A DNA stretch of 64,000 nt from an uncultured Bacteroidota bacterium (lineage in GTDB: Bacteria > Bacteroidota > Bacteroidia > Chitinophagales > Chitinophagaceae): the NCBI GenBank assembly GCA_963741345.1, contig CAVUHS010000002.1, positions 260,003 through 324,002 on the forward strand, in the 5' to 3' direction. The position numbers and the translations under genes were made by a program. Under the pieces are notes generated by a model that was given only the letters and a program-made list of their open reading frames with translations, made no database searches and had not been told where the DNA came from. Shown here piece after piece: positions 1-64,000 of this stretch (within the stretch, counting starts at the first letter, position 1; each line of letters opens with the position of its first letter).

Positions 1-2301
1 ATAACCGGCCTGGCATTCGGTATTACCTGCAGTCTACTGATATTATTATGGGTTGGGGATGAACACAGTGTAGATAATACCCAGGTGAATGGCAGCCGCC
101 TGTATATTCTCTATGAAAGACAATATGTAGACCGGGATATCAATGCCGGATATTATACTCCCGGACTTCTTTCTTATGAATTAAAAAAAAATATTCCCGA
201 GATAGAACATGCCGTCGGATATATGCACAGCTTCAAAACCACATTTGAAGCGGGCAATAAAATATTAAAGCAGGATGGAGCCTGGACGGGTGCTGATTAT
301 TTCGAAATGTTCAGTTATCCATTGTTACAGGGAACCGCCGCAACAGCATTAAATACGCCTAACAGTATCGCGATTTCGAATAAAATGGCAATGCAGTATT
401 TCGGTAATGCTTCAGCTGCAATGGGTAAATCCATTCGTTATAAAAACAGGAAGGATTTTACAATAACAGCTGTTTTTGCTGATCTTCCACAAAATGTCTG
501 GCAAAGATTTGATTTCCTACTAAACTGGGATGCCCTGATTGCAGATAATGAATGGTTGAGAGACTGGAGAAATAATAGTCCTCAGACGTATATCCTCCTT
601 CGGCCAGATGCAAACCCTCTACAGGTTGAAAAAAAATTGAGGAGGTTCCTGGATGGTTTCAATAAAACCCAGACATCCAGTTTCAGGGTTGAACTCGGCA
701 TGCAGAAATTTGGGGATACCTATTTGCATTCAAATTTTGTAAATGGCCACTTTGAAGGGGGACGGATTGAGTACGTGTGGCTTTTCAGCATGGTAGCACT
801 ATTCATTCTTCTGATAGCCTGCATCAATTTTATGAACCTGACAACGGCCCGCTCTGCCAGACGGAGTAAGGAAATTGGAATCCGGAAGGTTGCCGGTGCG
901 GCAAGGATTTCGCTGATTCGCCAATTTCTCATCGAAGCTATTCTTATTACGGCTCTTTCTGTACTAACGTCTTTATTCCTGGTAAATTTTCTCCTGCCTG
1001 TATTCAATCAACTGACGGGCAAAAATATCCGGTTCCCGATTTCAAATGGCTCTTTTTGGTTATCGCTGGCAGGTCTTACCCTGCTTACCGGTCTGATCTC
1101 TGGAAGCTACCCCGCTTTATTCCTTTCATCTTTTAATCCGATACAGGTCCTAAAGGGACCGATGAAATTCAAGACCCACAGCATTCTTTTCAGAAAGGGT
1201 CTTGTTATTTTTCAGTTCGTTCTGTCCATTGTTCTGATTATGGGCACTATCTACATTTCCAGGCAAATAGACTATGTACAGCATATTAACCTTGGCTATG
1301 ACCGGGAAAATCTTTTATATATTCCTATGGAAGGAGACCTTTCAAAGCGGTATGATCTGTTTAAACAACAGGCAACACAGTCTGCCGGAATAAAATCTGT
1401 CTCCCGGGTGTCCGATGAACCAACATATATTGACAATGCCACGGGCTCTGTGATATGGGATGGAAAGGATCCTAATACAACCCCCATGTTCACAACCATT
1501 TCTGCCGGGTTTGATTTTGTCAAAACAATGGATCTTAAACTACTGCAAGGGCGTGATTTTTCCAGGGATTATGCTGGCGATTCTTCGGCCTACCTGGTAA
1601 ATGAAGAAGCACTTAAAATAATTAGATACAAAGATCCGGTAGGAAAACAATTGTCGCTTTGGGACCAGAAGGGTACCATTATTGGAGTTTTGAAAGACTT
1701 TCATTACACTTCTTTACATGATCCGATAAAACCATTAATTGTTCATGCAGGAGAAACGGATAATGGAAGGACCATCCTGGTTCGCACAAAATCCGGCATG
1801 GTAAAACGGGCCGTTCATGATCTGGAAGGAATTTGTAAATCGCTGAATCCCCAATTCCCATTCTCCTTTTCCTTCTCAGATGAAGAATATCACAAACTTT
1901 ACAAGAGTGAAGAGATCATTAGCCGGCTCTCCAATTATTTTGCCGGTCTGGCTATCTTTATTTCATGTATCGGATTATTGGGACTGGCAATGTTTACGTC
2001 AGAACAGCGGACAAAAGAAATTGGCATTAGAAAAGTGCTTGGCGCAAGTGCCAGTTCCCTGTTCACTCTTCTTTCAGGCGAATTTTTGATCCTGGTAATT
2101 ATTGCCATGCTAATTGCCAGCCCGGTTGCCTGGTTAGCTATGGATGCCTGGGGCCATAATTTTGCTTATAGGATTCAGATTGAATGGTGGATATTTCTGC
2201 TCGCCGGTCTTTCGGCTATACTCATTGCTTTGCTTACCGTCAGTTTCCAGGCAATAAAAGCAGCCTTAACGAAACCTGTCAAAAGTCTGAGAACCGAATG
2301 A
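1..2301 (+). CDS. ABC transporter permease, FtsX/MacB family (5'-truncated by window)
   Basis: Frame open from base 1 (ITGLAFGITCSLLILLWVGDE); two FtsX domains (ACINFMNLTTARSARRSKEIGIRKV; EQRTKEIGIRKVLGA); C-terminus PVKSLRTE. Confidence 0.93.
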   Translation: MTGLAFGITCSLLILLWVGDEHSVDNTQVNGSRLYILYERQYVDRDINAGYYTPGLLSYELKKNIPEIEHAVGYMHSFKTTFEAGNKILKQDGAWTGADYFEMFSYPLLQGTAATALNTPNSIAISNKMAMQYFGNASAAMGKSIRYKNRKDFTITAVFADLPQNVWQRFDFLLNWDALIADNEWLRDWRNNSPQTYILLRPDANPLQVEKKLRRFLDGFNKTQTSSFRVELGMQKFGDTYLHSNFVNGHFEGGRIEYVWLFSMVALFILLIACINFMNLTTARSARRSKEIGIRKVAGAARISLIRQFLIEAILITALSVLTSLFLVNFLLPVFNQLTGKNIRFPISNGSFWLSLAGLTLLTGLISGSYPALFLSSFNPIQVLKGPMKFKTHSILFRKGLVIFQFVLSIVLIMGTIYISRQIDYVQHINLGYDRENLLYIPMEGDLSKRYDLFKQQATQSAGIKSVSRVSDEPTYIDNATGSVIWDGKDPNTTPMFTTISAGFDFVKTMDLKLLQGRDFSRDYAGDSSAYLVNEEALKIIRYKDPVGKQLSLWDQKGTIIGVLKDFHYTSLHDPIKPLIVHAGETDNGRTILVRTKSGMVKRAVHDLEGICKSLNPQFPFSFSFSDEEYHKLYKSEEIISRLSNYFAGLAIFISCIGLLGLAMFTSEQRTKEIGIRKVLGASASSLFTLLSGEFLILVIIAMLIASPVAWLAMDAWGHNFAYRIQIEWWIFLLAGLSAILIALLTVSFQAIKAALTKPVKSLRTE

Positions 2302-2333
2302 CTTGTTCTGGCCGGCCAGCCGGTTTTTTATGA

Positions 2334-3149
2334 TCAGATTCTGATAACTTCAAGCGCTATTTTCCATCCTTCTTTTTCATGTCTCCAGATTCGCAGATAG
2401 CTGCCGGTTTTGCCAGCCTGGTCGATTGTACCATAAACCGCAGCCATATCAGCAGCAGGGGATATTTTTACCCCAACCGGATGATATTGCAAGGAAGAAA
2501 TTCTGTTTAAAATTGCTACCGCACTGTCAGTTGAAGTAAGAGGCGATCTATCAGTTATATTCAGAATATACTTGCTGCTAGCCATGTTATGATAGCCCCG
2601 GCTGATACTTTGTTCAAATGAATGAATAAAGGTATTTTCCTGACTAATTATGTTCGACTCATTGGTATTTTTAGCCGCCCTGTATTTGTCTGCTGCAACA
2701 GTAACCGGATAATTGTCTAACAACTGATTTGAATGACTGTTACCAATATCAAACAGGTACTTCCATTGGCCGTTTTCAATCCTGTGCCAGACGGTAGTAT
2801 ATTGACCGGATTCAACCACCGAATCGCTTAACCTTTTTGGTCTGTGCAGATAATTTCCCGTTGTATATCCCCAATTACCGGAAACAGACATTTCAGCAAA
2901 AGACGGAGACCAGGAAAAAATTCCATCAAAAACAGGCTGTGATTGCCAGAATTTTTTCGCCTCCACAGGTCCTTTTCCAGTGAATTGAATTCCGTTACTG
3001 TCTACATGGGCGAGGAATCCATCACGTATTCCATTTTCAAGGCAGGACTTTTCAAAATCCTTTTCGGCCTTTATCAGGGCCTCTGTATTTTGAGCCTTTA
3101 CATGCGAGCAGAGCAGAATAACTGTACAAAGAAGGACAGATTTTATCAT
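2334..3149 (-). CDS. Secreted tandem SnoaL/NTF2-like (DUF4440-like) protein
   Basis: Signal peptide; two similar domains ending GQYTTVWHRIENGQWKYLFDIG and GSYLRIWRHEKEGWKIALEV. Confidence 0.7.
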   Translation of the reverse strand: MIKSVLLCTVILLCSHVKAQNTEALIKAEKDFEKSCLENGIRDGFLAHVDSNGIQFTGKGPVEAKKFWQSQPVFDGIFSWSPSFAEMSVSGNWGYTTGNYLHRPKRLSDSVVESGQYTTVWHRIENGQWKYLFDIGNSHSNQLLDNYPVTVAADKYRAAKNTNESNIISQENTFIHSFEQSISRGYHNMASSKYILNITDRSPLTSTDSAVAILNRISSLQYHPVGVKISPAADMAAVYGTIDQAGKTGSYLRIWRHEKEGWKIALEVIRI

Positions 3150-3710
3150 ACAGGGCAATCTTATATCAAATTTATGCAATAAATCAGCCTTTACAGGCCG
3201 TTCCCGGAATCAGTCAGGGTATTCATAGTTCTATTTGGCCAATACTACAATGGCAACATCAAAAAGCAGCAAGACAAATCTTACTGCGATGGCCAGTCTC
3301 ATATTTGAGGATTTCACGCAGAGATATATTTTTTTGAATTAAAACCGATCTGTTTGAAGTTATCAAATCCTGGCAAATCACTATTCTCAATTCCGTAAGC
3401 GTCGGGAAACTGAATGCAATTGGTCCGTATTTCAGGCATTCGAGTCATACCTCTTAAGATAATTCTAAATTTTGTCGCATTTATACAATGATCCCGATGG
3501 AATTTAAAATAATTTAGGATCTCGAATTCTTCCGGAATCTGAGTTTTTTTCTTTCATTTCCTTCTTGCTCTATAGAAAACTGCTTGCGTTGACGGTTTCC
3601 CCTCCTGCAGTATATTAATATGATTTGACGGATCAATCATATGAAGAACCTATGTGCCTTCATGAAGTCATGTGGACCCAATTATTTTTTTACACTTAAA
3701 TAACCATTTT

Positions 3711-4853
3711 ATGAAAAGAAGATTGTATTTACACATTGGAGCAATTGTCGTCACTGCCCTTACACTGACGTCATGTGTGAAAGACGCTCCGTCCTTATGC
3801 AATTGTAATCCGGATAACCTTGTAGTTGACGTACGGGTATTCTCGAGTGGCTTTAATAATCCGAGGGGATTGAAGTGGGGACCGGATGGGCACCTGTATG
3901 TAGCAGAAGGCGGTGTGGGTGGAACAAATTCGACCATGGGACAATGTTTACAGGTACCTGGGGCCGGCCCTTACCTGGGCAGCGATACCGGTTCGAGGAT
4001 ATCACGTGTAGACCGTAATGGCAACCGTACCACATTTGTAGATAAACTTCCATCCAGCCAGACAGCACCAATTCCCCAGCCACTAGTCAGCGGTGTGGCG
4101 GACGTGGCATTTATTGACCACACATTATATGCGCTCATTTCAGGAGCAGGCTGCTCTCATGGCGTTCCTGATTTTCCGAACGGAATTATCAAGGTTCACC
4201 ATAACGGGACATGGAATTTTATTGCTAACCTGAGTAATTTTTATATGAACAACCCGGTGGCTAATCCGGAACCGGATGATTTTGAACCCGATGGAACTGC
4301 TTACAGTATGATTAATGTAAATGACAATCTCTTTGTAGTGGAACCAAATCACGGTGAACTGGACCGAATAACTCCGAACGGAGATATCAAGCGGATCATC
4401 GACATATCTGCCAGCCAGGGTCATATTGTGCCGACAGCACAAACTTTTCATCATGGTAATTTTTATGTCGGCAATCTGAGCCCTTTCCCCATAGAAGGCA
4501 AATCAAAAGTATTAAAAATAACACCTGGTGGACAGCTCAGTTTGGTTGATTCCGGGTTTTCAACCATACTCGGTATAACATTTGACGAACTGGGCGGTAT
4601 GTATATTCTTGAAAATACAACCAACAATCCATCCCCGACTCCCGGTACCGGCGACATAATCAGGATCGATCCATCTGGAAACAGATTAACCATTGCCTCC
4701 AATCTCAATCTGCCAACTGCCATGACTTTTGGACCGGATAATAAATTATACGTTTCAAACTGGGGTTATGGCGGCGCCCCGGGTATGGGTGAAATTTTAC
4801 AAATTGATGTAACATGCGCCAAACAACACCACAACTTTAAAAAAGAAAAATAA
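3711..4853 (+). CDS. ScyD/ScyE-family beta-propeller lipoprotein
   Basis: Lipobox LTSC; NPRGLKWGPDGHLYVAEGG and PTAMTFGPDNKLYVSNWG repeats; ATG 3711 preferred over GTG 3672. Confidence 0.8.
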   Translation: MKRRLYLHIGAIVVTALTLTSCVKDAPSLCNCNPDNLVVDVRVFSSGFNNPRGLKWGPDGHLYVAEGGVGGTNSTMGQCLQVPGAGPYLGSDTGSRISRVDRNGNRTTFVDKLPSSQTAPIPQPLVSGVADVAFIDHTLYALISGAGCSHGVPDFPNGIIKVHHNGTWNFIANLSNFYMNNPVANPEPDDFEPDGTAYSMINVNDNLFVVEPNHGELDRITPNGDIKRIIDISASQGHIVPTAQTFHHGNFYVGNLSPFPIEGKSKVLKITPGGQLSLVDSGFSTILGITFDELGGMYILENTTNNPSPTPGTGDIIRIDPSGNRLTIASNLNLPTAMTFGPDNKLYVSNWGYGGAPGMGEILQIDVTCAKQHHNFKKEK

Positions 4854-5077
4854 TATAATAAATAGCATATAAATCCCCTCAGAACTGGCATCCATATGGC
4901 CATGGGGGGATTTATTTCCTATGTCAAAACCATCTTTATTCTATCGACATCAGGTCATTACGCAACCCTCCGGGCCTATTCACGTACACACTATATAGCT
5001 GGCAGTCAGGGCATCCACCGTCGGAAATCAGCTTCTGCCAGGAAAGCACCCCTCAATGCATTTCAAGTAGTGTCTGC

Positions 5078-6019
5078 ATGAAATATTTTTCTATTAAAAA
5101 AGATATATTAGCCACGCTTGCTTATTTCAACTTGTTTGAATATCCCCTAAGGAAGAATGAGATCTTTGGTTTTCTGGGTCACTGCGACGATTACAATGAA
5201 TTTGAGACAGGATTGAAGCATCTTATAGAAGACTCCATGGTTTTTAAGATCGGGGACTTTTATTCAATCCATAATAATTATAAACTTGCGACCCGGCGAT
5301 ACAAGGGCAATGAGGCTGCCCGAATCATGCTCAGGAAAGCAAAACGGGGAGCAGCTCTGATTGCCGCGTTTCCCTATATACGCGCTGTGGGTGTTTCCGG
5401 ATCCCTATCCAAACTTTATGCGGACGATAAGAGCGATATCGACTATTTTATCATCACCTCGGCTAACAGGCTGTGGATTGCCAGGACATTCTTACACATT
5501 TTTAAAAAATTCACTTTTCTGTTTAACCGGCAGCATGATTTCTGCATGAACTATTTTATTGACGAGGCAGATACTGTCATTATTGAAAAAAATATCTATA
5601 CCGCAGCCGAAATTGTTACACTTCTGCCTATCCGGGGGAAGCAGGTTTTCGACAGTTTCTACAAGTCAAACAGCTGGACACAGACTTTTTTCCCCAATAA
5701 AATAATCAATAACCCTGAACTGCCAAGAGCCTGGAAAACATGGATGGGTTATCTGATTGAAAAGATTCTGGACAATCGATTGGGGGATAAACTGGATAAT
5801 TTACTCATGAAGATCACAGCCAGACGCTGGGATAATAAAACCAGTACCAATAAATTAGACAGTAAAGGTATGTTGCAGGGCATGCATACCGGTAAGCATT
5901 TTTCTAAGCAGAATCCCGCATGTCTTCAGAAAAGAATATTAATGCGGTATGAAAAAAGCCTTATTGATATTTTCAGTAAATATGAGGTCTCCCGTTCCTA
6001 TTTAACGGGGAATCAATAA
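5078..6019 (+). CDS. Nucleotidyltransferase-domain protein (DNA pol beta superfamily)
   Basis: GVSGSLSK...KSDIDYFIIT matches hG[GS]x9-13DhD; RLWIART motif. Confidence 0.75.
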   Translation: MKYFSIKKDILATLAYFNLFEYPLRKNEIFGFLGHCDDYNEFETGLKHLIEDSMVFKIGDFYSIHNNYKLATRRYKGNEAARIMLRKAKRGAALIAAFPYIRAVGVSGSLSKLYADDKSDIDYFIITSANRLWIARTFLHIFKKFTFLFNRQHDFCMNYFIDEADTVIIEKNIYTAAEIVTLLPIRGKQVFDSFYKSNSWTQTFFPNKIINNPELPRAWKTWMGYLIEKILDNRLGDKLDNLLMKITARRWDNKTSTNKLDSKGMLQGMHTGKHFSKQNPACLQKRILMRYEKSLIDIFSKYEVSRSYLTGNQ

Positions 6020-6020
6020 A

Positions 6021-6842
6021 TCATTTTTTTCTGAATGATATAATATAATAGTCTCCAATATATTTCCAGGGCCATCTGTTTTTGAGCCGGTTCTCCACCG
6101 AGCGTAAATACGAATATATAATGGGATGATTTTCAGGAAATTTTTCAATGTAAGAAGGAGGTACAATAGTGCATAGACCTTCCATTTCAATTAAATTATA
6201 GTTGGATCTGAGGAGGCGTTTCACAAATCCAGCCGAATAATACCAGCAAGTAAAGGGTAATCCGTCAATTTGCGCATGTCTTCCCTTTGAACTAAAAAAC
6301 CTTCGAAAGGCTGTTCTAAATTTCCCTTTGAACATCAACAGCGATTCCCATAAACAAAACGGAGGAAGAATAACCATTGTTACTATTCCGCCGGGCTTCA
6401 TCAGGCTGTCAAAACTTCCCAGTACCTGCTCCAGGTGAGCCGTACAATTCAGGCCTGCAAAATTTGAAAAAATGCAATCATACGGGCCTTTATTTTTTAG
6501 GTCCTTTAATTCAGTAAAAGAACAAATCTCCTGGCTCACAGATCCTACCAGGTGCCGTCCTATAAGTTTTTGTTTCAGTCTGCTCTGCATGCCGGGGGAA
6601 ATATCTGTTGCATGAATATGATATCCCTGTTGCGCCAGGAAAATTGCGTCTTCACCGGTACCTGCATTTATTTCAAGGATGGAACCACCCGGGTTTAGGT
6701 GTTTTATAAGATGCTCTCTTACCCTTTTGCGTTTGTACTGAATGATCAGATTGCCTGCGTACTGATCGTCAAAGACCAGCGACTGCTTATTGAATGCAAC
6801 CGTTACCCGTTGTTCATTTTCAAATTTAATTGGTATACCCAT
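6021..6842 (-). CDS. Class I SAM-dependent methyltransferase
   Basis: ILEINAGTGED motif I; YDCIFSNFAGLNC; ATG 6842 overlaps the upstream radical SAM stop. Confidence 0.88.
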   Translation of the reverse strand: MGIPIKFENEQRVTVAFNKQSLVFDDQYAGNLIIQYKRKRVREHLIKHLNPGGSILEINAGTGEDAIFLAQQGYHIHATDISPGMQSRLKQKLIGRHLVGSVSQEICSFTELKDLKNKGPYDCIFSNFAGLNCTAHLEQVLGSFDSLMKPGGIVTMVILPPFCLWESLLMFKGKFRTAFRRFFSSKGRHAQIDGLPFTCWYYSAGFVKRLLRSNYNLIEMEGLCTIVPPSYIEKFPENHPIIYSYLRSVENRLKNRWPWKYIGDYYIISFRKK

Positions 6843-8304
6843 GTGCCGGATTTTCCAGAAGCCTGAGTTTTTGTTTATCAATAAATGCCGCAGGTAAATA
6901 GTAGAATATGGATAAGGCTCTTCTCAAACGATAATAATTCAATTTCAGGGGATGCGCCAATAATTGTTTAACATCTTCGAAAGCCAGGTGCTTTCTATAC
7001 GATTTATGAACATAGCGGTGCAGCTGTTTATAGAAAGCAGGCTGGTAAGTATTTCTGAACATAAGTGCCATTTCATCTGAATCTTTCCAGTTTGTTTTAT
7101 TTACCAATTCCTTTTTCACTTTTTCGAAGAATAAAGTACCTGGTAATGGATAAGAAACCGATATCCCAATCTCAAAAGGAAGTAACTTATTGATCATGGA
7201 TATGGTCTTTTGAATATCTTCCTTTGTTTCATTCAGATATCCAAATTGTATAAAGAAAGAGGGTTTGATTCCGCATTTCTTTAGTAAATGGGTGGCTTCA
7301 GCGATCTGCTGTACGGTTGTTCCTTTGTCCATGGCATCCAGAATCCTCTGGGAGCCGCTTTCTGCACCCATCCAGATGTTTTCGCAACCGGCTCTTGCGA
7401 GATCCATTATATTATTTTCCTGTAGAAGCAGATCCACACGCCCCTGCATTTTAAACCTGAAATCCAGTTTTTCATCTTGAATCAAATCCGCAAATTCATT
7501 TACCCAACCAGGCTTTAAACCAAAAATATCATCACAGAACCATATATGATCAAACCGGTATTTACTCTTAAGCATTTTCAATTCCATGAGTACATTTTGG
7601 GGACTCCGGCTATTATAACGGTTGCCGTATATTGGTTTGGCACACCAGTTACACTTAAAAGGGCAGCCCCGGGTAGTGGCCATATTCATGGAAAAATATC
7701 CGGCATTCTTTAACCAACTGTTTCTGTAAGGCTCCAAATTGATCATATCCCAGGCAGGAAATGGAAGTGAATCCAGATCCTTCATTACATGCCGCTGTTT
7801 TGTTTTTACTACCGCCCCGTTATGTTTGAATGCAAGTCCCTCTATGGAATAATAATCATGGTTTTTGACCTCCAATGCCTCCACCAATTCCCTGACTGTT
7901 AATTCCGCTTCCCCGAGTAAAACAAAATTCGCTCCCCTGTTTAGATACATTTCGAACCGGTCAGTAGAATCAGAGCTTGAAACGATGACGGTGCAACCAT
8001 ATTCACTGGCCTGCCGGATCATCTCAAATGCTGCCTCCCGCATATTTTCCAGGCACATTTTGGTCAGGTAGTTAAAACCATCGTCATAAATAATAAAAAT
8101 ATCGGGGCGACCGGATAGGATAACAGGCCGGATTTCTTCCGGGCCCGCCGAAAACATGGTATCAAAAAATGAAACTTTATACCCCTTTTCTTTTAGAACT
8201 GCAGCCGCATACAGGGTTCCCAAAGGAGCATACGGTTTTCCTCCGGCCCATTGTTTTGGATCAAAGCGCAGAAAATAAGAATGTGTAATCAGAATTTTTT
8301 TCAT
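6826..8304 (-). CDS. Cobalamin-binding radical SAM enzyme
   Basis: N-terminal B12-binding domain (PLGTLYAAAVL); TRGCPFKCNWC; MGAESGSQRILDAMDKG. Confidence 0.92.
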   Translation of the reverse strand: MKKILITHSYFLRFDPKQWAGGKPYAPLGTLYAAAVLKEKGYKVSFFDTMFSAGPEEIRPVILSGRPDIFIIYDDGFNYLTKMCLENMREAAFEMIRQASEYGCTVIVSSSDSTDRFEMYLNRGANFVLLGEAELTVRELVEALEVKNHDYYSIEGLAFKHNGAVVKTKQRHVMKDLDSLPFPAWDMINLEPYRNSWLKNAGYFSMNMATTRGCPFKCNWCAKPIYGNRYNSRSPQNVLMELKMLKSKYRFDHIWFCDDIFGLKPGWVNEFADLIQDEKLDFRFKMQGRVDLLLQENNIMDLARAGCENIWMGAESGSQRILDAMDKGTTVQQIAEATHLLKKCGIKPSFFIQFGYLNETKEDIQKTISMINKLLPFEIGISVSYPLPGTLFFEKVKKELVNKTNWKDSDEMALMFRNTYQPAFYKQLHRYVHKSYRKHLAFEDVKQLLAHPLKLNYYRLRRALSIFYYLPAAFIDKQKLRLLENPAHGYTN

Positions 8305-8387
8305 ATCCCGCAAATTACTTGGAGTAAACCCATATGAAAATCTTTAGGGTGCCCGAAAATATGCTTGCTTCGATGCATAAGTTCTGG

Positions 8388-9434
8388 TTATATTTTTGCC
8401 GACGGTTTTAAATTCAGGTAGCAAACACATTTTAAACAGGTCTCGTTATTTTCCATGTCCAGCGTTTTTCTGAATCGAACAGCTGCCGGTCCGTTGAGAA
8501 TGGATTCAAAAGATCCGGATTTGATATTTCCGTATGGTTTGTGAAAAAAACAGGGTCGAACCGTCCCGTCTGCTTCTATCACGGCTGAAACCCAGGGTGC
8601 ATTGCATTTTTTATATGGAAAAGGATTTAAACCCAGACAAGCGGCGTAATAATAATATATTTTCTGAAATTTCTGTGGGGGTTCAGCGATGAATCCACTG
8701 ATAAATTCCGGCTTGCACTGATCCAGTATTCTGTGCATAATTTCTTTCATTTCCTCCAGTTCAGATTCTGATAAAAGAATTTCAAGCTGCCTGTCTTCGG
8801 GCCAGCCATTTTCCCTGTTAAATGCTGTACTACTGGTATCTGCCGGCAAAAAACTAATTGAATGCAGCCCGATTTCCTTTGCTGTCTGAATTATATGGGG
8901 CCAGAAACGAAAATTCAGACGATGTATAACGCTTCTGCCAGAGATCCTGAACTGAGGACTGATGGCATGTATAGTTTCAATACCGTGCTTCAATTTTTCG
9001 AATGCTCCCGGGATGTTCCGGATATGGTCATGTGTAAGCTTGTCTCCATCAAGAGAAACAATAATATCATCCACCCAGTTTACCAGCTGCTCCGCGTTTT
9101 TTTTTAAGGTCAGACCGGTAGAGAGTAAACTGATTTTTATATTCTGTTCTTTCAGAATTGCACAAAATTTGAAAAAATTTGGATTCAGGAGCGCTTCCCC
9201 GCCCGACATAACCAATTGCCTGGTTTGTAATTTTTTCAAGGTTGACAGTAGCCCCCGGATATCTTCTTCTTCCAGCTGTTTCAGATTGTGATTTCCCTTC
9301 CATATATCGCACATCACGCAGCGGCAATTGCAGGAACTATGGGGCATCAGCACGACGACCGGCAGGTTGATAATCTTATCAGTCTGAAGCGTGAGATACC
9401 GGTTGTACGTCTGGTATAGTGATTGTATGGTCAT
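8388..9434 (-). CDS. Radical SAM enzyme with C-terminal twitch/SPASM domain
   Basis: CNCRCVMC; MSGGEALL; C-terminal CNAPW...DGTVRPC...CLKCVC. Confidence 0.9.
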   Translation of the reverse strand: MTIQSLYQTYNRYLTLQTDKIINLPVVVLMPHSSCNCRCVMCDIWKGNHNLKQLEEEDIRGLLSTLKKLQTRQLVMSGGEALLNPNFFKFCAILKEQNIKISLLSTGLTLKKNAEQLVNWVDDIIVSLDGDKLTHDHIRNIPGAFEKLKHGIETIHAISPQFRISGRSVIHRLNFRFWPHIIQTAKEIGLHSISFLPADTSSTAFNRENGWPEDRQLEILLSESELEEMKEIMHRILDQCKPEFISGFIAEPPQKFQKIYYYYAACLGLNPFPYKKCNAPWVSAVIEADGTVRPCFFHKPYGNIKSGSFESILNGPAAVRFRKTLDMENNETCLKCVCYLNLKPSAKI

Positions 9435-9438
9435 TTTT

Positions 9439-10938
9439 TTAAAAACCCTGTATCTCTGGCTGCCTGTATTTCCATATACGGTGCATCAGTTTAATTTCAT
9501 ACGGATATTTATGCATATTGATATTATACCTGATTCCGGCAATCATGCGCATGGCCCTGCGTTTGAAATTGCTTAACCGTATATCAGTAACGGTTGGATA
9601 ATATCCGTTCAATACCGTTTCGAAGTTTTTGATTTTATCTATCATCGCCGGGGTTAGCCAGGGAGTTAGCGGATTTTTTCTGAGGTCAAAATTTTCCCAG
9701 GCGGGGCTAATCCAGTCTTCCAGCTTTTCAGGAAACTTAAATCCCCTGGCCAGGGCCTGGTTATAAAGATCAGAACCCTCGGTGGCTACCGGGCTATAGG
9801 TGTACAGGACAATTTCTGTTCCGGGATTGATCCTTTTTATTTTCTTGATAAAGTTTATTTCAAAATCAATCTGGGCTTCCACCTCTTCCGGTGTCGGGGC
9901 TGGTGTTCCCAAAACAAATGAATACTCCGGAATAATATCGAATTTTTTCAGTCTTTCTGCAAACGCAAGAATCTGGTCTCCCGTTTGAGTTCCGCCCTTG
10001 TCCATTTGCTTCAGTATGGCATTATTACCACTTTCAGCCCCAAAGAAAATAATCTTACAGCCTGCCTCCCTGATCAGGGCGAGCGATGAGTCCCTGAACT
10101 TGTGCATGGTATCAATTCGGGCCATACCCCACCAGTTCATTTTTTCAGGCAGGATCAGGTTCGCAAATTCAACTGTTCGTCTTTCAGATACAAAGAAATT
10201 ATTGTCATGAAATTCAATCGCATCCGCACCCCATTTGTATTTGATGTACCGGATATCATTGTATATTTTCTTTGCTGATTTTGCCTTCCATCTCGCCTCA
10301 TAAGTCGGCACAACCGCACAGAATGAACAGGTAAAGGGGCAACCGATACTGGAATGATATGCAAGCGTTTTTTGTCCCAGGTAAGTTTTACCAAGGTATT
10401 TCTCCATCGAATAAAACTCATTCAGCTTATTATAAGGGAGTTCGGGCAAATCATCCTGTTCGATGAGATCTTCTTTCTTTGTTTTAATAATTTGTTCCCC
10501 GGACTTATAAATCAGGTTTTTTATTAGTTCATAAGGTTTATTATTCTCCAATGCATCTATAAGGGCCGGAAAACAATGGTCGCCCGGCCCATTGATGACA
10601 AAATCCACATAACCGGAATTGAGCGCCACCTTATATTGATTCGTTGGAAAATATCCGCCCCAGATAATGGTGATTCCCGGAAAATATTCCCTGATCATTC
10701 GGGAGAAAGGAATCGCCTGTTTTAACTGAGGTCCCGGCATTACAGTGATACCGACATATTTAAACTGATCCGTCTCCAGGTATTCTGCAATTCTGGCCAT
10801 TGGATCCAATTCCCGGTTACCGTCTACAATCACCCATGGATATTTGCCCTCTACGGAAGCTGCGATGTTCAAAATAGAGTTCGGTACGCGGAACTTTGCG
10901 TAGGCGGATCTTGGATTGAATAATAAAATCCTGTTCAT
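9439..10938 (-). CDS. Cobalamin-binding radical SAM enzyme
   Basis: IIWGGYFPT B12-domain motif; SIGCPFTCSFC; FGAESG. Confidence 0.92.
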   Translation of the reverse strand: MNRILLFNPRSAYAKFRVPNSILNIAASVEGKYPWVIVDGNRELDPMARIAEYLETDQFKYVGITVMPGPQLKQAIPFSRMIREYFPGITIIWGGYFPTNQYKVALNSGYVDFVINGPGDHCFPALIDALENNKPYELIKNLIYKSGEQIIKTKKEDLIEQDDLPELPYNKLNEFYSMEKYLGKTYLGQKTLAYHSSIGCPFTCSFCAVVPTYEARWKAKSAKKIYNDIRYIKYKWGADAIEFHDNNFFVSERRTVEFANLILPEKMNWWGMARIDTMHKFRDSSLALIREAGCKIIFFGAESGNNAILKQMDKGGTQTGDQILAFAERLKKFDIIPEYSFVLGTPAPTPEEVEAQIDFEINFIKKIKRINPGTEIVLYTYSPVATEGSDLYNQALARGFKFPEKLEDWISPAWENFDLRKNPLTPWLTPAMIDKIKNFETVLNGYYPTVTDIRLSNFKRRAMRMIAGIRYNINMHKYPYEIKLMHRIWKYRQPEIQGF

Positions 10939-11088
10939 AGCATTTCACGGAGAAATATGGCCCCGTTTCATGATACGGCCAATATCCCCGGCTGGTTGCA
11001 ATAACCCTAATAAATGACAGAAATACAACCTATTCCACCCTGTTTCCGTATACACAAAGAAGAAGTCTTATTCAACCAGGTCATAATT

Positions 11089-11835
11089 ATGATAGCAACC
11101 ATTAAAAACTTCCTGCAGAGGGCCGTTTTCCCGGAAATCGCCAGGAATCCGGTACAGGCTTATGAAATTTGGTCTGAGACCTATGATCAGCAGCCAGGTA
11201 ACCTCATGCTTGACCTGGATGAAGAAATCTTTACAAACCTGATAGAAGATACTGATCTTAGGAATAAGGGGGTGGCTGATATAGGTTGCGGTACGGGAAG
11301 GCATTGGAGAAAAATATATCAAAAACAGCCGGCCTTTCTGATGGGGTTTGATGTCTCCCAGGGAATGCTTAAGCAGCTTTTGCGGAAATACCCCGCTGCC
11401 CTGACTCAACATATTACAGATAATTCGCTGAAACAGGTGCCCGATGAATTTATCGATTGCCTGGTAACAACCCTTACGATTGCCCATATTGAAAACATAG
11501 AGGTAGCCATTGCGGCCTGGTCAAGAGTATTAAAATCCGGGGGGGATCTCATTATAACAGATTTTCACCCTGAGATGCTTGCAAACGGTGGTAAACGAAG
11601 TTTCTCACACGAAGGCAGGAGTCTGTCTGTGGTCAATTTTATTCACCCGCTTGAAAAGTTAAAGAAAATTTTTACAAAATATGAACTGACCATTTTAAGG
11701 ACGGAGGAAAGAAAAGTGGATCAATCAGTGAAAATTTACTATGAATCTCAGGGTGCAATGACAGTATTTAACCGTTTTTTCGGTATCCCCATCATTTATG
11801 GAATCCATTTAAAGAAATCCCGTGAAGCTGAATAG
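11089..11835 (+). CDS. Class I SAM-dependent methyltransferase (BioC-like)
   Basis: VADIGCGTGR; RVLKSGGDLIITDFHP; start 11089 or 11014. Confidence 0.88.
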   Translation: MIATIKNFLQRAVFPEIARNPVQAYEIWSETYDQQPGNLMLDLDEEIFTNLIEDTDLRNKGVADIGCGTGRHWRKIYQKQPAFLMGFDVSQGMLKQLLRKYPAALTQHITDNSLKQVPDEFIDCLVTTLTIAHIENIEVAIAAWSRVLKSGGDLIITDFHPEMLANGGKRSFSHEGRSLSVVNFIHPLEKLKKIFTKYELTILRTEERKVDQSVKIYYESQGAMTVFNRFFGIPIIYGIHLKKSREAE

Positions 11836-13009
11836 CCTGTTCCTGGTAAATGAAAGCCAGCCTGTGAATATTACAGTTCACGGTGAAAAAATTGTGGCGA
11901 TCTATAACGACAATGATACAGGAACATCCGATCCATATCAAATAAATTTCTCAAATGCTGTGGCGATTCCTGGTCTCATTAATTCCCACGATCACCTGGA
12001 TTTCAATTGCTTCCCGGTGTATGGTGATAAAATTTACAATAACTATACAGAATGGGGCAGGCATATTCACAAAGAATTTGGCGATCCCATAAAAGCTGTA
12101 CTTCATATCCCGCAAAACCTCCGGGCGACCTGGGGTATGTATAAAAATTTACTGGCAGGGGTGACTACTGTGATTAATCACGGTAAATTTCTGAATATTG
12201 AAAATCCGCTGATCCATATTTACCAGGAGTTACAGAATATTCATTCGGTGCAGTTTGAGAAGAATTGGAAATGGAAACTGAATAATCCCCTGTTTCTATC
12301 CAAAGATTGTGTTGTACATGCCGGTGAAGGTTCGGATACACGATCCTCCAGGGAAATTGACTTATTAATAAAATACAATCTGCTGAAAAAAAACCTGATA
12401 GGGGTTCATGGCGTGGCAATGAATAAAGAACAGGCCAAATATTTTAAGGCACTTGTATGGTGCCCCGAATCAAACCGTGTATTATTAGATGCTCATGCGC
12501 CTATTGCAAAACTAAAAAAAAGTACCCGGATAGTTTTCGGCACAGATTCAACGCTCACCGGCAACTGGAATATCTGGAATCATTTGCGAGTGGCCAAATC
12601 ACTCGAACAAGTGAGCGACTCCGAATTGTACGATATGGTTACCCGTTCGCCCGCCGATCTATGGAACCTCAACAAGGGCAAACTGAAGCCAAAAAAAGAT
12701 GCCGATATTGTAATCGTGAAGAAGAAAAACGCTCACCCGGATTTGAGCGGGCTGTTTAAATCAAATCCGGAAGATATACTCATGATTATTCAGCAGGGAA
12801 ATATCAGGCTATTTGATAAATGTTTACTGGGGCAATTCAATTCCCTGCCCATCGACCTTAACCGTTTCAGTCAGATTAAAATGAAGGGGAATGAAAAATT
12901 TGTTGAAGGTAATCTGCCGCAACTGATCTCCTCCATTAAATCTTATCATCCTGCAGTCCGGTTTCCCGTGGGGGTTTTTGAACCCCTGATGCATGTCGAT
13001 TATGATTAA
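11822..13009 (+). CDS. Metal-dependent amidohydrolase family protein
   Basis: PGLINSHDHL, VHAGEG, VHGV, GTDS and KDADIV motifs. Confidence 0.88.
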   Translation: MKLNSLFLVNESQPVNITVHGEKIVAIYNDNDTGTSDPYQINFSNAVAIPGLINSHDHLDFNCFPVYGDKIYNNYTEWGRHIHKEFGDPIKAVLHIPQNLRATWGMYKNLLAGVTTVINHGKFLNIENPLIHIYQELQNIHSVQFEKNWKWKLNNPLFLSKDCVVHAGEGSDTRSSREIDLLIKYNLLKKNLIGVHGVAMNKEQAKYFKALVWCPESNRVLLDAHAPIAKLKKSTRIVFGTDSTLTGNWNIWNHLRVAKSLEQVSDSELYDMVTRSPADLWNLNKGKLKPKKDADIVIVKKKNAHPDLSGLFKSNPEDILMIIQQGNIRLFDKCLLGQFNSLPIDLNRFSQIKMKGNEKFVEGNLPQLISSIKSYHPAVRFPVGVFEPLMHVDYD

Positions 13010-14105
13010 GGTTATAGATATTGTTTATTATTCCTACAATACAATCACAGATCCCGGTGTGGTCCTGGATAGGCATGCTCCTTCTCTGGGATTTGCGAAT
13101 TTTATCCCGGAAGAAATAAGGATGGAATTTATAATACACATGAATCATGAGGGTTTCGAAAAAATCGGGGGAAATAACTATGCTTTCTTCAAAAGCCGAA
13201 ACCGGTTCTGGTATATTCCGTTTAAGACACATCACTACATTAAAAGAAAAGGTCCGGACATTGTAATTGTGGAAGGTCTTGGATTTCCCCTGCAGGTTAT
13301 ATTCTTAAAATGGCTCCTGGGAAAAAAATGCCGGATTTTTGTTCAACATCATGGCGAAAAACCATTGACGGGGATAAAAGGGCTGCTACAGAAGCAGGCC
13401 GATAAAAGTGTTCACCGTTACCTGTTCACGTCATTACAAAATGGAACTGAATGGGTCAATAAGAGAATAATTCGTAACGCCGGAAAATGCAAAGAGGTTC
13501 TTGAAGCATCTACTCATTTCAAAAGACTGGACAAATCAAAATGCCAGGCCAGACTTGGTATATCAGGGAACTACAATCTTTTGTGGGTTGGGAGGCTCAA
13601 CAGTAACAAAGATCCGATGACGGTGCTGAACGCATTTAGAAAATTCGGACTTTATCATCCGAACGCCAGGCTTTATATGATTTTCCAGGAAGAAGACCTT
13701 CTGGAAGAAATAAATGCTAAAATACGCCAGAGCGTTGTGCTGGAAGACGCAGTAAAACTGGTAGGAAGAATTGCTCATAATGAACTGGTCTATTGGTACA
13801 GTGCAATCAATTTCTATATCTCCGGAAGCCATAAAGAAGGAAGCGGCTACGCTTTACTTGAAGCCATGGCCTGCGGTTGTATTCCGGTTGTCACCTCTAT
13901 TCCCCCCTTTGAAAAAATTACATCTTTTGGTAAATATGGATTTCTATACCCTCCTGGTGACGATAGTGCCCTGACCTTACAGCTGGAAAGTCTTTATTCC
14001 CTCGACATAGAATCCTTTCGAAAGAAAGTGGAAAATTGGTTCCGTGATAATCTTAGTTTTAAAAATATCGCCACCAGCCTTGAACAGGTTTTCACTCAAT
14101 TATAA
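12993..14105 (+). CDS. Glycosyltransferase family 4
   Basis: WVGRLNSNKD; EGSGYALLEAMACG (EX7E). Confidence 0.9.
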   Translation: MSIMIKVIDIVYYSYNTITDPGVVLDRHAPSLGFANFIPEEIRMEFIIHMNHEGFEKIGGNNYAFFKSRNRFWYIPFKTHHYIKRKGPDIVIVEGLGFPLQVIFLKWLLGKKCRIFVQHHGEKPLTGIKGLLQKQADKSVHRYLFTSLQNGTEWVNKRIIRNAGKCKEVLEASTHFKRLDKSKCQARLGISGNYNLLWVGRLNSNKDPMTVLNAFRKFGLYHPNARLYMIFQEEDLLEEINAKIRQSVVLEDAVKLVGRIAHNELVYWYSAINFYISGSHKEGSGYALLEAMACGCIPVVTSIPPFEKITSFGKYGFLYPPGDDSALTLQLESLYSLDIESFRKKVENWFRDNLSFKNIATSLEQVFTQL

Positions 14106-15152
14106 AGAGCAAGTAGCTTTTTACAGCAATCGTCCATGGGATAAGTCAGGACCGGATCGTGGCTAAGATTTTTCGATTCCAGCAACTCTTTCACTTTCAT
14201 TTCCATTTCCTCTTTTGTTTTTACAACGTACTGGTTATCGAATCCCGAATTCATGGGCTGGCAATAACTTACTACGACTGCGCCGGCATAAAGCGCTTCT
14301 GCACATACCATTCCAAATCCTTCATAGGAAGATGGATGCAAAAAAAGTTTTGAGCGTTGCATGTATTCCAAAACCTTTCCATGATTCAGCTCCCCTACCA
14401 GTTTAACATGATCGCCCAATTCAAATTGCCGGATCAGTTGTTCCAGTTTAACCCGCTCGGGCCCATCACCACAGATGACCGTCCTGATATCAGGTTTGGA
14501 ATGGATAAGACCGGCAACAAGTTTTATAAACTGGTCATATTGCTTTAATGGTATCAGCGAACCGGCACCCAGGATATCAATGTCCCTCTCCCCGCTATCA
14601 GCAGTGAAAAGTGTAAGATCCAAACCGGGAGGAATAGTATATGCAGGCCTCATCTTATAGTTCCTGAAAAATTCCTCCGATATAAAATCCGATAATGCGA
14701 TGAGAGATTCCATTCCGGGGTTTATAATTGAAACATAGCGATTTCCCTTTTTTGCATCCTGGCCCAGAATCCATGTATATGATCTGAGATGATATTTTTT
14801 TGCCGCATATTTTGCAAGAAGAGCACATTCACCCAGCCAAAAACTTAATATCCCGATCACATTTTTCTCCCGCATGATTTTTCTGATCCTTTTCCAGATG
14901 GTTACCCACAACAAAAGACGGTTAATTTTCCCCCGGTTTCTTCCATTAAAGGCATGAACTTCTATGTCATGCCATTTGTACACACCGAGCCGAAAAAGGA
15001 TACTGAAAGGCCAGTACGATAATATTCAATGAGGAATTCAATTGCTTCAGGTTCTTAACGAAGGATTGCGGAAACGGCACACAGGTACTGTCTTCTTCGT
15101 TTTCCGGAAAACCCGGTATCAATATAATCAATGTCTGTTCAAGAGGACTCAT
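14096..15152 (-). CDS. Glycosyltransferase family 4, split by a +1 frameshift near 14987
   Basis: ORFs 14967-15152 and 14096-14983 join as QYPFSA-GVYKWHD if one base is removed; EGFGMVCAEA motif; ~351 aa reconstructed. Confidence 0.82.
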
Positions 15153-16806
15153 CCAAAACTATTTTCCGGTTACAATAAGGCAACGCCGTCATACTGTGTG
15201 TAATCAGAATAACGATCTTGTCCCGGGTTGCAATTTTCTGAAGCTCCTTCAGCATTTGTATTTCTGAGGGTTCATCCAGCTCATTAAATGGTTCATCCAA
15301 AATCAGCAGGTCAAAATCCCTGTAAAGGGCCCGCGCAAAGATGAAGCGCTGCCTTTGGCCGCCACTTAAATTTTTACCGTTTTCCGTAATTACCGTTTCC
15401 AACCCATTGGGAAATTCTTTAATCAGTTTATCGATACCAGTAATCATTGAAATTTTTTCTATTCTCTCCCTGTCTGGAGGCTCTTCCTGTAGTGTTATGT
15501 TTTCTTTTATGGATGCATGAAGAAAAAAATGCTGCTGTTTTATATATGATATGCTTCCCCAATAACTTTTTCTCTCAGTTGCATCAGCCAGTTTCCCATT
15601 TATATAAATACAGCCTGCTTCCGGCTCCAAAAATCCAAGCAGGAGATTTATCAATGTTGTTTTTCCTTTCCCTGAACTGCCGGTTATTCCGATCATATCG
15701 CCTCTATTCATCTTTAATGAAAAAGACCTCAGAATGTTCTTATCATTAAAACTGAAATAAATATTTTCAAGGCCGATAGACGAAATAGGTAATCCTTTTC
15801 CCGGATTCTTAAAGAACTGATCGCCTTCCTTACTTAAACCTCTGGTAGTATATGAATAGGTTTTAACCTGGCCAATGGTATTTGTAATCTTCACAATTCC
15901 CGGAATTATTTTGTATGCCGCAACCATCAGCGCACCAATTGTAACCAATTGTATTGATGCGTTATGAGATGTAAAATAATTGATCATTATAAGAACAAAC
16001 AAGCCGAAAACAGCAAATATTTCAATAAACCGGGGAGGCATGCCCTGGATTATCAGCCTCTCAGCAAGATAGTGATTGAGTTGCGACTGGAAGCGGTGGT
16101 ATCGGTTAGTAAAAAAATCGCTTTTCAGATTAATATTGCTTTCAACATAACCAGTCAATGCCTCTTGTAAGTGCTGGATGGATTTCTCACTGGTTTTCTG
16201 CCCGAGCTGTCGGCTGGTGTGCAGCCTGCTTTTCATAAAAAATGAAATAAGGAATACCGGCGGAACCAGGATTAATATTAATAAGGGTAACAACAGCGGA
16301 TTATAAAAAAGTATGGCAATTAGTGTAATTATTATCAGGACCACCTGGCTGAAAATCTGTTGAATACCATTCAAAACATAATGGCAGAATTCAATAGGCT
16401 GTTGGTTTATTTTCCTGTTCATTACAGAGGAATCCACATGCACATAGTCTGAATAGGGCCCGTTCAGATACTGCAACAGGCCGTCCCTGGAAATCCTGGA
16501 TGCAACACGATAAACAAAATTATATTCTCCTTTTAAAACCAGGAATCCCAAAATATTTTTTATCAGGAATAATACGGTAAATAACCCGATCGGAAGGAAC
16601 GGGTAATTTATAAATAACGGGAATGAAATAATATGCGGCAGGACGGCCTTCCCAGGCCTGGTATAATAATCTACCAGCCACAGTAGCGCGATGAGAAACC
16701 CAATATCCAGTATACTGATAAATACGTCTGCAATTGCAAGTTTCCATAGTATTTCTTTCTCACCCGCATTTAAAATTTTGAATATATCTTTCAGAATCTG
16801 CTTCAA
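15139..16806 (-). CDS. ABC exporter, fused permease/ATPase (MsbA/PglK-like)
   Basis: N-terminal TM helices; GSSGKGKT, LSGGQRQR, LLILDEP. Confidence 0.92.
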   Translation of the reverse strand: MKQILKDIFKILNAGEKEILWKLAIADVFISILDIGFLIALLWLVDYYTRPGKAVLPHIISFPLFINYPFLPIGLFTVLFLIKNILGFLVLKGEYNFVYRVASRISRDGLLQYLNGPYSDYVHVDSSVMNRKINQQPIEFCHYVLNGIQQIFSQVVLIIITLIAILFYNPLLLPLLILILVPPVFLISFFMKSRLHTSRQLGQKTSEKSIQHLQEALTGYVESNINLKSDFFTNRYHRFQSQLNHYLAERLIIQGMPPRFIEIFAVFGLFVLIMINYFTSHNASIQLVTIGALMVAAYKIIPGIVKITNTIGQVKTYSYTTRGLSKEGDQFFKNPGKGLPISSIGLENIYFSFNDKNILRSFSLKMNRGDMIGITGSSGKGKTTLINLLLGFLEPEAGCIYINGKLADATERKSYWGSISYIKQQHFFLHASIKENITLQEEPPDRERIEKISMITGIDKLIKEFPNGLETVITENGKNLSGGQRQRFIFARALYRDFDLLILDEPFNELDEPSEIQMLKELQKIATRDKIVILITHSMTALPYCNRKIVLDESS

Positions 16807-16862
16807 ATACCAGAATTGAACTTTAATTTACTATATATTTAAACTATAAGAATACATTTTAT

Positions 16863-18647
16863 ATGTTTTGGAAAACCACAAGACCACTGGCGGCGGTATT
16901 ATTTTTTACTTTGCCTTCTCTTTCTTTCGGCCAGAAACCAGCAGTCGCAGGCGTGGATAACAAAGAATGGATCGTTAAATCGAACAGCTATACCAAAATT
17001 CTGATCGACATTGATGAAAAATATTCTCCTGAATTTGGTTCAGAAGAAGGATTTGCCTTTTACGATTCCCTGGTCGTGGTTCCAACACTTGCGAATATAA
17101 TGGCTCAGCGCAAAGACAGAGAAAAAGCGCTGGTAGAAATTAAGGCAGCCAAGCAGAAGGAACCCAATATCAAGGTAAGGCAGGATCTGGACATCCTGAT
17201 CAATAAAACGGAACTTGGATTCCGGCAGCAGGATTTCGAACTCAATAGTGAGGTAAGCTATTTCAATCCTACCAATACTGTTTACGATGGTATCAGGACA
17301 TTATTGGACGATCAAACCCCTCCTGAACGACGCAAAGCAGCGTCGAGTCGTTTGCGTAAATACGCTGGCCTGCAAACCGGCTATCGGCCAATCACGGCGA
17401 TTTTAAAAGATCGAACGATAAACCAGATACTCAAACCGGGCATGATCTATCCATCGAAACAAAGTATGGAAGTCATTCTGTCCCGCAATTCAAATATGGT
17501 AGATGGCATTCAGGAACTATTTTTAAAATATAAAATCAGCGGCTGGGAAGAATCCTATGCCGCTATAAAAAAACAGCTCGAAGAATATGATAACTGGGTA
17601 AAAGGTAATTTAGTCCCAAAAGGCAGAACGGATTTCAGGTTGCCACCTGAAAAATACAGGCTGAACCTGGAAAACTACGGTATTGATATTCCCCCCGCTG
17701 AGATTGCAAAAATGGCGCATGCTGCATTTAAGGATATACAGGAGCAAATGAAACAGCTTGCTGAGCAGCTTGCAAAAAAATATAACCTGCCAACCTCAGA
17801 CTACCGGGAGGTAATCCGTTTTTTGAAAAAAGATCAGATAATCGGGGATTCTATTCTTCCGCTGTATGAATCTCATCTGGCAGTCATTGAAAATATTATC
17901 AGAAAACAACAACTGGTCACTTTACCGGCACGCCCCGCTATTATTAAGATTGCTACAGCAGCAGAAACAGCCCAACAGCCGGCACCCCACATGGTGCCAC
18001 CGCCTTTTTTGAATAATACCGGGCAGCGGGGTGTTTTTGTATTGCCCCTGAATATGCCACCGGCAGTTGGTGAAAAATTAGACAAATACGATGATTTTAC
18101 TTTTGATGCCGCATCCTGGACCATTATCGCCCATGAAGTGCGTCCCGGTCATGAAATGCAATTCGATAAAATGGTTGAAGAAGGTGTTTCGCAGGCCAGG
18201 GCTCTTTATGCCTTTAACTCGACAAATGTGGAAGGATGGGGTTTGTACTCCGAATATATAACGCTTCCCTATATGCCGGCAGAGGGACAACTGGTCTCCC
18301 TGGACTATCGGTTGTTGCGGGCAGCACGTGCGTTTCTCGATCCTGAATTACAGGCTGGTTCGATTACGCAGCAACAGGCAATGGACGTTCTGATGAATGA
18401 TGTGGTTTCCTCTCACGCATTTGCACAGCAGGAAGTAGAACGTTATACCCTGCGGGCTCCCGGCCAGGCCAACAGTTATTTCTATGGCTTTACAAAGATG
18501 ATTTCGCTTAGAAAGGATACCGAACAGCAACTGGGATTAAAGTTTAATCAGTTACATTTTCATGATTTCGTCCTCTCGCAGGGTATTTTACCTCCTGCCC
18601 TGATTAGGGAAGCCGTTATGGAAGAATTCGTAACCAGAGAAAAATAA
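16863..18647 (+). CDS. DUF885 family protein (putative metallopeptidase)
   Basis: Signal peptide; HEVRPGHEMQ, EGWGLYSE, PGQANSY, FHDFVL motifs. Confidence 0.85.
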   Translation: MFWKTTRPLAAVLFFTLPSLSFGQKPAVAGVDNKEWIVKSNSYTKILIDIDEKYSPEFGSEEGFAFYDSLVVVPTLANIMAQRKDREKALVEIKAAKQKEPNIKVRQDLDILINKTELGFRQQDFELNSEVSYFNPTNTVYDGIRTLLDDQTPPERRKAASSRLRKYAGLQTGYRPITAILKDRTINQILKPGMIYPSKQSMEVILSRNSNMVDGIQELFLKYKISGWEESYAAIKKQLEEYDNWVKGNLVPKGRTDFRLPPEKYRLNLENYGIDIPPAEIAKMAHAAFKDIQEQMKQLAEQLAKKYNLPTSDYREVIRFLKKDQIIGDSILPLYESHLAVIENIIRKQQLVTLPARPAIIKIATAAETAQQPAPHMVPPPFLNNTGQRGVFVLPLNMPPAVGEKLDKYDDFTFDAASWTIIAHEVRPGHEMQFDKMVEEGVSQARALYAFNSTNVEGWGLYSEYITLPYMPAEGQLVSLDYRLLRAARAFLDPELQAGSITQQQAMDVLMNDVVSSHAFAQQEVERYTLRAPGQANSYFYGFTKMISLRKDTEQQLGLKFNQLHFHDFVLSQGILPPALIREAVMEEFVTREK

Positions 18648-18653
18648 AAAACA

Positions 18654-19319
18654 TCACTCTCCGGCATAGGGATCTTTTATTTTTTGTACTTTATAATGAA
18701 TCTCTGAAAATTTTACTTCACATCGAGAGCCGGTGGGTGACTGCGCCAGGAAACCCAGCTTAAAACCCTTCTTAGTGTCAAACTGCAAATGCCTCACCAG
18801 AAGCCATCTTTTCCCATTTGACGAGCTGTATAGAGTTATTACATTCCCGGCCTTCGCCATTTTATAATAAACTTTGGAGGTAGGCATTTCACTTGAATTG
18901 CAATCGTCTGAAATATCTTTCGTTACTACACTGACAACCCTTTTTGCGCCCGTATAATCTTTTTCAAAACAAAATTTAATCCAGTGCAGGCTGTCATCCC
19001 TGATTATTATCGCACCGCCATCCCACTTGCTTGTAAACGCATGTTCAATGGCCATGCTAAGTACAAAGTTTTCGTCACCTTCAAATAAAAGTTTGGGTGC
19101 ATTGTCTGTATTATAGGTTACGTTTGGATCCCTGAACATATCGGTTTTTTCGCCGGCGATGATTATAACCTGATCCTTTTTAATTGAAAAGCTTTGGGGT
19201 TGGTTTTCCCAAAATAATCCTCTGGGAATAGCCGCAATTCTTACAGAATCTGCCTTCTGAGCATTTACTGCCAGGCTGATAAAGAACAACAAGGTTAGAT
19301 ATGAAATAAATCTGTACAT
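18654..19319 (-). CDS. DUF1349 family secreted protein
   Basis: Signal peptide; WIKFCFE, VVSVVT..SDD, GFLAQSPTG. Confidence 0.78.
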   Translation of the reverse strand: MYRFISYLTLLFFISLAVNAQKADSVRIAAIPRGLFWENQPQSFSIKKDQVIIIAGEKTDMFRDPNVTYNTDNAPKLLFEGDENFVLSMAIEHAFTSKWDGGAIIIRDDSLHWIKFCFEKDYTGAKRVVSVVTKDISDDCNSSEMPTSKVYYKMAKAGNVITLYSSSNGKRWLLVRHLQFDTKKGFKLGFLAQSPTGSRCEVKFSEIHYKVQKIKDPYAGE

Positions 19320-19501
19320 GGAATGGATTTTGGTTTAAGAACAGGATCTCCCACATCATAGTTAATGCCCCGCTGTTCCATAATTTCAAAACAGAGATTG
19401 ATCAAATAATCAACTAATATTCAAAACCTATGCCTTAAAACAGTAACTTATCGTCTGAACCCGATAGTTAATACTTTAATTTTTAAACCCCAACAGCTTT
19501 T

Positions 19502-20203
19502 ATGAAGTTCTGCTTATCTGCTTTTGTTTTACTGATGGTGTCTGTGTCCATTTCCTGCGCTCAACCTGTTGCTAATGACGGACTCGCTTCTAAGATATCT
19601 GACAGTCTGGTAAACATCCTTTCTTCCAACTATTCCAAAGCCATCCGGGACAGTATCGTTAGAGATGTAAAAGACAGTCTTCGCTGGGTAAATTTGAAAA
19701 GCACGCTCTTTTATCCCGTTATCAAAAACAGCGAATGGTCTGGCGTCCTACCGGTTAACGGAATCGGGGAAAGACCGGATTCAACTATGAAATACAAATT
19801 ATTATTTAATATGACGCTATGGCCCAAGGATAGTGTCAGTCGAAAAAAGCTAAATGAGGGTCTTGCTGAAATCGGCCGGGTTATTAATCTGCATGTGGCT
19901 GCCGGAGTTCCAAAGGAAAATCTTGAATTGGTTATAGTAATACACGGAGGCGCTCTGAATACTTATCTGAATAATGAAGCTTATCATAAGAAATTTAATG
20001 TGGATAATCCGAACCTGGCCATCCTTAAACAATTTTCGGATCTTCATTCCAGGTTACTTGCCTGTGGACAGGCGGAGCAATTCTTTAGTATCACGGCGGA
20101 AACCATGATTCCCCAGGTAAAAACAGCATTAAGTGCGCAGGTTGTTCTTTCAACCTATCAGTTAAAGGGATATGTATTGTACAATATTCAGGAAGAAAAA
20201 TAA
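19502..20203 (+). CDS. Exported DsrE/DsrF-like protein
   Basis: Possible lipobox ISC; RVINLHVAAGV, VVIHGGA, LLACGQ with conserved Cys. Confidence 0.78.
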   Translation: MKFCLSAFVLLMVSVSISCAQPVANDGLASKISDSLVNILSSNYSKAIRDSIVRDVKDSLRWVNLKSTLFYPVIKNSEWSGVLPVNGIGERPDSTMKYKLLFNMTLWPKDSVSRKKLNEGLAEIGRVINLHVAAGVPKENLELVIVIHGGALNTYLNNEAYHKKFNVDNPNLAILKQFSDLHSRLLACGQAEQFFSITAETMIPQVKTALSAQVVLSTYQLKGYVLYNIQEEK

Positions 20204-20245
20204 TTGTCCTGCGAATTCTGCCCGCTTTAACTCCAGAATTGGATC

Positions 20246-21109
20246 CTAGGCGCCCAGCCTTTTTAATTTTCTGATTTGTAAAAACAGGTAAACTAAAACA
20301 CCCCAGACAAGTGCAATAACAGAGTATGCCATCCATTCCAACCAGAGAGGTGACCATCCTCTTCTCGCAAAAAGGGACCTTTTATTAAATTCAGAGATAT
20401 ATTGCGTAGGCTTCCCCCAGGGGACAGATTTTTCGGTTGTCAGGTTTCCATAGACATCATTGTCTTCTACTTTGGCAATAATGATCAGGTTCCCTGCAGA
20501 ATCTCCCGGCAGATCATTGCGTTTAAATTCAGCACTGATCGCACCCAGGGAGTCCGTCGTATAAGACGGCGTTTCACTTACATTTAAATCACCTCCTAGC
20601 CTCTTCACAGCAATTTTTAGATCTACTCCTTTAACGGGTGTCCAGAGTGAATCCTTGTATTCTGTTATAACGGCCGTAATATTCCGATCAGCAGCTGTAT
20701 CAATTTTGATTCGCGCTTTGGTAAGGTCAAAACTTGTCTGAACAGCATCGTATAATCCGGAGGAATCTGAAATAGCCAGAAAACTGTGTTTCCGCGATTT
20801 GTTCCATTCATCTTTTGCGGCAGCGGATATCAGCATGTTAGCCTGCCCCTTTTCGTTTGTTACCGTTTTGCCCAGCAAATTGTCCGCACTTTCTGAATTG
20901 ATATAAAATCGAAGGCCGATCCCGGCCACGGGTTGAAATTTTCCATTGATCTTAGTCTTAGTATTCGCCTTCAGATATTGCTGCTGGTTGTTGTCATTAA
21001 AATACCCGAGACCTAGAATCAGGTTGTTTTTTGCTGCCTGGGAAAATGCCAGGTCGGTTATAAAAACCGAAAATATGATGGAAAGGCAGATATATTTAAG
21101 CTTTTTCAT
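20246..21109 (-). CDS. Hypothetical periplasmic Ig-like protein with C-terminal membrane anchor
   Basis: Signal peptide, beta-rich body, C-terminal TM helix plus basic tail; overlaps nrfD stop. Confidence 0.65.
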   Translation of the reverse strand: MKKLKYICLSIIFSVFITDLAFSQAAKNNLILGLGYFNDNNQQQYLKANTKTKINGKFQPVAGIGLRFYINSESADNLLGKTVTNEKGQANMLISAAAKDEWNKSRKHSFLAISDSSGLYDAVQTSFDLTKARIKIDTAADRNITAVITEYKDSLWTPVKGVDLKIAVKRLGGDLNVSETPSYTTDSLGAISAEFKRNDLPGDSAGNLIIIAKVEDNDVYGNLTTEKSVPWGKPTQYISEFNKRSLFARRGWSPLWLEWMAYSVIALVWGVLVYLFLQIRKLKRLGA

Positions 21110-22403
21110 GCTCGTCAATTTCATCGATTGTTTCTTGAATTGGAATGATTGGAAAAATCCGGGCGAAAATGGTAACGATCAACATCATCCCGGCCAGGGA
21201 ACCCCCGGCTATTGCCCATTCTTCCCAGCTGGGGAAATAATGACGGTATGAAACCGGGACGTCACGCATCGGTAAAAAAGGATGCAACAAAGTCGGCGTA
21301 ACAATAAGATATCTTTTGAACCAGGAACCAACTACGACTAAGCTGCCGGCGATAAATGCCGGGAATGGTCTTCTGCCTTTTCTATTGACTAGAATAAGGA
21401 TCGGTAGAAACATCGAAGTTGAAATGGCGAACCAGAACACGGTTGAATATTCCCCGGTAAATAGTCCCAGCAAATGATCTGCATCCGTTTTTTTCATTTT
21501 GAATGCAGGTACCAGGAATTCGTTTACGTTAAAATAAAGATATATCAGGGCCAACAGGACTACTATTTTTCCCATCCGGTCAAAATTGTTTATGGTTATG
21601 TACTTATCTAGTTTATAAGCTTCACGGAAAACATACATCGCGACCAGTACTGCACCTGCCCCGACTAGAAATGCTCCTGAAATGAAATAAGCACCGAAGT
21701 TCGTACTATCCCAACCCGGGCGATAGGTCGTGGCGAAAAGCCAGGATGTTACCGTGTGAATAGCAAATGCAACTGGAATAATAGTAATGGACAACATATT
21801 GACAGACCGGCGATTTATTTTTTTTTGCTGCGGAGTACCTTTCCAGAACGACCCCAGAAATGCATACATTTTGTCGAGCCTGTTGCCTGCTTCTTTCTTA
21901 AATTTCAACATTATACTAAAGTCAGGTAAAAGCGGAAAATATAAAAGCAAAAGGCTGATAAAGAAATAAGTCGTAATGACGATTACATCCCAGATGATCG
22001 GGGATTGAAGCCGGCCATGAATGAACAGGTTATAAAATCTGTCTGGTCGGCCCATATCTACAACGATAATTATAGAGGCAAATGTGATTGCAGAAACAGC
22101 TATTATTTCGGCTATTCTTGTCAATGGGGTACTCCATTTTACATTACTCAAACGGAACACGGCTGTAATCAATGAACCCACCAGGCTGATTGCTACAAAG
22201 AAAACAAAATTGGATATATAGATCCCCCAGGACGCATAGTCCCGCATGGACGTAACGACCAGACCCTTTGATAACTGTCGTATATATGCAACCAATCCGA
22301 CAACACAAATAAAGAGCAATACGACAACCCATATTTTTCCCCGCCTGCCAAATTTTTTCGGAAGCAGATCTTCAATTACTTTCTGTCTGGCTAAAATTTC
22401 CAC
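21096..22403 (-). CDS. nrfD: NrfD/PsrC-family quinol-interacting membrane subunit
   Basis: WGIYISNFVFF, PLTRIAE, DMGRPDR, SPIIWD, HTVTSW motifs; multiple TM helices. Confidence 0.9.
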   Translation of the reverse strand: MEILARQKVIEDLLPKKFGRRGKIWVVVLLFICVVGLVAYIRQLSKGLVVTSMRDYASWGIYISNFVFFVAISLVGSLITAVFRLSNVKWSTPLTRIAEIIAVSAITFASIIIVVDMGRPDRFYNLFIHGRLQSPIIWDVIVITTYFFISLLLLYFPLLPDFSIMLKFKKEAGNRLDKMYAFLGSFWKGTPQQKKINRRSVNMLSITIIPVAFAIHTVTSWLFATTYRPGWDSTNFGAYFISGAFLVGAGAVLVAMYVFREAYKLDKYITINNFDRMGKIVVLLALIYLYFNVNEFLVPAFKMKKTDADHLLGLFTGEYSTVFWFAISTSMFLPILILVNRKGRRPFPAFIAGSLVVVGSWFKRYLIVTPTLLHPFLPMRDVPVSYRHYFPSWEEWAIAGGSLAGMMLIVTIFARIFPIIPIQETIDEIDEHEKA

Positions 22404-22406
22404 GGC

Positions 22407-23348
22407 TTATGATTTAATTTTTTCCTTTTTTTCTTCACCCTGATCATCTTTGTTTTCGAATGGAAAATTTCGGCTGACTGGTGGTAAATAATATACGCTG
22501 GGTTTTGTTCCAAGATCTTCCATTAAACGATATCCGGCTTTGTCACGTATCAGTTCACTAAAACGGAATGTTTCAGCCCCGTTAGTTACAGAATCCTCGA
22601 TCATGTCTCCGAAAAAGAAAACACCATTCGGACATGCTGAAACGCAATGGGGTAGTTCCCCTTTCCGGGTCATATCGGCGCAGAAATCACATTTGCTGAC
22701 TGTACCGATTTTTTGCGGGATACTGGTTTCACAGGAATAAGGCTGAGCTGCGACTTCCTTGGGTAACTCGGGTGTTTCCCAATTGAAGACACGCGTAGAA
22801 TACGGACAGGCGGCCATGCAGAAACGACAACCGATACATCGGTCACTATCGATCAACACAATTCCATCTTCGCGTTTAAATGTTGCATCCACCGGACAGA
22901 CCTTTACACAGGGAGGTTCATCACAATGCATACAGGTAGTGGGTTCCCAATAAGGAGCCGTATACTCTGCATCCTGCATGGGATAAATCTTGATCCAGTT
23001 GAGACCGGGATTTAAATCGTGGGCATGGTTACAGGACGATTGACAGGCTTTTACGCTTTTACAGCGGGAAAGATCAATTACCATGACAAATTTTTTACCC
23101 GGGATACCAATTCTGGCTTCAGCATTGGTAACAGGTGGCAGATCAGGAACGGGTCTTAAAAAGGCTTCATCCATTTCTATGACTTCGCCGTCTACTGACA
23201 GAAGTTTTACCATCTTTCCTGTAGGATGTGACAATTCATTCGCCCTGGCATCAAACGGATTTGGCTTTGAAGAACATCCTGCGAGTGTGGCACCAGCCAG
23301 CAATCCCGCCGCTAAGAAATCCCTTCTGGATGTATCATTTGTACTCAT
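22407..23348 (-). CDS. NrfC/DmsB-like iron-sulfur protein, Tat lipoprotein
   Basis: SRRDFL...LAGC; CMHCDEPPCVKVCP, CIGCRFCMAACP, CDFC...CVSACP; first Cys group degenerate (CKSVKAC). Confidence 0.92.
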   Translation of the reverse strand: MSTNDTSRRDFLAAGLLAGATLAGCSSKPNPFDARANELSHPTGKMVKLLSVDGEVIEMDEAFLRPVPDLPPVTNAEARIGIPGKKFVMVIDLSRCKSVKACQSSCNHAHDLNPGLNWIKIYPMQDAEYTAPYWEPTTCMHCDEPPCVKVCPVDATFKREDGIVLIDSDRCIGCRFCMAACPYSTRVFNWETPELPKEVAAQPYSCETSIPQKIGTVSKCDFCADMTRKGELPHCVSACPNGVFFFGDMIEDSVTNGAETFRFSELIRDKAGYRLMEDLGTKPSVYYLPPVSRNFPFENKDDQGEEKKEKIKS

Positions 23349-23367
23349 TGCACTCGTATTAATTCAA

Positions 23368-23637
23368 TTATTTTTTTACCCAGTCCCGCAATTCCTGATC
23401 GGAAACTTTTCCCTTCCTTGTTTTTATATTTGAAATGTCCACTTCTAACAGCTTCCCATCCTGTGATAACACTTTCATTGTTTGAGGTTCTTTCGGCGGG
23501 GCGCAAGAGATAACCTGTTTCTTTTTCGAAAACAGGCTGGTTGCTTTCAAGAGGGAAAAAAGAGAAAGTACGCCGATACTGGTCAGTAATTTTCTTCTGG
23601 TTCTTACTTCCGGATTTGTTGATGGTAGCTTTTCCAT
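23368..23637 (-). CDS. Small Tat-signal hypothetical protein
   Basis: TRRKLL plus hydrophobic stretch; lies in the operon; shares a motif with the FeS protein N-terminus. Confidence 0.7.
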   Translation of the reverse strand: MEKLPSTNPEVRTRRKLLTSIGVLSLFSLLKATSLFSKKKQVISCAPPKEPQTMKVLSQDGKLLEVDISNIKTRKGKVSDQELRDWVKK

Positions 23638-23701
23638 ATTACTTATTAACAGGCATGGCAGGTCGCTTTCCCATCCAGCCGGGTTTTTGGGAAGTATTAA
23701 T

Positions 23702-24103
23702 TTATTTTTTCAGCGTCCGCATATAGATTACCAGGTCCCATAAATCATCTGCATCCGGAATTTTCTTTTTGAAACTGGGCATATCATCCCGTCCTTCAGA
23801 AACTTTATAAAATAGTGAACCGTCAGACTGAGATTGAAAGGAGGCTACTGTCATGTCATTGGGCTGCGTTTTCAACTGGGCAGCTTTTGAACCATCTCCA
23901 AGGCCAGTTTTACCATGACAGGAAGAACAATGCTGGCTCCATAATGCCTTGCCTGCTGTAATTGATTCTGAGGAAGATTTAACCGGATTTGGTGTTTTGG
24001 CCGCTTTTTCAGGAACAGGCCATGGTTTAGGCTGTTGATTTGTTCTAAAACCAACAGTAAGAAGGAATAATCCAGAGATAGCACTAAGAATAAGAACTTT
24101 CAT
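23702..24103 (-). CDS. Periplasmic monoheme cytochrome c
   Basis: Signal peptide; CSSCH; distal Met in DDMPSF. Confidence 0.92.
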   Translation of the reverse strand: MKVLILSAISGLFLLTVGFRTNQQPKPWPVPEKAAKTPNPVKSSSESITAGKALWSQHCSSCHGKTGLGDGSKAAQLKTQPNDMTVASFQSQSDGSLFYKVSEGRDDMPSFKKKIPDADDLWDLVIYMRTLKK

Positions 24104-24154
24104 AATTTGAAATTTGATGAAACTTTGTCGAAATAAATTTTCATTAATAAGGCA

Positions 24155-25084
24155 TTAAAAATTCCAAAGCCTTGAGATATTAAATCCAATCACGAACTGA
24201 CCTTTTCGGTAATCATTCTGATTGAAGACGGTATTATTAGTCGGTAGCGTGTATCCATAGTTACCCGCAAAAATCTGAAAATCATGACCGCTGGTTGACA
24301 TTTCTAACCCGAGACTGATGTTTGGTTCGGGATTATTCGTAACATTTTGAGTAAGCGGTTGGTCGAAATTGAAGATAATTGCCATCCCAGGAGTAATTTG
24401 ATATCTGCCTCCTGCGCAGAAAGTCCAGTTGTTATTCTGCATCTGCGACTGGATCTTTCCGGTGGAGTCGTAATAGCCAGCCACATTATTGAAATGAGTA
24501 ATGGCAATACCGACCTGGAGAGACAGTTTATCATTTATTTTCCGCGCTATCAGGAGCTGGTTGAAATAACTGAACCGGTCTGCAGTTGTAACAATATAAT
24601 TACTGTTGCTGGCTTTCGTTGTATTCATAGCCATCAGGCCATAATAAGTAACAGAAACGGGCATGGAACCATCCTTCGTTTGTTTCAGGAGTGCATATTT
24701 CACGTTTCCGTTCACTTCCATATTATAGTTGCCGAATCCAAATCCGACCTGCAAATCCTTAACCGGCACATAGCTCATCGCAAACTGCATATTAGCCGTT
24801 TCAAAAATTCCAAAAAAATTAGAAATACCAGCATTAACGGTTCCAAAATGGTGCATGATATAAAACTCGAAAGTCTTTTTAATCGGTACCATTACAGTCT
24901 GATCGTCTATCAGGTAGTTGGAACCAAAAGTATTTTTCGTATAAGACTTCATCTTTTTTACCAGCACAACTGCCGCAGTAGAGTCCTGGGCCATCAGATC
25001 CGTAGAATCGGTTACGATAACTACCGCCAGCATCAGGAATGCCCTGAGGCAGGCTGATGAATAATAAGATAATATTTTTCGCAT
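24155..25084 (-). CDS. DUF5777-family outer-membrane beta-barrel
   Basis: HHFG, SYFNQLLIARK, STSGHDFQIF; C-terminal GFNISRLWNF; ATG 25084. Confidence 0.82.
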   Translation of the reverse strand: MRKILSYYSSACLRAFLMLAVVIVTDSTDLMAQDSTAAVVLVKKMKSYTKNTFGSNYLIDDQTVMVPIKKTFEFYIMHHFGTVNAGISNFFGIFETANMQFAMSYVPVKDLQVGFGFGNYNMEVNGNVKYALLKQTKDGSMPVSVTYYGLMAMNTTKASNSNYIVTTADRFSYFNQLLIARKINDKLSLQVGIAITHFNNVAGYYDSTGKIQSQMQNNNWTFCAGGRYQITPGMAIIFNFDQPLTQNVTNNPEPNISLGLEMSTSGHDFQIFAGNYGYTLPTNNTVFNQNDYRKGQFVIGFNISRLWNF

Positions 25085-25094
25085 AGTGCTTGAT

Positions 25095-25496
25095 TTAGTT
25101 GTTAAGCGCTCCCTGATAGATCCAGTTATAAACCTTATCGTTGATGGCCGGGTCCGGACCACTTCCCAAAGGCATTACAGGTGATAATTTCCCGGTTAAC
25201 CACCCCATCAGTTCACTATTAGTCGGATCAAATGGAACGATCATGTCTTCATCAAATAGAGACTGGTAAGCGAACCCTTGTGACAAATTGGGTGTTTGTC
25301 CGCCGGAGACATGGCAGCCGGCCTTTGCACAACTAGCCGTGAAAATGGGTTGAATTTCCTTCGAAAAGCTGATGGTAGCCGTATCTATGGGAATCGGGGA
25401 TTCTTCTACTACCGTGGTATGCTTTGTACAGCCAGGAATTGTAAACATTCCTATGATAGCCAGGCCCGCTGTGAATGACATAATTTTCTTAAACAT
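25095..25496 (-). CDS. Lipoprotein cytochrome c with atypical CX4CH motif
   Basis: Lipoprotein signal; ISFSKEIQPIF..CAKAGCH; VMP; WIYQGALNN. Confidence 0.75.
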   Translation of the reverse strand: MFKKIMSFTAGLAIIGMFTIPGCTKHTTVVEESPIPIDTATISFSKEIQPIFTASCAKAGCHVSGGQTPNLSQGFAYQSLFDEDMIVPFDPTNSELMGWLTGKLSPVMPLGSGPDPAINDKVYNWIYQGALNN

Positions 25497-25530
25497 GATT
25501 ACTAACTTTTATATTAGGAAATCCTGGTTT

Positions 25531-26877
25531 TTATTTTTTGAATTTCAACAGCAGATTTGGCTGGATTCCGTGCTGATTGTTCGATTGGTTCCAGATCGCG
25601 AGCCCGAATTGCTGATCCTGCAGGCTGGTGAAATCTATGTCCTGTTTCAATGTATCCCCGGTTTTTAATTTGCGACTATATTCTATGATCCAACCACTTC
25701 CGGTATATTTTGCGAAGCAGGTAATATCGGCCCTTCCACCCTGCAGAGGAGAGGCAATATAACTGGGGAAGCATTTCGGGCCGTCTCCGCCATAAACCGG
25801 ATCGCCGGTTCTCTGGTAATCGGTACCGACGTTTGGATCTATCGTCCCGCCTCCTGTATAGGTTAAGACACCGTTTGAGTCTACTCCTGTCACCTTAAAT
25901 GCTTTTCCGCCAGGTAAGGTATCGGTGGCCAGTATATAATAATATGCTGACTGATTAGGTATGATCCAGGCAGGAACTGTTACAGAAGCACCTGTGCCGT
26001 TCAGTTTTAGATTCTGTCTGTTATTGCTGGCTCCCTGTGGAGGTGTGGAAGCAGTATAAGTAGGTGCAAAGGGCCAGGTTGTTGAAGCTCCCGACACGGT
26101 TATTCCATCAACGTGACGTCCGTTTCCGGAACCCCCCACCAGGCTGGTTACAGCAGGGCCACCGGCCCAGTCCTGATAATTATCATCCATCTGGTTGAAG
26201 ATGACATCCCTGCTTAAGTGCGCCCACCACATATCAATTTTTTCATAGGCGCCATTCGTATAATGATTCCCGCTGCCTGCATTGGATTTTACAACAGTCG
26301 GTGTAACAGAAAAATCTGTATAGGGTGTAAAAACATGGCAGCTGCCATAGCAGGTTTCTGAAATAAACTTGGGTGTGGAAAAATCGATATTCCATAACAT
26401 GGCTATCTTATCTTCTCCAAATCCGCCTCTTGTAACCTGTCCGTTGTTATTATAAGTATTACTAGTCGGTTCCTGCGTCCAGAGCTTTTTTCCGGGGTCA
26501 AAATACCATGTCGCCACGTATACACTGTTAGTATTATCAGCATACTGAACCAGGAAATAGATGTTATTATTGTCATACATGGACTGAATGGTAGCAGGAT
26601 ATTGATCCCCGATATATCCGGTAAAAAGATTATTTCCGGGATCAGGTACTGTCGGAACAATATTAAGTTTTGCCGCACTATCCCAGATTGCGTCGATCGT
26701 TCCATCAATAGCCGGGGCTGTCGGTGTTTTATAAGACAATAGCTCCGATGTGCTGGGAGTATTAGTTGGTGGCGGTGTAGTTGGCGTTGCCCCCCCTATT
26801 ACCTGATCGGTTTTTGTACAATACATAAACAGGAATGTAGAAGAAACAAACAGTATCAGGATTAAGACTTTTTTCAT
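25531..26877 (-). CDS. Ethylbenzene-dehydrogenase-related (EB_dh/DOMON-like) heme lipoprotein
   Basis: Lipoprotein Cys; APAIDG..D..W, EDKIAMLW, CYGSCH, DMWWAH, W.IEYSRKL.TGD. Confidence 0.78.
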   Translation of the reverse strand: MKKVLILILFVSSTFLFMYCTKTDQVIGGATPTTPPPTNTPSTSELLSYKTPTAPAIDGTIDAIWDSAAKLNIVPTVPDPGNNLFTGYIGDQYPATIQSMYDNNNIYFLVQYADNTNSVYVATWYFDPGKKLWTQEPTSNTYNNNGQVTRGGFGEDKIAMLWNIDFSTPKFISETCYGSCHVFTPYTDFSVTPTVVKSNAGSGNHYTNGAYEKIDMWWAHLSRDVIFNQMDDNYQDWAGGPAVTSLVGGSGNGRHVDGITVSGASTTWPFAPTYTASTPPQGASNNRQNLKLNGTGASVTVPAWIIPNQSAYYYILATDTLPGGKAFKVTGVDSNGVLTYTGGGTIDPNVGTDYQRTGDPVYGGDGPKCFPSYIASPLQGGRADITCFAKYTGSGWIIEYSRKLKTGDTLKQDIDFTSLQDQQFGLAIWNQSNNQHGIQPNLLLKFKK

Positions 26878-26943
26878 AACAATAATTTTTTCAACTGCTC
26901 TTTAATAAGGCCGTAAAGTTTGCTAATTCATTGTTTTTTATTC

Positions 26944-26980
26944 CAAACAACGATCATGGTTTGTTATGATTTAAATCATA
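26944..26980 (-). promoter_or_regulatory. FNR/Crp-like palindrome with a half-site 22 bp away
   Basis: Perfect palindrome TATGATTTAAATCATA at 26965-26980; half-site ATCAT at 26953-26957; upstream of the redox operon. Confidence 0.65.
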
Positions 26981-27201
26981 TTAATACCGTATTGCGTTTA
27001 TTTATAAAGGTTAGTGATCGTCCAGTTATGGAAAGCAAGGGTGAAACAGTTATATGGAAAGTATAACTTGAGTTATATTAGGGAATTTCCAGGCCGATGG
27101 GATATTGCAAACGAAATGGGCTGTTTCAGCCCATGATGACTTGAATTCCGGAGAAGGTGATCCGGTTCCGGAATCTGGAATATCAAAAGCACTCTTAATT
27201 C

Positions 27202-28572
27202 CTATACAGGCCTTAATTTAGCCGTAAAATGCCGGAGCATGGGAGCTTCTTCAATAATATCAAGGCCCTTGATTTTGCTCCTGTTATTAAAGACCTCGAT
27301 AATTACTTCAGCGACATAGTCGATATGGCTTTGTGTATATACCCTTCGGGGAATGGCTAAACGGACAAGTTCCAGGGATGCCGGGATAAGATTTTTGTCC
27401 TCATCATATTTCCCAAACATGAGTGATCCGATTTCAACACTTCGGATTCCGCCATGCAGGTATAGGGCCCCTACCAGGGCCTGACCAGGGTATTGGGAAA
27501 CGGGAATATGAGAAAGGAAATTTTTAGCATCCAGGTAAACTGCATGCCCACCGGCAGGCTGCATAATCGGCACACCGGCAGAAATTAATTTATTAGCGAG
27601 GTATTCGATGCTCCGGATACGGTACTGCAAATAATTTTCTTCCATTACCTCTTTCAAACCGATTGCAATGGCCTCCAGGTCGCGGCCTGCAAGTCCACCA
27701 TAGGTGGGAAAACCTTCCGTAATGACGAGAAGATTGCGGCATTTCAGTGCAAGTTCTTCGTCATGCATGGCGAGGAAGCCACCTATATTCGCGAATGCAT
27801 CTTTCTTTGCGCTCATCGTGCAACCATCGGCGTAAGAAAAAAGCTCATGTGCAATCGCTGAAACCTGCTTTTTATCGTAACCCACTTCTCGTAATTTTAT
27901 AAAATAGGAATTCTCCGCAAACCTACAGGCATCAATGAAGAGCGGGATCTTATTTTTGTTGCAAATTCTTTTTACCTCCCGGATGTTTTGCATACTGACC
28001 GGCTGGCCACCACCGGAATTGTTGGTCACTGTGATGATACAAAGTGGGATATTCATAGCTCCCTTTTCCTCAATAAATTTCTCCAGAGCGATCGTATCCA
28101 TATTCCCCTTGAATGGTGCAGGGATGCCAGGATGCTTTCCCTCATCACAAATCAGATCCACACCTTCGGCGCCGGAAAACTCAATATTAGCACGGGTTGT
28201 GTCAAATAAAGTATTGCTCACAAAATATTTTCCTTTCCCCCCGAGAATGCTGAACAAAATTTTTTCCGCCGCTCTTCCCTGGTGGGTTGGAATGATTAGT
28301 GGCATTCCGGTGATCTCCTGTATGGTTTTTTCAAAACGAAAAAAACTTGGGCTTCCGGCATAGGACTCATCCCCATGCATGATCCCGGCCCACTGACTGC
28401 TGCTCATGGCACTTGTACCACTGTCGGTAAGCAGGTCGATCAGCACATCCGTGGAATGAATCAGAAAGGGATTATAAAATGCCTTCTCCAGTATTATTTT
28501 TCGTTCCTGCGGAGTATTGAAATAGATGGGTTCAACGGATTTTATCCTGAATGGTTCAATAATTGTTTTCAT
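27202..28572 (-). CDS. tnaA: Tryptophanase
   Basis: EPFRIKSVE, DLLTDSGT, MSAKKD PLP lysine; FDTT and LRHFTA distinguish it from tyrosine phenol-lyase (FTTT, LRFFTA); ATG 28572. Confidence 0.9.
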   Translation of the reverse strand: MKTIIEPFRIKSVEPIYFNTPQERKIILEKAFYNPFLIHSTDVLIDLLTDSGTSAMSSSQWAGIMHGDESYAGSPSFFRFEKTIQEITGMPLIIPTHQGRAAEKILFSILGGKGKYFVSNTLFDTTRANIEFSGAEGVDLICDEGKHPGIPAPFKGNMDTIALEKFIEEKGAMNIPLCIITVTNNSGGGQPVSMQNIREVKRICNKNKIPLFIDACRFAENSYFIKLREVGYDKKQVSAIAHELFSYADGCTMSAKKDAFANIGGFLAMHDEELALKCRNLLVITEGFPTYGGLAGRDLEAIAIGLKEVMEENYLQYRIRSIEYLANKLISAGVPIMQPAGGHAVYLDAKNFLSHIPVSQYPGQALVGALYLHGGIRSVEIGSLMFGKYDEDKNLIPASLELVRLAIPRRVYTQSHIDYVAEVIIEVFNNRSKIKGLDIIEEAPMLRHFTAKLRPV

Positions 28573-28637
28573 CCAAAAATGATTTTTTAAAAAGACAAGA
28601 TGTGATATAACTACAAAGCAGGCGGGAGAATGAGCAC

Positions 28638-28676
28638 TCAGGAGGGTCGTCCGATAATGTTTTTCCAGATTTGCAT
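28638..28676 (-). CDS. Candidate Trp-containing leader peptide MQIWKNIIGRPS
   Basis: 12-codon ORF beginning 4 nt after TATCTTTG and ending 65 nt before tnaA. Confidence 0.45.
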   Translation of the reverse strand: MQIWKNIIGRPS

Positions 28677-28680
28677 GCCG

Positions 28681-28688
28681 CAAAGATA
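28681..28688 (-). promoter_or_regulatory. Bacteroidota -7 promoter element for tnaA
   Basis: TATCTTTG matches TAnnTTTG exactly. Confidence 0.6.
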
Positions 28689-28787
28689 TTGGTTATTTAA
28701 CACCCATAGCTAACAGGGACTCTGTCATCACTTAATAAAAAACCGCGAAGTTTCTTTACTTTTAGATTCGCCACTGCGGTAATACAA

Positions 28788-30065
28788 ATGTCCAATAACA
28801 ATGCGATCGCTGCCTCACGATGGTACCGGCTTATACCGGTTATTTTTATCACATACAGCCTGGCCTACCTGGACCGGGCTAATTTTGGATTTGGAGCTGC
28901 CGGCGGCATGGCAGCAGATCTGCATATTTCTTCAAATCTGTCTTCCCTGCTGGGTTCATTGTTTTTTCTTGGCTATTTTTTCTTTCAGATACCCGGAACT
29001 ATATATGCATCCAATAAAAGCGCCAAGAAATTAATTTTCTGGTCATTGATATGCTGGGGGCTGTCTGCGATGGCTACAGGACTTATCAGCAATGTTAAAA
29101 TTCTGCTCATCATCCGGTTTATGCTGGGAGTATTTGAAAGCGCCGTATTCCCCTCCATGCTCGTTCTGATAAGCCGCTGGTTTACGAGGGAGGAACGCTC
29201 CAGGGCAAATACGCTATTAATGTTTGGCAATCCGGTAACCATTCTTTGGATGTCTATTATTTCGGGTTATTTGATTCACTCGCTAGGCTGGAGATGGATG
29301 TTTATCTGGGAAGGAATTCCCGCGATCATATGGGCCGTGTTCTGGTGGAAACTGGTGAATGATAAACCAGCCGAAGCTTCCTGGTTATCGGCTGATGAAA
29401 AGAATTCACTGGAATCGGCATTGCAAAAAGAACAACAGTCCATAAAACCGGTTAAAAATTATATCACGGCTTTTAAATCAAGGCAGGTCCTGCTGCTATG
29501 TATTTTATATTTGCTATGGAGCTTCGGTGTTTACGGATTTGTAATCTGGCTGCCTTCCATTATACATGCAGCCCCCGGTATCGGAATTGTAAAAACCGGC
29601 TGGTTGTCAGCTGTGCCTTACCTGATGGCCATCATTGCTATGATTATCGTATCTTATTTTTCCGACAGAACCTTGAAAAGGAAGATTTTTATCTGGCCAT
29701 GTTTTCTTCTGGGAGCCATTGCATTCTATTGGTCAAACTTAGTAGGCGTCGGTAATTTTTGGTTGTCTTTCACACTCTTAAGTATCGCAGGCATGAGCAT
29801 GTACGTTCCTTACGGTCCCTTCTTCGCCCATCTGACCGAGATATTGCCTGCAAATGTTGCTGGCGGGGCCATCGCTCTGATTAACAGTTTCGGGGCCTTG
29901 GGTGCGTTCGCCGGTTCATACGCAGTTGGTTATTTAAACGGAAGCACCGGCAGTTTTAGCGCCTCATATATTTTTATGGCCGGCTCGCTGCTTTTTTCTT
30001 CCGTTTTGGGAATCATTGCGATCCGGGATCCTGATCAAACGTCGGGAAGACAATTGCCATCATGA
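28788..30065 (+). CDS. MFS transporter, anion:cation symporter family (sugar-acid type)
   Basis: LAYLDRANFGF, FQIPG, RWFTREERSRAN; about 12 TM helices. Confidence 0.9.
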   Translation: MSNNNAIAASRWYRLIPVIFITYSLAYLDRANFGFGAAGGMAADLHISSNLSSLLGSLFFLGYFFFQIPGTIYASNKSAKKLIFWSLICWGLSAMATGLISNVKILLIIRFMLGVFESAVFPSMLVLISRWFTREERSRANTLLMFGNPVTILWMSIISGYLIHSLGWRWMFIWEGIPAIIWAVFWWKLVNDKPAEASWLSADEKNSLESALQKEQQSIKPVKNYITAFKSRQVLLLCILYLLWSFGVYGFVIWLPSIIHAAPGIGIVKTGWLSAVPYLMAIIAMIIVSYFSDRTLKRKIFIWPCFLLGAIAFYWSNLVGVGNFWLSFTLLSIAGMSMYVPYGPFFAHLTEILPANVAGGAIALINSFGALGAFAGSYAVGYLNGSTGSFSASYIFMAGSLLFSSVLGIIAIRDPDQTSGRQLPS

Positions 30066-30093
30066 GAACCATCCCCCCGTAATCTGATTCAGC

Positions 30094-30561
30094 TTATTTC
30101 ACCAGCAACGCTCTGATCACTATGGAATGAAAAGGTAATTGTCCGCCATTGGGCGATTCCCCAAAATATTTATTTTGGTCGGAATAACTATATGTTACGG
30201 TACAGATTTCATTGTCGTAATATTTATTTACTGATCCATAAAATTCGCCGCCAAATAATTTTACATGAAAATTCGGATAGATCTGGAACAAATTACCTTC
30301 ACTTAAGATTTCCATTGAATATAACTGGCTAATACTTCCACCGCCCTGCAGGATAAGCGCTGTAACATCACTTTTGTAAGTACCATCGGCCTGCCTTACC
30401 CAATTACTGTCCTGAAGGAACAACGGGCCCAGGGTCAGACTATCCTGCGATGCCGAACTGCAGGTATTACAAGGTGGCTGGCTGACTTGTATCGTATCCT
30501 TCTTACAGGAAACTGCTATGAGGATAAGGAAGACAATCAGGGTTGAAAAAAACGGTTTCAT
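30094..30561 (-). CDS. Hypothetical lipoprotein
   Basis: Lipobox VSC followed by KKD. Confidence 0.65.
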   Translation of the reverse strand: MKPFFSTLIVFLILIAVSCKKDTIQVSQPPCNTCSSASQDSLTLGPLFLQDSNWVRQADGTYKSDVTALILQGGGSISQLYSMEILSEGNLFQIYPNFHVKLFGGEFYGSVNKYYDNEICTVTYSYSDQNKYFGESPNGGQLPFHSIVIRALLVK

Positions 30562-30854
30562 ATACGGTAGGTTTTAGGGTGATTGAATTGACTATTCATA
30601 TGATTCATCGTAAATCATCAATTTCGGGAAACAAACCAATGTATTACTACGAAAGAAACGCGAATTGAATGATCCGTTTTTAAGTTTCTATATTTTACTC
30701 CCGTAAGAAAACCGGCATTCACCGTTGGGAAGACGATGGTGTATACGAGGTCACCGGTTTCTATTTTTGTGCCACCTAAAAATATAATCTGTTTGGTGGA
30801 TGATGGAAGAACCCCACCAGGAAGTAAATATCGTAGCTCAAAAACAACACTGAC

Positions 30855-31670
30855 ATGGAACCAGCATTACAAAGAAGAGTCCAGCGTTATGGCTGGGACA
30901 AGGCCTCCTCTTATTATGAATCTTTTTGGCAGGACCAATTAAGGCCGGCACAAAATCTCCTGCTGGATCTTGCTTCGTTGAAACAGGGGGAACAAGTGCT
31001 TGACGTTGCGTGCGGCACAGGGCTTGTCAGTTTCCAGGCGGTCAAAAAACTTGGAATCAGTGGCCAACTGGTTGGAACGGATATTTCTGAAAAAATGGTA
31101 GAGATAGCAACCTCCATTGCACAATTGAAAAAAGAAAACCGTGTGCAATTTGACTGGATGGATGCCGAGGACCTCCTGCTTGAAAACAATTTATTTGATG
31201 TGGCACTTTGTTCACTTGGCCTGATGTATATGCCCGACCCCAAAAGGGCTTTGGAAGAAATGCACAGGGTACTAAAACCCGGAGGCCGGGCGGTGGCCGC
31301 TGTTTGGGGATCCAGGGATAACTGTGGCTGGTCTGAAATTTTTGAGATCGTAGACCGGCATTTATCTTCAGAGGTTTGTCCCATGTTCTTTAATCTGGGA
31401 AACCCGCATATACTTGAACTCCATTTTAGAGCCGCTGGTTTCAAACATATAAGCATTCAACGTATCCGCACGACGTTATATTACGAAGATGACCAGGAAG
31501 CGCTGGGTGCAGCATTTATCGGCGGACCTGTAGCATTGGCCTATAATAAATTCAGCGAAACAATAAAACAGCAAGTACACGCTGAATACCTTCACTCACT
31601 TCTCCCTTACAAAAAAGGAGAGACCTACGAAGTACCGGGAGTGTTTGTAGTGGCCAGGGGATATCGATGA
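30855..31670 (+). CDS. Class I SAM-dependent methyltransferase (UbiE-like)
   Basis: VLDVACGTG, FDVALCSLGLMY, RVLKPGGR. Confidence 0.9.
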   Translation: MEPALQRRVQRYGWDKASSYYESFWQDQLRPAQNLLLDLASLKQGEQVLDVACGTGLVSFQAVKKLGISGQLVGTDISEKMVEIATSIAQLKKENRVQFDWMDAEDLLLENNLFDVALCSLGLMYMPDPKRALEEMHRVLKPGGRAVAAVWGSRDNCGWSEIFEIVDRHLSSEVCPMFFNLGNPHILELHFRAAGFKHISIQRIRTTLYYEDDQEALGAAFIGGPVALAYNKFSETIKQQVHAEYLHSLLPYKKGETYEVPGVFVVARGYR

Positions 31671-31787
31671 TCCTTCCTGGAAATTCCTTTCCACATCGCA
31701 TCTATAAATATTGATGAAAATATTTATGATGTATTACCTTTATTTGAAGTACCCTTCGTACCGAATAAATAATGATTAATCCCAGCT

Positions 31788-32708
31788 ATGCTAAGAACAG
31801 CCCTGAAGTATTATTATCACCGGATTTACAATAAGTTTCACTACGATACATTTAAAACCCTGATAAATCTTGGCAAAATTCAGGCCGCTGCCAATGCATT
31901 AAAAGAACACATTTCTTCCCTCGGGGAAGTTGAATTTCAGATTTTTTCCCAGCGGGGGGAAGATGGCATTCTCCAGTACCTTATCAGCAAAATCGATATA
32001 CCGAATAAAATTTTTATTGAGTTTGGAGTTGAAAATTATACGGAAGCGAATACCCGTTTTTTACTGATAAATAACAGCTGGTCTGGCCTTGTGATGGATG
32101 GCGATAAAAAAAATATCAAATTCATACAGCAGGACTTCATTTATTGGAAATATGATATTACTGCCTATCATAGTTTTATCACCAGAGACAATATTAATGG
32201 CCTTATCAAAAAATTTACAGACATAGAAGACATTGGTGTTCTAAGTATTGATATTGACGGAAACGATTACTGGATTTGGGAAGCTATCAATTCTATCAGG
32301 CCAAGAATTGTAATATGCGAATATAATTCCGCTTTTGGCCCAACACTAAAATTGTCCACTCCTTATTCGGCGAATTTTCAAAGAACTGCGGCCCATTATT
32401 CAGATCTGTACTGGGGAGCATCTCTGGCAGCATTTCGACATCTTGCAGAAAAAAAGGGTTATGATTTCATAGGTACGGCAGAAGCCGGTGTGAATGCCTT
32501 TTTTGTAAGGAAGGATTTATCATCCCCATTTAGAAAATACGGGGAAGAGGAAGGATTTCGTCCTTCCGCCAACAGGGATTCAAAGGATCCAAAGGGCAAA
32601 CTGACATTTTTAACCCACGGACAACGCCTGCCGGTGATCAAAGATATGCACGTGGTCGAGGTCTCGTCCGGAAAAACATTTGCAATTAAAGATCTTTACG
32701 GTATATGA
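31788..32708 (+). CDS. FkbM-like methyltransferase-fold protein
   Basis: FSQRGEDGIL, FIEFGV, LSIDIDGNDYW, GVNAFFVR. Confidence 0.72.
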   Translation: MLRTALKYYYHRIYNKFHYDTFKTLINLGKIQAAANALKEHISSLGEVEFQIFSQRGEDGILQYLISKIDIPNKIFIEFGVENYTEANTRFLLINNSWSGLVMDGDKKNIKFIQQDFIYWKYDITAYHSFITRDNINGLIKKFTDIEDIGVLSIDIDGNDYWIWEAINSIRPRIVICEYNSAFGPTLKLSTPYSANFQRTAAHYSDLYWGASLAAFRHLAEKKGYDFIGTAEAGVNAFFVRKDLSSPFRKYGEEEGFRPSANRDSKDPKGKLTFLTHGQRLPVIKDMHVVEVSSGKTFAIKDLYGI

Positions 32709-32784
32709 AATACAATACTGAGATCTCCGGGCGTTCAATTCCGGTCAATACCTACTACATAAAAAAAATTGATGAATAGAAGTC

Positions 32785-34767
32785 TTACTGCATTGACAAT
32801 TCCGTCTTCATGTGCGTAACTTCTTTATCCACTTCTTTTTCGACAAAATACATGTCTATCTCTCCGATACTCTTAGCTGAAATTTTTCCCCGGTAAAAGC
32901 AGGTATACCGGTCCTTCACCAGGTTATAAGTAGCCTCAGAAATATTTACCATGCCCGGATGACCGCTGCTCTCGATTCTGCTGGCAATGTTTACCGTGCT
33001 TCCCCAAATATCATACGCGTATTTCTTTCTTCCGACAACTCCAGCTACCACAGGACCGACATGGATACCGATTCTGAGTTCCCAGTCAGGCAGATTCAAT
33101 TCTTTCCTCCCTTCATTCCATTTTTTCATCCAATCTCTGATCTCAAGACCAGCACGAACAATACTAACCGGATGTGAGTCATTTTCAGTGGGAATACCGC
33201 CTGCGCACATATAGGAGTCACCGATGGTTTTTATTTTTTCCAGGTTATGTCTTTCTATGATTTCATCAAATGCAATGAAGCAGGCATTAAGTTCCGAAAC
33301 AACTTCCTGGGGTGAAAGGGCATCCGCTATTAGAGTAAATCCTTTGAAATCTGTAAAGAGCACGGAGACCTGGTCATAATACCGGGGCGTAGCACTCCCT
33401 GTCATTTGTAATTCGGTTGCGACTTCAGCGGGCAGGATATTAAGCAAAAGACCCTCAATTTCTGCTTTTTGTTTATCCAGGATAATATTTGTCTTCACCT
33501 TACTGCGGTAATTCCTGTAAATAACAAATGCGATGAAAAAGATAAGAATCAATGCCCCCGAAATAAACGCCTTCTGGATTTTCTGGCTTCTCAGTTCGAG
33601 CTCCTGCAGGTCCTTGTCTTTTGTGAGGAGATTGATTTGATTCTGGCGGGTTTGAATTTCAAAATTTCCCTGAAGAGCAGTTAGTTTATCAGCCAGGGTC
33701 TGATTATTTATGGTATCTGTCAGAGCACTAAAAAGTTTCTGGTATTTGTATGCATTATTATAGTCCCCCATTCTAGAATAAGTAGTAGCCCTGCCGGCAT
33801 AGGAAGAATCCAATTCCTTATAGGCCGGGATGATCCTGGCAACGGAATCTGCCTCCTCGTACGAACTGAGTGCGGAGGGATAATCCCCTTTTTTCGAATA
33901 AATATCCCCAAGTGCTACCAGCGCTTGGGCAATAGCTAACTTGGAATCAAATTTTTTAGCCATCTGGTAGGACTCCAAATTATATCTTATCGCATTTGTG
34001 AAATCTCCTTTTTTTGCATATACGAGACCAATACCACGCAGGGGAACCGGAATATTGATCGTATTTGAATAAGCCCTTACAGACTCATTATAATAGTAAA
34101 GTGCCGAATCATTCTTATTTAACCCAATATAGATTTCTCCCAGGTTAAAGCTAACCGCACCTATGATAGTATTATCGCCGATGCCTTCGCTGATCAGCAA
34201 TGCCTTTAAAAAAAACCCGAGCGCCTTATTAGTTGTTGCACGCTTGTTAAGGTAGACGTTGGCAATTTGCGAATAAGCAGTCGCAATGCCGGCCTTATCA
34301 CCAATTTTTTCTGTAATGTCGAGAGACTTGAAAAAATTGTCCAACGCCTTGTCATCACTGCCGTTCACATAATAAGTGAGGCCAATATTATTGATTATCC
34401 TGGCTTTGCTTTCCAGGTCACCGATGGAATCATATATATGCAGGGACTGACCATAATAATCAAGGGCGGCAGGTGTATTTCCCTGGAAATAATAAGCAAC
34501 CCCGATATTTTTCAAGGCGAGTGCACGCCCTGGATGATATCTCAATTTCTGGGCAAGCTCCAGGGCCTGCATGCTATACCGTATGGCATCTTCAGTTGAA
34601 GAATCCAGGTAGTATTTACTAAGCTGAAGGAGCGTATTGACCCTGACCGTGTCTTCTTTCGCGGTCAACAGTATCTTCTTTAAACTATCTGCCGTACGAT
34701 CCTGTGATATACCAGCTAAATAAATTAAAACCCAGAATAAAAGAAATAAAAGTCTTTTTAATTTCAT
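32785..34767 (-). CDS. Membrane adenylate/guanylate cyclase with extracytoplasmic TPR domain
   Basis: Signal peptide, multiple TPRs, one TM helix, class III cyclase motifs (VLFTDFKGFT, KIKTIGDSYM, YDIWGSTVNIASRIES). Confidence 0.93.
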   Translation of the reverse strand: MKLKRLLFLLFWVLIYLAGISQDRTADSLKKILLTAKEDTVRVNTLLQLSKYYLDSSTEDAIRYSMQALELAQKLRYHPGRALALKNIGVAYYFQGNTPAALDYYGQSLHIYDSIGDLESKARIINNIGLTYYVNGSDDKALDNFFKSLDITEKIGDKAGIATAYSQIANVYLNKRATTNKALGFFLKALLISEGIGDNTIIGAVSFNLGEIYIGLNKNDSALYYYNESVRAYSNTINIPVPLRGIGLVYAKKGDFTNAIRYNLESYQMAKKFDSKLAIAQALVALGDIYSKKGDYPSALSSYEEADSVARIIPAYKELDSSYAGRATTYSRMGDYNNAYKYQKLFSALTDTINNQTLADKLTALQGNFEIQTRQNQINLLTKDKDLQELELRSQKIQKAFISGALILIFFIAFVIYRNYRSKVKTNIILDKQKAEIEGLLLNILPAEVATELQMTGSATPRYYDQVSVLFTDFKGFTLIADALSPQEVVSELNACFIAFDEIIERHNLEKIKTIGDSYMCAGGIPTENDSHPVSIVRAGLEIRDWMKKWNEGRKELNLPDWELRIGIHVGPVVAGVVGRKKYAYDIWGSTVNIASRIESSGHPGMVNISEATYNLVKDRYTCFYRGKISAKSIGEIDMYFVEKEVDKEVTHMKTELSMQ

Positions 34768-34889
34768 AGATCAAATCCGCAATTCAAGAATGCACTGAAT
34801 TCATTATTCGTACCCTGATTATCTTCAGGCTAAGAAAATACAGTAAGAAATTTTATACAAACCTTGCGTTTATTCAATTACTATTCAAT

Positions 34890-37800
34890 TTACATTTTTA
34901 CGACACGGAATACTTTCCATTCATTGTCCACCATCACCCGGATAAAATACATACCGCTGCTCAGCCTGCTCAGATCCACCTGGAGGCTATGATCAGACAG
35001 TTTCTTGCCGGTCGCCTGGTATGACTTGCCATAGGTGTCTGTTATACGAATATTACCAGAAACCATGGTAGCATTCTTAATATTGATTGTCACCAGATCC
35101 TTTGTCGGGTTTGGATAGACTGTTGCGGCAGGATCTGTTGATTCAGTTGTTACTTCTGCTGTGACTTCCCCTGTTGCTAATCCGCCTACTGCCTGGTAAG
35201 TCTGTGAAGTGGTACATTTTTTTGATGAAGAGCTTGCAGACACTGACACCTTACTATTCCCCGGATATGTAATCACTGACCAGGTGAGCGTAGACCCGCT
35301 AAAATATATCTTAAACTTTCCAGACCCGCTCGGGAATAGCTGCGGCTGCTGGCCACTGTATGTACCTGAAGTAGTCAGGCTGTTACTGGTACCGATGGGA
35401 ATATAAACTGCTGTGCTGTTCGGGTTAGTGTATGCAAAATATGCAGCATAGGGGAATCCTGATGGATCATTGGTCAATGCCTGCACGCAGGTTAAACTTA
35501 CATTGATATTGCTCCCGCCATCTTCGTTTACATACAGGTTGCCCGTTAAATAGTTCACCGCATAATTATTCGGCGTTTTCAACTGTATCCCGTAAGGGGT
35601 AATGGTGTAAGTTCCCGTTTGTTCTTTTGCATATGTAGGGCTCACCGAATACAAAGGCCCGGAGATAATGGCAGTAGTGCTGTTGTCCCCGTTTTTAAAT
35701 CCTGTAAACGTAGACGTAAAGGCAGGTAAAGAAGCATCATCGTTGATCACCATGTCATTCACTTTTACGGTCAGCGGAGCCGGTCCGATCGTTAACGTTC
35801 CATTATTATTGGTAATGGAATAATTGGTAGCCAAATCGCCGGAAAGGGTTATTGGATAAGATCCTGCAGGCGACGCCGTGGTAGCCGTCGTGTTGATGGT
35901 TGGCTGGGTAATACTTGAAGGCCCGTCCCCATTCAAAAAGCCGCTATAAGTGACCGTAAATACCGGATTTATATCTCCGTATACTTTTGACTTATTATCA
36001 GCGGTTGCAGTCAGAGCAGCCTGCTTGATAGTTAATGTTCCAATACTGTCTTTGAGAATATAGTTTGAGGCTGATCCTCCCGCCAGGTTAATCGTATATT
36101 TCCCTACTGCTGATGAAACTGTAGCCGTAGTGCTTGCTACTGGTAGCGTCGTTATCTTGGAAACATCATCCCCGTTTACAAAACCGCTGTAGTTAATTGC
36201 AAAAACCGGATTCGCTGATCCATAGATCCGGGAAGTATCCCTGGCTGCCGCTTTCAGCGTATCCTTATTAACAACGAGATTCCCGTTCACATAACTCAAT
36301 ACATAATTTGAGGGTGCAATTAATACAGATCCTCCTGGCACAATTTTATATTTTCCAGCATTTAATGGTCCACTGATCGTGTTGCCTACTGTATCCGTCA
36401 ATGAATGGGTCGGAAATGAAGAAAAGACATTACCCAGAGAATCCTGATACTGGAATCCGTATACCGAATCACTGTATACAGGTGGTGTTCCATAGGCTGT
36501 GATGGTATCCAGTGCTTTTACGATAAGGGTTGCAGGTTTAATCGTTAAATGACCCAATCCATAGGTGATATTGAAATTATCGGATAGCATTGCCCCGGGC
36601 ACAATCGTATTGACCCCGGCCGTTAACCCTGTTATCAAATTGATCGATTTGGGGGTAGAAATGCTGTCCGCAACCAGATCAGCCGTATCCACAATAACGG
36701 CCAGCCTGCTGTTACTTGTATCGGTAACATTTGTACTGCTAAGAACCGGAGTTCCCCTGACAATTCCTTGCCCATTTAATACAATCGACCCGCGAACAAT
36801 ACCCTGACCACTCACCAGGCCTTTACCATTCACCAAGTTGACGTTGACTGAATCCACTTCGTAATTAAAAATAGATTGCGCGGGAACAGGAACTGTCCTG
36901 AGCGTATCGTTATAAACAGGAGGGGCGCTTCTTACAATACCCTGGCCCCTTACAATACCCTGGCCTCTTACAATACCCTGGCCTCTTACAATACCCTGGC
37001 CCCTTACAATACCCTGGCCACTCGCCATAATACCCAGGTGGTTCAAGTCGGCATCCGTAAGTGGCTGTCCCCTTACAATACCCTGGCCATTCACCAGTGC
37101 AAAAACAGTGTCGACCAGGTTTGAATGATGGATGCTTTGTATAGAATCAAGGAATGTCGCCTTATCAGCGGCCGCTATATTTGAGTCAGGGTAAGAATAG
37201 TTGAAAGAAAAATTACCAATCTTATCACCATATACCAGGGTGGTATCCCTTGGTGTAATAATAAGTGGCATTTTATTTACGGAAAGTATTCCGTCATTGA
37301 GAATATAATTATAAGTTTCTGTCAACCCGATATCAACCGGATCCAACAAATTCAAAGGGCGGTGAATGGCAGGCCGGATAAAATATATCCCGACATTCGC
37401 ACCACTGGTTGCAGGTGTTGAATAATCAAGGCTGTCCAAGCGCAATTGGGCAAGGGTAAGGGCCGTGTTTTGAATAGGTACACTGTCAATAAGAACGGTG
37501 GAAGTAAAATGAGGAAGCTGCTCCCCATATAGCTTCGTCTTATTGTCGGTCCTTACGATGATCGTTTTCTTAACAGGAGAAAAGAAAAACAGTGTATCGG
37601 AATATCCGCCGTCATTTCCATTCGGAGATATCGATTTGGTGAATACCTGGATGGCAGGATTTCCGGTAAAGGTAGGTACCGTTGCCGTGGCCTGAGTTGA
37701 ACTGATAATGGTCGTTGGAAGCGGTTGTCCCCGGAATGTTACAACAGAATTGGAATTCAGGTAATTTCCCTGAACCGTCACATTAACAGGCTGCGTTCCC

Positions 37801-40800
37801 GGCTTAATAGTAGTATCATAAACCAGTTTAGTGATGACGGGAACCGGTGATGCAAAAGTTTTCATCGCCGAATCAGCCTGGATCAATCCGTAACCCGTAA
37901 CCACGTTATATCCGGGAGGTCCATTCTGAATCGTGGTGCCTTGCAAAAGGGCCTTCATTTGTGCCGGGCTGAGTTTCTGATTGGCATATTTAAGCCGTCC
38001 TTCCAGCAACAGGGCTGCAACCCCAGCGGCCTGCGGCGCCGCGCAGGAAGTACCAAAAAAACTGGGGAAGGGAGATCCGCTGATATTGATCGAACCGAAA
38101 TTCACAGTTGTGCTCACGCCATCAGGAGCCACAAAATCAGGTTTGTTCCGCAATACGCCGTTTACTGGTGTTCCGCCGTATGAGGAAAAAGTTTCCATTT
38201 GAAAAGGACTTACCCCATAGGCAGGAGTTTTAGTATAACGGGTAGCCCCAACCGACATCACCCCATCTGCATTGGAGTGCCCCACAATGGTGGAGGACCC
38301 TGCATTAAAATTATTAATGGTTAAGTTCCCCCGGAACACGACATACTTAAAAGGAATATTACCGGATCCGGCTGCGCGGATAATCATAATATTGGTGGTT
38401 GCATTTGCCGTTACCGTAAATGGCATTACTTCCAGCGGATCTCCGCCAATATTATTCCGGTTGAACCCAAACAATGTATGTCCTGTCGTATCCGTAAGGT
38501 AAATATCCAGATCGTTTATAGTACCTGTGGTTGTCTGCCCTAGAGAATAGATGGAATCCTGCCATTGAAGAACGATGGTATAAGTTCCCGGAGTGAGTGA
38601 AATACTTTGATAAATACTTCCGCCAAAATTGTGGGCCGTACCTGTAATGCCGGCGGGAGCAGGCGCAGCATTGTAAAGGTTGCCGTAGGAAGATGCACCA
38701 TTGTTTCCGGCTGCGGTAAAATAAGAAACCCCCTTGCTGGCCACAAAATTCGCAGCTTGTGCAACTACACCATCCTGGAAAAAAGGTTCTGTTATGTATG
38801 TCACATCATCTACAATCACATTACAGGAATCCTGCTGAAGCTGCAGGATGCCCTGTGCAAAATCCCCCGGGCTGATAAACCCGGTCCTGAAATCCAGCAG
38901 GGCTTTCGGAGCAATCCCGTGCACAACCTGAAGCATTGCCCGCCCTTCATCGGAAGCTCTTCCGTAAGGATATTCCGCAAGTATTTTTACCGGAACTGAA
39001 TTACTATCGGGATTATTTGCTGCTCCCGGAAGGATGCCGTTAGCCACATCTGCCTGAGCAGCCGTTCCGGTTACTGTATTATAGCTGTCTGAAATAACAC
39101 CCACTTTAACACCCCTACCTCCGATATTATATCCCTGCCGTACAAAATTGGCGCGCATCACCGTATCGCCCTGGACGGGGAGTATACTTCCATTTCCGAG
39201 TGGTGGAAACAGGGGCCTGCAATAATCGATCAGCGTTGGCAGACTATCCAGTTTTTTGAGATTGACGATCGGGTATGTACCGGTAATGATCAGCGTATTG
39301 GGTCCGTTATTGATCAGGTTAGTGATTCCGTAGGCGGGTGTTTGAAGCAGCGTCAGCAGATTTTGGTATTGCCCAACCCTGGCAATCACTTCTATCTGGA
39401 CCGTGCCCTGGTTAATGATAAAGATGGTTTTTGCAGAGTCCGTTACCAAGCCATAATTCGCATAGAGGGAGCTTAATTCAGACCCAATCAATTCGAAGGA
39501 TTTTCCACCGGTAGGTGGGGGATAATAAGGCAAAATACAGGGAATAAAACTGACCAAGGCAGTATCTGTAGCTGTACATCCTCCATTCGGATCGGTTACG
39601 GTTAATACATAGGTGCCTGCTGATGAAACAACAGGAGCTGCTGTGGTGCTACCGGAGACAATGGTGCCTCCATTGAGCGCAGACCAGTTGAATTGCGCCC
39701 CGGCAGTTGTGGAAGAACCACTCAGTTGCACGGTTGATATAGTACAACTCAATTGCTTGTCAGGACCAGCATTTGCATTGGGTGTGCTACACAAGGGAAA
39801 TGGGGCATAGTTGATGGTGCTGTTACCTTCAACATTGACCTGGGTCGCACTGTAGAATGCTCCAACAGATAAAGTAGCCTGACTTCCAATACCAATGTTA
39901 ATCCCTCCGTACGGTGCCCAAACGGTACCCACCCATTTGGCTTTGTAGGATTGGTTTGAACCCGAGCTAAGATTCCAGGAATATGGCCCATAAGTACTGG
40001 TTGAACCTGTTCCATGTGTCTCTGTATATATGCGGGATGCACCTCCCCCATTGAGGGTATCCACTGCACAGTCATTCAAATCTATATCTCCATAAACATA
40101 ATATTTTAATATTGCCTGGGAGGTTCTTGAAGTCAAATAAGAAAACGTTGGTTTTCCCGGTATTCTTAATGGAGTTAAAAACATATATACCAGGTCCGGA
40201 AAGTGTGACCGTTTGTTTTCCCGAAAGGGTCATATTATTATACGCACCCGGAGTTATCGTCTGTGTAGCTGTAATATTCTGCGCGCCTGCGGCCGGAAAG
40301 GTAGTTATCGACGGCATGGAAGGAAGAGTGGGCAGACTGGGAATTCCAATCACATTTCCCAGCGCCGGAGCAGGCCCGGAATAAGTAGTACCGGACGGAT
40401 GCGTCACTTTACCACTCACCGTTCCTCCACTTACAACGATATTACCCTGCACGTCTATATTCCCTTTTAATTGAGCACTGGAGCCAACATTCAGGATAGT
40501 GCCCGCCATTACTGGTATATTGGCAGCAGTAATCCGACCACCCACTGTATTACCATTGGCCAAATTGACGGTTCCTCCACTATAAATATTACCGGTGATG
40601 GAAGCATTGCCAGTGGTTTGCACTAATTTATAACTTCCAACCGACCCGCCCGTTAATACTGGTTGAGGATCCAATATTCACTGCACAGGTTGTGCAGGAC
40701 CCGCTGCCTCCAAATATTACATAATCGGAAATTTTCGTCTGCTGCGCAATTGAAAAGCGCGGAATCAAACCAATGATTAAAATAGACAATATCCGCAAAA

Positions 40801-40831
40801 AAATACGTTGAGCAAAGCCGGGCTGTGTCAT
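34890..40831 (-). CDS. Large T9SS-secreted S8/S53-like protease with beta-solenoid, IPT and MBG domains; two +1 frameshifts (~40650, ~40100)
   Basis: ORFs 40628-40837, 40072-40674 and 34890-40184 join into ~1,980 aa; VGVISDS, DEGRAM, AAGN, FGTS; MBG repeats (DNKSKVYGD.NP.F); CTD VYPNPT...LSSGMYFIRV. Confidence 0.82.
36931..37020. repeat. 18-bp tandem repeat x5 encoding (GQGIVR)5
   Basis: CTTACAATACCCTGGCC(C/T/A) x5; extra copy at 37072-37089; synonymous diverged copies near 36755-36810. Confidence 0.95.
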
Positions 40832-41386
40832 AAACAATAGGGGTTAGGGAACAGAAAACAAAATGGAGGGACGGACTTAATTGATTTTATACAGGAAGCA
40901 GAATCGTCAAAGAATCCTCCGTTTCAATACGCTTAAATTCAATCACGTCATTTAGAGGACAACAGGAAGGTAAACAGAACGATCGGGACAATCGGTACAA
41001 GGGATATGGATAAGGGCAGGTTCGTTAAAAACCGGGGATTTAATTAACCCCGATATACTTCAATTCTAATGAACCCGGATATCTTTAAAGCTAAGAAATA
41101 TTATATTAACTGTCAAATTTCATGTTTAAACAATTAATTACTCAGATATAAGATTTACTTTATATAACGAGCATGCATACTCGCTAACTGTTATCTTAAA
41201 GTTAATGAAAATCCCTTGATTTTTGGCCACAAATCTTTCTGAATCAACGGCTTCTACAGCCATTTAAAAAACAGAACGGAATTTATATAAATAACTTTTG
41301 TGACGATATTATAATCTATAGGGTAATTAATATTGATATGAATCAATCTACCCATTCTTACGATTATTAAAATAATAGATTATACA

Positions 41387-42265
41387 TCACCTGCATCGGT
41401 GAAATGGCCTCGTAAGACAGGTAGGCCCGCCCCCGCCCTTAATGCTGATTTCCTCTCCTTTATACACTGTTACTTTGCAACCGGCTTGCTCCAGTGCTTT
41501 TTTCGTCAGAGGATTACCATCAACCATCAAACATTCCCGGGGCGCAAGAGAAAGAACATTGCAGCCCATGGTTTCGAATTCTTCCTCCGGCACTTCCACC
41601 AGTTTATATCCACGGTTAATCAGCAGGTTGCGGAATATGATGGGCATTAAAGGTGAATAAACAACCGCCAGCTTTGAATCAACCGGGCTCAAAATGGACA
41701 TCAGATGGAAAACATCTGCAGGTCCCTTATAGTGAGGAAGGGGAACTGCAATTACTTCAACTCCCAATGGTTGCAAAATGCCAGATAGCTGTCTGATCCC
41801 CTCTTCATTCGTCCGGTAAGTATGACCTGCTGCAAGTGTATACTCATCCAGCCACGCAACATCGCCACCTTCCAGAGTGCCTGGAGATTTGATCGTGGCA
41901 AGTACCGGAATTCCGTTCGCTTCAAATGCTCTCTTCTCCGCTTCAGGTTCATTTCTTCTCCCTTCCTTTCCCATATTGCATATTATCATCCCTTTGTTGG
42001 TCGCTATGGAAGCATCCCTGCAATAAACAGAATCCATATTGACGTTCTGGTCTTCCGGTAAAATATAAATGTCGGCACGCTGGTCCGTCAGAATAGATTG
42101 AAAATTTTCATACTCATCGAACGCTTTTTTGAAATCCGGTTTTTCGAGATAATTTAATGCCTTCCAGTTTTGACAAATGTGAGAATCGTCAATAAATGCC
42201 TGCCGAACAGGTTTTATAAAGACTGATTTTATTTTTCCGGTCTCAGAATGCGCCGTATATATCAT
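41387..42265 (-). CDS. Dimethylarginine dimethylaminohydrolase/amidinotransferase family protein
   Basis: YCRD, LEGGD, FHLMS, GGGPTCLT catalytic Cys. Confidence 0.88.
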   Translation of the reverse strand: MIYTAHSETGKIKSVFIKPVRQAFIDDSHICQNWKALNYLEKPDFKKAFDEYENFQSILTDQRADIYILPEDQNVNMDSVYCRDASIATNKGMIICNMGKEGRRNEPEAEKRAFEANGIPVLATIKSPGTLEGGDVAWLDEYTLAAGHTYRTNEEGIRQLSGILQPLGVEVIAVPLPHYKGPADVFHLMSILSPVDSKLAVVYSPLMPIIFRNLLINRGYKLVEVPEEEFETMGCNVLSLAPRECLMVDGNPLTKKALEQAGCKVTVYKGEEISIKGGGGPTCLTRPFHRCR

Positions 42266-42401
42266 GATTTTTTTTCCAGAAGATCAATTTATATATCCCA
42301 ATTTTCTTTTCTGATCCAGCACTTCCTGCATATTTTCCTATCTGATAGTGAATGTACATTTTATTAAGTGTTCCGAAATCCCGCTATACTTTGAACAAAT
42401 G

Positions 42402-42429
42402 AAAAACCTCCCGGGAAGTCCGGGAGGTT
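42402..42429 (-). terminator. Intrinsic terminator downstream of the ThuA gene
   Basis: AACCTCCCGG-GAAGT-CCGGGAGGTT hairpin with U-tract on the minus strand. Confidence 0.7.
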
Positions 42430-42485
42430 CTAAAATCATTCAAGCTGTGGCACTTGCCCCTTATGCTTCAAGTCTCAGGAGAAAC

Positions 42486-43241
42486 CTATTTTTTACCGGT
42501 AGCAGCCCAGAAAATTCCGGCATACAGGAAATTCATAAAAGAAGGATCCGAAAAGATCATGGGCATATGTCCGAGAGCAGTATAGAATGAGCGGCCACCG
42601 TCATAATTGTGATACCAGGCCACAGGATGCATTTTACCCATCCCTGTCCCTTTTTTATCGGCCCACTGCACCACCGGGTTGTAACTGGTTTCATCAACCG
42701 CCATGATATAATTCAGACCGGATATTTTTTCGTCCCCAAATTCATACCATTCATCCGTCCAAAGCTTATTCCCGGTAAAGCCCTGAAGACCCGGAAAGCT
42801 GGCATCCAAAATATTTATCCTCGCAGTCTGAATAACCGGATGGATATGAAACATTCTGCCAACCAGTTTAGTATACCATTCCCAGTCATACTCAGTATCA
42901 GAAGCGCTGTGAATTCCTACAAAACCTTTCCCCGATTCTATAAAACGTTCCATTACTTTCTGCTGGGCAGTGTCAAAAATATCCCCTGTTGTATTCAAAA
43001 ATATCACAACCTGAAACTGGGATAAATACTTATCGGTAAATCCTTTGGGATCTTCGTATAAGACCGCATCAAAAAAATTTCTCCTGGCCAGGTCCTGGAT
43101 AGCCAGCACACCGGCATGAAGGGACTCGTGATGCCAGCCCCGGGTGGTTGTCACAATCAGTGCCTTAAATTGCTTTTGCTGGGCCTCAACCAAAACGCAG
43201 GAGAAAATTTGTACAAGTATAAAAAGTTTAACTGCTTTCAT
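42486..43241 (-). CDS. ThuA-like domain secreted protein
   Basis: GWHHES, FLNTTGD, GFVGIHSASD, DEWY, GRSFYTALGH. Confidence 0.88.
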   Translation of the reverse strand: MKAVKLFILVQIFSCVLVEAQQKQFKALIVTTTRGWHHESLHAGVLAIQDLARRNFFDAVLYEDPKGFTDKYLSQFQVVIFLNTTGDIFDTAQQKVMERFIESGKGFVGIHSASDTEYDWEWYTKLVGRMFHIHPVIQTARINILDASFPGLQGFTGNKLWTDEWYEFGDEKISGLNYIMAVDETSYNPVVQWADKKGTGMGKMHPVAWYHNYDGGRSFYTALGHMPMIFSDPSFMNFLYAGIFWAATGKK

Positions 43242-43278
43242 TTCATATTGGTTTGTGTGGATGATCCCTGGCCATTTA

Positions 43279-43695
43279 CTAATGCCCGACTTTTATATAC
43301 CCCCAACCTTCCTGTTGTTTTGAAATAATTTCGTAAATACCATCAGGAACCACTTCCACTCCTGGTACCAGTTGGGAGATGTCAATATTATTGCGCTTCA
43401 TTGTCATGGCGCACACTTTAAAAGTCGCTTTTTTATCAGCAATAATTTTCTGAACTGCGGATTGCTGTGTTGACCGGTCCTTTACTGCCAGATCCAATCC
43501 CTGACCATAGATTACAACTTCTAACTTTGCATCTGGACTCGCACCGGTAATAAGACCAATTTCCCGGACAATGGCCTGTTGATTAATCGTATCTCTGCTG
43601 GACATATCAAATACCACTTTATAGTCTTTAACCTGTGCGTGCACGAAAGTAGTAATCAGCATTACGACACTGATTAACAAGAGTGTTTTTTTCAT
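43279..43695 (-). CDS. Secreted DsrE-family protein
   Basis: Signal peptide; YKVVFD, LEVVIYG, FKVCAMTM, QQEGWGYIK. Confidence 0.82.
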   Translation of the reverse strand: MKKTLLLISVVMLITTFVHAQVKDYKVVFDMSSRDTINQQAIVREIGLITGASPDAKLEVVIYGQGLDLAVKDRSTQQSAVQKIIADKKATFKVCAMTMKRNNIDISQLVPGVEVVPDGIYEIISKQQEGWGYIKVGH

Positions 43696-43777
43696 ACTGC
43701 AAGTTTTTAAGGTTTTATGAATGGATTTGGATGGGTTGGCAAAAATAATTACCAGATCAAACAAAATTACAAACTAT

Positions 43778-46237
43778 TTAATTTTTTACCCGGTTTAATT
43801 CCTCCTCGGCACCCGTTGATCGTTGTCTTTTCTCTTTCAGGGCGTGGTTTCCAAAATTGTGGGTGTATGTGATCTTGTAGGATACCAGTCTGAAATTAAA
43901 ATTCCTGCCGGCGATGGCGTTTGAAAATGGCAAATTCTCAACAAAACTATAATTACTCCCTGAATTGAACACGTCGTTCGCCGCAAACCGTAAGACATCC
44001 TTCCCATTCGCCATTTTTTTCTGGATTCCTCCACCCAGCTGGTATAACGCCTCCCGTTTCGCAGTCCCCACGTAACTTGGAGAAGAATACATACCCGTCA
44101 ACTCAATAGTGAAATCCCTGGGCAAAGTAAACCGCTGTATCGAATTAACCGTAAAATCAAAATTCTGCAGTTGGACCGCTATTTTCCCAGAGGCAGTATT
44201 AATCTGCCTCCAGTCTCCAATAAAATTGTTCTGCATGCTCCACCATTTATTTACCATCAAAGGAACTGAAATGGATGCGGTCAGGTACTGCTGGTATGCA
44301 AAGTTTCTGGCAGAAAGATAAACGATGTTGCTTACCGTATCAATAGTCCTCACCTGAAAATAAAAATTGTCAATAGTATTTACTTCATGTGTATAGATCA
44401 AAGTGAAATTATAATTTCGGAAACCATAACTCAACTGTAGCGCATTGGCGATCGCCGGTACCAATGCAGGATTTCCCGAATAATAAGTCTTAGGATCGAA
44501 AAAAATAGTGAAGGGAGCCAGGTCGGTAAATGCCGGGCGGGTAATTCTCCTGCTATATGAGAAACTGATATTATTTGATTCGTTTATTCTTTTCGATATG
44601 TATAATGTCGGAAATAATTCCCCGTATTTTCTGTGAAGGATATGGGATATTTTTGTTGTACCCAGGTCTGATATGGTGTATTCATATCTCAAACCGGCTG
44701 TCAGGGTTATGTTTGTATTTAGATTTATTGTAAATGAAGAATAAGCCGCTCCTATATTCTCCTGTAGCAAATACTTCGCTGAAAGGTTGGTATCAGTAAT
44801 ATTTGAGCCGCCGGATAAATAATTCACGCTCACATCATTGGTGAAATCTGATAAAGATAATTTCACACCTGCCTCCATTGTGATTTTCTTTGCCAGGCGG
44901 GTTGTGTAGTCAGTGGATAAAACACTGATATGTATCGGCGTAATTTTTTCACCCTTGGAATCCTGATGGTACAGAAAATCCTTCGAATGGTTGTAGTAGT
45001 CTGTTGAATAGCTATTTGGATTATTGTCTTTGTAATAAATATAATTGGCGTCGAAATAAAACACTTTGCCAGGCTTGAAAGTATGCTGAAAATTCAGGTT
45101 GGCAGATAAATTCTGCCAGAGATTCAACTCGGGATCATCAACTGAAATAATAGTCGTATCAATCGTATTATTCTGAGTGATGGTCGCACCGTTTCTGGCA
45201 GTCATCGTCCAGCGGCTTATATACCCGCTTAATATAACGCCGAGTATAGTTGAACGATTGATCTGATAATCCATCCCAAGACGGGCATTCTGAATGGTTC
45301 TTACTGCATCCCTTTCTGAGAAAGAGTTATTAGTAATTAAATTTCCGGCCCGGATATATTGCGAAAAGGCCGTACTGGGCTGAAGGGTGTGTTCATAGTT
45401 GAGGGAATAGTCACCATAAAAATTTATTTTGACGCTCCTGAAATTAAAATTGAATCCAGCCGTGCCCAGTGGCCGGTCACCGAATCCGGCAGTAAGAAAA
45501 TATGAACCGTTTAATCCTTCGTAAGGATTGTTTATCAGTACAATATTAATATACCCTCCATTACCACCCGCATCATATTTAGATGGCGGTGTTGTGATCA
45601 ACTCAATTTTCTCTATGTTCCCCGCACTGATTCCTGAAAGTAACTGCACCAGGGCATCCTGAGGCATATAGGTCATTTTCCCATTTAACATAACACCTAC
45701 ACCATCCTTTCCGTTTAAGGCAATACTGTTGCTCTGCCTGTTAACAGTAACACCGGGCGACTTTTCCAGGACTTCCAGGGCGGTACCCCCCGCATTGGTG
45801 ATGCTGCTTTTTACGTTAATGATTGTCCTGTCAATCTTTTGTTCAAACATTGGCTTTTTACCGGTGACCGTCACCTGGTTTAATAGTTTTTTCGAAACTT
45901 CGATGTATACAATGCCCAGATCCCTTTCATCTTTTTCATTTAATATTTCAATTTCCCTTGTAAACACTGTCTCCATTCCAGACAGTGAAGCAGTAACCAG
46001 GTATTTGCCCCTGCCAATTTTTTCAAATAAATATTTACCCAGTGAATCGGACATCGTTGCTTTTACCAATGAAGAATCAGTTGATCTTAACAACAATACA
46101 TTGGCATATTGAACAGGTCCATTGGAATCCTTTACTGTTCCAAAAATGATTCCATCCTGCGCAGATGCCTGAGTAGACAATCCGGTGCAGAATAAGAACA
46201 ACATATAGACTCGTAGAATATTGAATAAATTCCGCAT
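43778..46237 (-). CDS. TonB-dependent receptor-like outer-membrane beta-barrel protein
   Basis: CarboxypepD-like N-terminus; plug LEKSPGV, IELITTPPSKYDA, GYINIV; YSRRITRP. Confidence 0.85.
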   Translation of the reverse strand: MRNLFNILRVYMLFLFCTGLSTQASAQDGIIFGTVKDSNGPVQYANVLLLRSTDSSLVKATMSDSLGKYLFEKIGRGKYLVTASLSGMETVFTREIEILNEKDERDLGIVYIEVSKKLLNQVTVTGKKPMFEQKIDRTIINVKSSITNAGGTALEVLEKSPGVTVNRQSNSIALNGKDGVGVMLNGKMTYMPQDALVQLLSGISAGNIEKIELITTPPSKYDAGGNGGYINIVLINNPYEGLNGSYFLTAGFGDRPLGTAGFNFNFRSVKINFYGDYSLNYEHTLQPSTAFSQYIRAGNLITNNSFSERDAVRTIQNARLGMDYQINRSTILGVILSGYISRWTMTARNGATITQNNTIDTTIISVDDPELNLWQNLSANLNFQHTFKPGKVFYFDANYIYYKDNNPNSYSTDYYNHSKDFLYHQDSKGEKITPIHISVLSTDYTTRLAKKITMEAGVKLSLSDFTNDVSVNYLSGGSNITDTNLSAKYLLQENIGAAYSSFTINLNTNITLTAGLRYEYTISDLGTTKISHILHRKYGELFPTLYISKRINESNNISFSYSRRITRPAFTDLAPFTIFFDPKTYYSGNPALVPAIANALQLSYGFRNYNFTLIYTHEVNTIDNFYFQVRTIDTVSNIVYLSARNFAYQQYLTASISVPLMVNKWWSMQNNFIGDWRQINTASGKIAVQLQNFDFTVNSIQRFTLPRDFTIELTGMYSSPSYVGTAKREALYQLGGGIQKKMANGKDVLRFAANDVFNSGSNYSFVENLPFSNAIAGRNFNFRLVSYKITYTHNFGNHALKEKRQRSTGAEEELNRVKN

Positions 46238-46475
46238 AATTAGCCTGCCCGGCAATTAAAACCGGCCGCAAAGTAGAAAAATGACTCACTCTATATGAAC
46301 GGAATTTCCTAACGGTCACTATCTCTATACTACCGGAAACATCGCTGATAGCGGATTTCAGTCCGGATAGCCCGGCAAAAAATCATAAAAACTATTAGGT
46401 AATGTTGGAAAACAAATTACTGACGGGCCATATTATGGGAGAAGAGTATCAATGAGAACAAGTGTTTTCTTCAAT

Positions 46476-47093
46476 TCATTTAAGCCGTCTCCTGAAACTG
46501 CAAAACAAAAAATTTTGTATTGTGCCAAACGGCGTAAGATGATTTTCATAAATACAACGCATTTTGTCAAATCCATTTCGCATTATTTCAGTTAATGTTT
46601 CTTCGCTGTATCGGTTAATGGATAATCCGCTGCATTTTTCGGGGCCGTTTTCAGAAAAGGTTCCAATAACCAGAAATCCCGATACAAATTCTCTTGCAGT
46701 ATCCAGATATTTCGTGATTTGTTCGCTACTGGTAAGAAAATGGAAAGTTGCCCTGTCATGCCAGCAATCAAAGATAGTGTCAGGTTGAAATGTTGCAATA
46801 TCGCTGACAACCCAGTTCACCTTTTTAGCCTTCATGCCCAATCGTATTTTGGTCTTTTCAAGGGCTTTCGACGAAATATCAAGTACAGTAATATTTTCAA
46901 ATCCTTCATCAAGCAGATAGTCCACCAGTCTGCTCTCGCCTCCACCGATATCTATTATTTTTGCATTCTTTGCCAGGCCAAGGGAATTAATAAAATCCAT
47001 CGATGTCTGTGGCACTAATTCAGTCCAGCTTACCTGGTTCGGCTGTTTAGTTTCGTAAACATGATCCCAATGATATTTTGGATCTTTATCCAT
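46476..47093 (-). CDS. Class I SAM-dependent methyltransferase
   Basis: IIDIGGGES, WHDRATFHFL, GPEKCSGL. Confidence 0.88.
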   Translation of the reverse strand: MDKDPKYHWDHVYETKQPNQVSWTELVPQTSMDFINSLGLAKNAKIIDIGGGESRLVDYLLDEGFENITVLDISSKALEKTKIRLGMKAKKVNWVVSDIATFQPDTIFDCWHDRATFHFLTSSEQITKYLDTAREFVSGFLVIGTFSENGPEKCSGLSINRYSEETLTEIMRNGFDKMRCIYENHLTPFGTIQNFLFCSFRRRLK

Positions 47094-47130
47094 CCTGATT
47101 TTTATTGACCGTCTGTAATATTATGTGCAG

Positions 47131-48687
47131 TTATTGCAGTACCGGTGGTTTCCGTTCGCCTATCCTGGTTGCCTGTTCAAAGGCAAATCCCATTTGCAAA
47201 ACACTCAGATCAGCATTGTGCCTGCCTACAATCTGGATACCAATCGGCAATCCCGTTTTTGAAAAAGAGCAAGGCACGGATAAAGCAGGATTACCAACCA
47301 TTGAAATATAATAAGCTGATCTCATCCAGTCGATATAAGTCAGCATTTTTACACCGTTAATTTCTGTCGGGTAAGGAATATTTACATTAAAGGGCAAGAC
47401 CTGGCTGACCGGCAGCATAAGAAATTCATATTTTTCCAGAAACTGCTGAAAGCGTCTGTATAAGGCCGAGCGCCTGATTTCAAGCCGGGCAAGATATGGA
47501 CCGGTCAATTTTCTGCCTTCGGCAATATGCCATTTGGCATAGGCATTCATTTTGTCACTGTTTCCATCCAGCAGATCACCATATTGTGCTTCCATCTGCC
47601 AGTGACGAAAGTTGACAAAGCATTCGTTGGCGTCTGCCATGTCGGGTTCATTCTCTTCTACAATGCAACCCAGGGATTCAAATACTTTTTTTTGAGAATC
47701 TACGGCATCCTTTACTTCCTTTTCCCAGGGCAAACCGAGGTCCCTGATAAAGGCCACTTTTACATCTTTAAAATTTCGTGAAAGGGGCTTAAGAAATTCC
47801 TGCGGGTTTTCCATAATTGATATCGGAGAGCGGGTATCGGCTCCGGCCTGCACACTTAGCAGGAATGCGCAGTCTGAAACGTTTCTTGCCATGGGGCCCT
47901 GAACCCCCAATTCCTGCCAGGCAAGTTTGGAACCAACAATAGGCACCCTTCCTGGTGAAGGCCTTAATCCCACTACATTACAAAAACTCGCCGGGTTTCG
48001 AAGGGAGCCGCCCATATCACTGCCATCCGCGAGCGGCGTCATCCCGCAGGCCAAGGCAACCGCACCGCCCCCGGTACTTCCGCCGCAGGTTTTGGAAACA
48101 TCATAAGGATTTAATGTCGGACCGAAAAGTGGATTAAAGGTCTGGGATCCCAATCCCAGTTCGGGCACATTGGATTTACCCATAACGATAACACCTGCTT
48201 TCTTTTCCCTTTCCACTATAAGCGCATCCTGAGACGGAATAAATTCTTTCCACATCGGAGAACCATAGGTGGTTCTGATACCCTTGGTCTCGGTAAGATC
48301 TTTGACAAGAAAAGGCAATCCATGCATGGGACCTGTCAGATTTCCCTTTGCCATCCATTCATCGGCTTCTAACGCCTTCGCCAGGAGCTCATCTTCGGGC
48401 ACTAAAGTGATAATCGCATTTACCTTACTATTTACTTTGGCTATCTGTTTTAAATGTGCCTGCATCAATTCACGCGCTGATATTTTTTTAGAACGTATCA
48501 ATACCGACATTTCTATTGCACTCAAAAAGCAGATATCCGTTTCTGAACCGGGAATATTGACTGCGACGGTTTTAAACCTGCCGGAAGAATTCTTAGCGGA
48601 TATAATGTCGGGTAACACCATATTCGACAGGACGGCCAGTGATCCTATCTTGATCAGATGCCTGCGGTTGATCTTATTTTCAGCCAT
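47131..48687 (-). CDS. Amidase signature family enzyme with Tat signal
   Basis: NRRHLIK; VKDL, GGSTGG, GSDMGGSLRNPA. Confidence 0.9.
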   Translation of the reverse strand: MAENKINRRHLIKIGSLAVLSNMVLPDIISAKNSSGRFKTVAVNIPGSETDICFLSAIEMSVLIRSKKISARELMQAHLKQIAKVNSKVNAIITLVPEDELLAKALEADEWMAKGNLTGPMHGLPFLVKDLTETKGIRTTYGSPMWKEFIPSQDALIVEREKKAGVIVMGKSNVPELGLGSQTFNPLFGPTLNPYDVSKTCGGSTGGGAVALACGMTPLADGSDMGGSLRNPASFCNVVGLRPSPGRVPIVGSKLAWQELGVQGPMARNVSDCAFLLSVQAGADTRSPISIMENPQEFLKPLSRNFKDVKVAFIRDLGLPWEKEVKDAVDSQKKVFESLGCIVEENEPDMADANECFVNFRHWQMEAQYGDLLDGNSDKMNAYAKWHIAEGRKLTGPYLARLEIRRSALYRRFQQFLEKYEFLMLPVSQVLPFNVNIPYPTEINGVKMLTYIDWMRSAYYISMVGNPALSVPCSFSKTGLPIGIQIVGRHNADLSVLQMGFAFEQATRIGERKPPVLQ

Positions 48688-48812
48688 AAAACCCACACTT
48701 TTTTTCTGTCAGATAATTAATATTCTGAGAAAGTAAATAAAGCGACAAAGCGTAAGCTCGCTAAATATGCACTGACAACAAATATAAATTAGGCTGACGA
48801 ACTGCAGGCAGG

Positions 48813-49328
48813 TTATTTTTTGAAGTAAAATCCAAGCTCGGTATCAATATTCATCATATCAATACGTTCTGGTTCTTTGCCGGGATCAAAGAGATAAATA
48901 CCGCATATATCATTAACAGCATTCAGATCGACGACGCGGTTACGGCTATCAGTCCTGATAAAATTGATCCAACGGGCTTTTGAGACATCGACGACATTTA
49001 TATTTTGCCAATCCCTTTGTATGAGAAGTCTTGCATTCCTCATTTGATAAAAACAATCATGCATGAGGCTTTCAAAAATCATCTTCTCATTCACTTCTTT
49101 AACTTTTATCAGCTGGAGTGAATCGGGAAGATAAAACACTGCCGAACGGGACCTGATAATTACCGTGTCATTATAATTGGAGGGCGGTTTTTTCCGGTTA
49201 TCTTTTTTCAGACCAGCCAAACTATCTGTCACGTGATTATTCGTTACAGGACTTTGGCGCCCGGTACAGGAAAATAATGTCGTGACCATCATAATAACCA
49301 TTAATATGCCACCTAAGAAGAGACGCAC
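48813..49328 (-). CDS. Hypothetical lipoprotein
   Basis: Lipobox FSC. Confidence 0.6.
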   Translation of the reverse strand: MRLFLGGILMVIMMVTTLFSCTGRQSPVTNNHVTDSLAGLKKDNRKKPPSNYNDTVIIRSRSAVFYLPDSLQLIKVKEVNEKMIFESLMHDCFYQMRNARLLIQRDWQNINVVDVSKARWINFIRTDSRNRVVDLNAVNDICGIYLFDPGKEPERIDMMNIDTELGFYFKK

Positions 49329-49505
49329 TTTTATTATAGTTTCGTTACGTCAAAATAGTGATTACAGATTTCGGGATTCTGCAAAAATTCCTTCTACATT
49401 TATTTGGTAAAGATAGTAGATCAGAAAAAACCCCCGAGTATTTTGAATCAGGGGTTGTTGGTTAGTATTTGCGGACTCATCCGCTATTAGCTGCATGCTT
49501 TCATT

Positions 49506-50499
49506 CTAATAGTTCCACAATTTAGTTATGTTAAACCCGATTAGCCACTGTCCTCCTTTAACAGACTGTCCGGTTGCCTTATCTGTATAGTTAAAGGGAC
49601 TATTGCTATTGTAAAGATTATTATACTGGGGATTTAACCAGGCGTAATTGGTCACAAACATCTGGAAACAGTGACCACTGGTACTGAACTCTACACCAAA
49701 AGCCAGATTCGGACTCGGATTATAAGATGGATGGGATGTTAATGGCTGATCATAATCTATAAGCAGCGCGGTTACATCAGTGATCCGGTACCGGGCGGCC
49801 ACGGATATGGCAAAATGATTATTGTACATGGACTGGTATGTATCAGTACCTGTGCTGTCGTTCTTGGTATAGTATCCACCGACGGCATTCTGGTGTGACA
49901 AACTACCGGCCACCTGCACTGAAAATTTATCGTTGATTTTTCTGGCAACGATTATCTGGGAAAAAAAGCTGACCCGGTCGCTGGTATGCTGGATTTCACT
50001 GCCATCATAAAGCGTTGCACCATCCTTCGTATTCACCGCAACGTCTCCAAAAAAAGTTACACTTACCGGGTATTTGTCCCGGAGTCTGGGTGATGATGGC
50101 GTATTTCGCACTACCATCCCAAAGTAAATCGGTTTTGGTAATCCCGATGCCCAGACTCAGGTTTTTGATCGGGCTGTAGCTGGCCCCGATGCGGATATTA
50201 AAGGAAGGTGAAAAAAGCCCAAACATATCCTGGTAACCATTGCCCAATACGCCAAACCGATGCTGGAAGTCCAGTTCCAATGTGCCTTTAACGGGAACCA
50301 TCACGGTTTGATTATCGATAATCCACTGACTCTGGAAAGTATTCTTTACCGGCCTCGGTTTCGAAACAGCCTGAGTTGTACTGGCGGACGCAGTGCTGTC
50401 GTTTTGTGCCTGTGCAGCAACATGCAGAAGAAGCAGTCCCATGCTGAAGCCGATTATGGTTGTCAGCCTGCATAGCTTCCTGGTATAATTAATTTTCAT
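49506..50499 (-). CDS. DUF5777-family beta-barrel, +1 frameshift near 50076
   Basis: ORFs 50005-50499 and 49506-50117 join as TQTPG-KYPVSVT; paralog of 24155-25084 (QIIVARKINDK, STSGH.FQ, GFNITKLW). Confidence 0.8.
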
Positions 50500-50520
50500 T
50501 GATTATTTTTTTAAAATCAC

Positions 50521-50904
50521 TTAATTATTTGGCGCACCGTTTCTTATCCAGTCATACACTTTCTGTCTGTCTGAAGCAGAAGGAATGAATTCTTTCATGT
50601 CGCTATTGATCATGATATACAAAATACTCTGCTTGGGAACCACTGTATTCACGAATCCTCCGTTGATGATTTCATTGTAGGAAATGTCTGTATTCATATA
50701 TGGATGATGGCCTCCGCTCACATGGCAGCCAGATTTCGCACAATCTGTATTAAAAAGAGGCGCTAAATCAGTACCATAATTCACTGCCTGGGGAGGACCT
50801 TCCGGATTTGCGACTGATGGCGGAATATTTATATCCTTGTAACATCCGGTGAAAATAAAACCCATGGCGAAGAGAAGACCGGCATATATTATTAGTCGTT
50901 TCAT
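50521..50904 (-). CDS. Lipoprotein cytochrome c with CX4CH motif
   Basis: Lipobox TGC; CAKSGCHVSGG; WIRNGAPNN; paralog of 25095-25496. Confidence 0.75.
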   Translation of the reverse strand: MKRLIIYAGLLFAMGFIFTGCYKDINIPPSVANPEGPPQAVNYGTDLAPLFNTDCAKSGCHVSGGHHPYMNTDISYNEIINGGFVNTVVPKQSILYIMINSDMKEFIPSASDRQKVYDWIRNGAPNN

Positions 50905-50924
50905 TATTACTTCTTTTAGGGTGA

Positions 50925-51722
50925 TTATTTATTGTTATAATTCATGTTACACTCAATATCAATCTTATCCGAAATACTGGTACTGGTGACTCCGAAGTCT
51001 CGGCAATTGAACTGGAAGGTTAGTTGTAATCCGAACACGCTGTAAGGAGCAGTCGTTCCAGCGCCCACAACCGCCTTCTTGATATACTTCATTCTGCCCA
51101 CAATTGACTGGGTTAAAGGAGCATTCAACAGGCCTTTCCATGTCAGATTGAATGTTACGATATAGTCCTGGCTCTGGGTGTCAAATTCTACTTTGGTGGA
51201 TTGAATTCTTGCAATATTGGTATCAGTCAGGTTTTGTATGCCCTTAATGATTTTTATGGTTCCGAGATTTGGAATGTTACATCCGGTATCTCTTCCCGGC
51301 TCACCGGTATTTGAAGTATTAATCTGGACATATCCATTAATATAAGTTTTAGACGGATCATTTTCATAAAATGCCCAGGAAGAATCTAACAGGGGCTGTC
51401 CGGTGGTAGTATACATCACCCGCTTAGCATCTGTTACATCGTGCATACCAAATTGATTAAAGCGTCCGGTCAATAGCCCGGCTGCGCCAATATAACTACC
51501 TGACCACAATACACTGGAGTGAACTTTATCCAGTTTCCATTGTGTTGTATCACCTTTTGTCATAGATCCAGGCAGAAGGACATCTGTTCCATGTACGATT
51601 ACCGGTGTAGTCGTTGCCGGAGCTGGTGGTGGCAGATTTTCATGCGTGCAACCAACCACATACCCATATCCACTGATAAGAACAAGTATTACAAGAAGGG
51701 TATTATTGCTAAATAGTTTCAT
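50925..51722 (-). CDS. YceI-family lipoprotein
   Basis: Lipobox VGC; WKLDKVHSSV, GRFNQF, NTGEPGRD, FNCRDFGV. Confidence 0.78.
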   Translation of the reverse strand: MKLFSNNTLLVILVLISGYGYVVGCTHENLPPPAPATTTPVIVHGTDVLLPGSMTKGDTTQWKLDKVHSSVLWSGSYIGAAGLLTGRFNQFGMHDVTDAKRVMYTTTGQPLLDSSWAFYENDPSKTYINGYVQINTSNTGEPGRDTGCNIPNLGTIKIIKGIQNLTDTNIARIQSTKVEFDTQSQDYIVTFNLTWKGLLNAPLTQSIVGRMKYIKKAVVGAGTTAPYSVFGLQLTFQFNCRDFGVTSTSISDKIDIECNMNYNNK

Positions 51723-51764
51723 AAAAAACTTTTTAAGGAGAAAAAATAAATGACTAACCGGGGA

Positions 51765-51830
51765 CAAAACTATTTAAGGACGCAACAGCGAATGATGACT
51801 TATATCATAATTAACCGTGACTTTCGTCAC
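51765..51830 (-). promoter_or_regulatory. -7 element plus tandem FNR-like boxes
   Basis: TAGTTTTG at 51765-51772; ATGAC-N4-ATCAT at 51795-51808; GTGAC-N4-GTCAC at 51817-51830. Confidence 0.65.
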
Positions 51831-51963
51831 ACATGCGGGCATAACAGTGACAATCGCTTCTATTTAGAAAACAAAAGTTGATGGGAGTCAACTATAGACC
51901 GGTGGCGTTACTTTGTTTTTTGTAGTTTGAGAAAGTAGGTAGTAAGAAATAATCAGAATTCAG

Positions 51964-52728
51964 TTAAAGACAGCTATATGCACCATCTACAATCACATCG
52001 CTGCCAGTCGTATAACCGGAGGCGTTAGTTGCCAGGTAAAGCACCGCCGGAATCAGTTCTTCCGGATCTCCCATACGATGGAGGGGAATCAGCGGCATCC
52101 ACGCGTCTTTTAACTCCTGCGGTGTATCCACCGACATAGGTGTGGCAATATAGCCGGGACTCAGGCTATTGACCCTGATATGTGCATATGCCCATTCAAC
52201 AGCAAGAGATCTCGTCAGGTGAATCACGCCTGCCTTAGAAGCATTATAAGACACCTGCCATTGGGGAACATTCACTATACTACCGGACATAGAAGCCATG
52301 TTGATAATACTGCCGTGAATTCCTTTTTCAATCATCACCTTACCGGCAGCACGGGCAACTATATACACTCCGGTCAAATTAACATTGATGATTTCATTCC
52401 ATTCAGCAAGGGTGGCAGACAGCGTATCTTTATGTATACAGGCACCCGCATTGTTAAACACAATATCCACAGATCCTGAACGCTTAATTACTTCTTCCAC
52501 GGCAGCATCCACTCCGGCTTCATCCGTTACATCAACCTGGATACTATATCCTTTCCCGCCTGCTTTTTGAATGGCATCGATCGTTTCCGTAGACTTTGTG
52601 CGACTGAAAATGGCAACCTCGGCACCTGATTTCGCTAATCCGATTGCAACCACCTGGCCGATCCCGCGGCTGCCACCTGTTACGATAGCTACCTTTCCTT
52701 TTAATCCAAACAAATTTTCCAGATACAT
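51964..52728 (-). CDS. Short-chain dehydrogenase/reductase (polyol/sorbose reductase-like)
   Basis: TGGSRGIG, NNAG, ASMSG, YNASK. Confidence 0.92.
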   Translation of the reverse strand: MYLENLFGLKGKVAIVTGGSRGIGQVVAIGLAKSGAEVAIFSRTKSTETIDAIQKAGGKGYSIQVDVTDEAGVDAAVEEVIKRSGSVDIVFNNAGACIHKDTLSATLAEWNEIINVNLTGVYIVARAAGKVMIEKGIHGSIINMASMSGSIVNVPQWQVSYNASKAGVIHLTRSLAVEWAYAHIRVNSLSPGYIATPMSVDTPQELKDAWMPLIPLHRMGDPEELIPAVLYLATNASGYTTGSDVIVDGAYSCL

Positions 52729-52981
52729 AAAATGGTAATTTAATAGTAAGAATTCATCCTGTCGGTATAGACCTGTTTAATACCAGCCAGTCAGGGACCT
52801 GCCGGATTGGTTATTTAATCTGCGGTTTTTCGAAAAGTTACAAATTAACCACTTGAAAATCCGACAAAATAGTCGATTCACCGGATTGAAGTAGTGAAGA
52901 TGTGGTATTTGAACATTGTATAACTTTAAGTGGTCTAAAAACTTCCCTACTTTCGCTTTTCGGACCAGGCATTATCCCATC

Positions 52982-53819
52982 ATGAAAATATACAAATCAA
53001 ATTCCGGGATATTAATAGAGTCAAATGGAAAAATCTATGCTTCCAAACAGGGATCCTGGGATTTATTTATAAATCAGGATGATTTGTACAACAAGCTGGA
53101 GGCGGAAGTCAATGGAGCAAAACCACTTGGTGGGATGGAAGTTCTGAGGGACAAAATTATGCAGGCCCCTATTGAAAGCCAGGAAATCTGGGCGGCAGGC
53201 GTGACATACACCCGGAGCAGGGATGCGCGTATGGAAGAATCTAAAAGATACAGGTGGCGGTAGTTTCTATGATAAAGTGTATGATGCTGTGCGTCCGGAA
53301 CTGTTTTTCAAAGCTACCCCTCATCGTTGTGTAGGACCCGGCGAAAAAGTGAAAATCAGAAAGGATTCCATCTGGAATGTGCCCGAACCTGAGTTAACAC
53401 TTGTTGTAAACAGGTTAGGAAAAATTGTCGGTTATACTGTTGGCAATGACATGAGCAGCCGAAGCATTGAAGGAGAAAATCCACTTTATTTACCACAAGC
53501 CAAAACCTATGACGGTTCGGCTGCAATCGGACCCTGTGTTTATTTGACCGACAAACCCATTTCTTCTCAAACTAAAATAAGATTAGAGATCAAAAGAAAT
53601 GGAGTGATTCAATACTCCGATGAAGTGGAAATCAATAAAATGAAACGCACGCACACTGAACTTGTTGAATTTTTGTTTAGGGAGTGTTCATTTCCCCAGG
53701 GTTGTTTGTTAATGACTGGAACCTGCCTGGTTCCTCCCAACGATTTCACACTTAAAAGCGGTGACGAAATTATCATCCGCATTGATCACATTGGTGAACT
53801 CCAAAATTTCGTTGAATAA
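52982..53819 (+). CDS. Fumarylacetoacetate hydrolase family protein (2-keto-3-deoxypentonate dehydratase-like), +1 frameshift at 53243-53246
   Basis: WAAGVTYTRS..ARMEES joins DTGGGSFYDKVY; RPELFFK, PEPEL, NDMSSRSIEGENPLYLPQAK. Confidence 0.85.
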
Positions 53820-55330
53820 TGGAAATTGTTCCTTCACAGATTATCGGTTTCCGAAATACATTAAGTAACGGAGATACTTTTTATGGTTACAATCCGAATA
53901 CCCGAACAGTTTTGACTATCCCCTTCCGGGAAGCCACCGAAAACGAAATCACCGAGAGCGTTGAGCTGGCACACAAAGCGTTTGCAGTTTACCGGAAAAC
54001 CAGCGATGAACAAAGAAGTTTATTTTTAGAAGCCATCGCCGGCAATATTGAGGCATTGGGCGACGATCTGCTCGGGATAATTCATGATGAAACTGCCCTC
54101 CCGCTGGCAAGACTTACAGGAGAAAGAGCGCGGACAACCGGACAACTAAGACTATTTGCCCAATTATTGAGGGACGGAAACTGGAACAGGAAAATCATAG
54201 ATGAAGCACTGCCCGAAAGAAAACCAATTCCCCGACCCGAGATCATGCAATTGCAAACGCCCATTGGCGTAGTGGCTGTTTTCGGATCCAGTAATTTTCC
54301 ACTGGCCTTTTCTGTGGCAGGTGGTGACACGACGGCGGCTCTTGCTGCGGGTTGCCCCGTAGTTTTTAAGGCCCACCCCGCACATCCGGCAACCTGTCAG
54401 CTGATCGGGAACGCGATTACTAAAGCGGCAAAAGATACCGGCATGCCGGACGGAGTTTTCTCTATGCTGCACGGGTTTACAAATGCAACAGGAGGTAAAC
54501 TGGTTACTCACCCTCTGGTAAAAGCGGTTGCATTTACCGGATCTTTCAAAGGAGGTAAAGCCTTATATGATCAGGCTGTACGAAGAAGGGAACCCATTCC
54601 TGTTTATGCAGAAATGGGCAGTGTGAATCCTGTTTTCTTCCTGCCGGAAGCGGTGAGAAAGGGTGGTGATACACTTGCTATTCAGTTCGCGCAGTCGGTA
54701 ACACTCGGATCGGGACAATTTTGCACGAATCCGGGCCTAAGTGTTTTTATTAAAAACGATGAAAGCAAAGCATTTATTAAAAAAACAGCGGATGTAATGT
54801 CTTCAACTGCACTTCATCCTTTGCTAACCAGGGGAATAGAAGAAGCTTTTCAATCAGGCCTGGAAAAACAAAAAAAATTAACCGGTGCCAATCCGCTCTC
54901 CCTTGTCGTTGAAAATCGCATAGAGCCTCATATTATGATGGTTTCTGCAAAAGATGTTTTACAATATCCAGACTACTTTGAAGAGCTGTTTGGTCCTTCC
55001 ACAATAGCTGTGCTGGCGGAAAATTTTGAAGAAATCAACAAATTGATCGACATGATGCCGGGCCAGCTGACAGCCACTATTCATGCAGCGGAAAACGACT
55101 ACCTGTCAGCAGCATCATTAATTGATGGTCTGACACAAAAAGCAGGCAGGCTGGTGATGAATGGTTTTCCCACCGGAGTGGAAGTCTGTCATGCTATGGT
55201 GCACGGCGGTCCGTATCCGGCAACCACCGATAGCCGGGTTACTTCAGTAGGTACTACATCTATTTACAGGTTTACAAGACCGGTTTGCTATCAGAACATG
55301 CCTGCTGCCCTATTGTCGACTATTCTCTGA
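53819..55330 (+). CDS. NADP-dependent aldehyde dehydrogenase (alpha-ketoglutaric semialdehyde dehydrogenase-like)
   Basis: SNFPLAFSVAGGD, KAHPAHP, FTGS, EMGSVNP, GQFCTNPG, HGGPYPAT. Confidence 0.9.
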   Translation: MEIVPSQIIGFRNTLSNGDTFYGYNPNTRTVLTIPFREATENEITESVELAHKAFAVYRKTSDEQRSLFLEAIAGNIEALGDDLLGIIHDETALPLARLTGERARTTGQLRLFAQLLRDGNWNRKIIDEALPERKPIPRPEIMQLQTPIGVVAVFGSSNFPLAFSVAGGDTTAALAAGCPVVFKAHPAHPATCQLIGNAITKAAKDTGMPDGVFSMLHGFTNATGGKLVTHPLVKAVAFTGSFKGGKALYDQAVRRREPIPVYAEMGSVNPVFFLPEAVRKGGDTLAIQFAQSVTLGSGQFCTNPGLSVFIKNDESKAFIKKTADVMSSTALHPLLTRGIEEAFQSGLEKQKKLTGANPLSLVVENRIEPHIMMVSAKDVLQYPDYFEELFGPSTIAVLAENFEEINKLIDMMPGQLTATIHAAENDYLSAASLIDGLTQKAGRLVMNGFPTGVEVCHAMVHGGPYPATTDSRVTSVGTTSIYRFTRPVCYQNMPAALLSTIL

Positions 55331-55372
55331 TTTATTTTTGATTAATTGATTCATGCCTCATATAGTAACAAC

Positions 55373-55675
55373 ATGAAGAAAAAATTATTCTCTTTAATAC
55401 TCTTAACCATATTTACAATTTCACTTTGTATCGCCCAGTCCGGCGAATGGATCATTTTATTTGATGGTCATTCCACAGACCGGTTGAGAGGATATAAACT
55501 TACTGGTTTCAAAGTGGTGGAATATGAAATCGGTTCTCCGGAAATGATCAAATTACTTTCAGAGAGTAAGTTCAAAAATAATCCGGGCTACGGCAAATCC
55601 GTCAACGGGCTCATAATGTTTCAACATCACGGTCAAAAAGTGTGGTTAAGGAAAATTAAAGTCAGAAGATTATAA
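55373..55675 (+). pseudogene. DUF1080 (3-keto-disaccharide hydrolase-like) gene with in-frame internal deletion
   Basis: N-terminal WIILFDG..RGY is joined directly to C-terminal KVVEYE...QHHG..VWLRKIKV; the core is missing. Confidence 0.7.
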
Positions 55676-55724
55676 AAAATCCTTCACTGTACTTTTTCTC
55701 CGGAGTATTATCGGGGATGGCTGT

Positions 55725-56960
55725 TTAAAATGCGTTGGTTATATTTCGCAAAGAAATTCGCAGGAGTTTTGTAGCAATTTTATCCAAATCTTTTTCATTT
55801 CCCGAAAAATGAAAAACGGAATGTCTGTGCACTAACGACTGGCCGGGCTTCAAAAAGGCAGCTGGAGATACACTCTCAATTTCATAAAAAGGCCCCATTT
55901 GGCTTCCATCAGCCAGTGGCCCATCGTTATACGCATTTACGGCATCGCCGGAAAAAACAGGTTTTGTTGTATTCCATTCCTGGTTCAGATAGGGAGCATG
56001 CTCATCGAGATCAAAGAGGATGATCGTAAGAACCCGATGTTCTGCATCATAACTTCCCGCTATGGGCATGGCTCTACCCGGAATAATTCCCAGCTTCCCC
56101 CTGCTATTCCCGTCTGCTCTAAAAAACAATAGGCTGTCATTGTGCTTTAGCCTTTCCAGGGCGATCTCCCCAAAATAATTAGTGGTTACAGCTTTTTGAA
56201 ATCCACCGGCTTCCTTCCGGAAAGGCGCAAAAATCACAGTAGATTCAGATGGTTTAAGCATATCAAGGATCCAGATGCAGGGCATACCTGTAGCCGCTGT
56301 CCATTCCACACTTCCTCTGTTTGTAAGTACATTTTTTGTTTCATAACCCACTGCATCTAGGGAGTCCAATCCCGCAATTCCCATTCGCTTTATTATCGCC
56401 TGATTGTCCAATATTTTTATTGTTCGATCAGCCAGTAGCTTAATTTCTGTGCCGGCATAATTTATGAGACTCACCTCCTTAAACATCTCAACGAAGGAAC
56501 TGTCTTTGTTCAGCATTATCCAGTTTTCTGTATCAAAAGCTGCGGGGGTTTTCCAGTTTTCAAATAACATGTTTCTGCCGGGCTTAAAAAACAAAGAATA
56601 TTTTCCGCCCTCAGGCCCCAGCCAATACCTGTTCTCACCACCATATGCATTCATATGTGAATTCACTTTGGCTCCAAATGCCCTATAGTTTATCCAGCCG
56701 TAACTGCTACCACGTTCTCCAGTGGCCGTTGAAGTAAATACTTTTCCCTGGTACTTCGGCGAAACAATCACCTGCGCTTCCCCTTCTTTTAATATCACCA
56801 GGGTTGAATCCTGTTTTTTTAAAAATGCAAGATCAAATCCAAATTCGCCTTCCCGGAATGAACCATTTTCATTATCAGCCTGCTTCTGATTTTGACCACG
56901 GTCATAACAGGAAGACGATATCAGCATAAAAATTAATAAAGCCCGCGGGGATATAATCAT
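55725..56960 (-). CDS. DUF6786-like lipoprotein
   Basis: YQGKVFTST, GGENRYWLGPEGG, NAYNDGP, GPFYEIESVSPA. Confidence 0.7.
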   Translation of the reverse strand: MIISPRALLIFMLISSSCYDRGQNQKQADNENGSFREGEFGFDLAFLKKQDSTLVILKEGEAQVIVSPKYQGKVFTSTATGERGSSYGWINYRAFGAKVNSHMNAYGGENRYWLGPEGGKYSLFFKPGRNMLFENWKTPAAFDTENWIMLNKDSSFVEMFKEVSLINYAGTEIKLLADRTIKILDNQAIIKRMGIAGLDSLDAVGYETKNVLTNRGSVEWTAATGMPCIWILDMLKPSESTVIFAPFRKEAGGFQKAVTTNYFGEIALERLKHNDSLLFFRADGNSRGKLGIIPGRAMPIAGSYDAEHRVLTIILFDLDEHAPYLNQEWNTTKPVFSGDAVNAYNDGPLADGSQMGPFYEIESVSPAAFLKPGQSLVHRHSVFHFSGNEKDLDKIATKLLRISLRNITNAF

Positions 56961-57103
56961 ATTGAATGAAGATAACGTTCATCCGAACCTATCGGATAAG
57001 GAAATCCAATACTAAAACTAATTAAACCCAACTTAAAACATTCCTTTTGATTAAAGACCAAACTCTCACGATAGATGATAAAGGAGTATTTATAATAATT
57101 ACT

Positions 57104-57791
57104 ATGATTTTAAGGCTGAGCACTTTAATGATTGTACATCAAATCAATAATGGGAAGAAAACAATCAATATGCAAAAGCCTGAACAATACACAAAAAGCT
57201 ACCGCAGTTGGAGTAGCCGCCGGGGGTGCTGCCGGAGCAATCATCGGTGGAGGGGGTAAAAGTTCGGTCATTGGCGCCCTGATAGGTGCGGCAGTTGGAG
57301 GAAGTGCCGGCTACCTGATCGGGAATCACATGGACCAACAGGCAAAAGAAATAAAACAGGCTGTTCCGGATGCCCAGGTGGAAAGAGTGGGAGAAGGAAT
57401 TAATATGACTTTTAATTCGGGATTATTATTTAAAATTAATTCTACGGAACTTAGTGATTCTGCCAGGTATAATTTAGAGAGAATTGCAGTGGTTTTTAAT
57501 AAATACCCGGAAACAATTATTCTGGTAGAAGGTCATACGGACAATACGGGAACCGAAGAGTATAATATGGATCTGTCCAAAAAACGGGCTTACACCGTAA
57601 GTGATTACCTGATTTCACAGGGAGTCGTAAAGGATCGGTTTGAAATTAAATGGTATGGCGAAACCCAGCCAAAATATCCGAATGATACGGATGCAAATCG
57701 AAAATTGAACCGTCGCGTAGAAGTGGGCGTCATGGCAAACAATGAGTTGAAAAAAGCAGCTGAAAACGGAAATTTAAAAACCTCCGGATGA
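57104..57791 (+). CDS. OmpA-family protein with glycine zipper; N-terminus frameshifted or garbled
   Basis: Gly-zipper, VEGHTDNTG, NRRVEV; ATG 57104 is one base out of frame with the body. Confidence 0.85.
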
Positions 57792-58126
57792 TAACCAGAA
57801 TCTGGCATGGAAGGACAAGCCCGGAAAACGCCGATAACTATCTTCAGTTCTTGTTGACTGATGGTACGAAAGAATATTGGCAAACCAAAGGCATAATATC
57901 AGTCAGGGTTTTGCAGCGAAAAGAGGAAGATAGTTGTCGGTTCTGGACCGTAACAGAGTGGATAGATATAGAATCCATTAAATTATTTGCCGGAGAAAAT
58001 TACGAAAAAGCAAAATACTATCCGGAGGATAATGGAAAATTGCTGGAGTTCGAAGAAAAGGTTATCCATTGCCAAACCTTCGTAATACAAACCCCGGATG
58101 TTGAAGGAAATGTACCAGCCAAATAA
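57788..58126 (+). CDS. ABM-like (antibiotic biosynthesis monooxygenase fold) protein
   Basis: MITRIWHGRT...FAGENYEKAKYYPED. Confidence 0.75.
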   Translation: MITRIWHGRTSPENADNYLQFLLTDGTKEYWQTKGIISVRVLQRKEEDSCRFWTVTEWIDIESIKLFAGENYEKAKYYPEDNGKLLEFEEKVIHCQTFVIQTPDVEGNVPAK

Positions 58127-58300
58127 CTATCAGCTGACCTGAATATGTTAAAAGAACTTATAAAATTGACTGAAAGCCGGAAATGGTATATTTCTTGCCT
58201 TACTCCAGCTCGTAACCCACTCTTATCGGGCAAATACATATATCCCTCATGGACGTTGATTTCTACTCCTGAAGATTTTTATTAAAAAAAGCAAACAACT

Positions 58301-59209
58301 ATGAAACTATCAAGAAGTGCCTGGTTAGGGCTATTGTCTATTGCATTGATTTCAGCAGTCATTATTTCTGCCTGTAACAAAGAAAGTTCTTCTTCGTCCG
58401 GCAACATTCCTCCCGGCAAGCAGCAGGTTTCCGTATCACTTAACGATGATCCGGTTCCCAATTTAACAAGTGTGATAGTAGATATCCGCTACGTGGAAGT
58501 AAAAGTGGATACAGGAAGAGAACATCATGGAGACGCATTTTATGATGATGATCATGAAGGCGAAGACGGCCATCACGATGGTGAAGACGACCATCATCGG
58601 GGAGATCATTTTGGGAAATGGGATACGTTGAGTATAACACCTGGACTGTATGACTTATTAAAACTGAAAAATGGTACAGACACGCTGATCGCTAGTGGAT
58701 TTTCTCATATCGGGAAAATAACTAAAATCAGAATTACTCTGGGCCCGAACAACAGTGTGGCAACAGACAGCTCACATAGTTTTCCACTGCCTATTTGTAG
58801 TACCAGTCCCTATGTTTACGCAAATATCAGGTCCGGTTCTCTGGATAGCCTGGGCGGAGGTCAATATTTGATCCGTATAGACTTCAATGTAGCCAGATCA
58901 ATAGAATTTGAAAATGGCAAGTATTGTCTAAGGGCAAAATTAAAATCTTATTGCCTGAAAACTTCTGGTATCATAGAAGGAAACGTAGTTCCCAGGGCAT
59001 CATATGCTACCATCATGGTGTTTGATAATACTGATACGGCATTTGCCATTCCTGAATTGAGCGGTGATTTTAAGATTCGCGGATTACCGGAAGGAACGTA
59101 TTCAGTGTTGTACAATGCGGTAGCGCCCTATAAAGACACTACCCTGGTGAATATAAAAGTGCAAAACGGGTTGGAAACAAAACTTCCGGCTATCACCTTG
59201 CATCAGTAA
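58301..59209 (+). CDS. DUF4382-domain lipoprotein with C-terminal carboxypeptidase-regulatory-like domain
   Basis: Lipobox SAC; VSLNDDP, YDLLKL.NG, IDFNVARSI; GDFKIRGLPEGTY. Confidence 0.78.
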   Translation: MKLSRSAWLGLLSIALISAVIISACNKESSSSSGNIPPGKQQVSVSLNDDPVPNLTSVIVDIRYVEVKVDTGREHHGDAFYDDDHEGEDGHHDGEDDHHRGDHFGKWDTLSITPGLYDLLKLKNGTDTLIASGFSHIGKITKIRITLGPNNSVATDSSHSFPLPICSTSPYVYANIRSGSLDSLGGGQYLIRIDFNVARSIEFENGKYCLRAKLKSYCLKTSGIIEGNVVPRASYATIMVFDNTDTAFAIPELSGDFKIRGLPEGTYSVLYNAVAPYKDTTLVNIKVQNGLETKLPAITLHQ

Positions 59210-59242
59210 CAGGAAATTTTCGAGATTTGTTTTTTTGATGAC

Positions 59243-59280
59243 AAACGGCTGCTTTATGCAAAAACATGAAGCAGCCGTTT
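59243..59280. terminator. Stem-loop, probable terminator
   Basis: AAACGGCTGCTTTATG-CAAAAA-CATGAAGCAGCCGTTT. Confidence 0.7.
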
Positions 59281-59357
59281 AATAATAAGCAGCAATAGTC
59301 AGAACTTAACCTCGCTTACACTGCCAGATAAGTTTATACCAATCGCTCAATATTGAC

Positions 59358-59710
59358 CTTTGGTATCTCTTCCTGAAATATTGACCGGTATCCCAGGTAC
59401 CACCTCTTTGGGTCCCCGTTGCTTCCCCGATGGGTCCCTATTGCCTCCCCCTATGAGGATTTTTCATTCCGGCTTGCTGTTGTCTTGCTGCTGGCTTGCT
59501 GTTGGCCGGCTGTTTTCCTGCTGTGGACAGCAACCAGGCAGCAACAAAACAGCTATTTAGTAGCCATTTATTAAGAATAGAACAGGTGTGCCATCCCATT
59601 CCGGCGTTTCCAATTCCCAGGGTCCCTATTACCTCCCCAGATTTCGGGCACTAAAGGGGACTCAAAGGGGAGAAACCAGGGAGTCAAAGTAGAGATACCG
59701 GGGAGAAACT
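59358..59710. repeat. Non-coding element of degenerate 11-bp direct and inverted repeats
   Basis: GGCTTGCTGTT-type array followed by ACAGCAACC-type inverse; GGGTCCC-type arrays mirrored by GGGAGTCAAAG-type arrays. Confidence 0.7.
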
Positions 59711-59886
59711 GACATCCATCACAGGAATTGCCGGGTTCTTCATTACCTCACGGGGCCTCCATCGCCTCTTCGGGATGATCTGATGTGGGTTTATTCAACC
59801 TTCGGCTTCCCTTCTTTTAAGGTCAAGCGACCCTCTCCTTGACCCTTAAGTATTCTAAATCAGCCTGTATAACGATCGTCTGATGT

Positions 59887-59953
59887 ATGATGACAATCAT
59901 AGCGGATAGTAATTCAAATCATCTGGGACTAATCAGGTGCATGGCTAACTTCA
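59887..59953 (+). promoter_or_regulatory. Tandem FNR-like boxes plus weak -7 element
   Basis: ATGAT-N4-ATCAT at 59887-59900; GTAAT-N4-ATCAT at 59909-59922; TAACTTCA at 59946-59953. Confidence 0.55.
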
Positions 59954-59992
59954 TTGGGATAAATTTTCTCGCTAAAAAAATCAAGTGGCTGA

Positions 59993-61834
59993 ATGTACGC
60001 CAGGACCCAAAGTTCAAAGGTAGAGCCGAAAAAAAAGGCTGAAAATGGAAAGTTTTATTCCCAACCCATCACCCGTTTTATTATAAACCTGGTTTCACCC
60101 TATCGGAAATGGCTGATAATTATTTTTATCGCGATGATATTCGAAATAGTCTTCAGCCTTGCCTCGCCGTGGCCTTTAAAAATTATAATAGATAATGTTA
60201 TCATGGAAAAGGCACTCCCTCCCGGACTTTTATGGCTGAACAATTTTATACCAGAGAATCATTATATGGCACTTGCCGCAGTCTCCGGAATTTTTTTAGT
60301 TATGATTACTGCTTTTGGCGGAATTGCAGGATACATAAATAACTATTACACAGAAAATGTTTCACAGTTTATAGCCAGGGATCTCCGTCAACGAACATAT
60401 CATCACCTGCAACAGCTGTCTCTTGCTTATTACGATAAGCACCAGGTAGGAAAATTAGTGAGTACAATCACAACAGATGTCAGCACCATACAGGATCTCG
60501 TTTCATCCACGATGTTGAGCATACTGGTAGATTCCCTGACTATTCTTGGGATGTTCGTGCTAATAATTTATCTGAGATGGGATTTCGCATTAATCAGCGC
60601 GGGTATTGCACCTTTTCTTCTTTTATTTTTAATTCGATTCAAAAAGGAAGTAAAAAATGCAACCCGTGAAGTAAGGATGGATCAGGCAAACATGATGGCC
60701 ATTATACAAAATGGTCTGGAATCCATGCGTACAGTGAGTGCATTCGACAGACATGAACTGGAAGAAGACCACCTGCAGAAAATTAGTACAGAAACCGTTC
60801 GGGCCGCCCTCAGGGCGCGAAAAATCAAGTCATTCATTTCGCCTGTTTTTGCAACAGGCGTTTCTGTATGCATAGCATTTGTGCTTTGGCGCGGAACTTA
60901 TCTTGTCAGGGCAGATTTGATGACGCTGGGAGCGTTAACAGTATTTCTGTCTTATTTGAACAAGTTTTTTACCCCGGTAAAAGACCTCGCAAAAATGACG
61001 GTAAGTATTACCCAGTCAGCCGTTGCATTTGAGCGTATTCAACAGATTCTGGAATCAGACATCACGATACCTGAGAAACCAGGTGCAGTAGATCCCGGAA
61101 AATTAAGAGGCGACATTAGTTTTGAGCACGTCTTTTTTTCCTACTCCCCGGGTATACCAGTATTAAAAGATATTCATTTCACAATCAGAGCGGGACAGCG
61201 AATTGGAATTTGCGGTCCGACTGGTAGTGGCAAATCCACCCTTGTAAGTCTTATACCCAGGTTATATGATATCGATTCGGGGCGGATACTAATAGATGGC
61301 CAGGATATAACTGACTACACTTTGAAAGGACTTCGTGGAAATATTGGTTTTGTACTGCAGGACATGATGCTTTTCTATGGATCCGTTCGCGAAAATATCG
61401 CCTATGGCCGGCCAGAAGCAAATGAAAAAGATATTAGCGAAGCCGCCAGACTGGCAAATGCGGATGATTTTATTAGCAGACTTCCGGTCGGTTACAATAC
61501 AATCATCGGAGAAAGAGGAATCACGCTTTCAGGTGGCGAACGCCAGAGAATTGGTATTGCAAGAGCAATACTACGTAATGCCCCCATCCTGATACTTGAT
61601 GAACCAACCGCTTCCCTCGATACAGAATCTGAACATTTTGTGCTCGAAGCCCTGGAAAGGCTTATGGAAGGCCGTACAGTAATAACCATTTCCCACAAAT
61701 TAAACACGATTGCAAAATCGGATAAAATTTATCTTCTGAAGAACGGAATAATCGTTGAAGAAGGTACCCACCATAGCTTGCTTGCAAAGAAAAATATGTA
61801 TGCCCGGCTATATCGTACAAAAGAAACCAGCTGA
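59993..61834 (+). CDS. ABC exporter, fused permease/ATPase (MsbA-like)
   Basis: GPTGSGKST, LSGGERQR, ILILDEPT; N-terminal TM domain. Confidence 0.93.
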   Translation: MYARTQSSKVEPKKKAENGKFYSQPITRFIINLVSPYRKWLIIIFIAMIFEIVFSLASPWPLKIIIDNVIMEKALPPGLLWLNNFIPENHYMALAAVSGIFLVMITAFGGIAGYINNYYTENVSQFIARDLRQRTYHHLQQLSLAYYDKHQVGKLVSTITTDVSTIQDLVSSTMLSILVDSLTILGMFVLIIYLRWDFALISAGIAPFLLLFLIRFKKEVKNATREVRMDQANMMAIIQNGLESMRTVSAFDRHELEEDHLQKISTETVRAALRARKIKSFISPVFATGVSVCIAFVLWRGTYLVRADLMTLGALTVFLSYLNKFFTPVKDLAKMTVSITQSAVAFERIQQILESDITIPEKPGAVDPGKLRGDISFEHVFFSYSPGIPVLKDIHFTIRAGQRIGICGPTGSGKSTLVSLIPRLYDIDSGRILIDGQDITDYTLKGLRGNIGFVLQDMMLFYGSVRENIAYGRPEANEKDISEAARLANADDFISRLPVGYNTIIGERGITLSGGERQRIGIARAILRNAPILILDEPTASLDTESEHFVLEALERLMEGRTVITISHKLNTIAKSDKIYLLKNGIIVEEGTHHSLLAKKNMYARLYRTKETS

Positions 61835-61838
61835 TCCT

Positions 61839-62867
61839 TTAGTGTGCAGCGTCCTGCACAAAATTTGATTTTACCTGGTCAGGGTGATTAATCATATCAT
61901 AAAATTCATCCAGGTAATCAGTGATTTCCTTCCTGCTTTTTGATGTTAGTAATTCGAAATGATTGATCATATCGTATATCTGGGTTTTCCTTTGCCTGAA
62001 AACGGTCAGGGCTTCTTCTAATTCAGGCAAAGTTCTGGTTAGCCCGATATACTTGCGTTGTTTCACATTTTCCAAATCCGGATCATTCGAAACCGCATAG
62101 TTCGCGTTCACGAAACCGGAATAATCAAAGTCATACGGGATAATACCTAAGCCTCCAACAGAATCCTTTGTAGAAATGATTAATTTTACATTATGATTTG
62201 GTGATAGTCCCCAGTCCAGGTTGCCAATCATATATTCAAATATGGACACCGTCGTGACCTGCTGACGATCAATAGCAGACGATTTGATATTTCCCTTTCC
62301 CCATTCCTTATATCCGTTTCTTTTCGCCAGATCTTTCAGGTCTTCTAAGAGAAAAGTATAAATGTAGACTGGCTTTTTCTTTCCTGCACTATCCTGGAAG
62401 TTCAGGTGCATCAGTCTAACCCGGAAACTCTTTTCGGTTATTAAGTTATATATCCTGTAAATAAGATATTCCTTCAATAAATATTGTTCAAAATCAGGAG
62501 ATGTTTTACATGCACTCACCAGGTCAAGGGATTTCAATGAATGCAGTGCCGAACTATCCTTATAGTTGAATTTAATTTTGATAGGGGGAACATAACAATA
62601 TTCCAGTCTAAAATTTCCCCTCACTCTAAGTAAAACGGTATCTGTAATAATTTTACCATCCGGGAAACTGGTTTTAAAAACACCCGGGATTTCAAATTCC
62701 TTTTTTCTGTGACTTGTCAATATTCTATCCAGGTTAGTTGTGAGCGTCGCCTGGATGGTAGAAGTATCACTAAAAAAAGCAACCCGGTCTATTGAAGATG
62801 ACTGGCTATATACCGGAGAAGACCAGTATATACAGATTAGCCAAAACGGGTGTAGTAATTTTTTCAT
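61839..62867 (-). CDS. Secreted hypothetical protein, CotH-kinase-like motifs
   Basis: Signal peptide; RGNFR, EYLIYRIYN, IGNLDW, HN, PYDFD. Confidence 0.55.
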   Translation of the reverse strand: MKKLLHPFWLICIYWSSPVYSQSSSIDRVAFFSDTSTIQATLTTNLDRILTSHRKKEFEIPGVFKTSFPDGKIITDTVLLRVRGNFRLEYCYVPPIKIKFNYKDSSALHSLKSLDLVSACKTSPDFEQYLLKEYLIYRIYNLITEKSFRVRLMHLNFQDSAGKKKPVYIYTFLLEDLKDLAKRNGYKEWGKGNIKSSAIDRQQVTTVSIFEYMIGNLDWGLSPNHNVKLIISTKDSVGGLGIIPYDFDYSGFVNANYAVSNDPDLENVKQRKYIGLTRTLPELEEALTVFRQRKTQIYDMINHFELLTSKSRKEITDYLDEFYDMINHPDQVKSNFVQDAAH

Positions 62868-62941
62868 CACCGGCAAGATCCCGTAAAGGTATTAAAGCTC
62901 CCGGCGGATTACAATAAACATTGGCTATTATCCAGTCTTTT

Positions 62942-64000
62942 TTATTCAGTCCTCAGCGCCTTTACCGGATTTGCCCTGGCAGATTTCCATATTTCATAGC
63001 TCACTGTCACAAAAGTGATCGTCAGTAAACCCATCAGGCTCAGGATAAAAATCATTGGACTAATGGAAACACGGTAAGCAAAGCCTTCCAGCCATTTATA
63101 GGCAACAAACCAGGAAATGGGTACGGCGACCAGGCTTGCTATAAAAAAGATTTTAAGAAATACGGATGCAAACAAGGTAATCACCTGCTTTTCTCCGGCG
63201 CCCAATACCTTCCTGATTCCGATTTCTTTAGTTCGCTGTTCTGCGGTATAGGTGGCGAGGCTGAATACACCCAATATAGTTATCAGTATGGCCAAAACAG
63301 CAAATACTTTCGCCAGAGAGGAGACGGTCCGTTCAGATAAATACATGCGATTAAATTCATCATTAACGAACCAATGATCAAATCCGGCCCCGGGAAAAGC
63401 GGCTTTCCATTTTTTCTCAATGTCAGCAATTTTTTCCTGGAATTTTCCGACTGGTAATTTTATATAAGTGATTTTATCGATGAAATGGAGGTGCGGATTC
63501 AATATCAATGGCTCTATGGGCTGGTGCATGGATCTGAATGGGAAATTTTTCACCACACCGATTATCCGGTAAAGCCGGTTACTGTCCCTGACATCTTTAA
63601 GGGTTGCACCCATCACTTTATCAATGGGTTTATTTAAAGCCTGTACGGCAGCTTCGTTCAGGATAACATTGCTGCTGTCATTAATATTTCCCATTTGAAA
63701 ATCACGCCCGGCAATAAACTCGAGATGAAAGGTTTTGGGAAAATCAAATTCAACATTTAGCTGGTTCCATTGTAAATCTTTATCCCCTAACTCAGGAAAT
63801 TTTACGCGGGCGCCAATCCATCCAAAATAATCCAGTCTGGGCAGATGATTGGCCATAGTCACGCTTTCAATTTGCGGGTCCTCGAGCACGGAACGTTTGA
63901 ATACAGTAAACCGGTCCTGGTTGGCTATACCACCAAAGCGAATCGCAAGCAACTGGCTCCCCTGCTCATTCAGTTTCGTGTTTTTCAATTGATCCATTTG
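62942..64000 (-). CDS. ABC transporter permease, FtsX/MacB family (5'-truncated by window)
   Basis: EQRTKEIGIRKVLGA; C-terminus NPVKALRTE. Confidence 0.92.
   Translation of the reverse strand, partial: QMDQLKNTKLNEQGSQLLAIRFGGIANQDRFTVFKRSVLEDPQIESVTMANHLPRLDYFGWIGARVKFPELGDKDLQWNQLNVEFDFPKTFHLEFIAGRDFQMGNINDSSNVILNEAAVQALNKPIDKVMGATLKDVRDSNRLYRIIGVVKNFPFRSMHQPIEPLILNPHLHFIDKITYIKLPVGKFQEKIADIEKKWKAAFPGAGFDHWFVNDEFNRMYLSERTVSSLAKVFAVLAILITILGVFSLATYTAEQRTKEIGIRKVLGAGEKQVITLFASVFLKIFFIASLVAVPISWFVAYKWLEGFAYRVSISPMIFILSLMGLLTITFVTVSYEIWKSARANPVKALRTE

Follow-up and report, generated by a model that had tools for sequence, protein, structure and literature searches.

A conserved radical SAM gene cassette of Bacteroidota as the probable tailoring half of a surface-glycan locus

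Several antibiotic pathways employ carbohydrate-acting radical SAM enzymes for tailoring: the class B C-methylases GenK/GenD1 (gentamicin), AprD4 (apramycin), BlsE (blasticidin S) and twitch enzymes of the BtrN type. In these pathways, radical SAM enzymes of the class B and twitch/SPASM types occur alongside glycosyltransferases and ordinary methyltransferases. The same combination is found in a cassette of ten genes (g1–g10) located in the 64,000-nucleotide stretch of DNA from an uncultured member of the Chitinophagaceae that was analysed here and is called the window. However, the antibiotic pathways yield secreted aminoglycosides or nucleosides in Actinobacteria, whereas the cassette is connected, as shown below, with a Wzx/Wzy-type surface-glycan locus of Bacteroidota. 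Identity between the cassette enzymes and their AprD4/BlsE-type relatives is low (E 1e-6 to 1e-20), none of the enzymes reaches an NCBIfam equivalog cut-off, and the likeness to GenK and GenD1 is drawn from their description. AprD4-like enzymes do not use cobalamin.

A second parallel is provided by fosfomycin, where the genes of the cytidylyltransferase Fom1 and of the class B C-methylase Fom3 go together. In the cassette, too, a nucleotidyltransferase gene adjoins a B12 radical SAM gene. The Fom1-type fold is nevertheless not that of g1, whose pol-beta fold is accompanied by a winged helix, and the context of Fom1/Fom3 is phosphonate genes instead of glycan genes; no PEP mutase was found above the cut-off in the genome (63 bits vs. 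319.55).

The third group of comparable systems is formed by the Wzx/Wzy-dependent loci for O-antigen, capsule and EPS, as relatives of the cassette adjoin genes for Wzx, Wzy_C, an initiating transferase, DUF1972-GT4 and GT2/GT4 enzymes. In some relatives there is, in addition, a small GT2 together with a GT-C transferase, as well as a polysaccharide deacetylase, a set that resembles the ArnC/ArnD/ArnT-type modification of carrier-linked sugars. To our knowledge, no described surface-glycan locus contains three radical SAM enzymes, a pol-beta nucleotidyltransferase and a deaminase as a conserved block, and none was found in the literature searched. The same search revealed no described pathway matching the cassette, in line with the preliminary description, which could not match it to one either.

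Gene content of the cassette

The ten open reading frames are arranged in four blocks of alternating strand: g1 (plus), g2–g5 (minus), g6–g8 (plus) and g9–g10 (minus). Neighbouring genes overlap or are separated by 1–17 nt, except for g3/g4 (74 nt) and the divergent spacer g5/g6 (75 nt). The tight ten-gene cluster reported earlier was thus confirmed, with corrections to the evidence for g1, the start of g2 and the span of g9. Pfam and NCBIfam searches confirmed the domains of nine of the ten genes, the tenth being g1, for which no Pfam match was obtained. None of the ten proteins reached a curated equivalog cut-off in the NCBIfam search.

The g1 gene (5078..6019, plus strand) encodes a 313-aa protein that itself has no match in Pfam, NCBIfam or PADLOC. 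We assign it as a winged-helix, pol-beta-type nucleotidyltransferase-like protein because of an invariant motif, the predicted fold and the Pfam matches of its relatives, some of which reach the Polbeta and NTP_transf_2 cut-offs; the earlier assignment therefore stands, though not on a Pfam match of its own. The motif SGS...DxD...D (S107-G108-S109, D120, D122, D162) is invariant among 20 homologues. In the AF2 model (pLDDT 90.8), residues 1–67 form a winged helix (Z 8–9) of the canonical order helix-helix-helix-strand-strand, and residues 78–201 superpose on ANT(4') 6nlt (Z 8.2, rmsd 3.3 over 109 aa). The Foldseek matches are weak (E 0.03 or worse) and mostly consist of MNT/ANT/AadA-type nucleotidyltransferases, the rest being some winged-helix regulators and unrelated chains. 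The gene is single-copy in the genome and belongs to a family of 6244 clusters at 50% identity. Proteins of this family also occur as natural fusions, the partner being an SDR sugar epimerase/dehydratase in two clusters (one of them from the isolate Aureispira anguillae), GT4 in proteins from two independent sources, and Bac_transf or a class I methyltransferase in others.

The CX3CX2C motif is retained in g3, g4 and g5, the radical SAM enzymes of the cassette. The 495-aa g3 protein (6826..8313, minus strand) matches Pfam Radical_SAM with 70 bits and has the motif CPFKCNWC at residue 217; its mean column identity across orders is 71%. Its best NCBIfam models, BchE (141.5 vs. 481) and HpnJ (127.8 vs. 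577), both remain far under their cut-offs, and its closest solved structures are MgmA 9CCB, AprD4, OxsB and CysS. The 499-aa g5 protein (9439..10938, minus strand; Radical_SAM 46 bits, CPFTCSFC at residue 200) is the best conserved product of the cassette, with 61–92% identity across related loci and orthologues in 28 of 400 high-quality Bacteroidota genomes. It shares only 32% identity with g3, and the NCBIfam BchE and PhpK-family models score ~110 bits with it, far under the cut-offs. Of the two B12-binding radical SAM enzymes proposed earlier, g5 exceeds the Pfam B12-binding cut-off (35.4 bits vs. 32.1), but g3 falls under it (17.8 bits) and is class B-type by the alignment of NCBIfam class B models over its N-terminus. 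A cobalamin riboswitch is present in the genome.

The 348-aa g4 protein (8388..9434, minus strand) gave Pfam matches to Radical_SAM (50 bits) and SPASM (48 bits), with CX3CX2C at residue 35. As its C-terminal region holds only five Cys (277/278, 295, 333, 336, 338), it is twitch-like, and this part of the preliminary description was borne out. Among solved structures, the cytosylglucuronate decarboxylase BlsE comes closest to it, ahead of SkfB and YydG. Two sugar-acting enzymes, AprD4 and BlsE, are thus among the closest solved relatives of g3/g5 and g4, respectively; class B radical SAM substrates also include lipids, tetrapyrroles, peptides and phosphonates.

Both predicted class I SAM methyltransferases were recovered by Pfam. 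The g2 gene (6021..6881, minus strand; Methyltransf_12/25/23/31/11) is translationally coupled to g3 and always lies directly downstream of it among relatives. Its start is probably the ATG at 6842 rather than 6881, which agrees with the median length of the relatives (273 aa). The g6 gene (11014..11835, plus strand; Methyltransf_11/25/12) is conserved in 47 loci, where it follows g5 in divergent orientation.

The 395-aa product of g7 (11822..13009, plus strand) had been described as an amidohydrolase. It does contain the Amidohydro_1 domain (61 bits), but its motifs, profile and fold are those of a nucleobase-type deaminase and not of a generic amide hydrolase. The residues H56xH58, H166xxE169, H196 and D242 are invariant among 22 homologues. 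Among the NCBIfam models, that of the aminofutalosine deaminase family scores best (48.9 vs. cut-off 320), and TM0936 is its best PDB profile match, followed by aminofutalosine and MTA/SAH deaminases; a phmmer search of the single sequence against the PDB gave no match. For the AF2 model (pLDDT 90.9), the top Foldseek matches were adenosine/MTA/SAH deaminases, TrzN and guanine deaminase (E ~1e-15). Profile and model place g7 among the metal-dependent deaminases/hydrolases of the cog0402 type, nearest to the deaminases of SAH/MTA/5'-deoxyadenosine and of aminofutalosine. It shares with TM0936, MtaD, DadD and aminofutalosine deaminases the fold and the metal/catalytic residues HxH, HxxE, H and D at just ~14–16% identity, and triazine hydrolases and guanine deaminases match its fold as well as the deaminases of 5'-substituted adenosines do.

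The last three genes, g8–g10, are the least conserved part of the cassette across related loci. The 370-aa GT4 glycosyltransferase g8 (12993..14105, plus strand; Glycos_transf_1, Glyco_trans_1_4) is kept after g7 in 28 loci. The second GT4, g9, is also recognised by Pfam, its 295-aa reading frame matching Glycos_transf_1 with 101.5 bits, but it is frameshifted near 14990–15005. Full-length relatives have 351–352 aa; their residues 1–55 align in frame -2 at about 14989–15152 and the rest in frame -3, and a T5 run adjoins the frame change. The true span of g9 is therefore 14096..15152 (minus strand). The frameshift may be a true pseudogene or an assembly error, and the pathway may thus be partly decayed in this genome. 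The g10 gene (15139..16806, minus strand), which shares 14 nt with the true start of g9, encodes a 555-aa ABC half-transporter (TMD+NBD). The exporter assignment was upheld by ABC_tran (101 bits) and by Walker A, Walker B and signature motifs that are all intact; ABC_membrane (24.4 bits) stays under its cut-off. The NCBIfam MsbA, PglK and type I secretion models are all far under theirs, so that the PglK analogy drawn earlier amounts to resemblance (166.6 bits vs. cut-off 1000).

Gene order in relatives and the Wzx/Wzy locus

As a group, the ten genes recur in hundreds of Bacteroidota from soil; their order was compared in 94 related loci. The order g1-g2-g3-g4-g5-g6-g7-g8-g9(-g10) is kept in most of them, in Chitinophagales, Sphingobacteriales (Mucilaginibacter, Pedobacter) and Cytophagales (Runella), and this recurrence across three orders far exceeds chance. 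The smallest conserved unit is the triad g1 + g3 + g2 (loci L036 and L039).

In 30–58 of the 94 loci, genes for Wzx, GT2, GT4, DUF1972-GT4 and Wzy_C immediately precede g1, and the Ferruginibacter loci (e.g., L020) carry everything in a single block, WzyC-unk293-Wzx-MT-GT2-unk408-GT4-DUF1972GT4-g1...g9. Within the relatives' cassettes, accessory genes encode a GT-C/PMT_2 transferase, GT2, GT9 and extra methyltransferases, as well as a third B12 radical SAM enzyme, a polysaccharide deacetylase, GNAT and flavin-reductase-like proteins. Meanwhile, the cassette of the window and its nearest relatives (L012, L046, L048) stand alone between unrelated genes. Orthologues of the relatives' left-hand genes are, however, found in the same order on another contig of this genome (C1), with 42–65% identity, adjoined by a gene for the initiating sugar-phosphate transferase (Bac_transf). 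This half, at about 415–430 kb, encodes a PglC-like initiating transferase, DUF1972-GT4, additional GT4/GT2 enzymes and methyltransferases, together with Wzx, a Wzy_C-family polymerase/ligase and another ABC exporter.

As the relatives' cassette adjoins genes that build, flip and polymerise a sugar chain of the cell surface, the ten genes of the window are most likely the detached decorating half. We estimate the probability of a bipartite surface-glycan locus, with its tailoring half in the window and its other half on C1, at about 0.6. That the two halves, physically apart here, still cooperate is suggested by their shared gene-order ancestry, not by co-regulation. Overall, the earlier reading was partly supported. 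The idea of an uncharacterised, heavily tailored and exported glycoconjugate continues to hold. Glycan metabolism is indicated alike by the adjoining genes, by the accessory genes and by the fusions found in nature. An orphan cluster lacking Wzx/Wzy is true of the window, but not of the relatives or of this genome as a whole. In view of that contiguity and of the C1 locus, a decorated surface polysaccharide or oligosaccharide is likelier than the free glycolipid, nucleoside or cofactor considered before.

Alternative products

With two GT4s of its own and an MsbA/PglK-like exporter, the cassette could make a separate small glycoconjugate (glycolipid- or nucleoside-like), exported independently of Wzx/Wzy, which corresponds to the earlier reading. 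Its isolated position here and in its three nearest relatives agrees with this, and a nucleoside-like product would suit the g1 nucleotidyltransferase, the g7 nucleobase-type deaminase and the proximity of g4 to the nucleoside-sugar enzyme BlsE. We nevertheless consider such a self-contained pathway unlikely: in three orders, Wzx/Wzy_C/GT genes usually lie directly alongside the cassette, no scaffold-forming enzyme is present, the fusion partners of g1 are polysaccharide-type enzymes, including Bac_transf, g8–g10 are the least conserved genes, and g9 is frameshifted.

It is considerably less probable that the substrate of the class B enzymes is an envelope lipid (hopanoid-like, an alkyl chain or the polyprenyl carrier), which they would methylate or cyclise, with the GT4s and the ABC transporter making and flipping a glycolipid. 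The partial matches of g3/g5 to the HpnJ, HpnR and ladderane-type lipid B12 radical SAM models and of g10 to MsbA, and the weak match of g6 to the phospholipid N-methyltransferase PmtA, speak for this reading, but all these scores are far under the cut-offs. Neither the window nor the 94 related loci contain a gene of lipid synthesis (cyclase, acyltransferase or ether-lipid gene), the conserved accessory genes of those loci are glycan enzymes, and a review from 2026 on radical SAM enzymes that modify lipids mentions no system of Bacteroidota.

The maturation of a ribosomal peptide (RiPP) by the B12 radical SAM methylases and the SPASM enzyme, followed by ABC export, is very improbable. The matches of g3/g5 to the RiPP methylase models ApyD and rSAM_ocin_1, of g4 to several SPASM peptide maturase models and of g10 to bacteriocin exporter models are again all far under the cut-offs, and g10 has no peptidase domain. 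The intergenic spacers measure 1–155 nt, and no small open reading frame is conserved in more than four of about 90 loci, the recurrent ones being gene fragments or noise; the preliminary description saw no obvious precursor peptide either. The winged helix of g1 also differs from PqqD-like recognition elements, which have a strand-first order. Finally, an anti-phage defence or conflict system can practically be dismissed: the PADLOC matches to mad2, mad3 and pVip span just generic methyltransferase, ATPase and radical SAM cores, and, despite a match of g9 to the Pfam GT4-conflict model, the gene order is vertically conserved beside Wzx/Wzy genes in three orders, not island-like, with an even GC content across the region.

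Proposed tailoring of the surface glycan

The genes present, their intact catalytic motifs, the conserved synteny, the connection with glycan genes and the class of the deaminase are shown by the analysis. Since none of the enzymes reaches a curated equivalog cut-off, we infer what the substrate is, which reactions take place and in what sequence. In the bipartite surface-glycan locus, the C1 half would assemble an oligosaccharide on a polyprenyl carrier. The cassette of the window would act in the cytoplasm, needing SAM, reduced Fe-S clusters and cobalamin, and its likely targets would be sugar residues of the carrier-linked glycan or else a donor sugar that is to enter this glycan. Unactivated sugar carbons may be C-methylated or undergo another radical rearrangement through g3 and g5, the twitch-type g4 may oxidise, epimerise or decarboxylate a sugar, and g2 and g6 would carry out O- or N-methylation. 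The g1 protein may transfer a nucleotidyl or phospho-linked group onto a hydroxyl, as a substrate handle or a substituent; the nucleotidyltransferase beside a B12 radical SAM enzyme in the smallest triad invites the idea of a nucleotidylated substrate for the radical enzyme. Sugars would be added by g8 and g9, and the product exported or flipped by g10.

The predicted reaction of g7 is the deamination of a 5'-substituted adenosine. The most economical substrates would be 5'-deoxyadenosine and SAH, inhibitory by-products of the three radical SAM enzymes and several methyltransferases; it is family resemblance (profile E 3e-6) that suggests this scavenging role. DadD recycles 5'-deoxyadenosine, a by-product of radical SAM enzymes, and no MtnN nucleosidase was found above the cut-off with TIGR01704 in this 89%-complete genome.

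If this is true, the cassette would tailor a surface glycan by radical SAM chemistry and methylation, giving rise to a chemical product that would be new to the literature searched.

Layout and conservation of the gene cluster

The ten ORFs g1–g10 at positions 5078-16806 lie in four alternating strand blocks (g1 on the plus strand, g2–g5 on the minus, g6–g8 on the plus and g9–g10 on the minus strand), and the GC content across the region is even (0.38-0.43) and similar to that of the flanks. Nine of the ten gene assignments were supported by Pfam and NCBIfam: g2 and g6 code for class I methyltransferases, g3 and g5 for class B-type radical SAM enzymes, g4 for a radical SAM protein with a match to the SPASM region, g7 for an amidohydrolase, g8 and g9 for GT4 glycosyltransferases and g10 for an ABC half-transporter. 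None of the proteins reached a curated NCBIfam equivalog cut-off. The layout given in the preliminary description was present, with three corrections, namely the evidence basis of g1, a frameshift in g9 and the start of g2.

The gene g9 (14096-15152, minus strand) is frameshifted near 14990-15005, adjoining a T5 run. The g9 proteins of relatives are 351-352 aa long, while the in-frame ORF of the window codes for 295 aa, and residues 1-55 of the relatives' proteins align at 14989-15152 in a frame that differs from that of the 295-aa ORF. The true start of g9 is at 15152, which gives a 14-nt overlap with the stop of g10. The frameshift may be genuine, which would make g9 a pseudogene, or may be an error of the assembly.

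The genes of the upstream flank (a MacB-type permease, DUF4440 and SGL) and of the downstream flank (DUF885 and DUF1349) are unrelated to the cluster and are kept beside it in the closest relatives only. The Rfam search across the whole window returned zero matches, and the cluster is without a riboswitch. The numbers of promoter-like sites (43; shuffled mean 34.8, sd 6.4) and terminator-like sites (10; shuffled mean 11.8, sd 3.8) were not clearly higher than in shuffled sequence. In the search of sequencing runs, 6% of the sampled words were contained in one soil metagenome, and no RNA data set containing them was listed. It should be noted that a gene run elsewhere in the window (19502-24103), encoding a DsrE-like protein, an unknown 292-aa protein, an NrfD-type membrane subunit, a 4Fe-4S dicluster protein and a c-type cytochrome, may be a respiratory module of the alternative-complex-III-like or polysulfide-reductase-like type.

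Relatives of g1 were found at 378 places in a species-representative genome collection, and the best 80 loci from this search belonged to Bacteroidota only. A total of 94 loci were mapped against the ten proteins of the window. The order g1 g2 g3 g4 g5 g6 g7 g8 g9 (g10) was kept in most of them, in Chitinophagales (Puia, Ferruginibacter, Niastella), Sphingobacteriales (Mucilaginibacter, Pedobacter) and Cytophagales (Runella), which clearly refutes the possibility that the genes do not occur together in other genomes. The identity of g5 among related loci was 61-92%, the mean column identity of g3 was 71%, and the smallest recurrent core consisted of g1, g3 and g2 (loci L036 and L039). For the genome counts, an orthologue of g5 (E <= 1e-100) was taken as the marker of the cassette. 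It was found in 28 of 400 high-quality Bacteroidota genomes (~7%), in 24 of 179 genera, and in 15 of the 24 genomes sampled within the window's own genus. Several carriers of the cassette are cultured; those with the complete block include Pedobacter planticolens LMG 31464 (L071), Mucilaginibacter sp. FT3.2 (L093), M. pineti (L097), M. calamicampi (L086) and Niastella caeni (L031).

The cassettes of relatives contain extra genes for a GT-C/PMT_2 transferase, a small GT2, a GT9, more methyltransferases and a third B12 radical SAM enzyme, as well as for a polysaccharide deacetylase, GNAT and flavin-reductase-like proteins. A 248-aa methyltransferase stands between g4 and g5 in 47 relatives and a GT-C transferase between g3 and g4 in 19; both are missing from the window and from some Puia relatives. 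The cassette of the window is a reduced version of that in relatives, as the comparison at 8388-10938 indicates. Flavin-reductase-like genes scoring below the Pfam cut-off lie in or beside the cassette in ~16 relatives (for example, at 18629-19546 of L030 and 17458-18426 of L069), the window being without one; their products could serve as electron donors to the radical SAM or cobalamin enzymes.

A probable partner locus on another contig

All ORFs of the 94 loci were clustered and Pfam was run on the representatives. The genes usually preceding g1 code for a DUF1972-type GT4 (58 loci), a GT2 (46), a GT4 (46), a Wzy_C-family protein (41), a Wzx-type Polysacc_synt protein (30) and two unknown proteins, and in relatives the Wzx, Wzy_C and GT genes are contiguous with the cassette. 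None of these upstream genes is present within the window. A partner locus lies outside it, at 415000-430150 of another contig (C1) of the same genome (L107, L117), and consists of genes for a GT2, an ABC exporter, Wzy_C, a 293-aa protein without an assigned family, Wzx, a methyltransferase, a GT2, a 408-aa protein likewise without an assigned family, two methyltransferases, a GT4 and a DUF1972-type GT4. A gene for a Bac_transf initiating transferase adjoins it. In addition to the GT2/GT4 genes, the locus was supported by the scores of Polysacc_synt (149.6 bits), Wzy_C (33.8 bits) and Bac_transf (185.8 bits).

Seven genes of the partner locus are 42-65% identical, in the same order, to the genes directly upstream of g1 in Ferruginibacter (L020, L056, L057), and g1–g9 are 45-60% identical to those of the same genomes, a range matching that of the partner genes. 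As both the order and the range of identity agree, the contiguous 20-gene locus of relatives is split in two here. The cluster is thus most likely (with a probability of roughly 0.6, judging from sequence comparison) the tailoring half, now detached, of a surface-glycan locus of the Wzx/Wzy type, and we infer a functional link between the cassette and the C1 locus in this genome. A tblastn search of the window's genome (E < 1e-5) did not recover the GT-C, unk552 and Wzx_473 families that relatives carry.

The main rival explanation is a self-contained small glycoconjugate pathway, as the cassette brings GT4s and an exporter of its own and stands alone here. Against its standing as an "orphan" cluster, as it had been called, speak the Wzx, Wzy_C and GT genes upstream of g1 in relatives together with the orthologous locus on C1. 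The statement that Wzx and Wzy are lacking is correct inside the window and fails for the genome and for the loci of relatives. A glycoconjugate pathway with no described match is still the appropriate description, only without the orphan status, and we infer its chemistry.

Other product classes were judged less likely. For a phosphonate, the best match to the PEP mutase model TIGR02320 in this 89% complete genome reached 63.3 bits (cut-off 319.55), at a site outside the window. A lipid product was suggested by sub-threshold matches to the HpnJ, HpnR and ladderane models only, and lipid genes were absent from every locus compared. For a RiPP, no small ORF was conserved in more than 4 of ~90 loci, the spacers are short and the exporter is without a peptidase domain. 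A defence function was dismissed, the PADLOC matches being generic cores only. A gene of the PEP mutase/isocitrate lyase superfamily on the window's own contig (247152-247895, L112) lies ~13 kb before the window begins; its score (63 against 320 bits) is well short of the PEP mutase cut-off, and it probably has nothing to do with the cluster.

Enzymes encoded by the cassette

The protein g1 had no match in Pfam (E <= 0.01), NCBIfam or PADLOC, and its profile matched nothing significantly among the PDB sequences. Its residues S107-G108-S109, D120, D122 and D162 are invariant among 20 homologues. The AlphaFold model (pLDDT 90.8) comprises an N-terminal winged helix (residues 1-67, Z 8-9), a nucleotidyltransferase core, which aligns with the kanamycin nucleotidyltransferase ANT(4') (Z 8.2, rmsd 3.3, 109 aa), and a C-terminal helical part; the Foldseek matches were weak, the majority being nucleotidyltransferases of the MNT/ANT/AadA type. 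Among relatives, P0022 passes the cut-offs of both Polbeta (28.3 against 26.9) and NTP_transf_2 (26.1 against 21), P0014 scores 22 against 21, and 25-41% of the members in Atlas clusters of the family carry PF01909. Because of the invariant motif, the fold and the relatives passing these cut-offs, the designation of g1 as a pol-beta nucleotidyltransferase holds, although g1 itself lies below Pfam detection.

The family of g1 comprises 6244 clusters at 50% identity (E <= 1e-3), and no Pfam model of its own matches g1. Its natural fusion partners are an SDR sugar epimerase/dehydratase (from Aureispira anguillae, whose genome is complete), a GT4 (from two independent sources), a Bac_transf initiating transferase and a class I methyltransferase. 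In other loci (L068, L073 and L102 of Mucilaginibacter; L059, L062, L076) genes of the family are not accompanied by the radical SAM cassette and either close a GT2-GT4-Wzy_C block adjoining sulfatases or lie beside glycogen synthase and GlgC-type genes, so that this nucleotidyltransferase family extends beyond the cassette.

The CX3CX2C motif is intact in g3 (position 217), g4 and g5 (position 200), and the Radical_SAM domain was matched with 70 bits in g3 and 46 bits in g5. The B12-binding domain PF02310 was above its cut-off of 32.1 in g5 (35.4 bits) and below threshold in g3 (17.8 bits), where the alignments to the BchE and ladderane-type models nevertheless begin at residue 27. We assign both proteins, from their domain matches, to the class B type of radical SAM enzymes, with putative use of cobalamin. 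The NCBIfam cut-offs of the named class B equivalogs (BchE, HpnJ, HpnR, PhpK, MgmA/TIGR04014, BzaD, AprD4 and ApyD) were not reached by g3 or g5; the highest scores were those of the BchE model, 141.5 with g3 and 111.6 with g5 against 481, and of the PhpK model, 110 with g5 against 600. A cobalamin riboswitch (105.5 bits) lies away from the cluster, at 279790-279988 of C1 (L108), indicating that the organism senses B12.

In g4, PF13186 (SPASM) scored 48 bits against a cut-off of 21.5. The C-terminus contains five Cys, enough for one auxiliary cluster, and g4 is therefore twitch-like rather than a full SPASM protein; it falls outside the N_Twi_rSAM subfamily (50.9 against 170). The nearest solved relatives were MgmA (9CCB), AprD4, OxsB and CysS for g3, AprD4 and 9CCB for g5, and BlsE, SkfB and YydG for g4. 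The substrates of AprD4 and BlsE are sugars. The three enzymes resemble the sugar-tailoring radical SAM chemistry of antibiotic pathways, which would here be transplanted into a surface-glycan locus. The g10 protein has intact Walker A, signature and Walker B motifs, lacks a peptidase domain and shows the features of a generic ABC exporter; it stayed below the cut-offs of both PglK (166.6 against 1000) and MsbA (188.5 against 602).

The residues H56xH58, H166xxE169, H196 and D242 of g7 are invariant in 22 homologues. This set of HxH, HxxE (the beta-5 His and the catalytic Glu), beta-6 His and beta-8 Asp is the mark of cog0402 deaminases. A phmmer search of the g7 sequence against the PDB gave no match, and the protein was placed by profile and fold search only. 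The best PDB matches of the family profile were TM0936, followed by aminofutalosine deaminase and MTA/SAH deaminases, and the motifs coincided in these alignments; the fold search (E ~1e-15) with the AlphaFold model (pLDDT 90.9) returned adenosine/MTA/SAH deaminases, TrzN, guanine deaminase and aminofutalosine deaminase. The name "amidohydrolase" is therefore right for the superfamily and wrong if a generic amide hydrolase is meant. The NCBIfam cut-offs of the aminofutalosine deaminase family (48.9 against 320) and of the 5'-deoxyadenosine deaminase model (32 against 522) were not reached.

Since three radical SAM enzymes release 5'-deoxyadenosine and the methyltransferases release SAH, the economical reading is that g7 clears these inhibitory by-products, as has been reported for DadD in methanogens. 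An MtnN nucleosidase scoring above the cut-off was not found in the window's genome, which is 89% complete. A possible alternative is that g7 deaminates a nucleoside-bearing intermediate.

Possible chemistry and its meaning

Taken jointly, the enzymes allow a speculative reading, which we consider improbable, of a modification new to bacterial surface glycans whose product would be a C-methylated, nucleoside-bearing glycan. For this, g1 would put a nucleotide handle on a sugar or a carrier-linked intermediate, and the radical SAM enzymes would act on the nucleotidylated substrate by a logic similar to that of Fom1/Fom3. Alternatively, one radical SAM enzyme would attach the 5'-deoxyadenosyl radical directly to the sugar, in the way of MqnE. 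By either route, g7 would deaminate the adenine of the adduct in the manner of aminofutalosine deaminase instead of clearing by-products.

Examples of class B radical SAM enzymes are known for antibiotics, cofactors, lipids and peptides. No description of such a cassette was found in the literature searched, recent reviews included; one of these, published in 2026 on B12 radical SAM enzymes, makes no mention of glycans or polysaccharides. What recurs here in surface-polysaccharide loci is a conserved block of two to three class B radical SAM enzymes, a twitch radical SAM enzyme, methyltransferases, a nucleotidyltransferase of an unusual family and an adenosine-type deaminase. The split locus also illustrates that synteny in relatives can assign a seemingly "orphan" tailoring cluster to its scaffold genes.

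If the assignment of the cassette to a surface-glycan locus is true, abundant soil bacteria would bear radical-installed, B12-dependent modifications of their surface sugars that have so far not been described. This would have a bearing on recognition by phages and predators, on the chemistry of soil polysaccharides and on the demand for B12, and would offer new sugar-modifying enzymes.

Follow-up and report, generated by a model that had tools for sequence, protein, structure and literature searches.

An NrfCD operon without a molybdoenzyme gene, linked to a monohaem cytochrome and DUF5777 barrel cassette, in an uncultured Chitinophagaceae bacterium

The window analysed here, a stretch of 64,000 nucleotides from the genome of an uncultured Chitinophagaceae bacterium, contains eight genes between positions 20246 and 26877 that are all encoded on the minus strand with intergenic gaps of -29 to 64 bp, in agreement with the first-pass annotation, which had described eight co-oriented genes. 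These genes form one tight operon (Table 1), and a terminator-like hairpin is located upstream of it, 3' of a tnaA-like gene. Gene families were assigned with Pfam and NCBIfam models, and among the eight genes these models detected no molybdopterin, multihaem, ActA or ActB gene.

Table 1. Features of the operon, its surroundings and the second cassette (positions in the window)
Feature	Position	Strand	Basis or remark
EB_dh-type haem lipoprotein	25531-26877	-	PF09459, CX3CH, lipobox
CX4CH monohaem cytochrome c lipoprotein (predicted)	25095-25496	-	FoxE/PSCyt1-type profile match
DUF5777 beta-barrel	ORF 24155-25162, probable gene 24155-25084	-	PF19089
Monohaem class I cytochrome c	23702-24103	-	Cytochrome_CBB3 and Cytochrom_C families, one CXXCH
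89-aa Tat-like mini-protein	23368-23637	-	RR motif
Four-cluster FeS lipoprotein, PsrB/DsrO-like (NrfC)	22407-23348	-	Tat motif, lipobox, Cys motifs
NrfD-family membrane subunit, ActC/DsrP type (predicted)	21096-22403	-	PF03916
Bitopic Ig/FN3-like subunit	20246-21124	-	Signal peptide, two domains, C-terminal TM helix
Crp/Fnr-type box TGATTTAAATCA	26967-26978	-	Upstream of operon
TGA half-site	26954-26956	-	22 bp downstream of the box; pair spans 26954..26978
DsrE-like neighbour gene	19502-20203	+	
YceI-type cassette	48813..51829	-	Own tandem boxes at 51796-51829
YceI-like lipoprotein	50925-51767	-	Second cassette
CX4CH cytochrome	50521-50904	-	Second cassette
DUF5777 barrel, read in two frames	49506-50499	-	Second cassette
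171-aa protein	48813-49328	-	Second cassette

The NrfD protein scores well above the cut-off of its family (PF03916, 107.3 bits against 25.8), has about ten hydrophobic helices and contains no CXXCH. The only related solved structures found were the ActC chains 6f0k_C, 6btm_C, 6lod_C and 8k9e_C, and the protein is predicted to be a membrane subunit that interacts with quinone and belongs to the ten-helix ActC/DsrP type. For the FeS subunit the best model is DsrO, at 184 bits and under its cut-off of 200, and the subunit scores better against PsrB and ArrB than against ActB. Its first Cys group departs from the textbook CxxCxxCxxxC of the PsrB/NrfC type: in every member of the clade it reads C-x5-C-x3-C, the second Cys being lost, and a His follows this motif; the remaining Cys groups align with those of PsrB. 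The subunit is better regarded as a variant of the four-cluster ferredoxin type than as a textbook member. The AF2 model of the Ig-like subunit (pLDDT 87) comprises two Ig/FN3-like beta-sandwich domains and a C-terminal TM helix and matches generic Ig/FN3 structures only; the subunit is encoded in each of the 80 close loci and in every distant cluster. The mini-protein, present in 67 of the 80 loci, contains a 14-residue match to residues 47-60 of NrfC, near the N-terminus of the FeS subunit. The class I cytochrome c retains CXXCH in all 71 homologues. It had been annotated as soluble; it is indeed a cytochrome with one CXXCH, but it has an N-terminal hydrophobic segment, so that a soluble and an anchored form are both possible.

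The first lipoprotein belongs to the EB_dh family (PF09459, 76.3 bits; cut-off 33.3) and shows a weak match to NxrC (7b04_C). EbdC has no covalent-type CX3CH, whereas the protein here has one, which is kept in 28 of 29 homologues and in six distant orthologues; the lipobox Cys is conserved in 31 of 32. In the small lipoprotein, CX4CH is kept in 54 of 55 homologues and aligns with the canonical CXXCH of orthologues L113 and L140; the W-I-x-x-G-A motif shows no variation, and a Met-Pro pair almost none. Its profile matches FoxE (5mab; E 2.2e-6, positions 20-108) and also the haem-c domain of hydrazine synthase alpha. Judged from sequence, it is a FoxE/PSCyt1-type cytochrome c with predicted haem binding, and consists of a single domain, compared with two in FoxE. 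Conservation of the motifs, together with the alignment of CX4CH to real CXXCH sites, favours the earlier designation of both proteins as haem lipoproteins. Their description as surface proteins fares less well: surface lipoproteins of Bacteroidota are marked for export by an acidic signal, and in the CX4CH lipoprotein acidic residues are nearly absent behind the lipid Cys.

The barrel is a member of the DUF5777 family (PF19089, 225.7 bits; cut-off 23.1), and its translation probably begins at the Met at 25084. The AF2 model (pLDDT 84, pTM 0.82) has about 12 strands, and its best PDB matches are NanC, a COG4313 channel and FapF. With about 17 strands in Cyc2 and 26 in MtrB (PMC10654088) as the comparison, a haem protein inside this porin is unlikely, and the modelled structure speaks against the porin-cytochrome-like system first proposed. 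No paper mentioning DUF5777 was found in the literature searched. Across the phylum, DUF5777 cassettes mostly lack a neighbouring NrfCD, and the cassette may therefore use other electron partners or have a non-respiratory role.

In 34 of 35 fully flanked Chitinophagales loci, a DUF5777 barrel is encoded near the NrfD of this clade. The clade is present in 14 genomes of a 301-genome Bacteroidota sample; with the present genome excluded, the barrel gene is within 6 kb of NrfD in nine of 13, and these nine genomes belong to five families and show several gene orders. The association of NrfCD with outer-membrane genes is thus not due to chance, and the rarity of linkage that would have spoken against the original proposal was not observed. 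Gene content is constant while gene order shifts, with at least six arrangements in five families; in other families the cytochrome c gene comes last, and the cassette can be divergent or downstream. The gene order had been taken to mirror the path of electrons, but because it varies across families it is no evidence of a pathway.

The first-pass annotation also held that this NrfCD lacks a molybdo- or multihaem partner, and none is encoded in the cluster. The genome assembly is 89% complete, which bounds every genome-wide absence given here. Within it, a PF00384 search matched only ActB, the sole Mo-bisPGD-like sequence, which belongs to a genuine alternative complex III (ACIII), encoded with ActA in a separate cluster on contig C1; a cognate molybdoenzyme elsewhere, raised earlier as grounds for rejection, was not found in this assembly. 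A sister clade (loci L143-L145), with NrfC and NrfD 35-38% identical to those described here, is fused to a true Mo-bisPGD enzyme and accompanied by multihaem cytochromes, and its FeS subunit has an intact CxxCxxCxxxC. The cluster also falls outside DsrMKJOP: in addition to the low DsrO score, DsrP reaches 133 bits against a cut-off of 350, and DsrM, DsrK and DsrJ genes are absent from the vicinity of the operon. Sulfur redox chemistry, proposed earlier, had the DsrE-like neighbour as its sole basis, and this gene has no counterpart in any of the 80 related loci; the proposal finds no support.

A second cassette in the window has a YceI-like lipoprotein as its distinguishing component. Its quinone module is probably located on another contig, at C5:1231083-1234903: in a tree of NrfD sequences, the copy on C5 falls together, at 93% identity, with the contiguous YceI-type clusters L014 and L016. 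The pairing of module and cassette type is thus paralogue-specific, and EB_dh-type and YceI-type clusters coexist in relatives. Because the C5 inner module stands alone, physical linkage to a cassette is not obligatory.

Boxes of the form TGA-N6-TCA were found upstream of 48 of 54 orthologous cassettes, against a background of 0.11 per 260 nt; 31 of the 54 have at least two, mostly 22 bp apart. The genome contains 28 tandem pairs, where about one is estimated by chance. One of these precedes the gene for a CcoI-like ATPase, and haem-copper oxidase subunit I begins 700 bp further downstream, so that Crp/Fnr-type tandem boxes are common to this operon and the cbb3-oxidase genes. The operon is probably switched on at low oxygen.

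In the reading we favour, which we judge slightly likelier to be right than wrong, the operon encodes an envelope electron-transfer system in two coupled halves, connecting the quinone pool with the outer membrane; we infer the physical coupling, haem loading, direction of electron flow and substrate as follows. The inner half would consist of NrfD, the FeS lipoprotein, the Ig-like subunit, the mini-protein and cytochrome c, acting as a menaquinol/menaquinone:cytochrome c oxidoreductase free of a catalytic subunit. In Psr-type relatives one FeS cluster is turned towards the molybdoenzyme; here this cluster would have been remodelled, with a cytochrome now the probable partner. Periplasmic cytochrome c would shuttle electrons between this half and the outer one, formed at the outer membrane by the FoxE/PSCyt1-type lipoprotein, the EB_dh lipoprotein and the 12-stranded DUF5777 channel; in the paralogous version, a YceI-type lipid/quinone binder takes the place of EB_dh. 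The outer half would oxidise or reduce a small redox-active substrate, which either crosses the channel or is located in the membrane. The tandem boxes would activate the operon along with the cbb3 genes, probably at low oxygen. We lean towards quinol as the electron donor; the chief competing possibility is Fe(II) oxidation. The high potential usual for haems of the class I and FoxE types fits either direction of flow.

It is also conceivable, though we think it unlikely, that the inner module is a self-sufficient miniature ACIII, carrying electrons from menaquinol through cytochrome c to cbb3 at low oxygen, and that the cassette is merely co-regulated, serving for example lipid, haem or metal uptake or handling. 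The C5 paralogue without a cassette nearby, the tandem boxes preceding the cbb3 region, the wide distribution of DUF5777/YceI/cytochrome triads without NrfCD and the fact that solved NrfD relatives are ActC subunits only are all consistent with such an arrangement. However, linkage has been kept through the many rearrangements described above, the grouping of the C5 copy with YceI-linked clusters suggests a recent split and not independence, and a canonical ACIII beside a caa3-type oxidase is already encoded on C1. A true porin-cytochrome conduit, in which surface monohaem lipoproteins would pass electrons through or along the barrel to extracellular minerals, humics or electrodes, seems to us improbable. 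The haem lipoprotein and barrel genes are always adjacent in the surveyed loci, homology to FoxE points to metal redox, and Cyc2 is a working combination of a one-haem cytochrome with a porin (10.1101/228056); yet the barrel is NanC/FapF-like and narrower in strand number than Cyc2 or MtrB (PMC10654088), the CX4CH lipoprotein lacks the residues expected behind the lipid Cys of a surface protein, and membrane-spanning multihaem chains are absent.

We give similarly little credence to a cassette for iron or haem acquisition or for envelope lipid or quinone handling (a YceI/BcnA-like lipocalin), to which NrfCD would supply reductant, for example for Fe(III) chelates. Such a role would agree with the replacement of EB_dh by YceI-type proteins in the paralogous cassette, with their dominance in phylum-wide triads, and with one genome in which a U32-family protein and an MMPL lipid transporter are encoded between the cassettes and the module; against it, the neighbourhoods contain no conserved gene for a TonB-dependent receptor, a siderophore or haem uptake, and the boxes look oxygen- or redox-type, not Fur-type. 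The notion that NrfCD serves a Psr-, Ttr- or DsrOP-like molybdoenzyme or sulfur-cycle enzyme encoded elsewhere is largely refuted and very hard to credit. DsrO and DsrP are the best NCBIfam models, a DsrE-like gene adjoins the operon, and a MoaC gene is present in the genome, so that the organism makes molybdenum cofactor; but both Dsr scores are under their cut-offs, ActB remains the only PF00384 match in the assembly, the DsrE-like gene is not shared by related loci, and the Cys motif on the partner side is degraded in all members of the clade but intact in the Mo-linked sister clade.

The favoured two-part system resembles several known ones in part. Alternative complex III (6f0k, 6btm, 6lod, 8k9e), a quinol:cytochrome c oxidoreductase, also has a ten-helix NrfD-type subunit, a four-cluster FeS protein and a monohaem cytochrome c, and no active molybdenum site. 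In contrast, the system described here has no pentahaem ActA and no ActB1 pseudo-molybdopterin domain (neither ActA nor ActB is encoded in the eight genes or in any of the 80 related loci), its single NrfD gene per module leaves no second NrfD-type subunit such as ActF, and the Ig-like bitopic subunit and the mini-protein replace ActD/ActE. Psr/Ttr/Arr-type enzymes share the subunit topology and Tat export of NrfC/NrfD, whereas the catalytic Mo-bisPGD subunit and the multihaem cytochromes of the Psr/Phs/Ttr/Arr complexes are absent here. In neutrophilic iron oxidisers, electrons pass from Cyc2 to periplasmic Cyc1 and then to an ACIII-like complex or cbb3 oxidase (PMC10654088; 10.1101/228056). 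This chain, together with FoxE of Rhodobacter ferrooxidans, likewise pairs a one-haem cytochrome with a small barrel in the outer membrane, uses a monohaem cytochrome c in the periplasm and a quinone complex of the NrfD type, and is connected with cbb3 and low oxygen. Compared by architecture, however, Cyc2 is a fusion of an N-terminal CXXCH domain to a barrel of about 16-17 strands, whereas cytochrome and barrel are here encoded separately, and the hosts are heterotrophic Bacteroidota, for which iron oxidation would be hypothetical. MtrCAB and PioAB/MtoAB share the idea of an outer-membrane barrel with cytochromes and a quinol dehydrogenase, but the MtrAB-type barrel surrounds a decahaem protein with its 26 strands (PMC10654088), and each cytochrome here has one haem motif. 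Cbp2D and Cbp2E of Cellvibrio japonicus are extracytoplasmic proteins combining YceI-like (ubiquinone-8-type) and c-type cytochrome domains, and a role in supplying electrons to the extracellular space has been suggested for them (PMC12542752). Unlike the cassettes described here, they are secreted multidomain CBM2 proteins tied to an LPMO, without a barrel or NrfCD; a search of this genome for an AA10 LPMO gave no match.

Complexes of the NrfD type are usually interpreted by way of their catalytic subunit. A 2021 review of the NrfD family recognised 15 subunit classes (PMC8076601). With no catalytic subunit and a rebuilt partner-facing FeS cluster, the present clade would represent a new class in this family. 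No paper on this operon system was found, and it has apparently not yet been studied. If the link to the cassette is functional, abundant heterotrophic Bacteroidota gain an envelope or extracellular redox route at low oxygen, with relevance to iron, manganese and humic cycling, and DUF5777 and the phylum-wide cytochrome/YceI/barrel triads acquire a first functional handle. More tentatively, and with the balance of probability against it, aerobic Bacteroidota may possess a trans-envelope respiratory pathway of their own that has yet to be described, running from the menaquinone pool and an NrfCD complex free of a catalytic subunit through monohaem cytochromes to the outer-membrane cassette, as a functional counterpart of Cyc2/Mto or Mtr systems. 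At low oxygen, Chitinophagaceae common in soils and lakes could then oxidise Fe(II) or reduce metals, humics or oxidants outside the cell; loci of this clade number more than 545 in species-representative genomes, mostly those of Chitinophagales from soils and lakes.

The first-pass annotation had described eight co-oriented genes, and our reading of the ORFs, together with Pfam and NCBIfam matches, confirmed each of these assignments. The operon is set apart from the upstream tnaA-like gene, because a terminator-like hairpin lies 3' of the latter. Its best reading is a putative molybdenum-free menaquinone:cytochrome c module (NrfC, NrfD, Ig-like subunit, mini-protein and cytochrome c) that would be coupled to an outer-membrane redox cassette (EB_dh protein, CX4CH lipoprotein and DUF5777 barrel). 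A fold search with the Ig-like subunit returned generic Ig/FN3 tandems only.

Genes and sequence elements of the operon, the second cassette and related loci (C1 and C4, other contigs of the same genome; L138 and L139, homologous loci in other genomes)
Feature	Location	Strand	Remarks
Eight-gene operon	window 20246-26877	minus	intergenic gaps -29 to 64 bp
EB_dh protein		minus	Pfam, 76 bits; CX3CH motif
CX4CH lipoprotein		minus	133 aa; CX4CH motif
DUF5777 barrel gene		minus	226 bits; Met at 25084 probably the real start
Class I cytochrome c		minus	Pfam/NCBIfam
Mini-protein		minus	89 aa; RR motif
FeS subunit (NrfC)		minus	Tat-lipoprotein four-cluster ferredoxin; best model DsrO, 184 bits, below the cut-off of 200
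NrfD		minus	107 bits
Ig-like subunit		minus	292 aa; AF2 pLDDT 87, two Ig/FN3-like domains and C-terminal TM helix
Degenerate first motif and His of NrfC	window 22980-23070		NrfC residues 93-112
Mature barrel with H46 and H235	window 24158-24988
DsrE/DsrF-like gene	window 19502-20203		converges on operon
YceI-type cassette	window 48813-51829		YceI-like, CX4CH, barrel and 171-aa genes, with own tandem boxes
Second DUF5777 barrel	window 49506-50499		two overlapping frames
Tandem boxes	window 51796-51829 and 26954-26978; C1:724884-724917; C1:723177-723210; C4:225566-225599
Tandemly duplicated NrfC-NrfD-Ig-cytochrome c unit	L139:6927-14080		other family of same class (f5 in sample)
U32-family and MMPL genes beside NrfCD module	L138:10849-14491		Chitinophagaceae

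A search of GTDB species genomes with NrfD yielded more than 545 relatives, and the neighborhoods of the best 80 (68–88% identity; those with names almost all Chitinophagales) were analyzed. The eight-gene order was found repeatedly among these 80 loci, and in 34 of the 35 that were fully flanked (at least 7 kb upstream and at least 5 kb downstream of NrfD) a DUF5777 barrel lay near NrfD. Cultured strains that carry the cluster include Niastella vici DJ57 (L013) and Limnovirga soli KCS-6 (L018). In an evenly drawn sample of 301 Bacteroidota genomes, the NrfD clade that includes this operon was separated from ActC by a sharp gap (members score 260 bits or higher and are at least 34% identical, versus about 150 bits at about 30% for ActC) and was present in 14 genomes, this one included; nine of the 13 others have a DUF5777 barrel within 6 kb of NrfD. 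Viewed from the NrfD side, the barrel is thus commonly linked. The gene content of these loci is constant and their order varied, the cytochrome c gene sometimes standing last and the cassette sometimes being divergent or downstream, so that the suggestion that gene order mirrors an electron path was not borne out. Such retention of content under reshuffling, seen in five families, is good evidence that the inner module and outer cassette are functionally coupled. The loci also include a tandem duplication of NrfC-NrfD-Ig-cytochrome c, which in L139 stands behind a single EB_dh/barrel cassette, and one locus with three consecutive cassettes. In L138, three cassettes are separated from the NrfCD module by genes for a U32-family protein and an MMPL lipid transporter, an arrangement that may point to a link with isoprenoid or quinone lipids.

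NrfC and NrfD normally partner a molybdopterin or multihaem catalytic subunit, and the possibility that a molybdoenzyme partner is encoded at a distance is largely refuted. Within the genome, whose assembly is 89% complete, PF00384 (molybdopterin oxidoreductase) matches ActB (1049 aa) alone, and ActB was again the sole match when a genuine Mo-bisPGD protein of a related locus was used as the query. ActB belongs to a separate, canonical alternative complex III (ACIII) cluster on contig C1 (ActA with six CXXCH motifs, ActB, ActC, ActD, ActE and ActF), followed by a caa3-type oxidase; the original proposal of an NrfCD lacking a molybdoenzyme is therefore upheld. MoaC is encoded in the genome, and the molybdenum cofactor is therefore made for other enzymes. 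The first cysteine motif of the FeS subunit is C-x5-C-x3-C, versus CxxCxxCxxxC in the PsrB alignment, and this form occurs in every barrel-linked clade member, including distant ones at 47–55% identity. The sister clade (35–37% identical), which comprises NrfC and NrfD only, keeps CTGCGxC...C, and in loci L143–L145 its genes lie directly downstream of that of an 817-aa Mo-bisPGD enzyme; L143 also encodes multihaem cytochromes. In NarH/PsrB-type structures, the first three cysteines of the group ligate the cluster closest to the catalytic subunit, and cysteine loss thus tracks molybdoenzyme loss. In the whole clade the degenerate motif is followed, four residues beyond its last Cys, by an invariant His, which could substitute as a ligand of the cluster, by analogy with [NiFe] hydrogenases and their distal cluster. 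A rival reading makes the inner module a stand-alone mini-ACIII feeding cbb3. The relationship to ACIII holds for NrfD alone, because the FeS subunit is closer to PsrB/ArrB than to ActB and, within the phylum, the clade nearest to this one is molybdoenzyme-linked. The sulfur redox role also proposed at first pass was rejected, as Dsr models score under their cut-offs and the DsrE-like neighbor is not conserved. This DsrE/DsrF-like gene is missing from all 80 related loci and is therefore probably unrelated to the operon.

A true surface porin-cytochrome conduit and a role in iron, haem or lipid handling are further rivals. The CX4CH motif is kept in 54 of 55 homologues of its lipoprotein; orthologues in L113 and L140 have a canonical CXXCH at this position, and a Met-Pro pair is nearly invariant in the family. 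As a single sequence the protein hits hydrazine synthase alpha in its haem-c domain, and the family profile matches FoxE (E 2.2e-6), a His/Met dihaem cytochrome described as taking electrons from Fe(II) (PMC10654088). A weak match to NxrC was found for the EB_dh protein, whose CX3CH is kept down to 31% identity. The AF2 model of the barrel (pLDDT 84, pTM 0.82) has about 12 strands, compared with about 17 in Cyc2 and 26 in MtrB, PioB and MtoB (PMC10654088), and, among solved structures, it best matches NanC, the COG4313 channel and FapF. From the modeled strand number, a folded cytochrome within the barrel is therefore unlikely, and passage of a small substrate appears more plausible. A complex prediction for the barrel and CX4CH lipoprotein scored 0.02, which counts neither for nor against binding. 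After the lipid Cys the CX4CH protein is non-acidic (consensus C-Y-K-T-T-T), and the EB_dh and YceI proteins are ambiguous as regards surface exposure. Two His residues of the mature barrel, H46 and H235, do not vary among 47 barrels with identities as low as 27%. Their strands are two apart across the seam, and the pair might make up a metal or haem site inside the lumen.

Of the 301 Bacteroidota genomes, 127 encode DUF5777. In 33 of 40 barrel-centered loci it is preceded by a PSCyt1-type haem-c protein (about 137 aa) and, likewise in 33, by a YceI protein (about 184 aa); many also have an OB-fold (tRNA_anti-like) protein. NrfCD adjacency is limited to the DUF5777 subfamily closest to the barrel of this operon. 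The outer cassette thus represents a variant of the cytochrome/YceI/barrel triad found phylum-wide, one branch of which gained a dedicated quinone module. Electron supply to an LPMO, as for Cbp2D/E, was considered and rejected, as the genome yielded no AA10 LPMO. Literature searches, including those that combined YceI, cytochrome and outer membrane or that addressed Bacteroidetes and extracellular electron transfer, found no paper on DUF5777 or on the cluster; of such genes, a paper on iron limitation in Riemerella lists only a YceI gene, mildly induced, and a 2021 review of NrfD lists no class of this kind (PMC8076601).

The inner module is duplicated on contig C5 (62–84% identity) without a cassette, and a YceI-type cassette is present in the window. 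The NrfD tree places the C5 copy with contiguous YceI-type clusters (L014 and L016; 93% identity, SH-aLRT 97–99), and therefore the genome holds two systems, one of them split; the relative that carries L014 also has an EB_dh-type cluster, L008. A 193-aa membrane protein upstream of the C5 module showed no homology to the 194-aa protein of YceI cassettes. A single frameshift is indicated in the second barrel near 50060–50110. An assembly indel is as likely a cause as a pseudogene, because C1 likewise has a split COX1 of the caa3 oxidase and an ActC that looks short.

Upstream of the operon lies the palindrome TGATTTAAATCA, with a half-site 22 bp further on. A TGA-N6-TCA box, against a background of 0.11 per 260 nt, precedes 48 of 54 orthologous cassettes, 31 of which have at least two boxes, mostly 22 bp apart; the genome contains 28 tandem pairs with 22-bp spacing, versus about one estimated by chance. 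Tandem boxes flank two response-regulator-Crp fusion genes (REC, cNMP-binding and HTH_Crp), the ccoI-cbb3 region, Usp genes and P-type ATPases. Judged from sequence, the set resembles an FNR/FixK-type low-oxygen regulon and looks like an uncharacterized regulon of Bacteroidota for low oxygen or stress. One pair is situated between the gene of a REC-cNMP-Crp fusion regulator and that of a CcoI-like ATPase, which is followed 700 bp later by haem-copper oxidase subunit I, and others precede genes for a Usp protein, a pyridoxamine-oxidase-like protein and a P-type ATPase.
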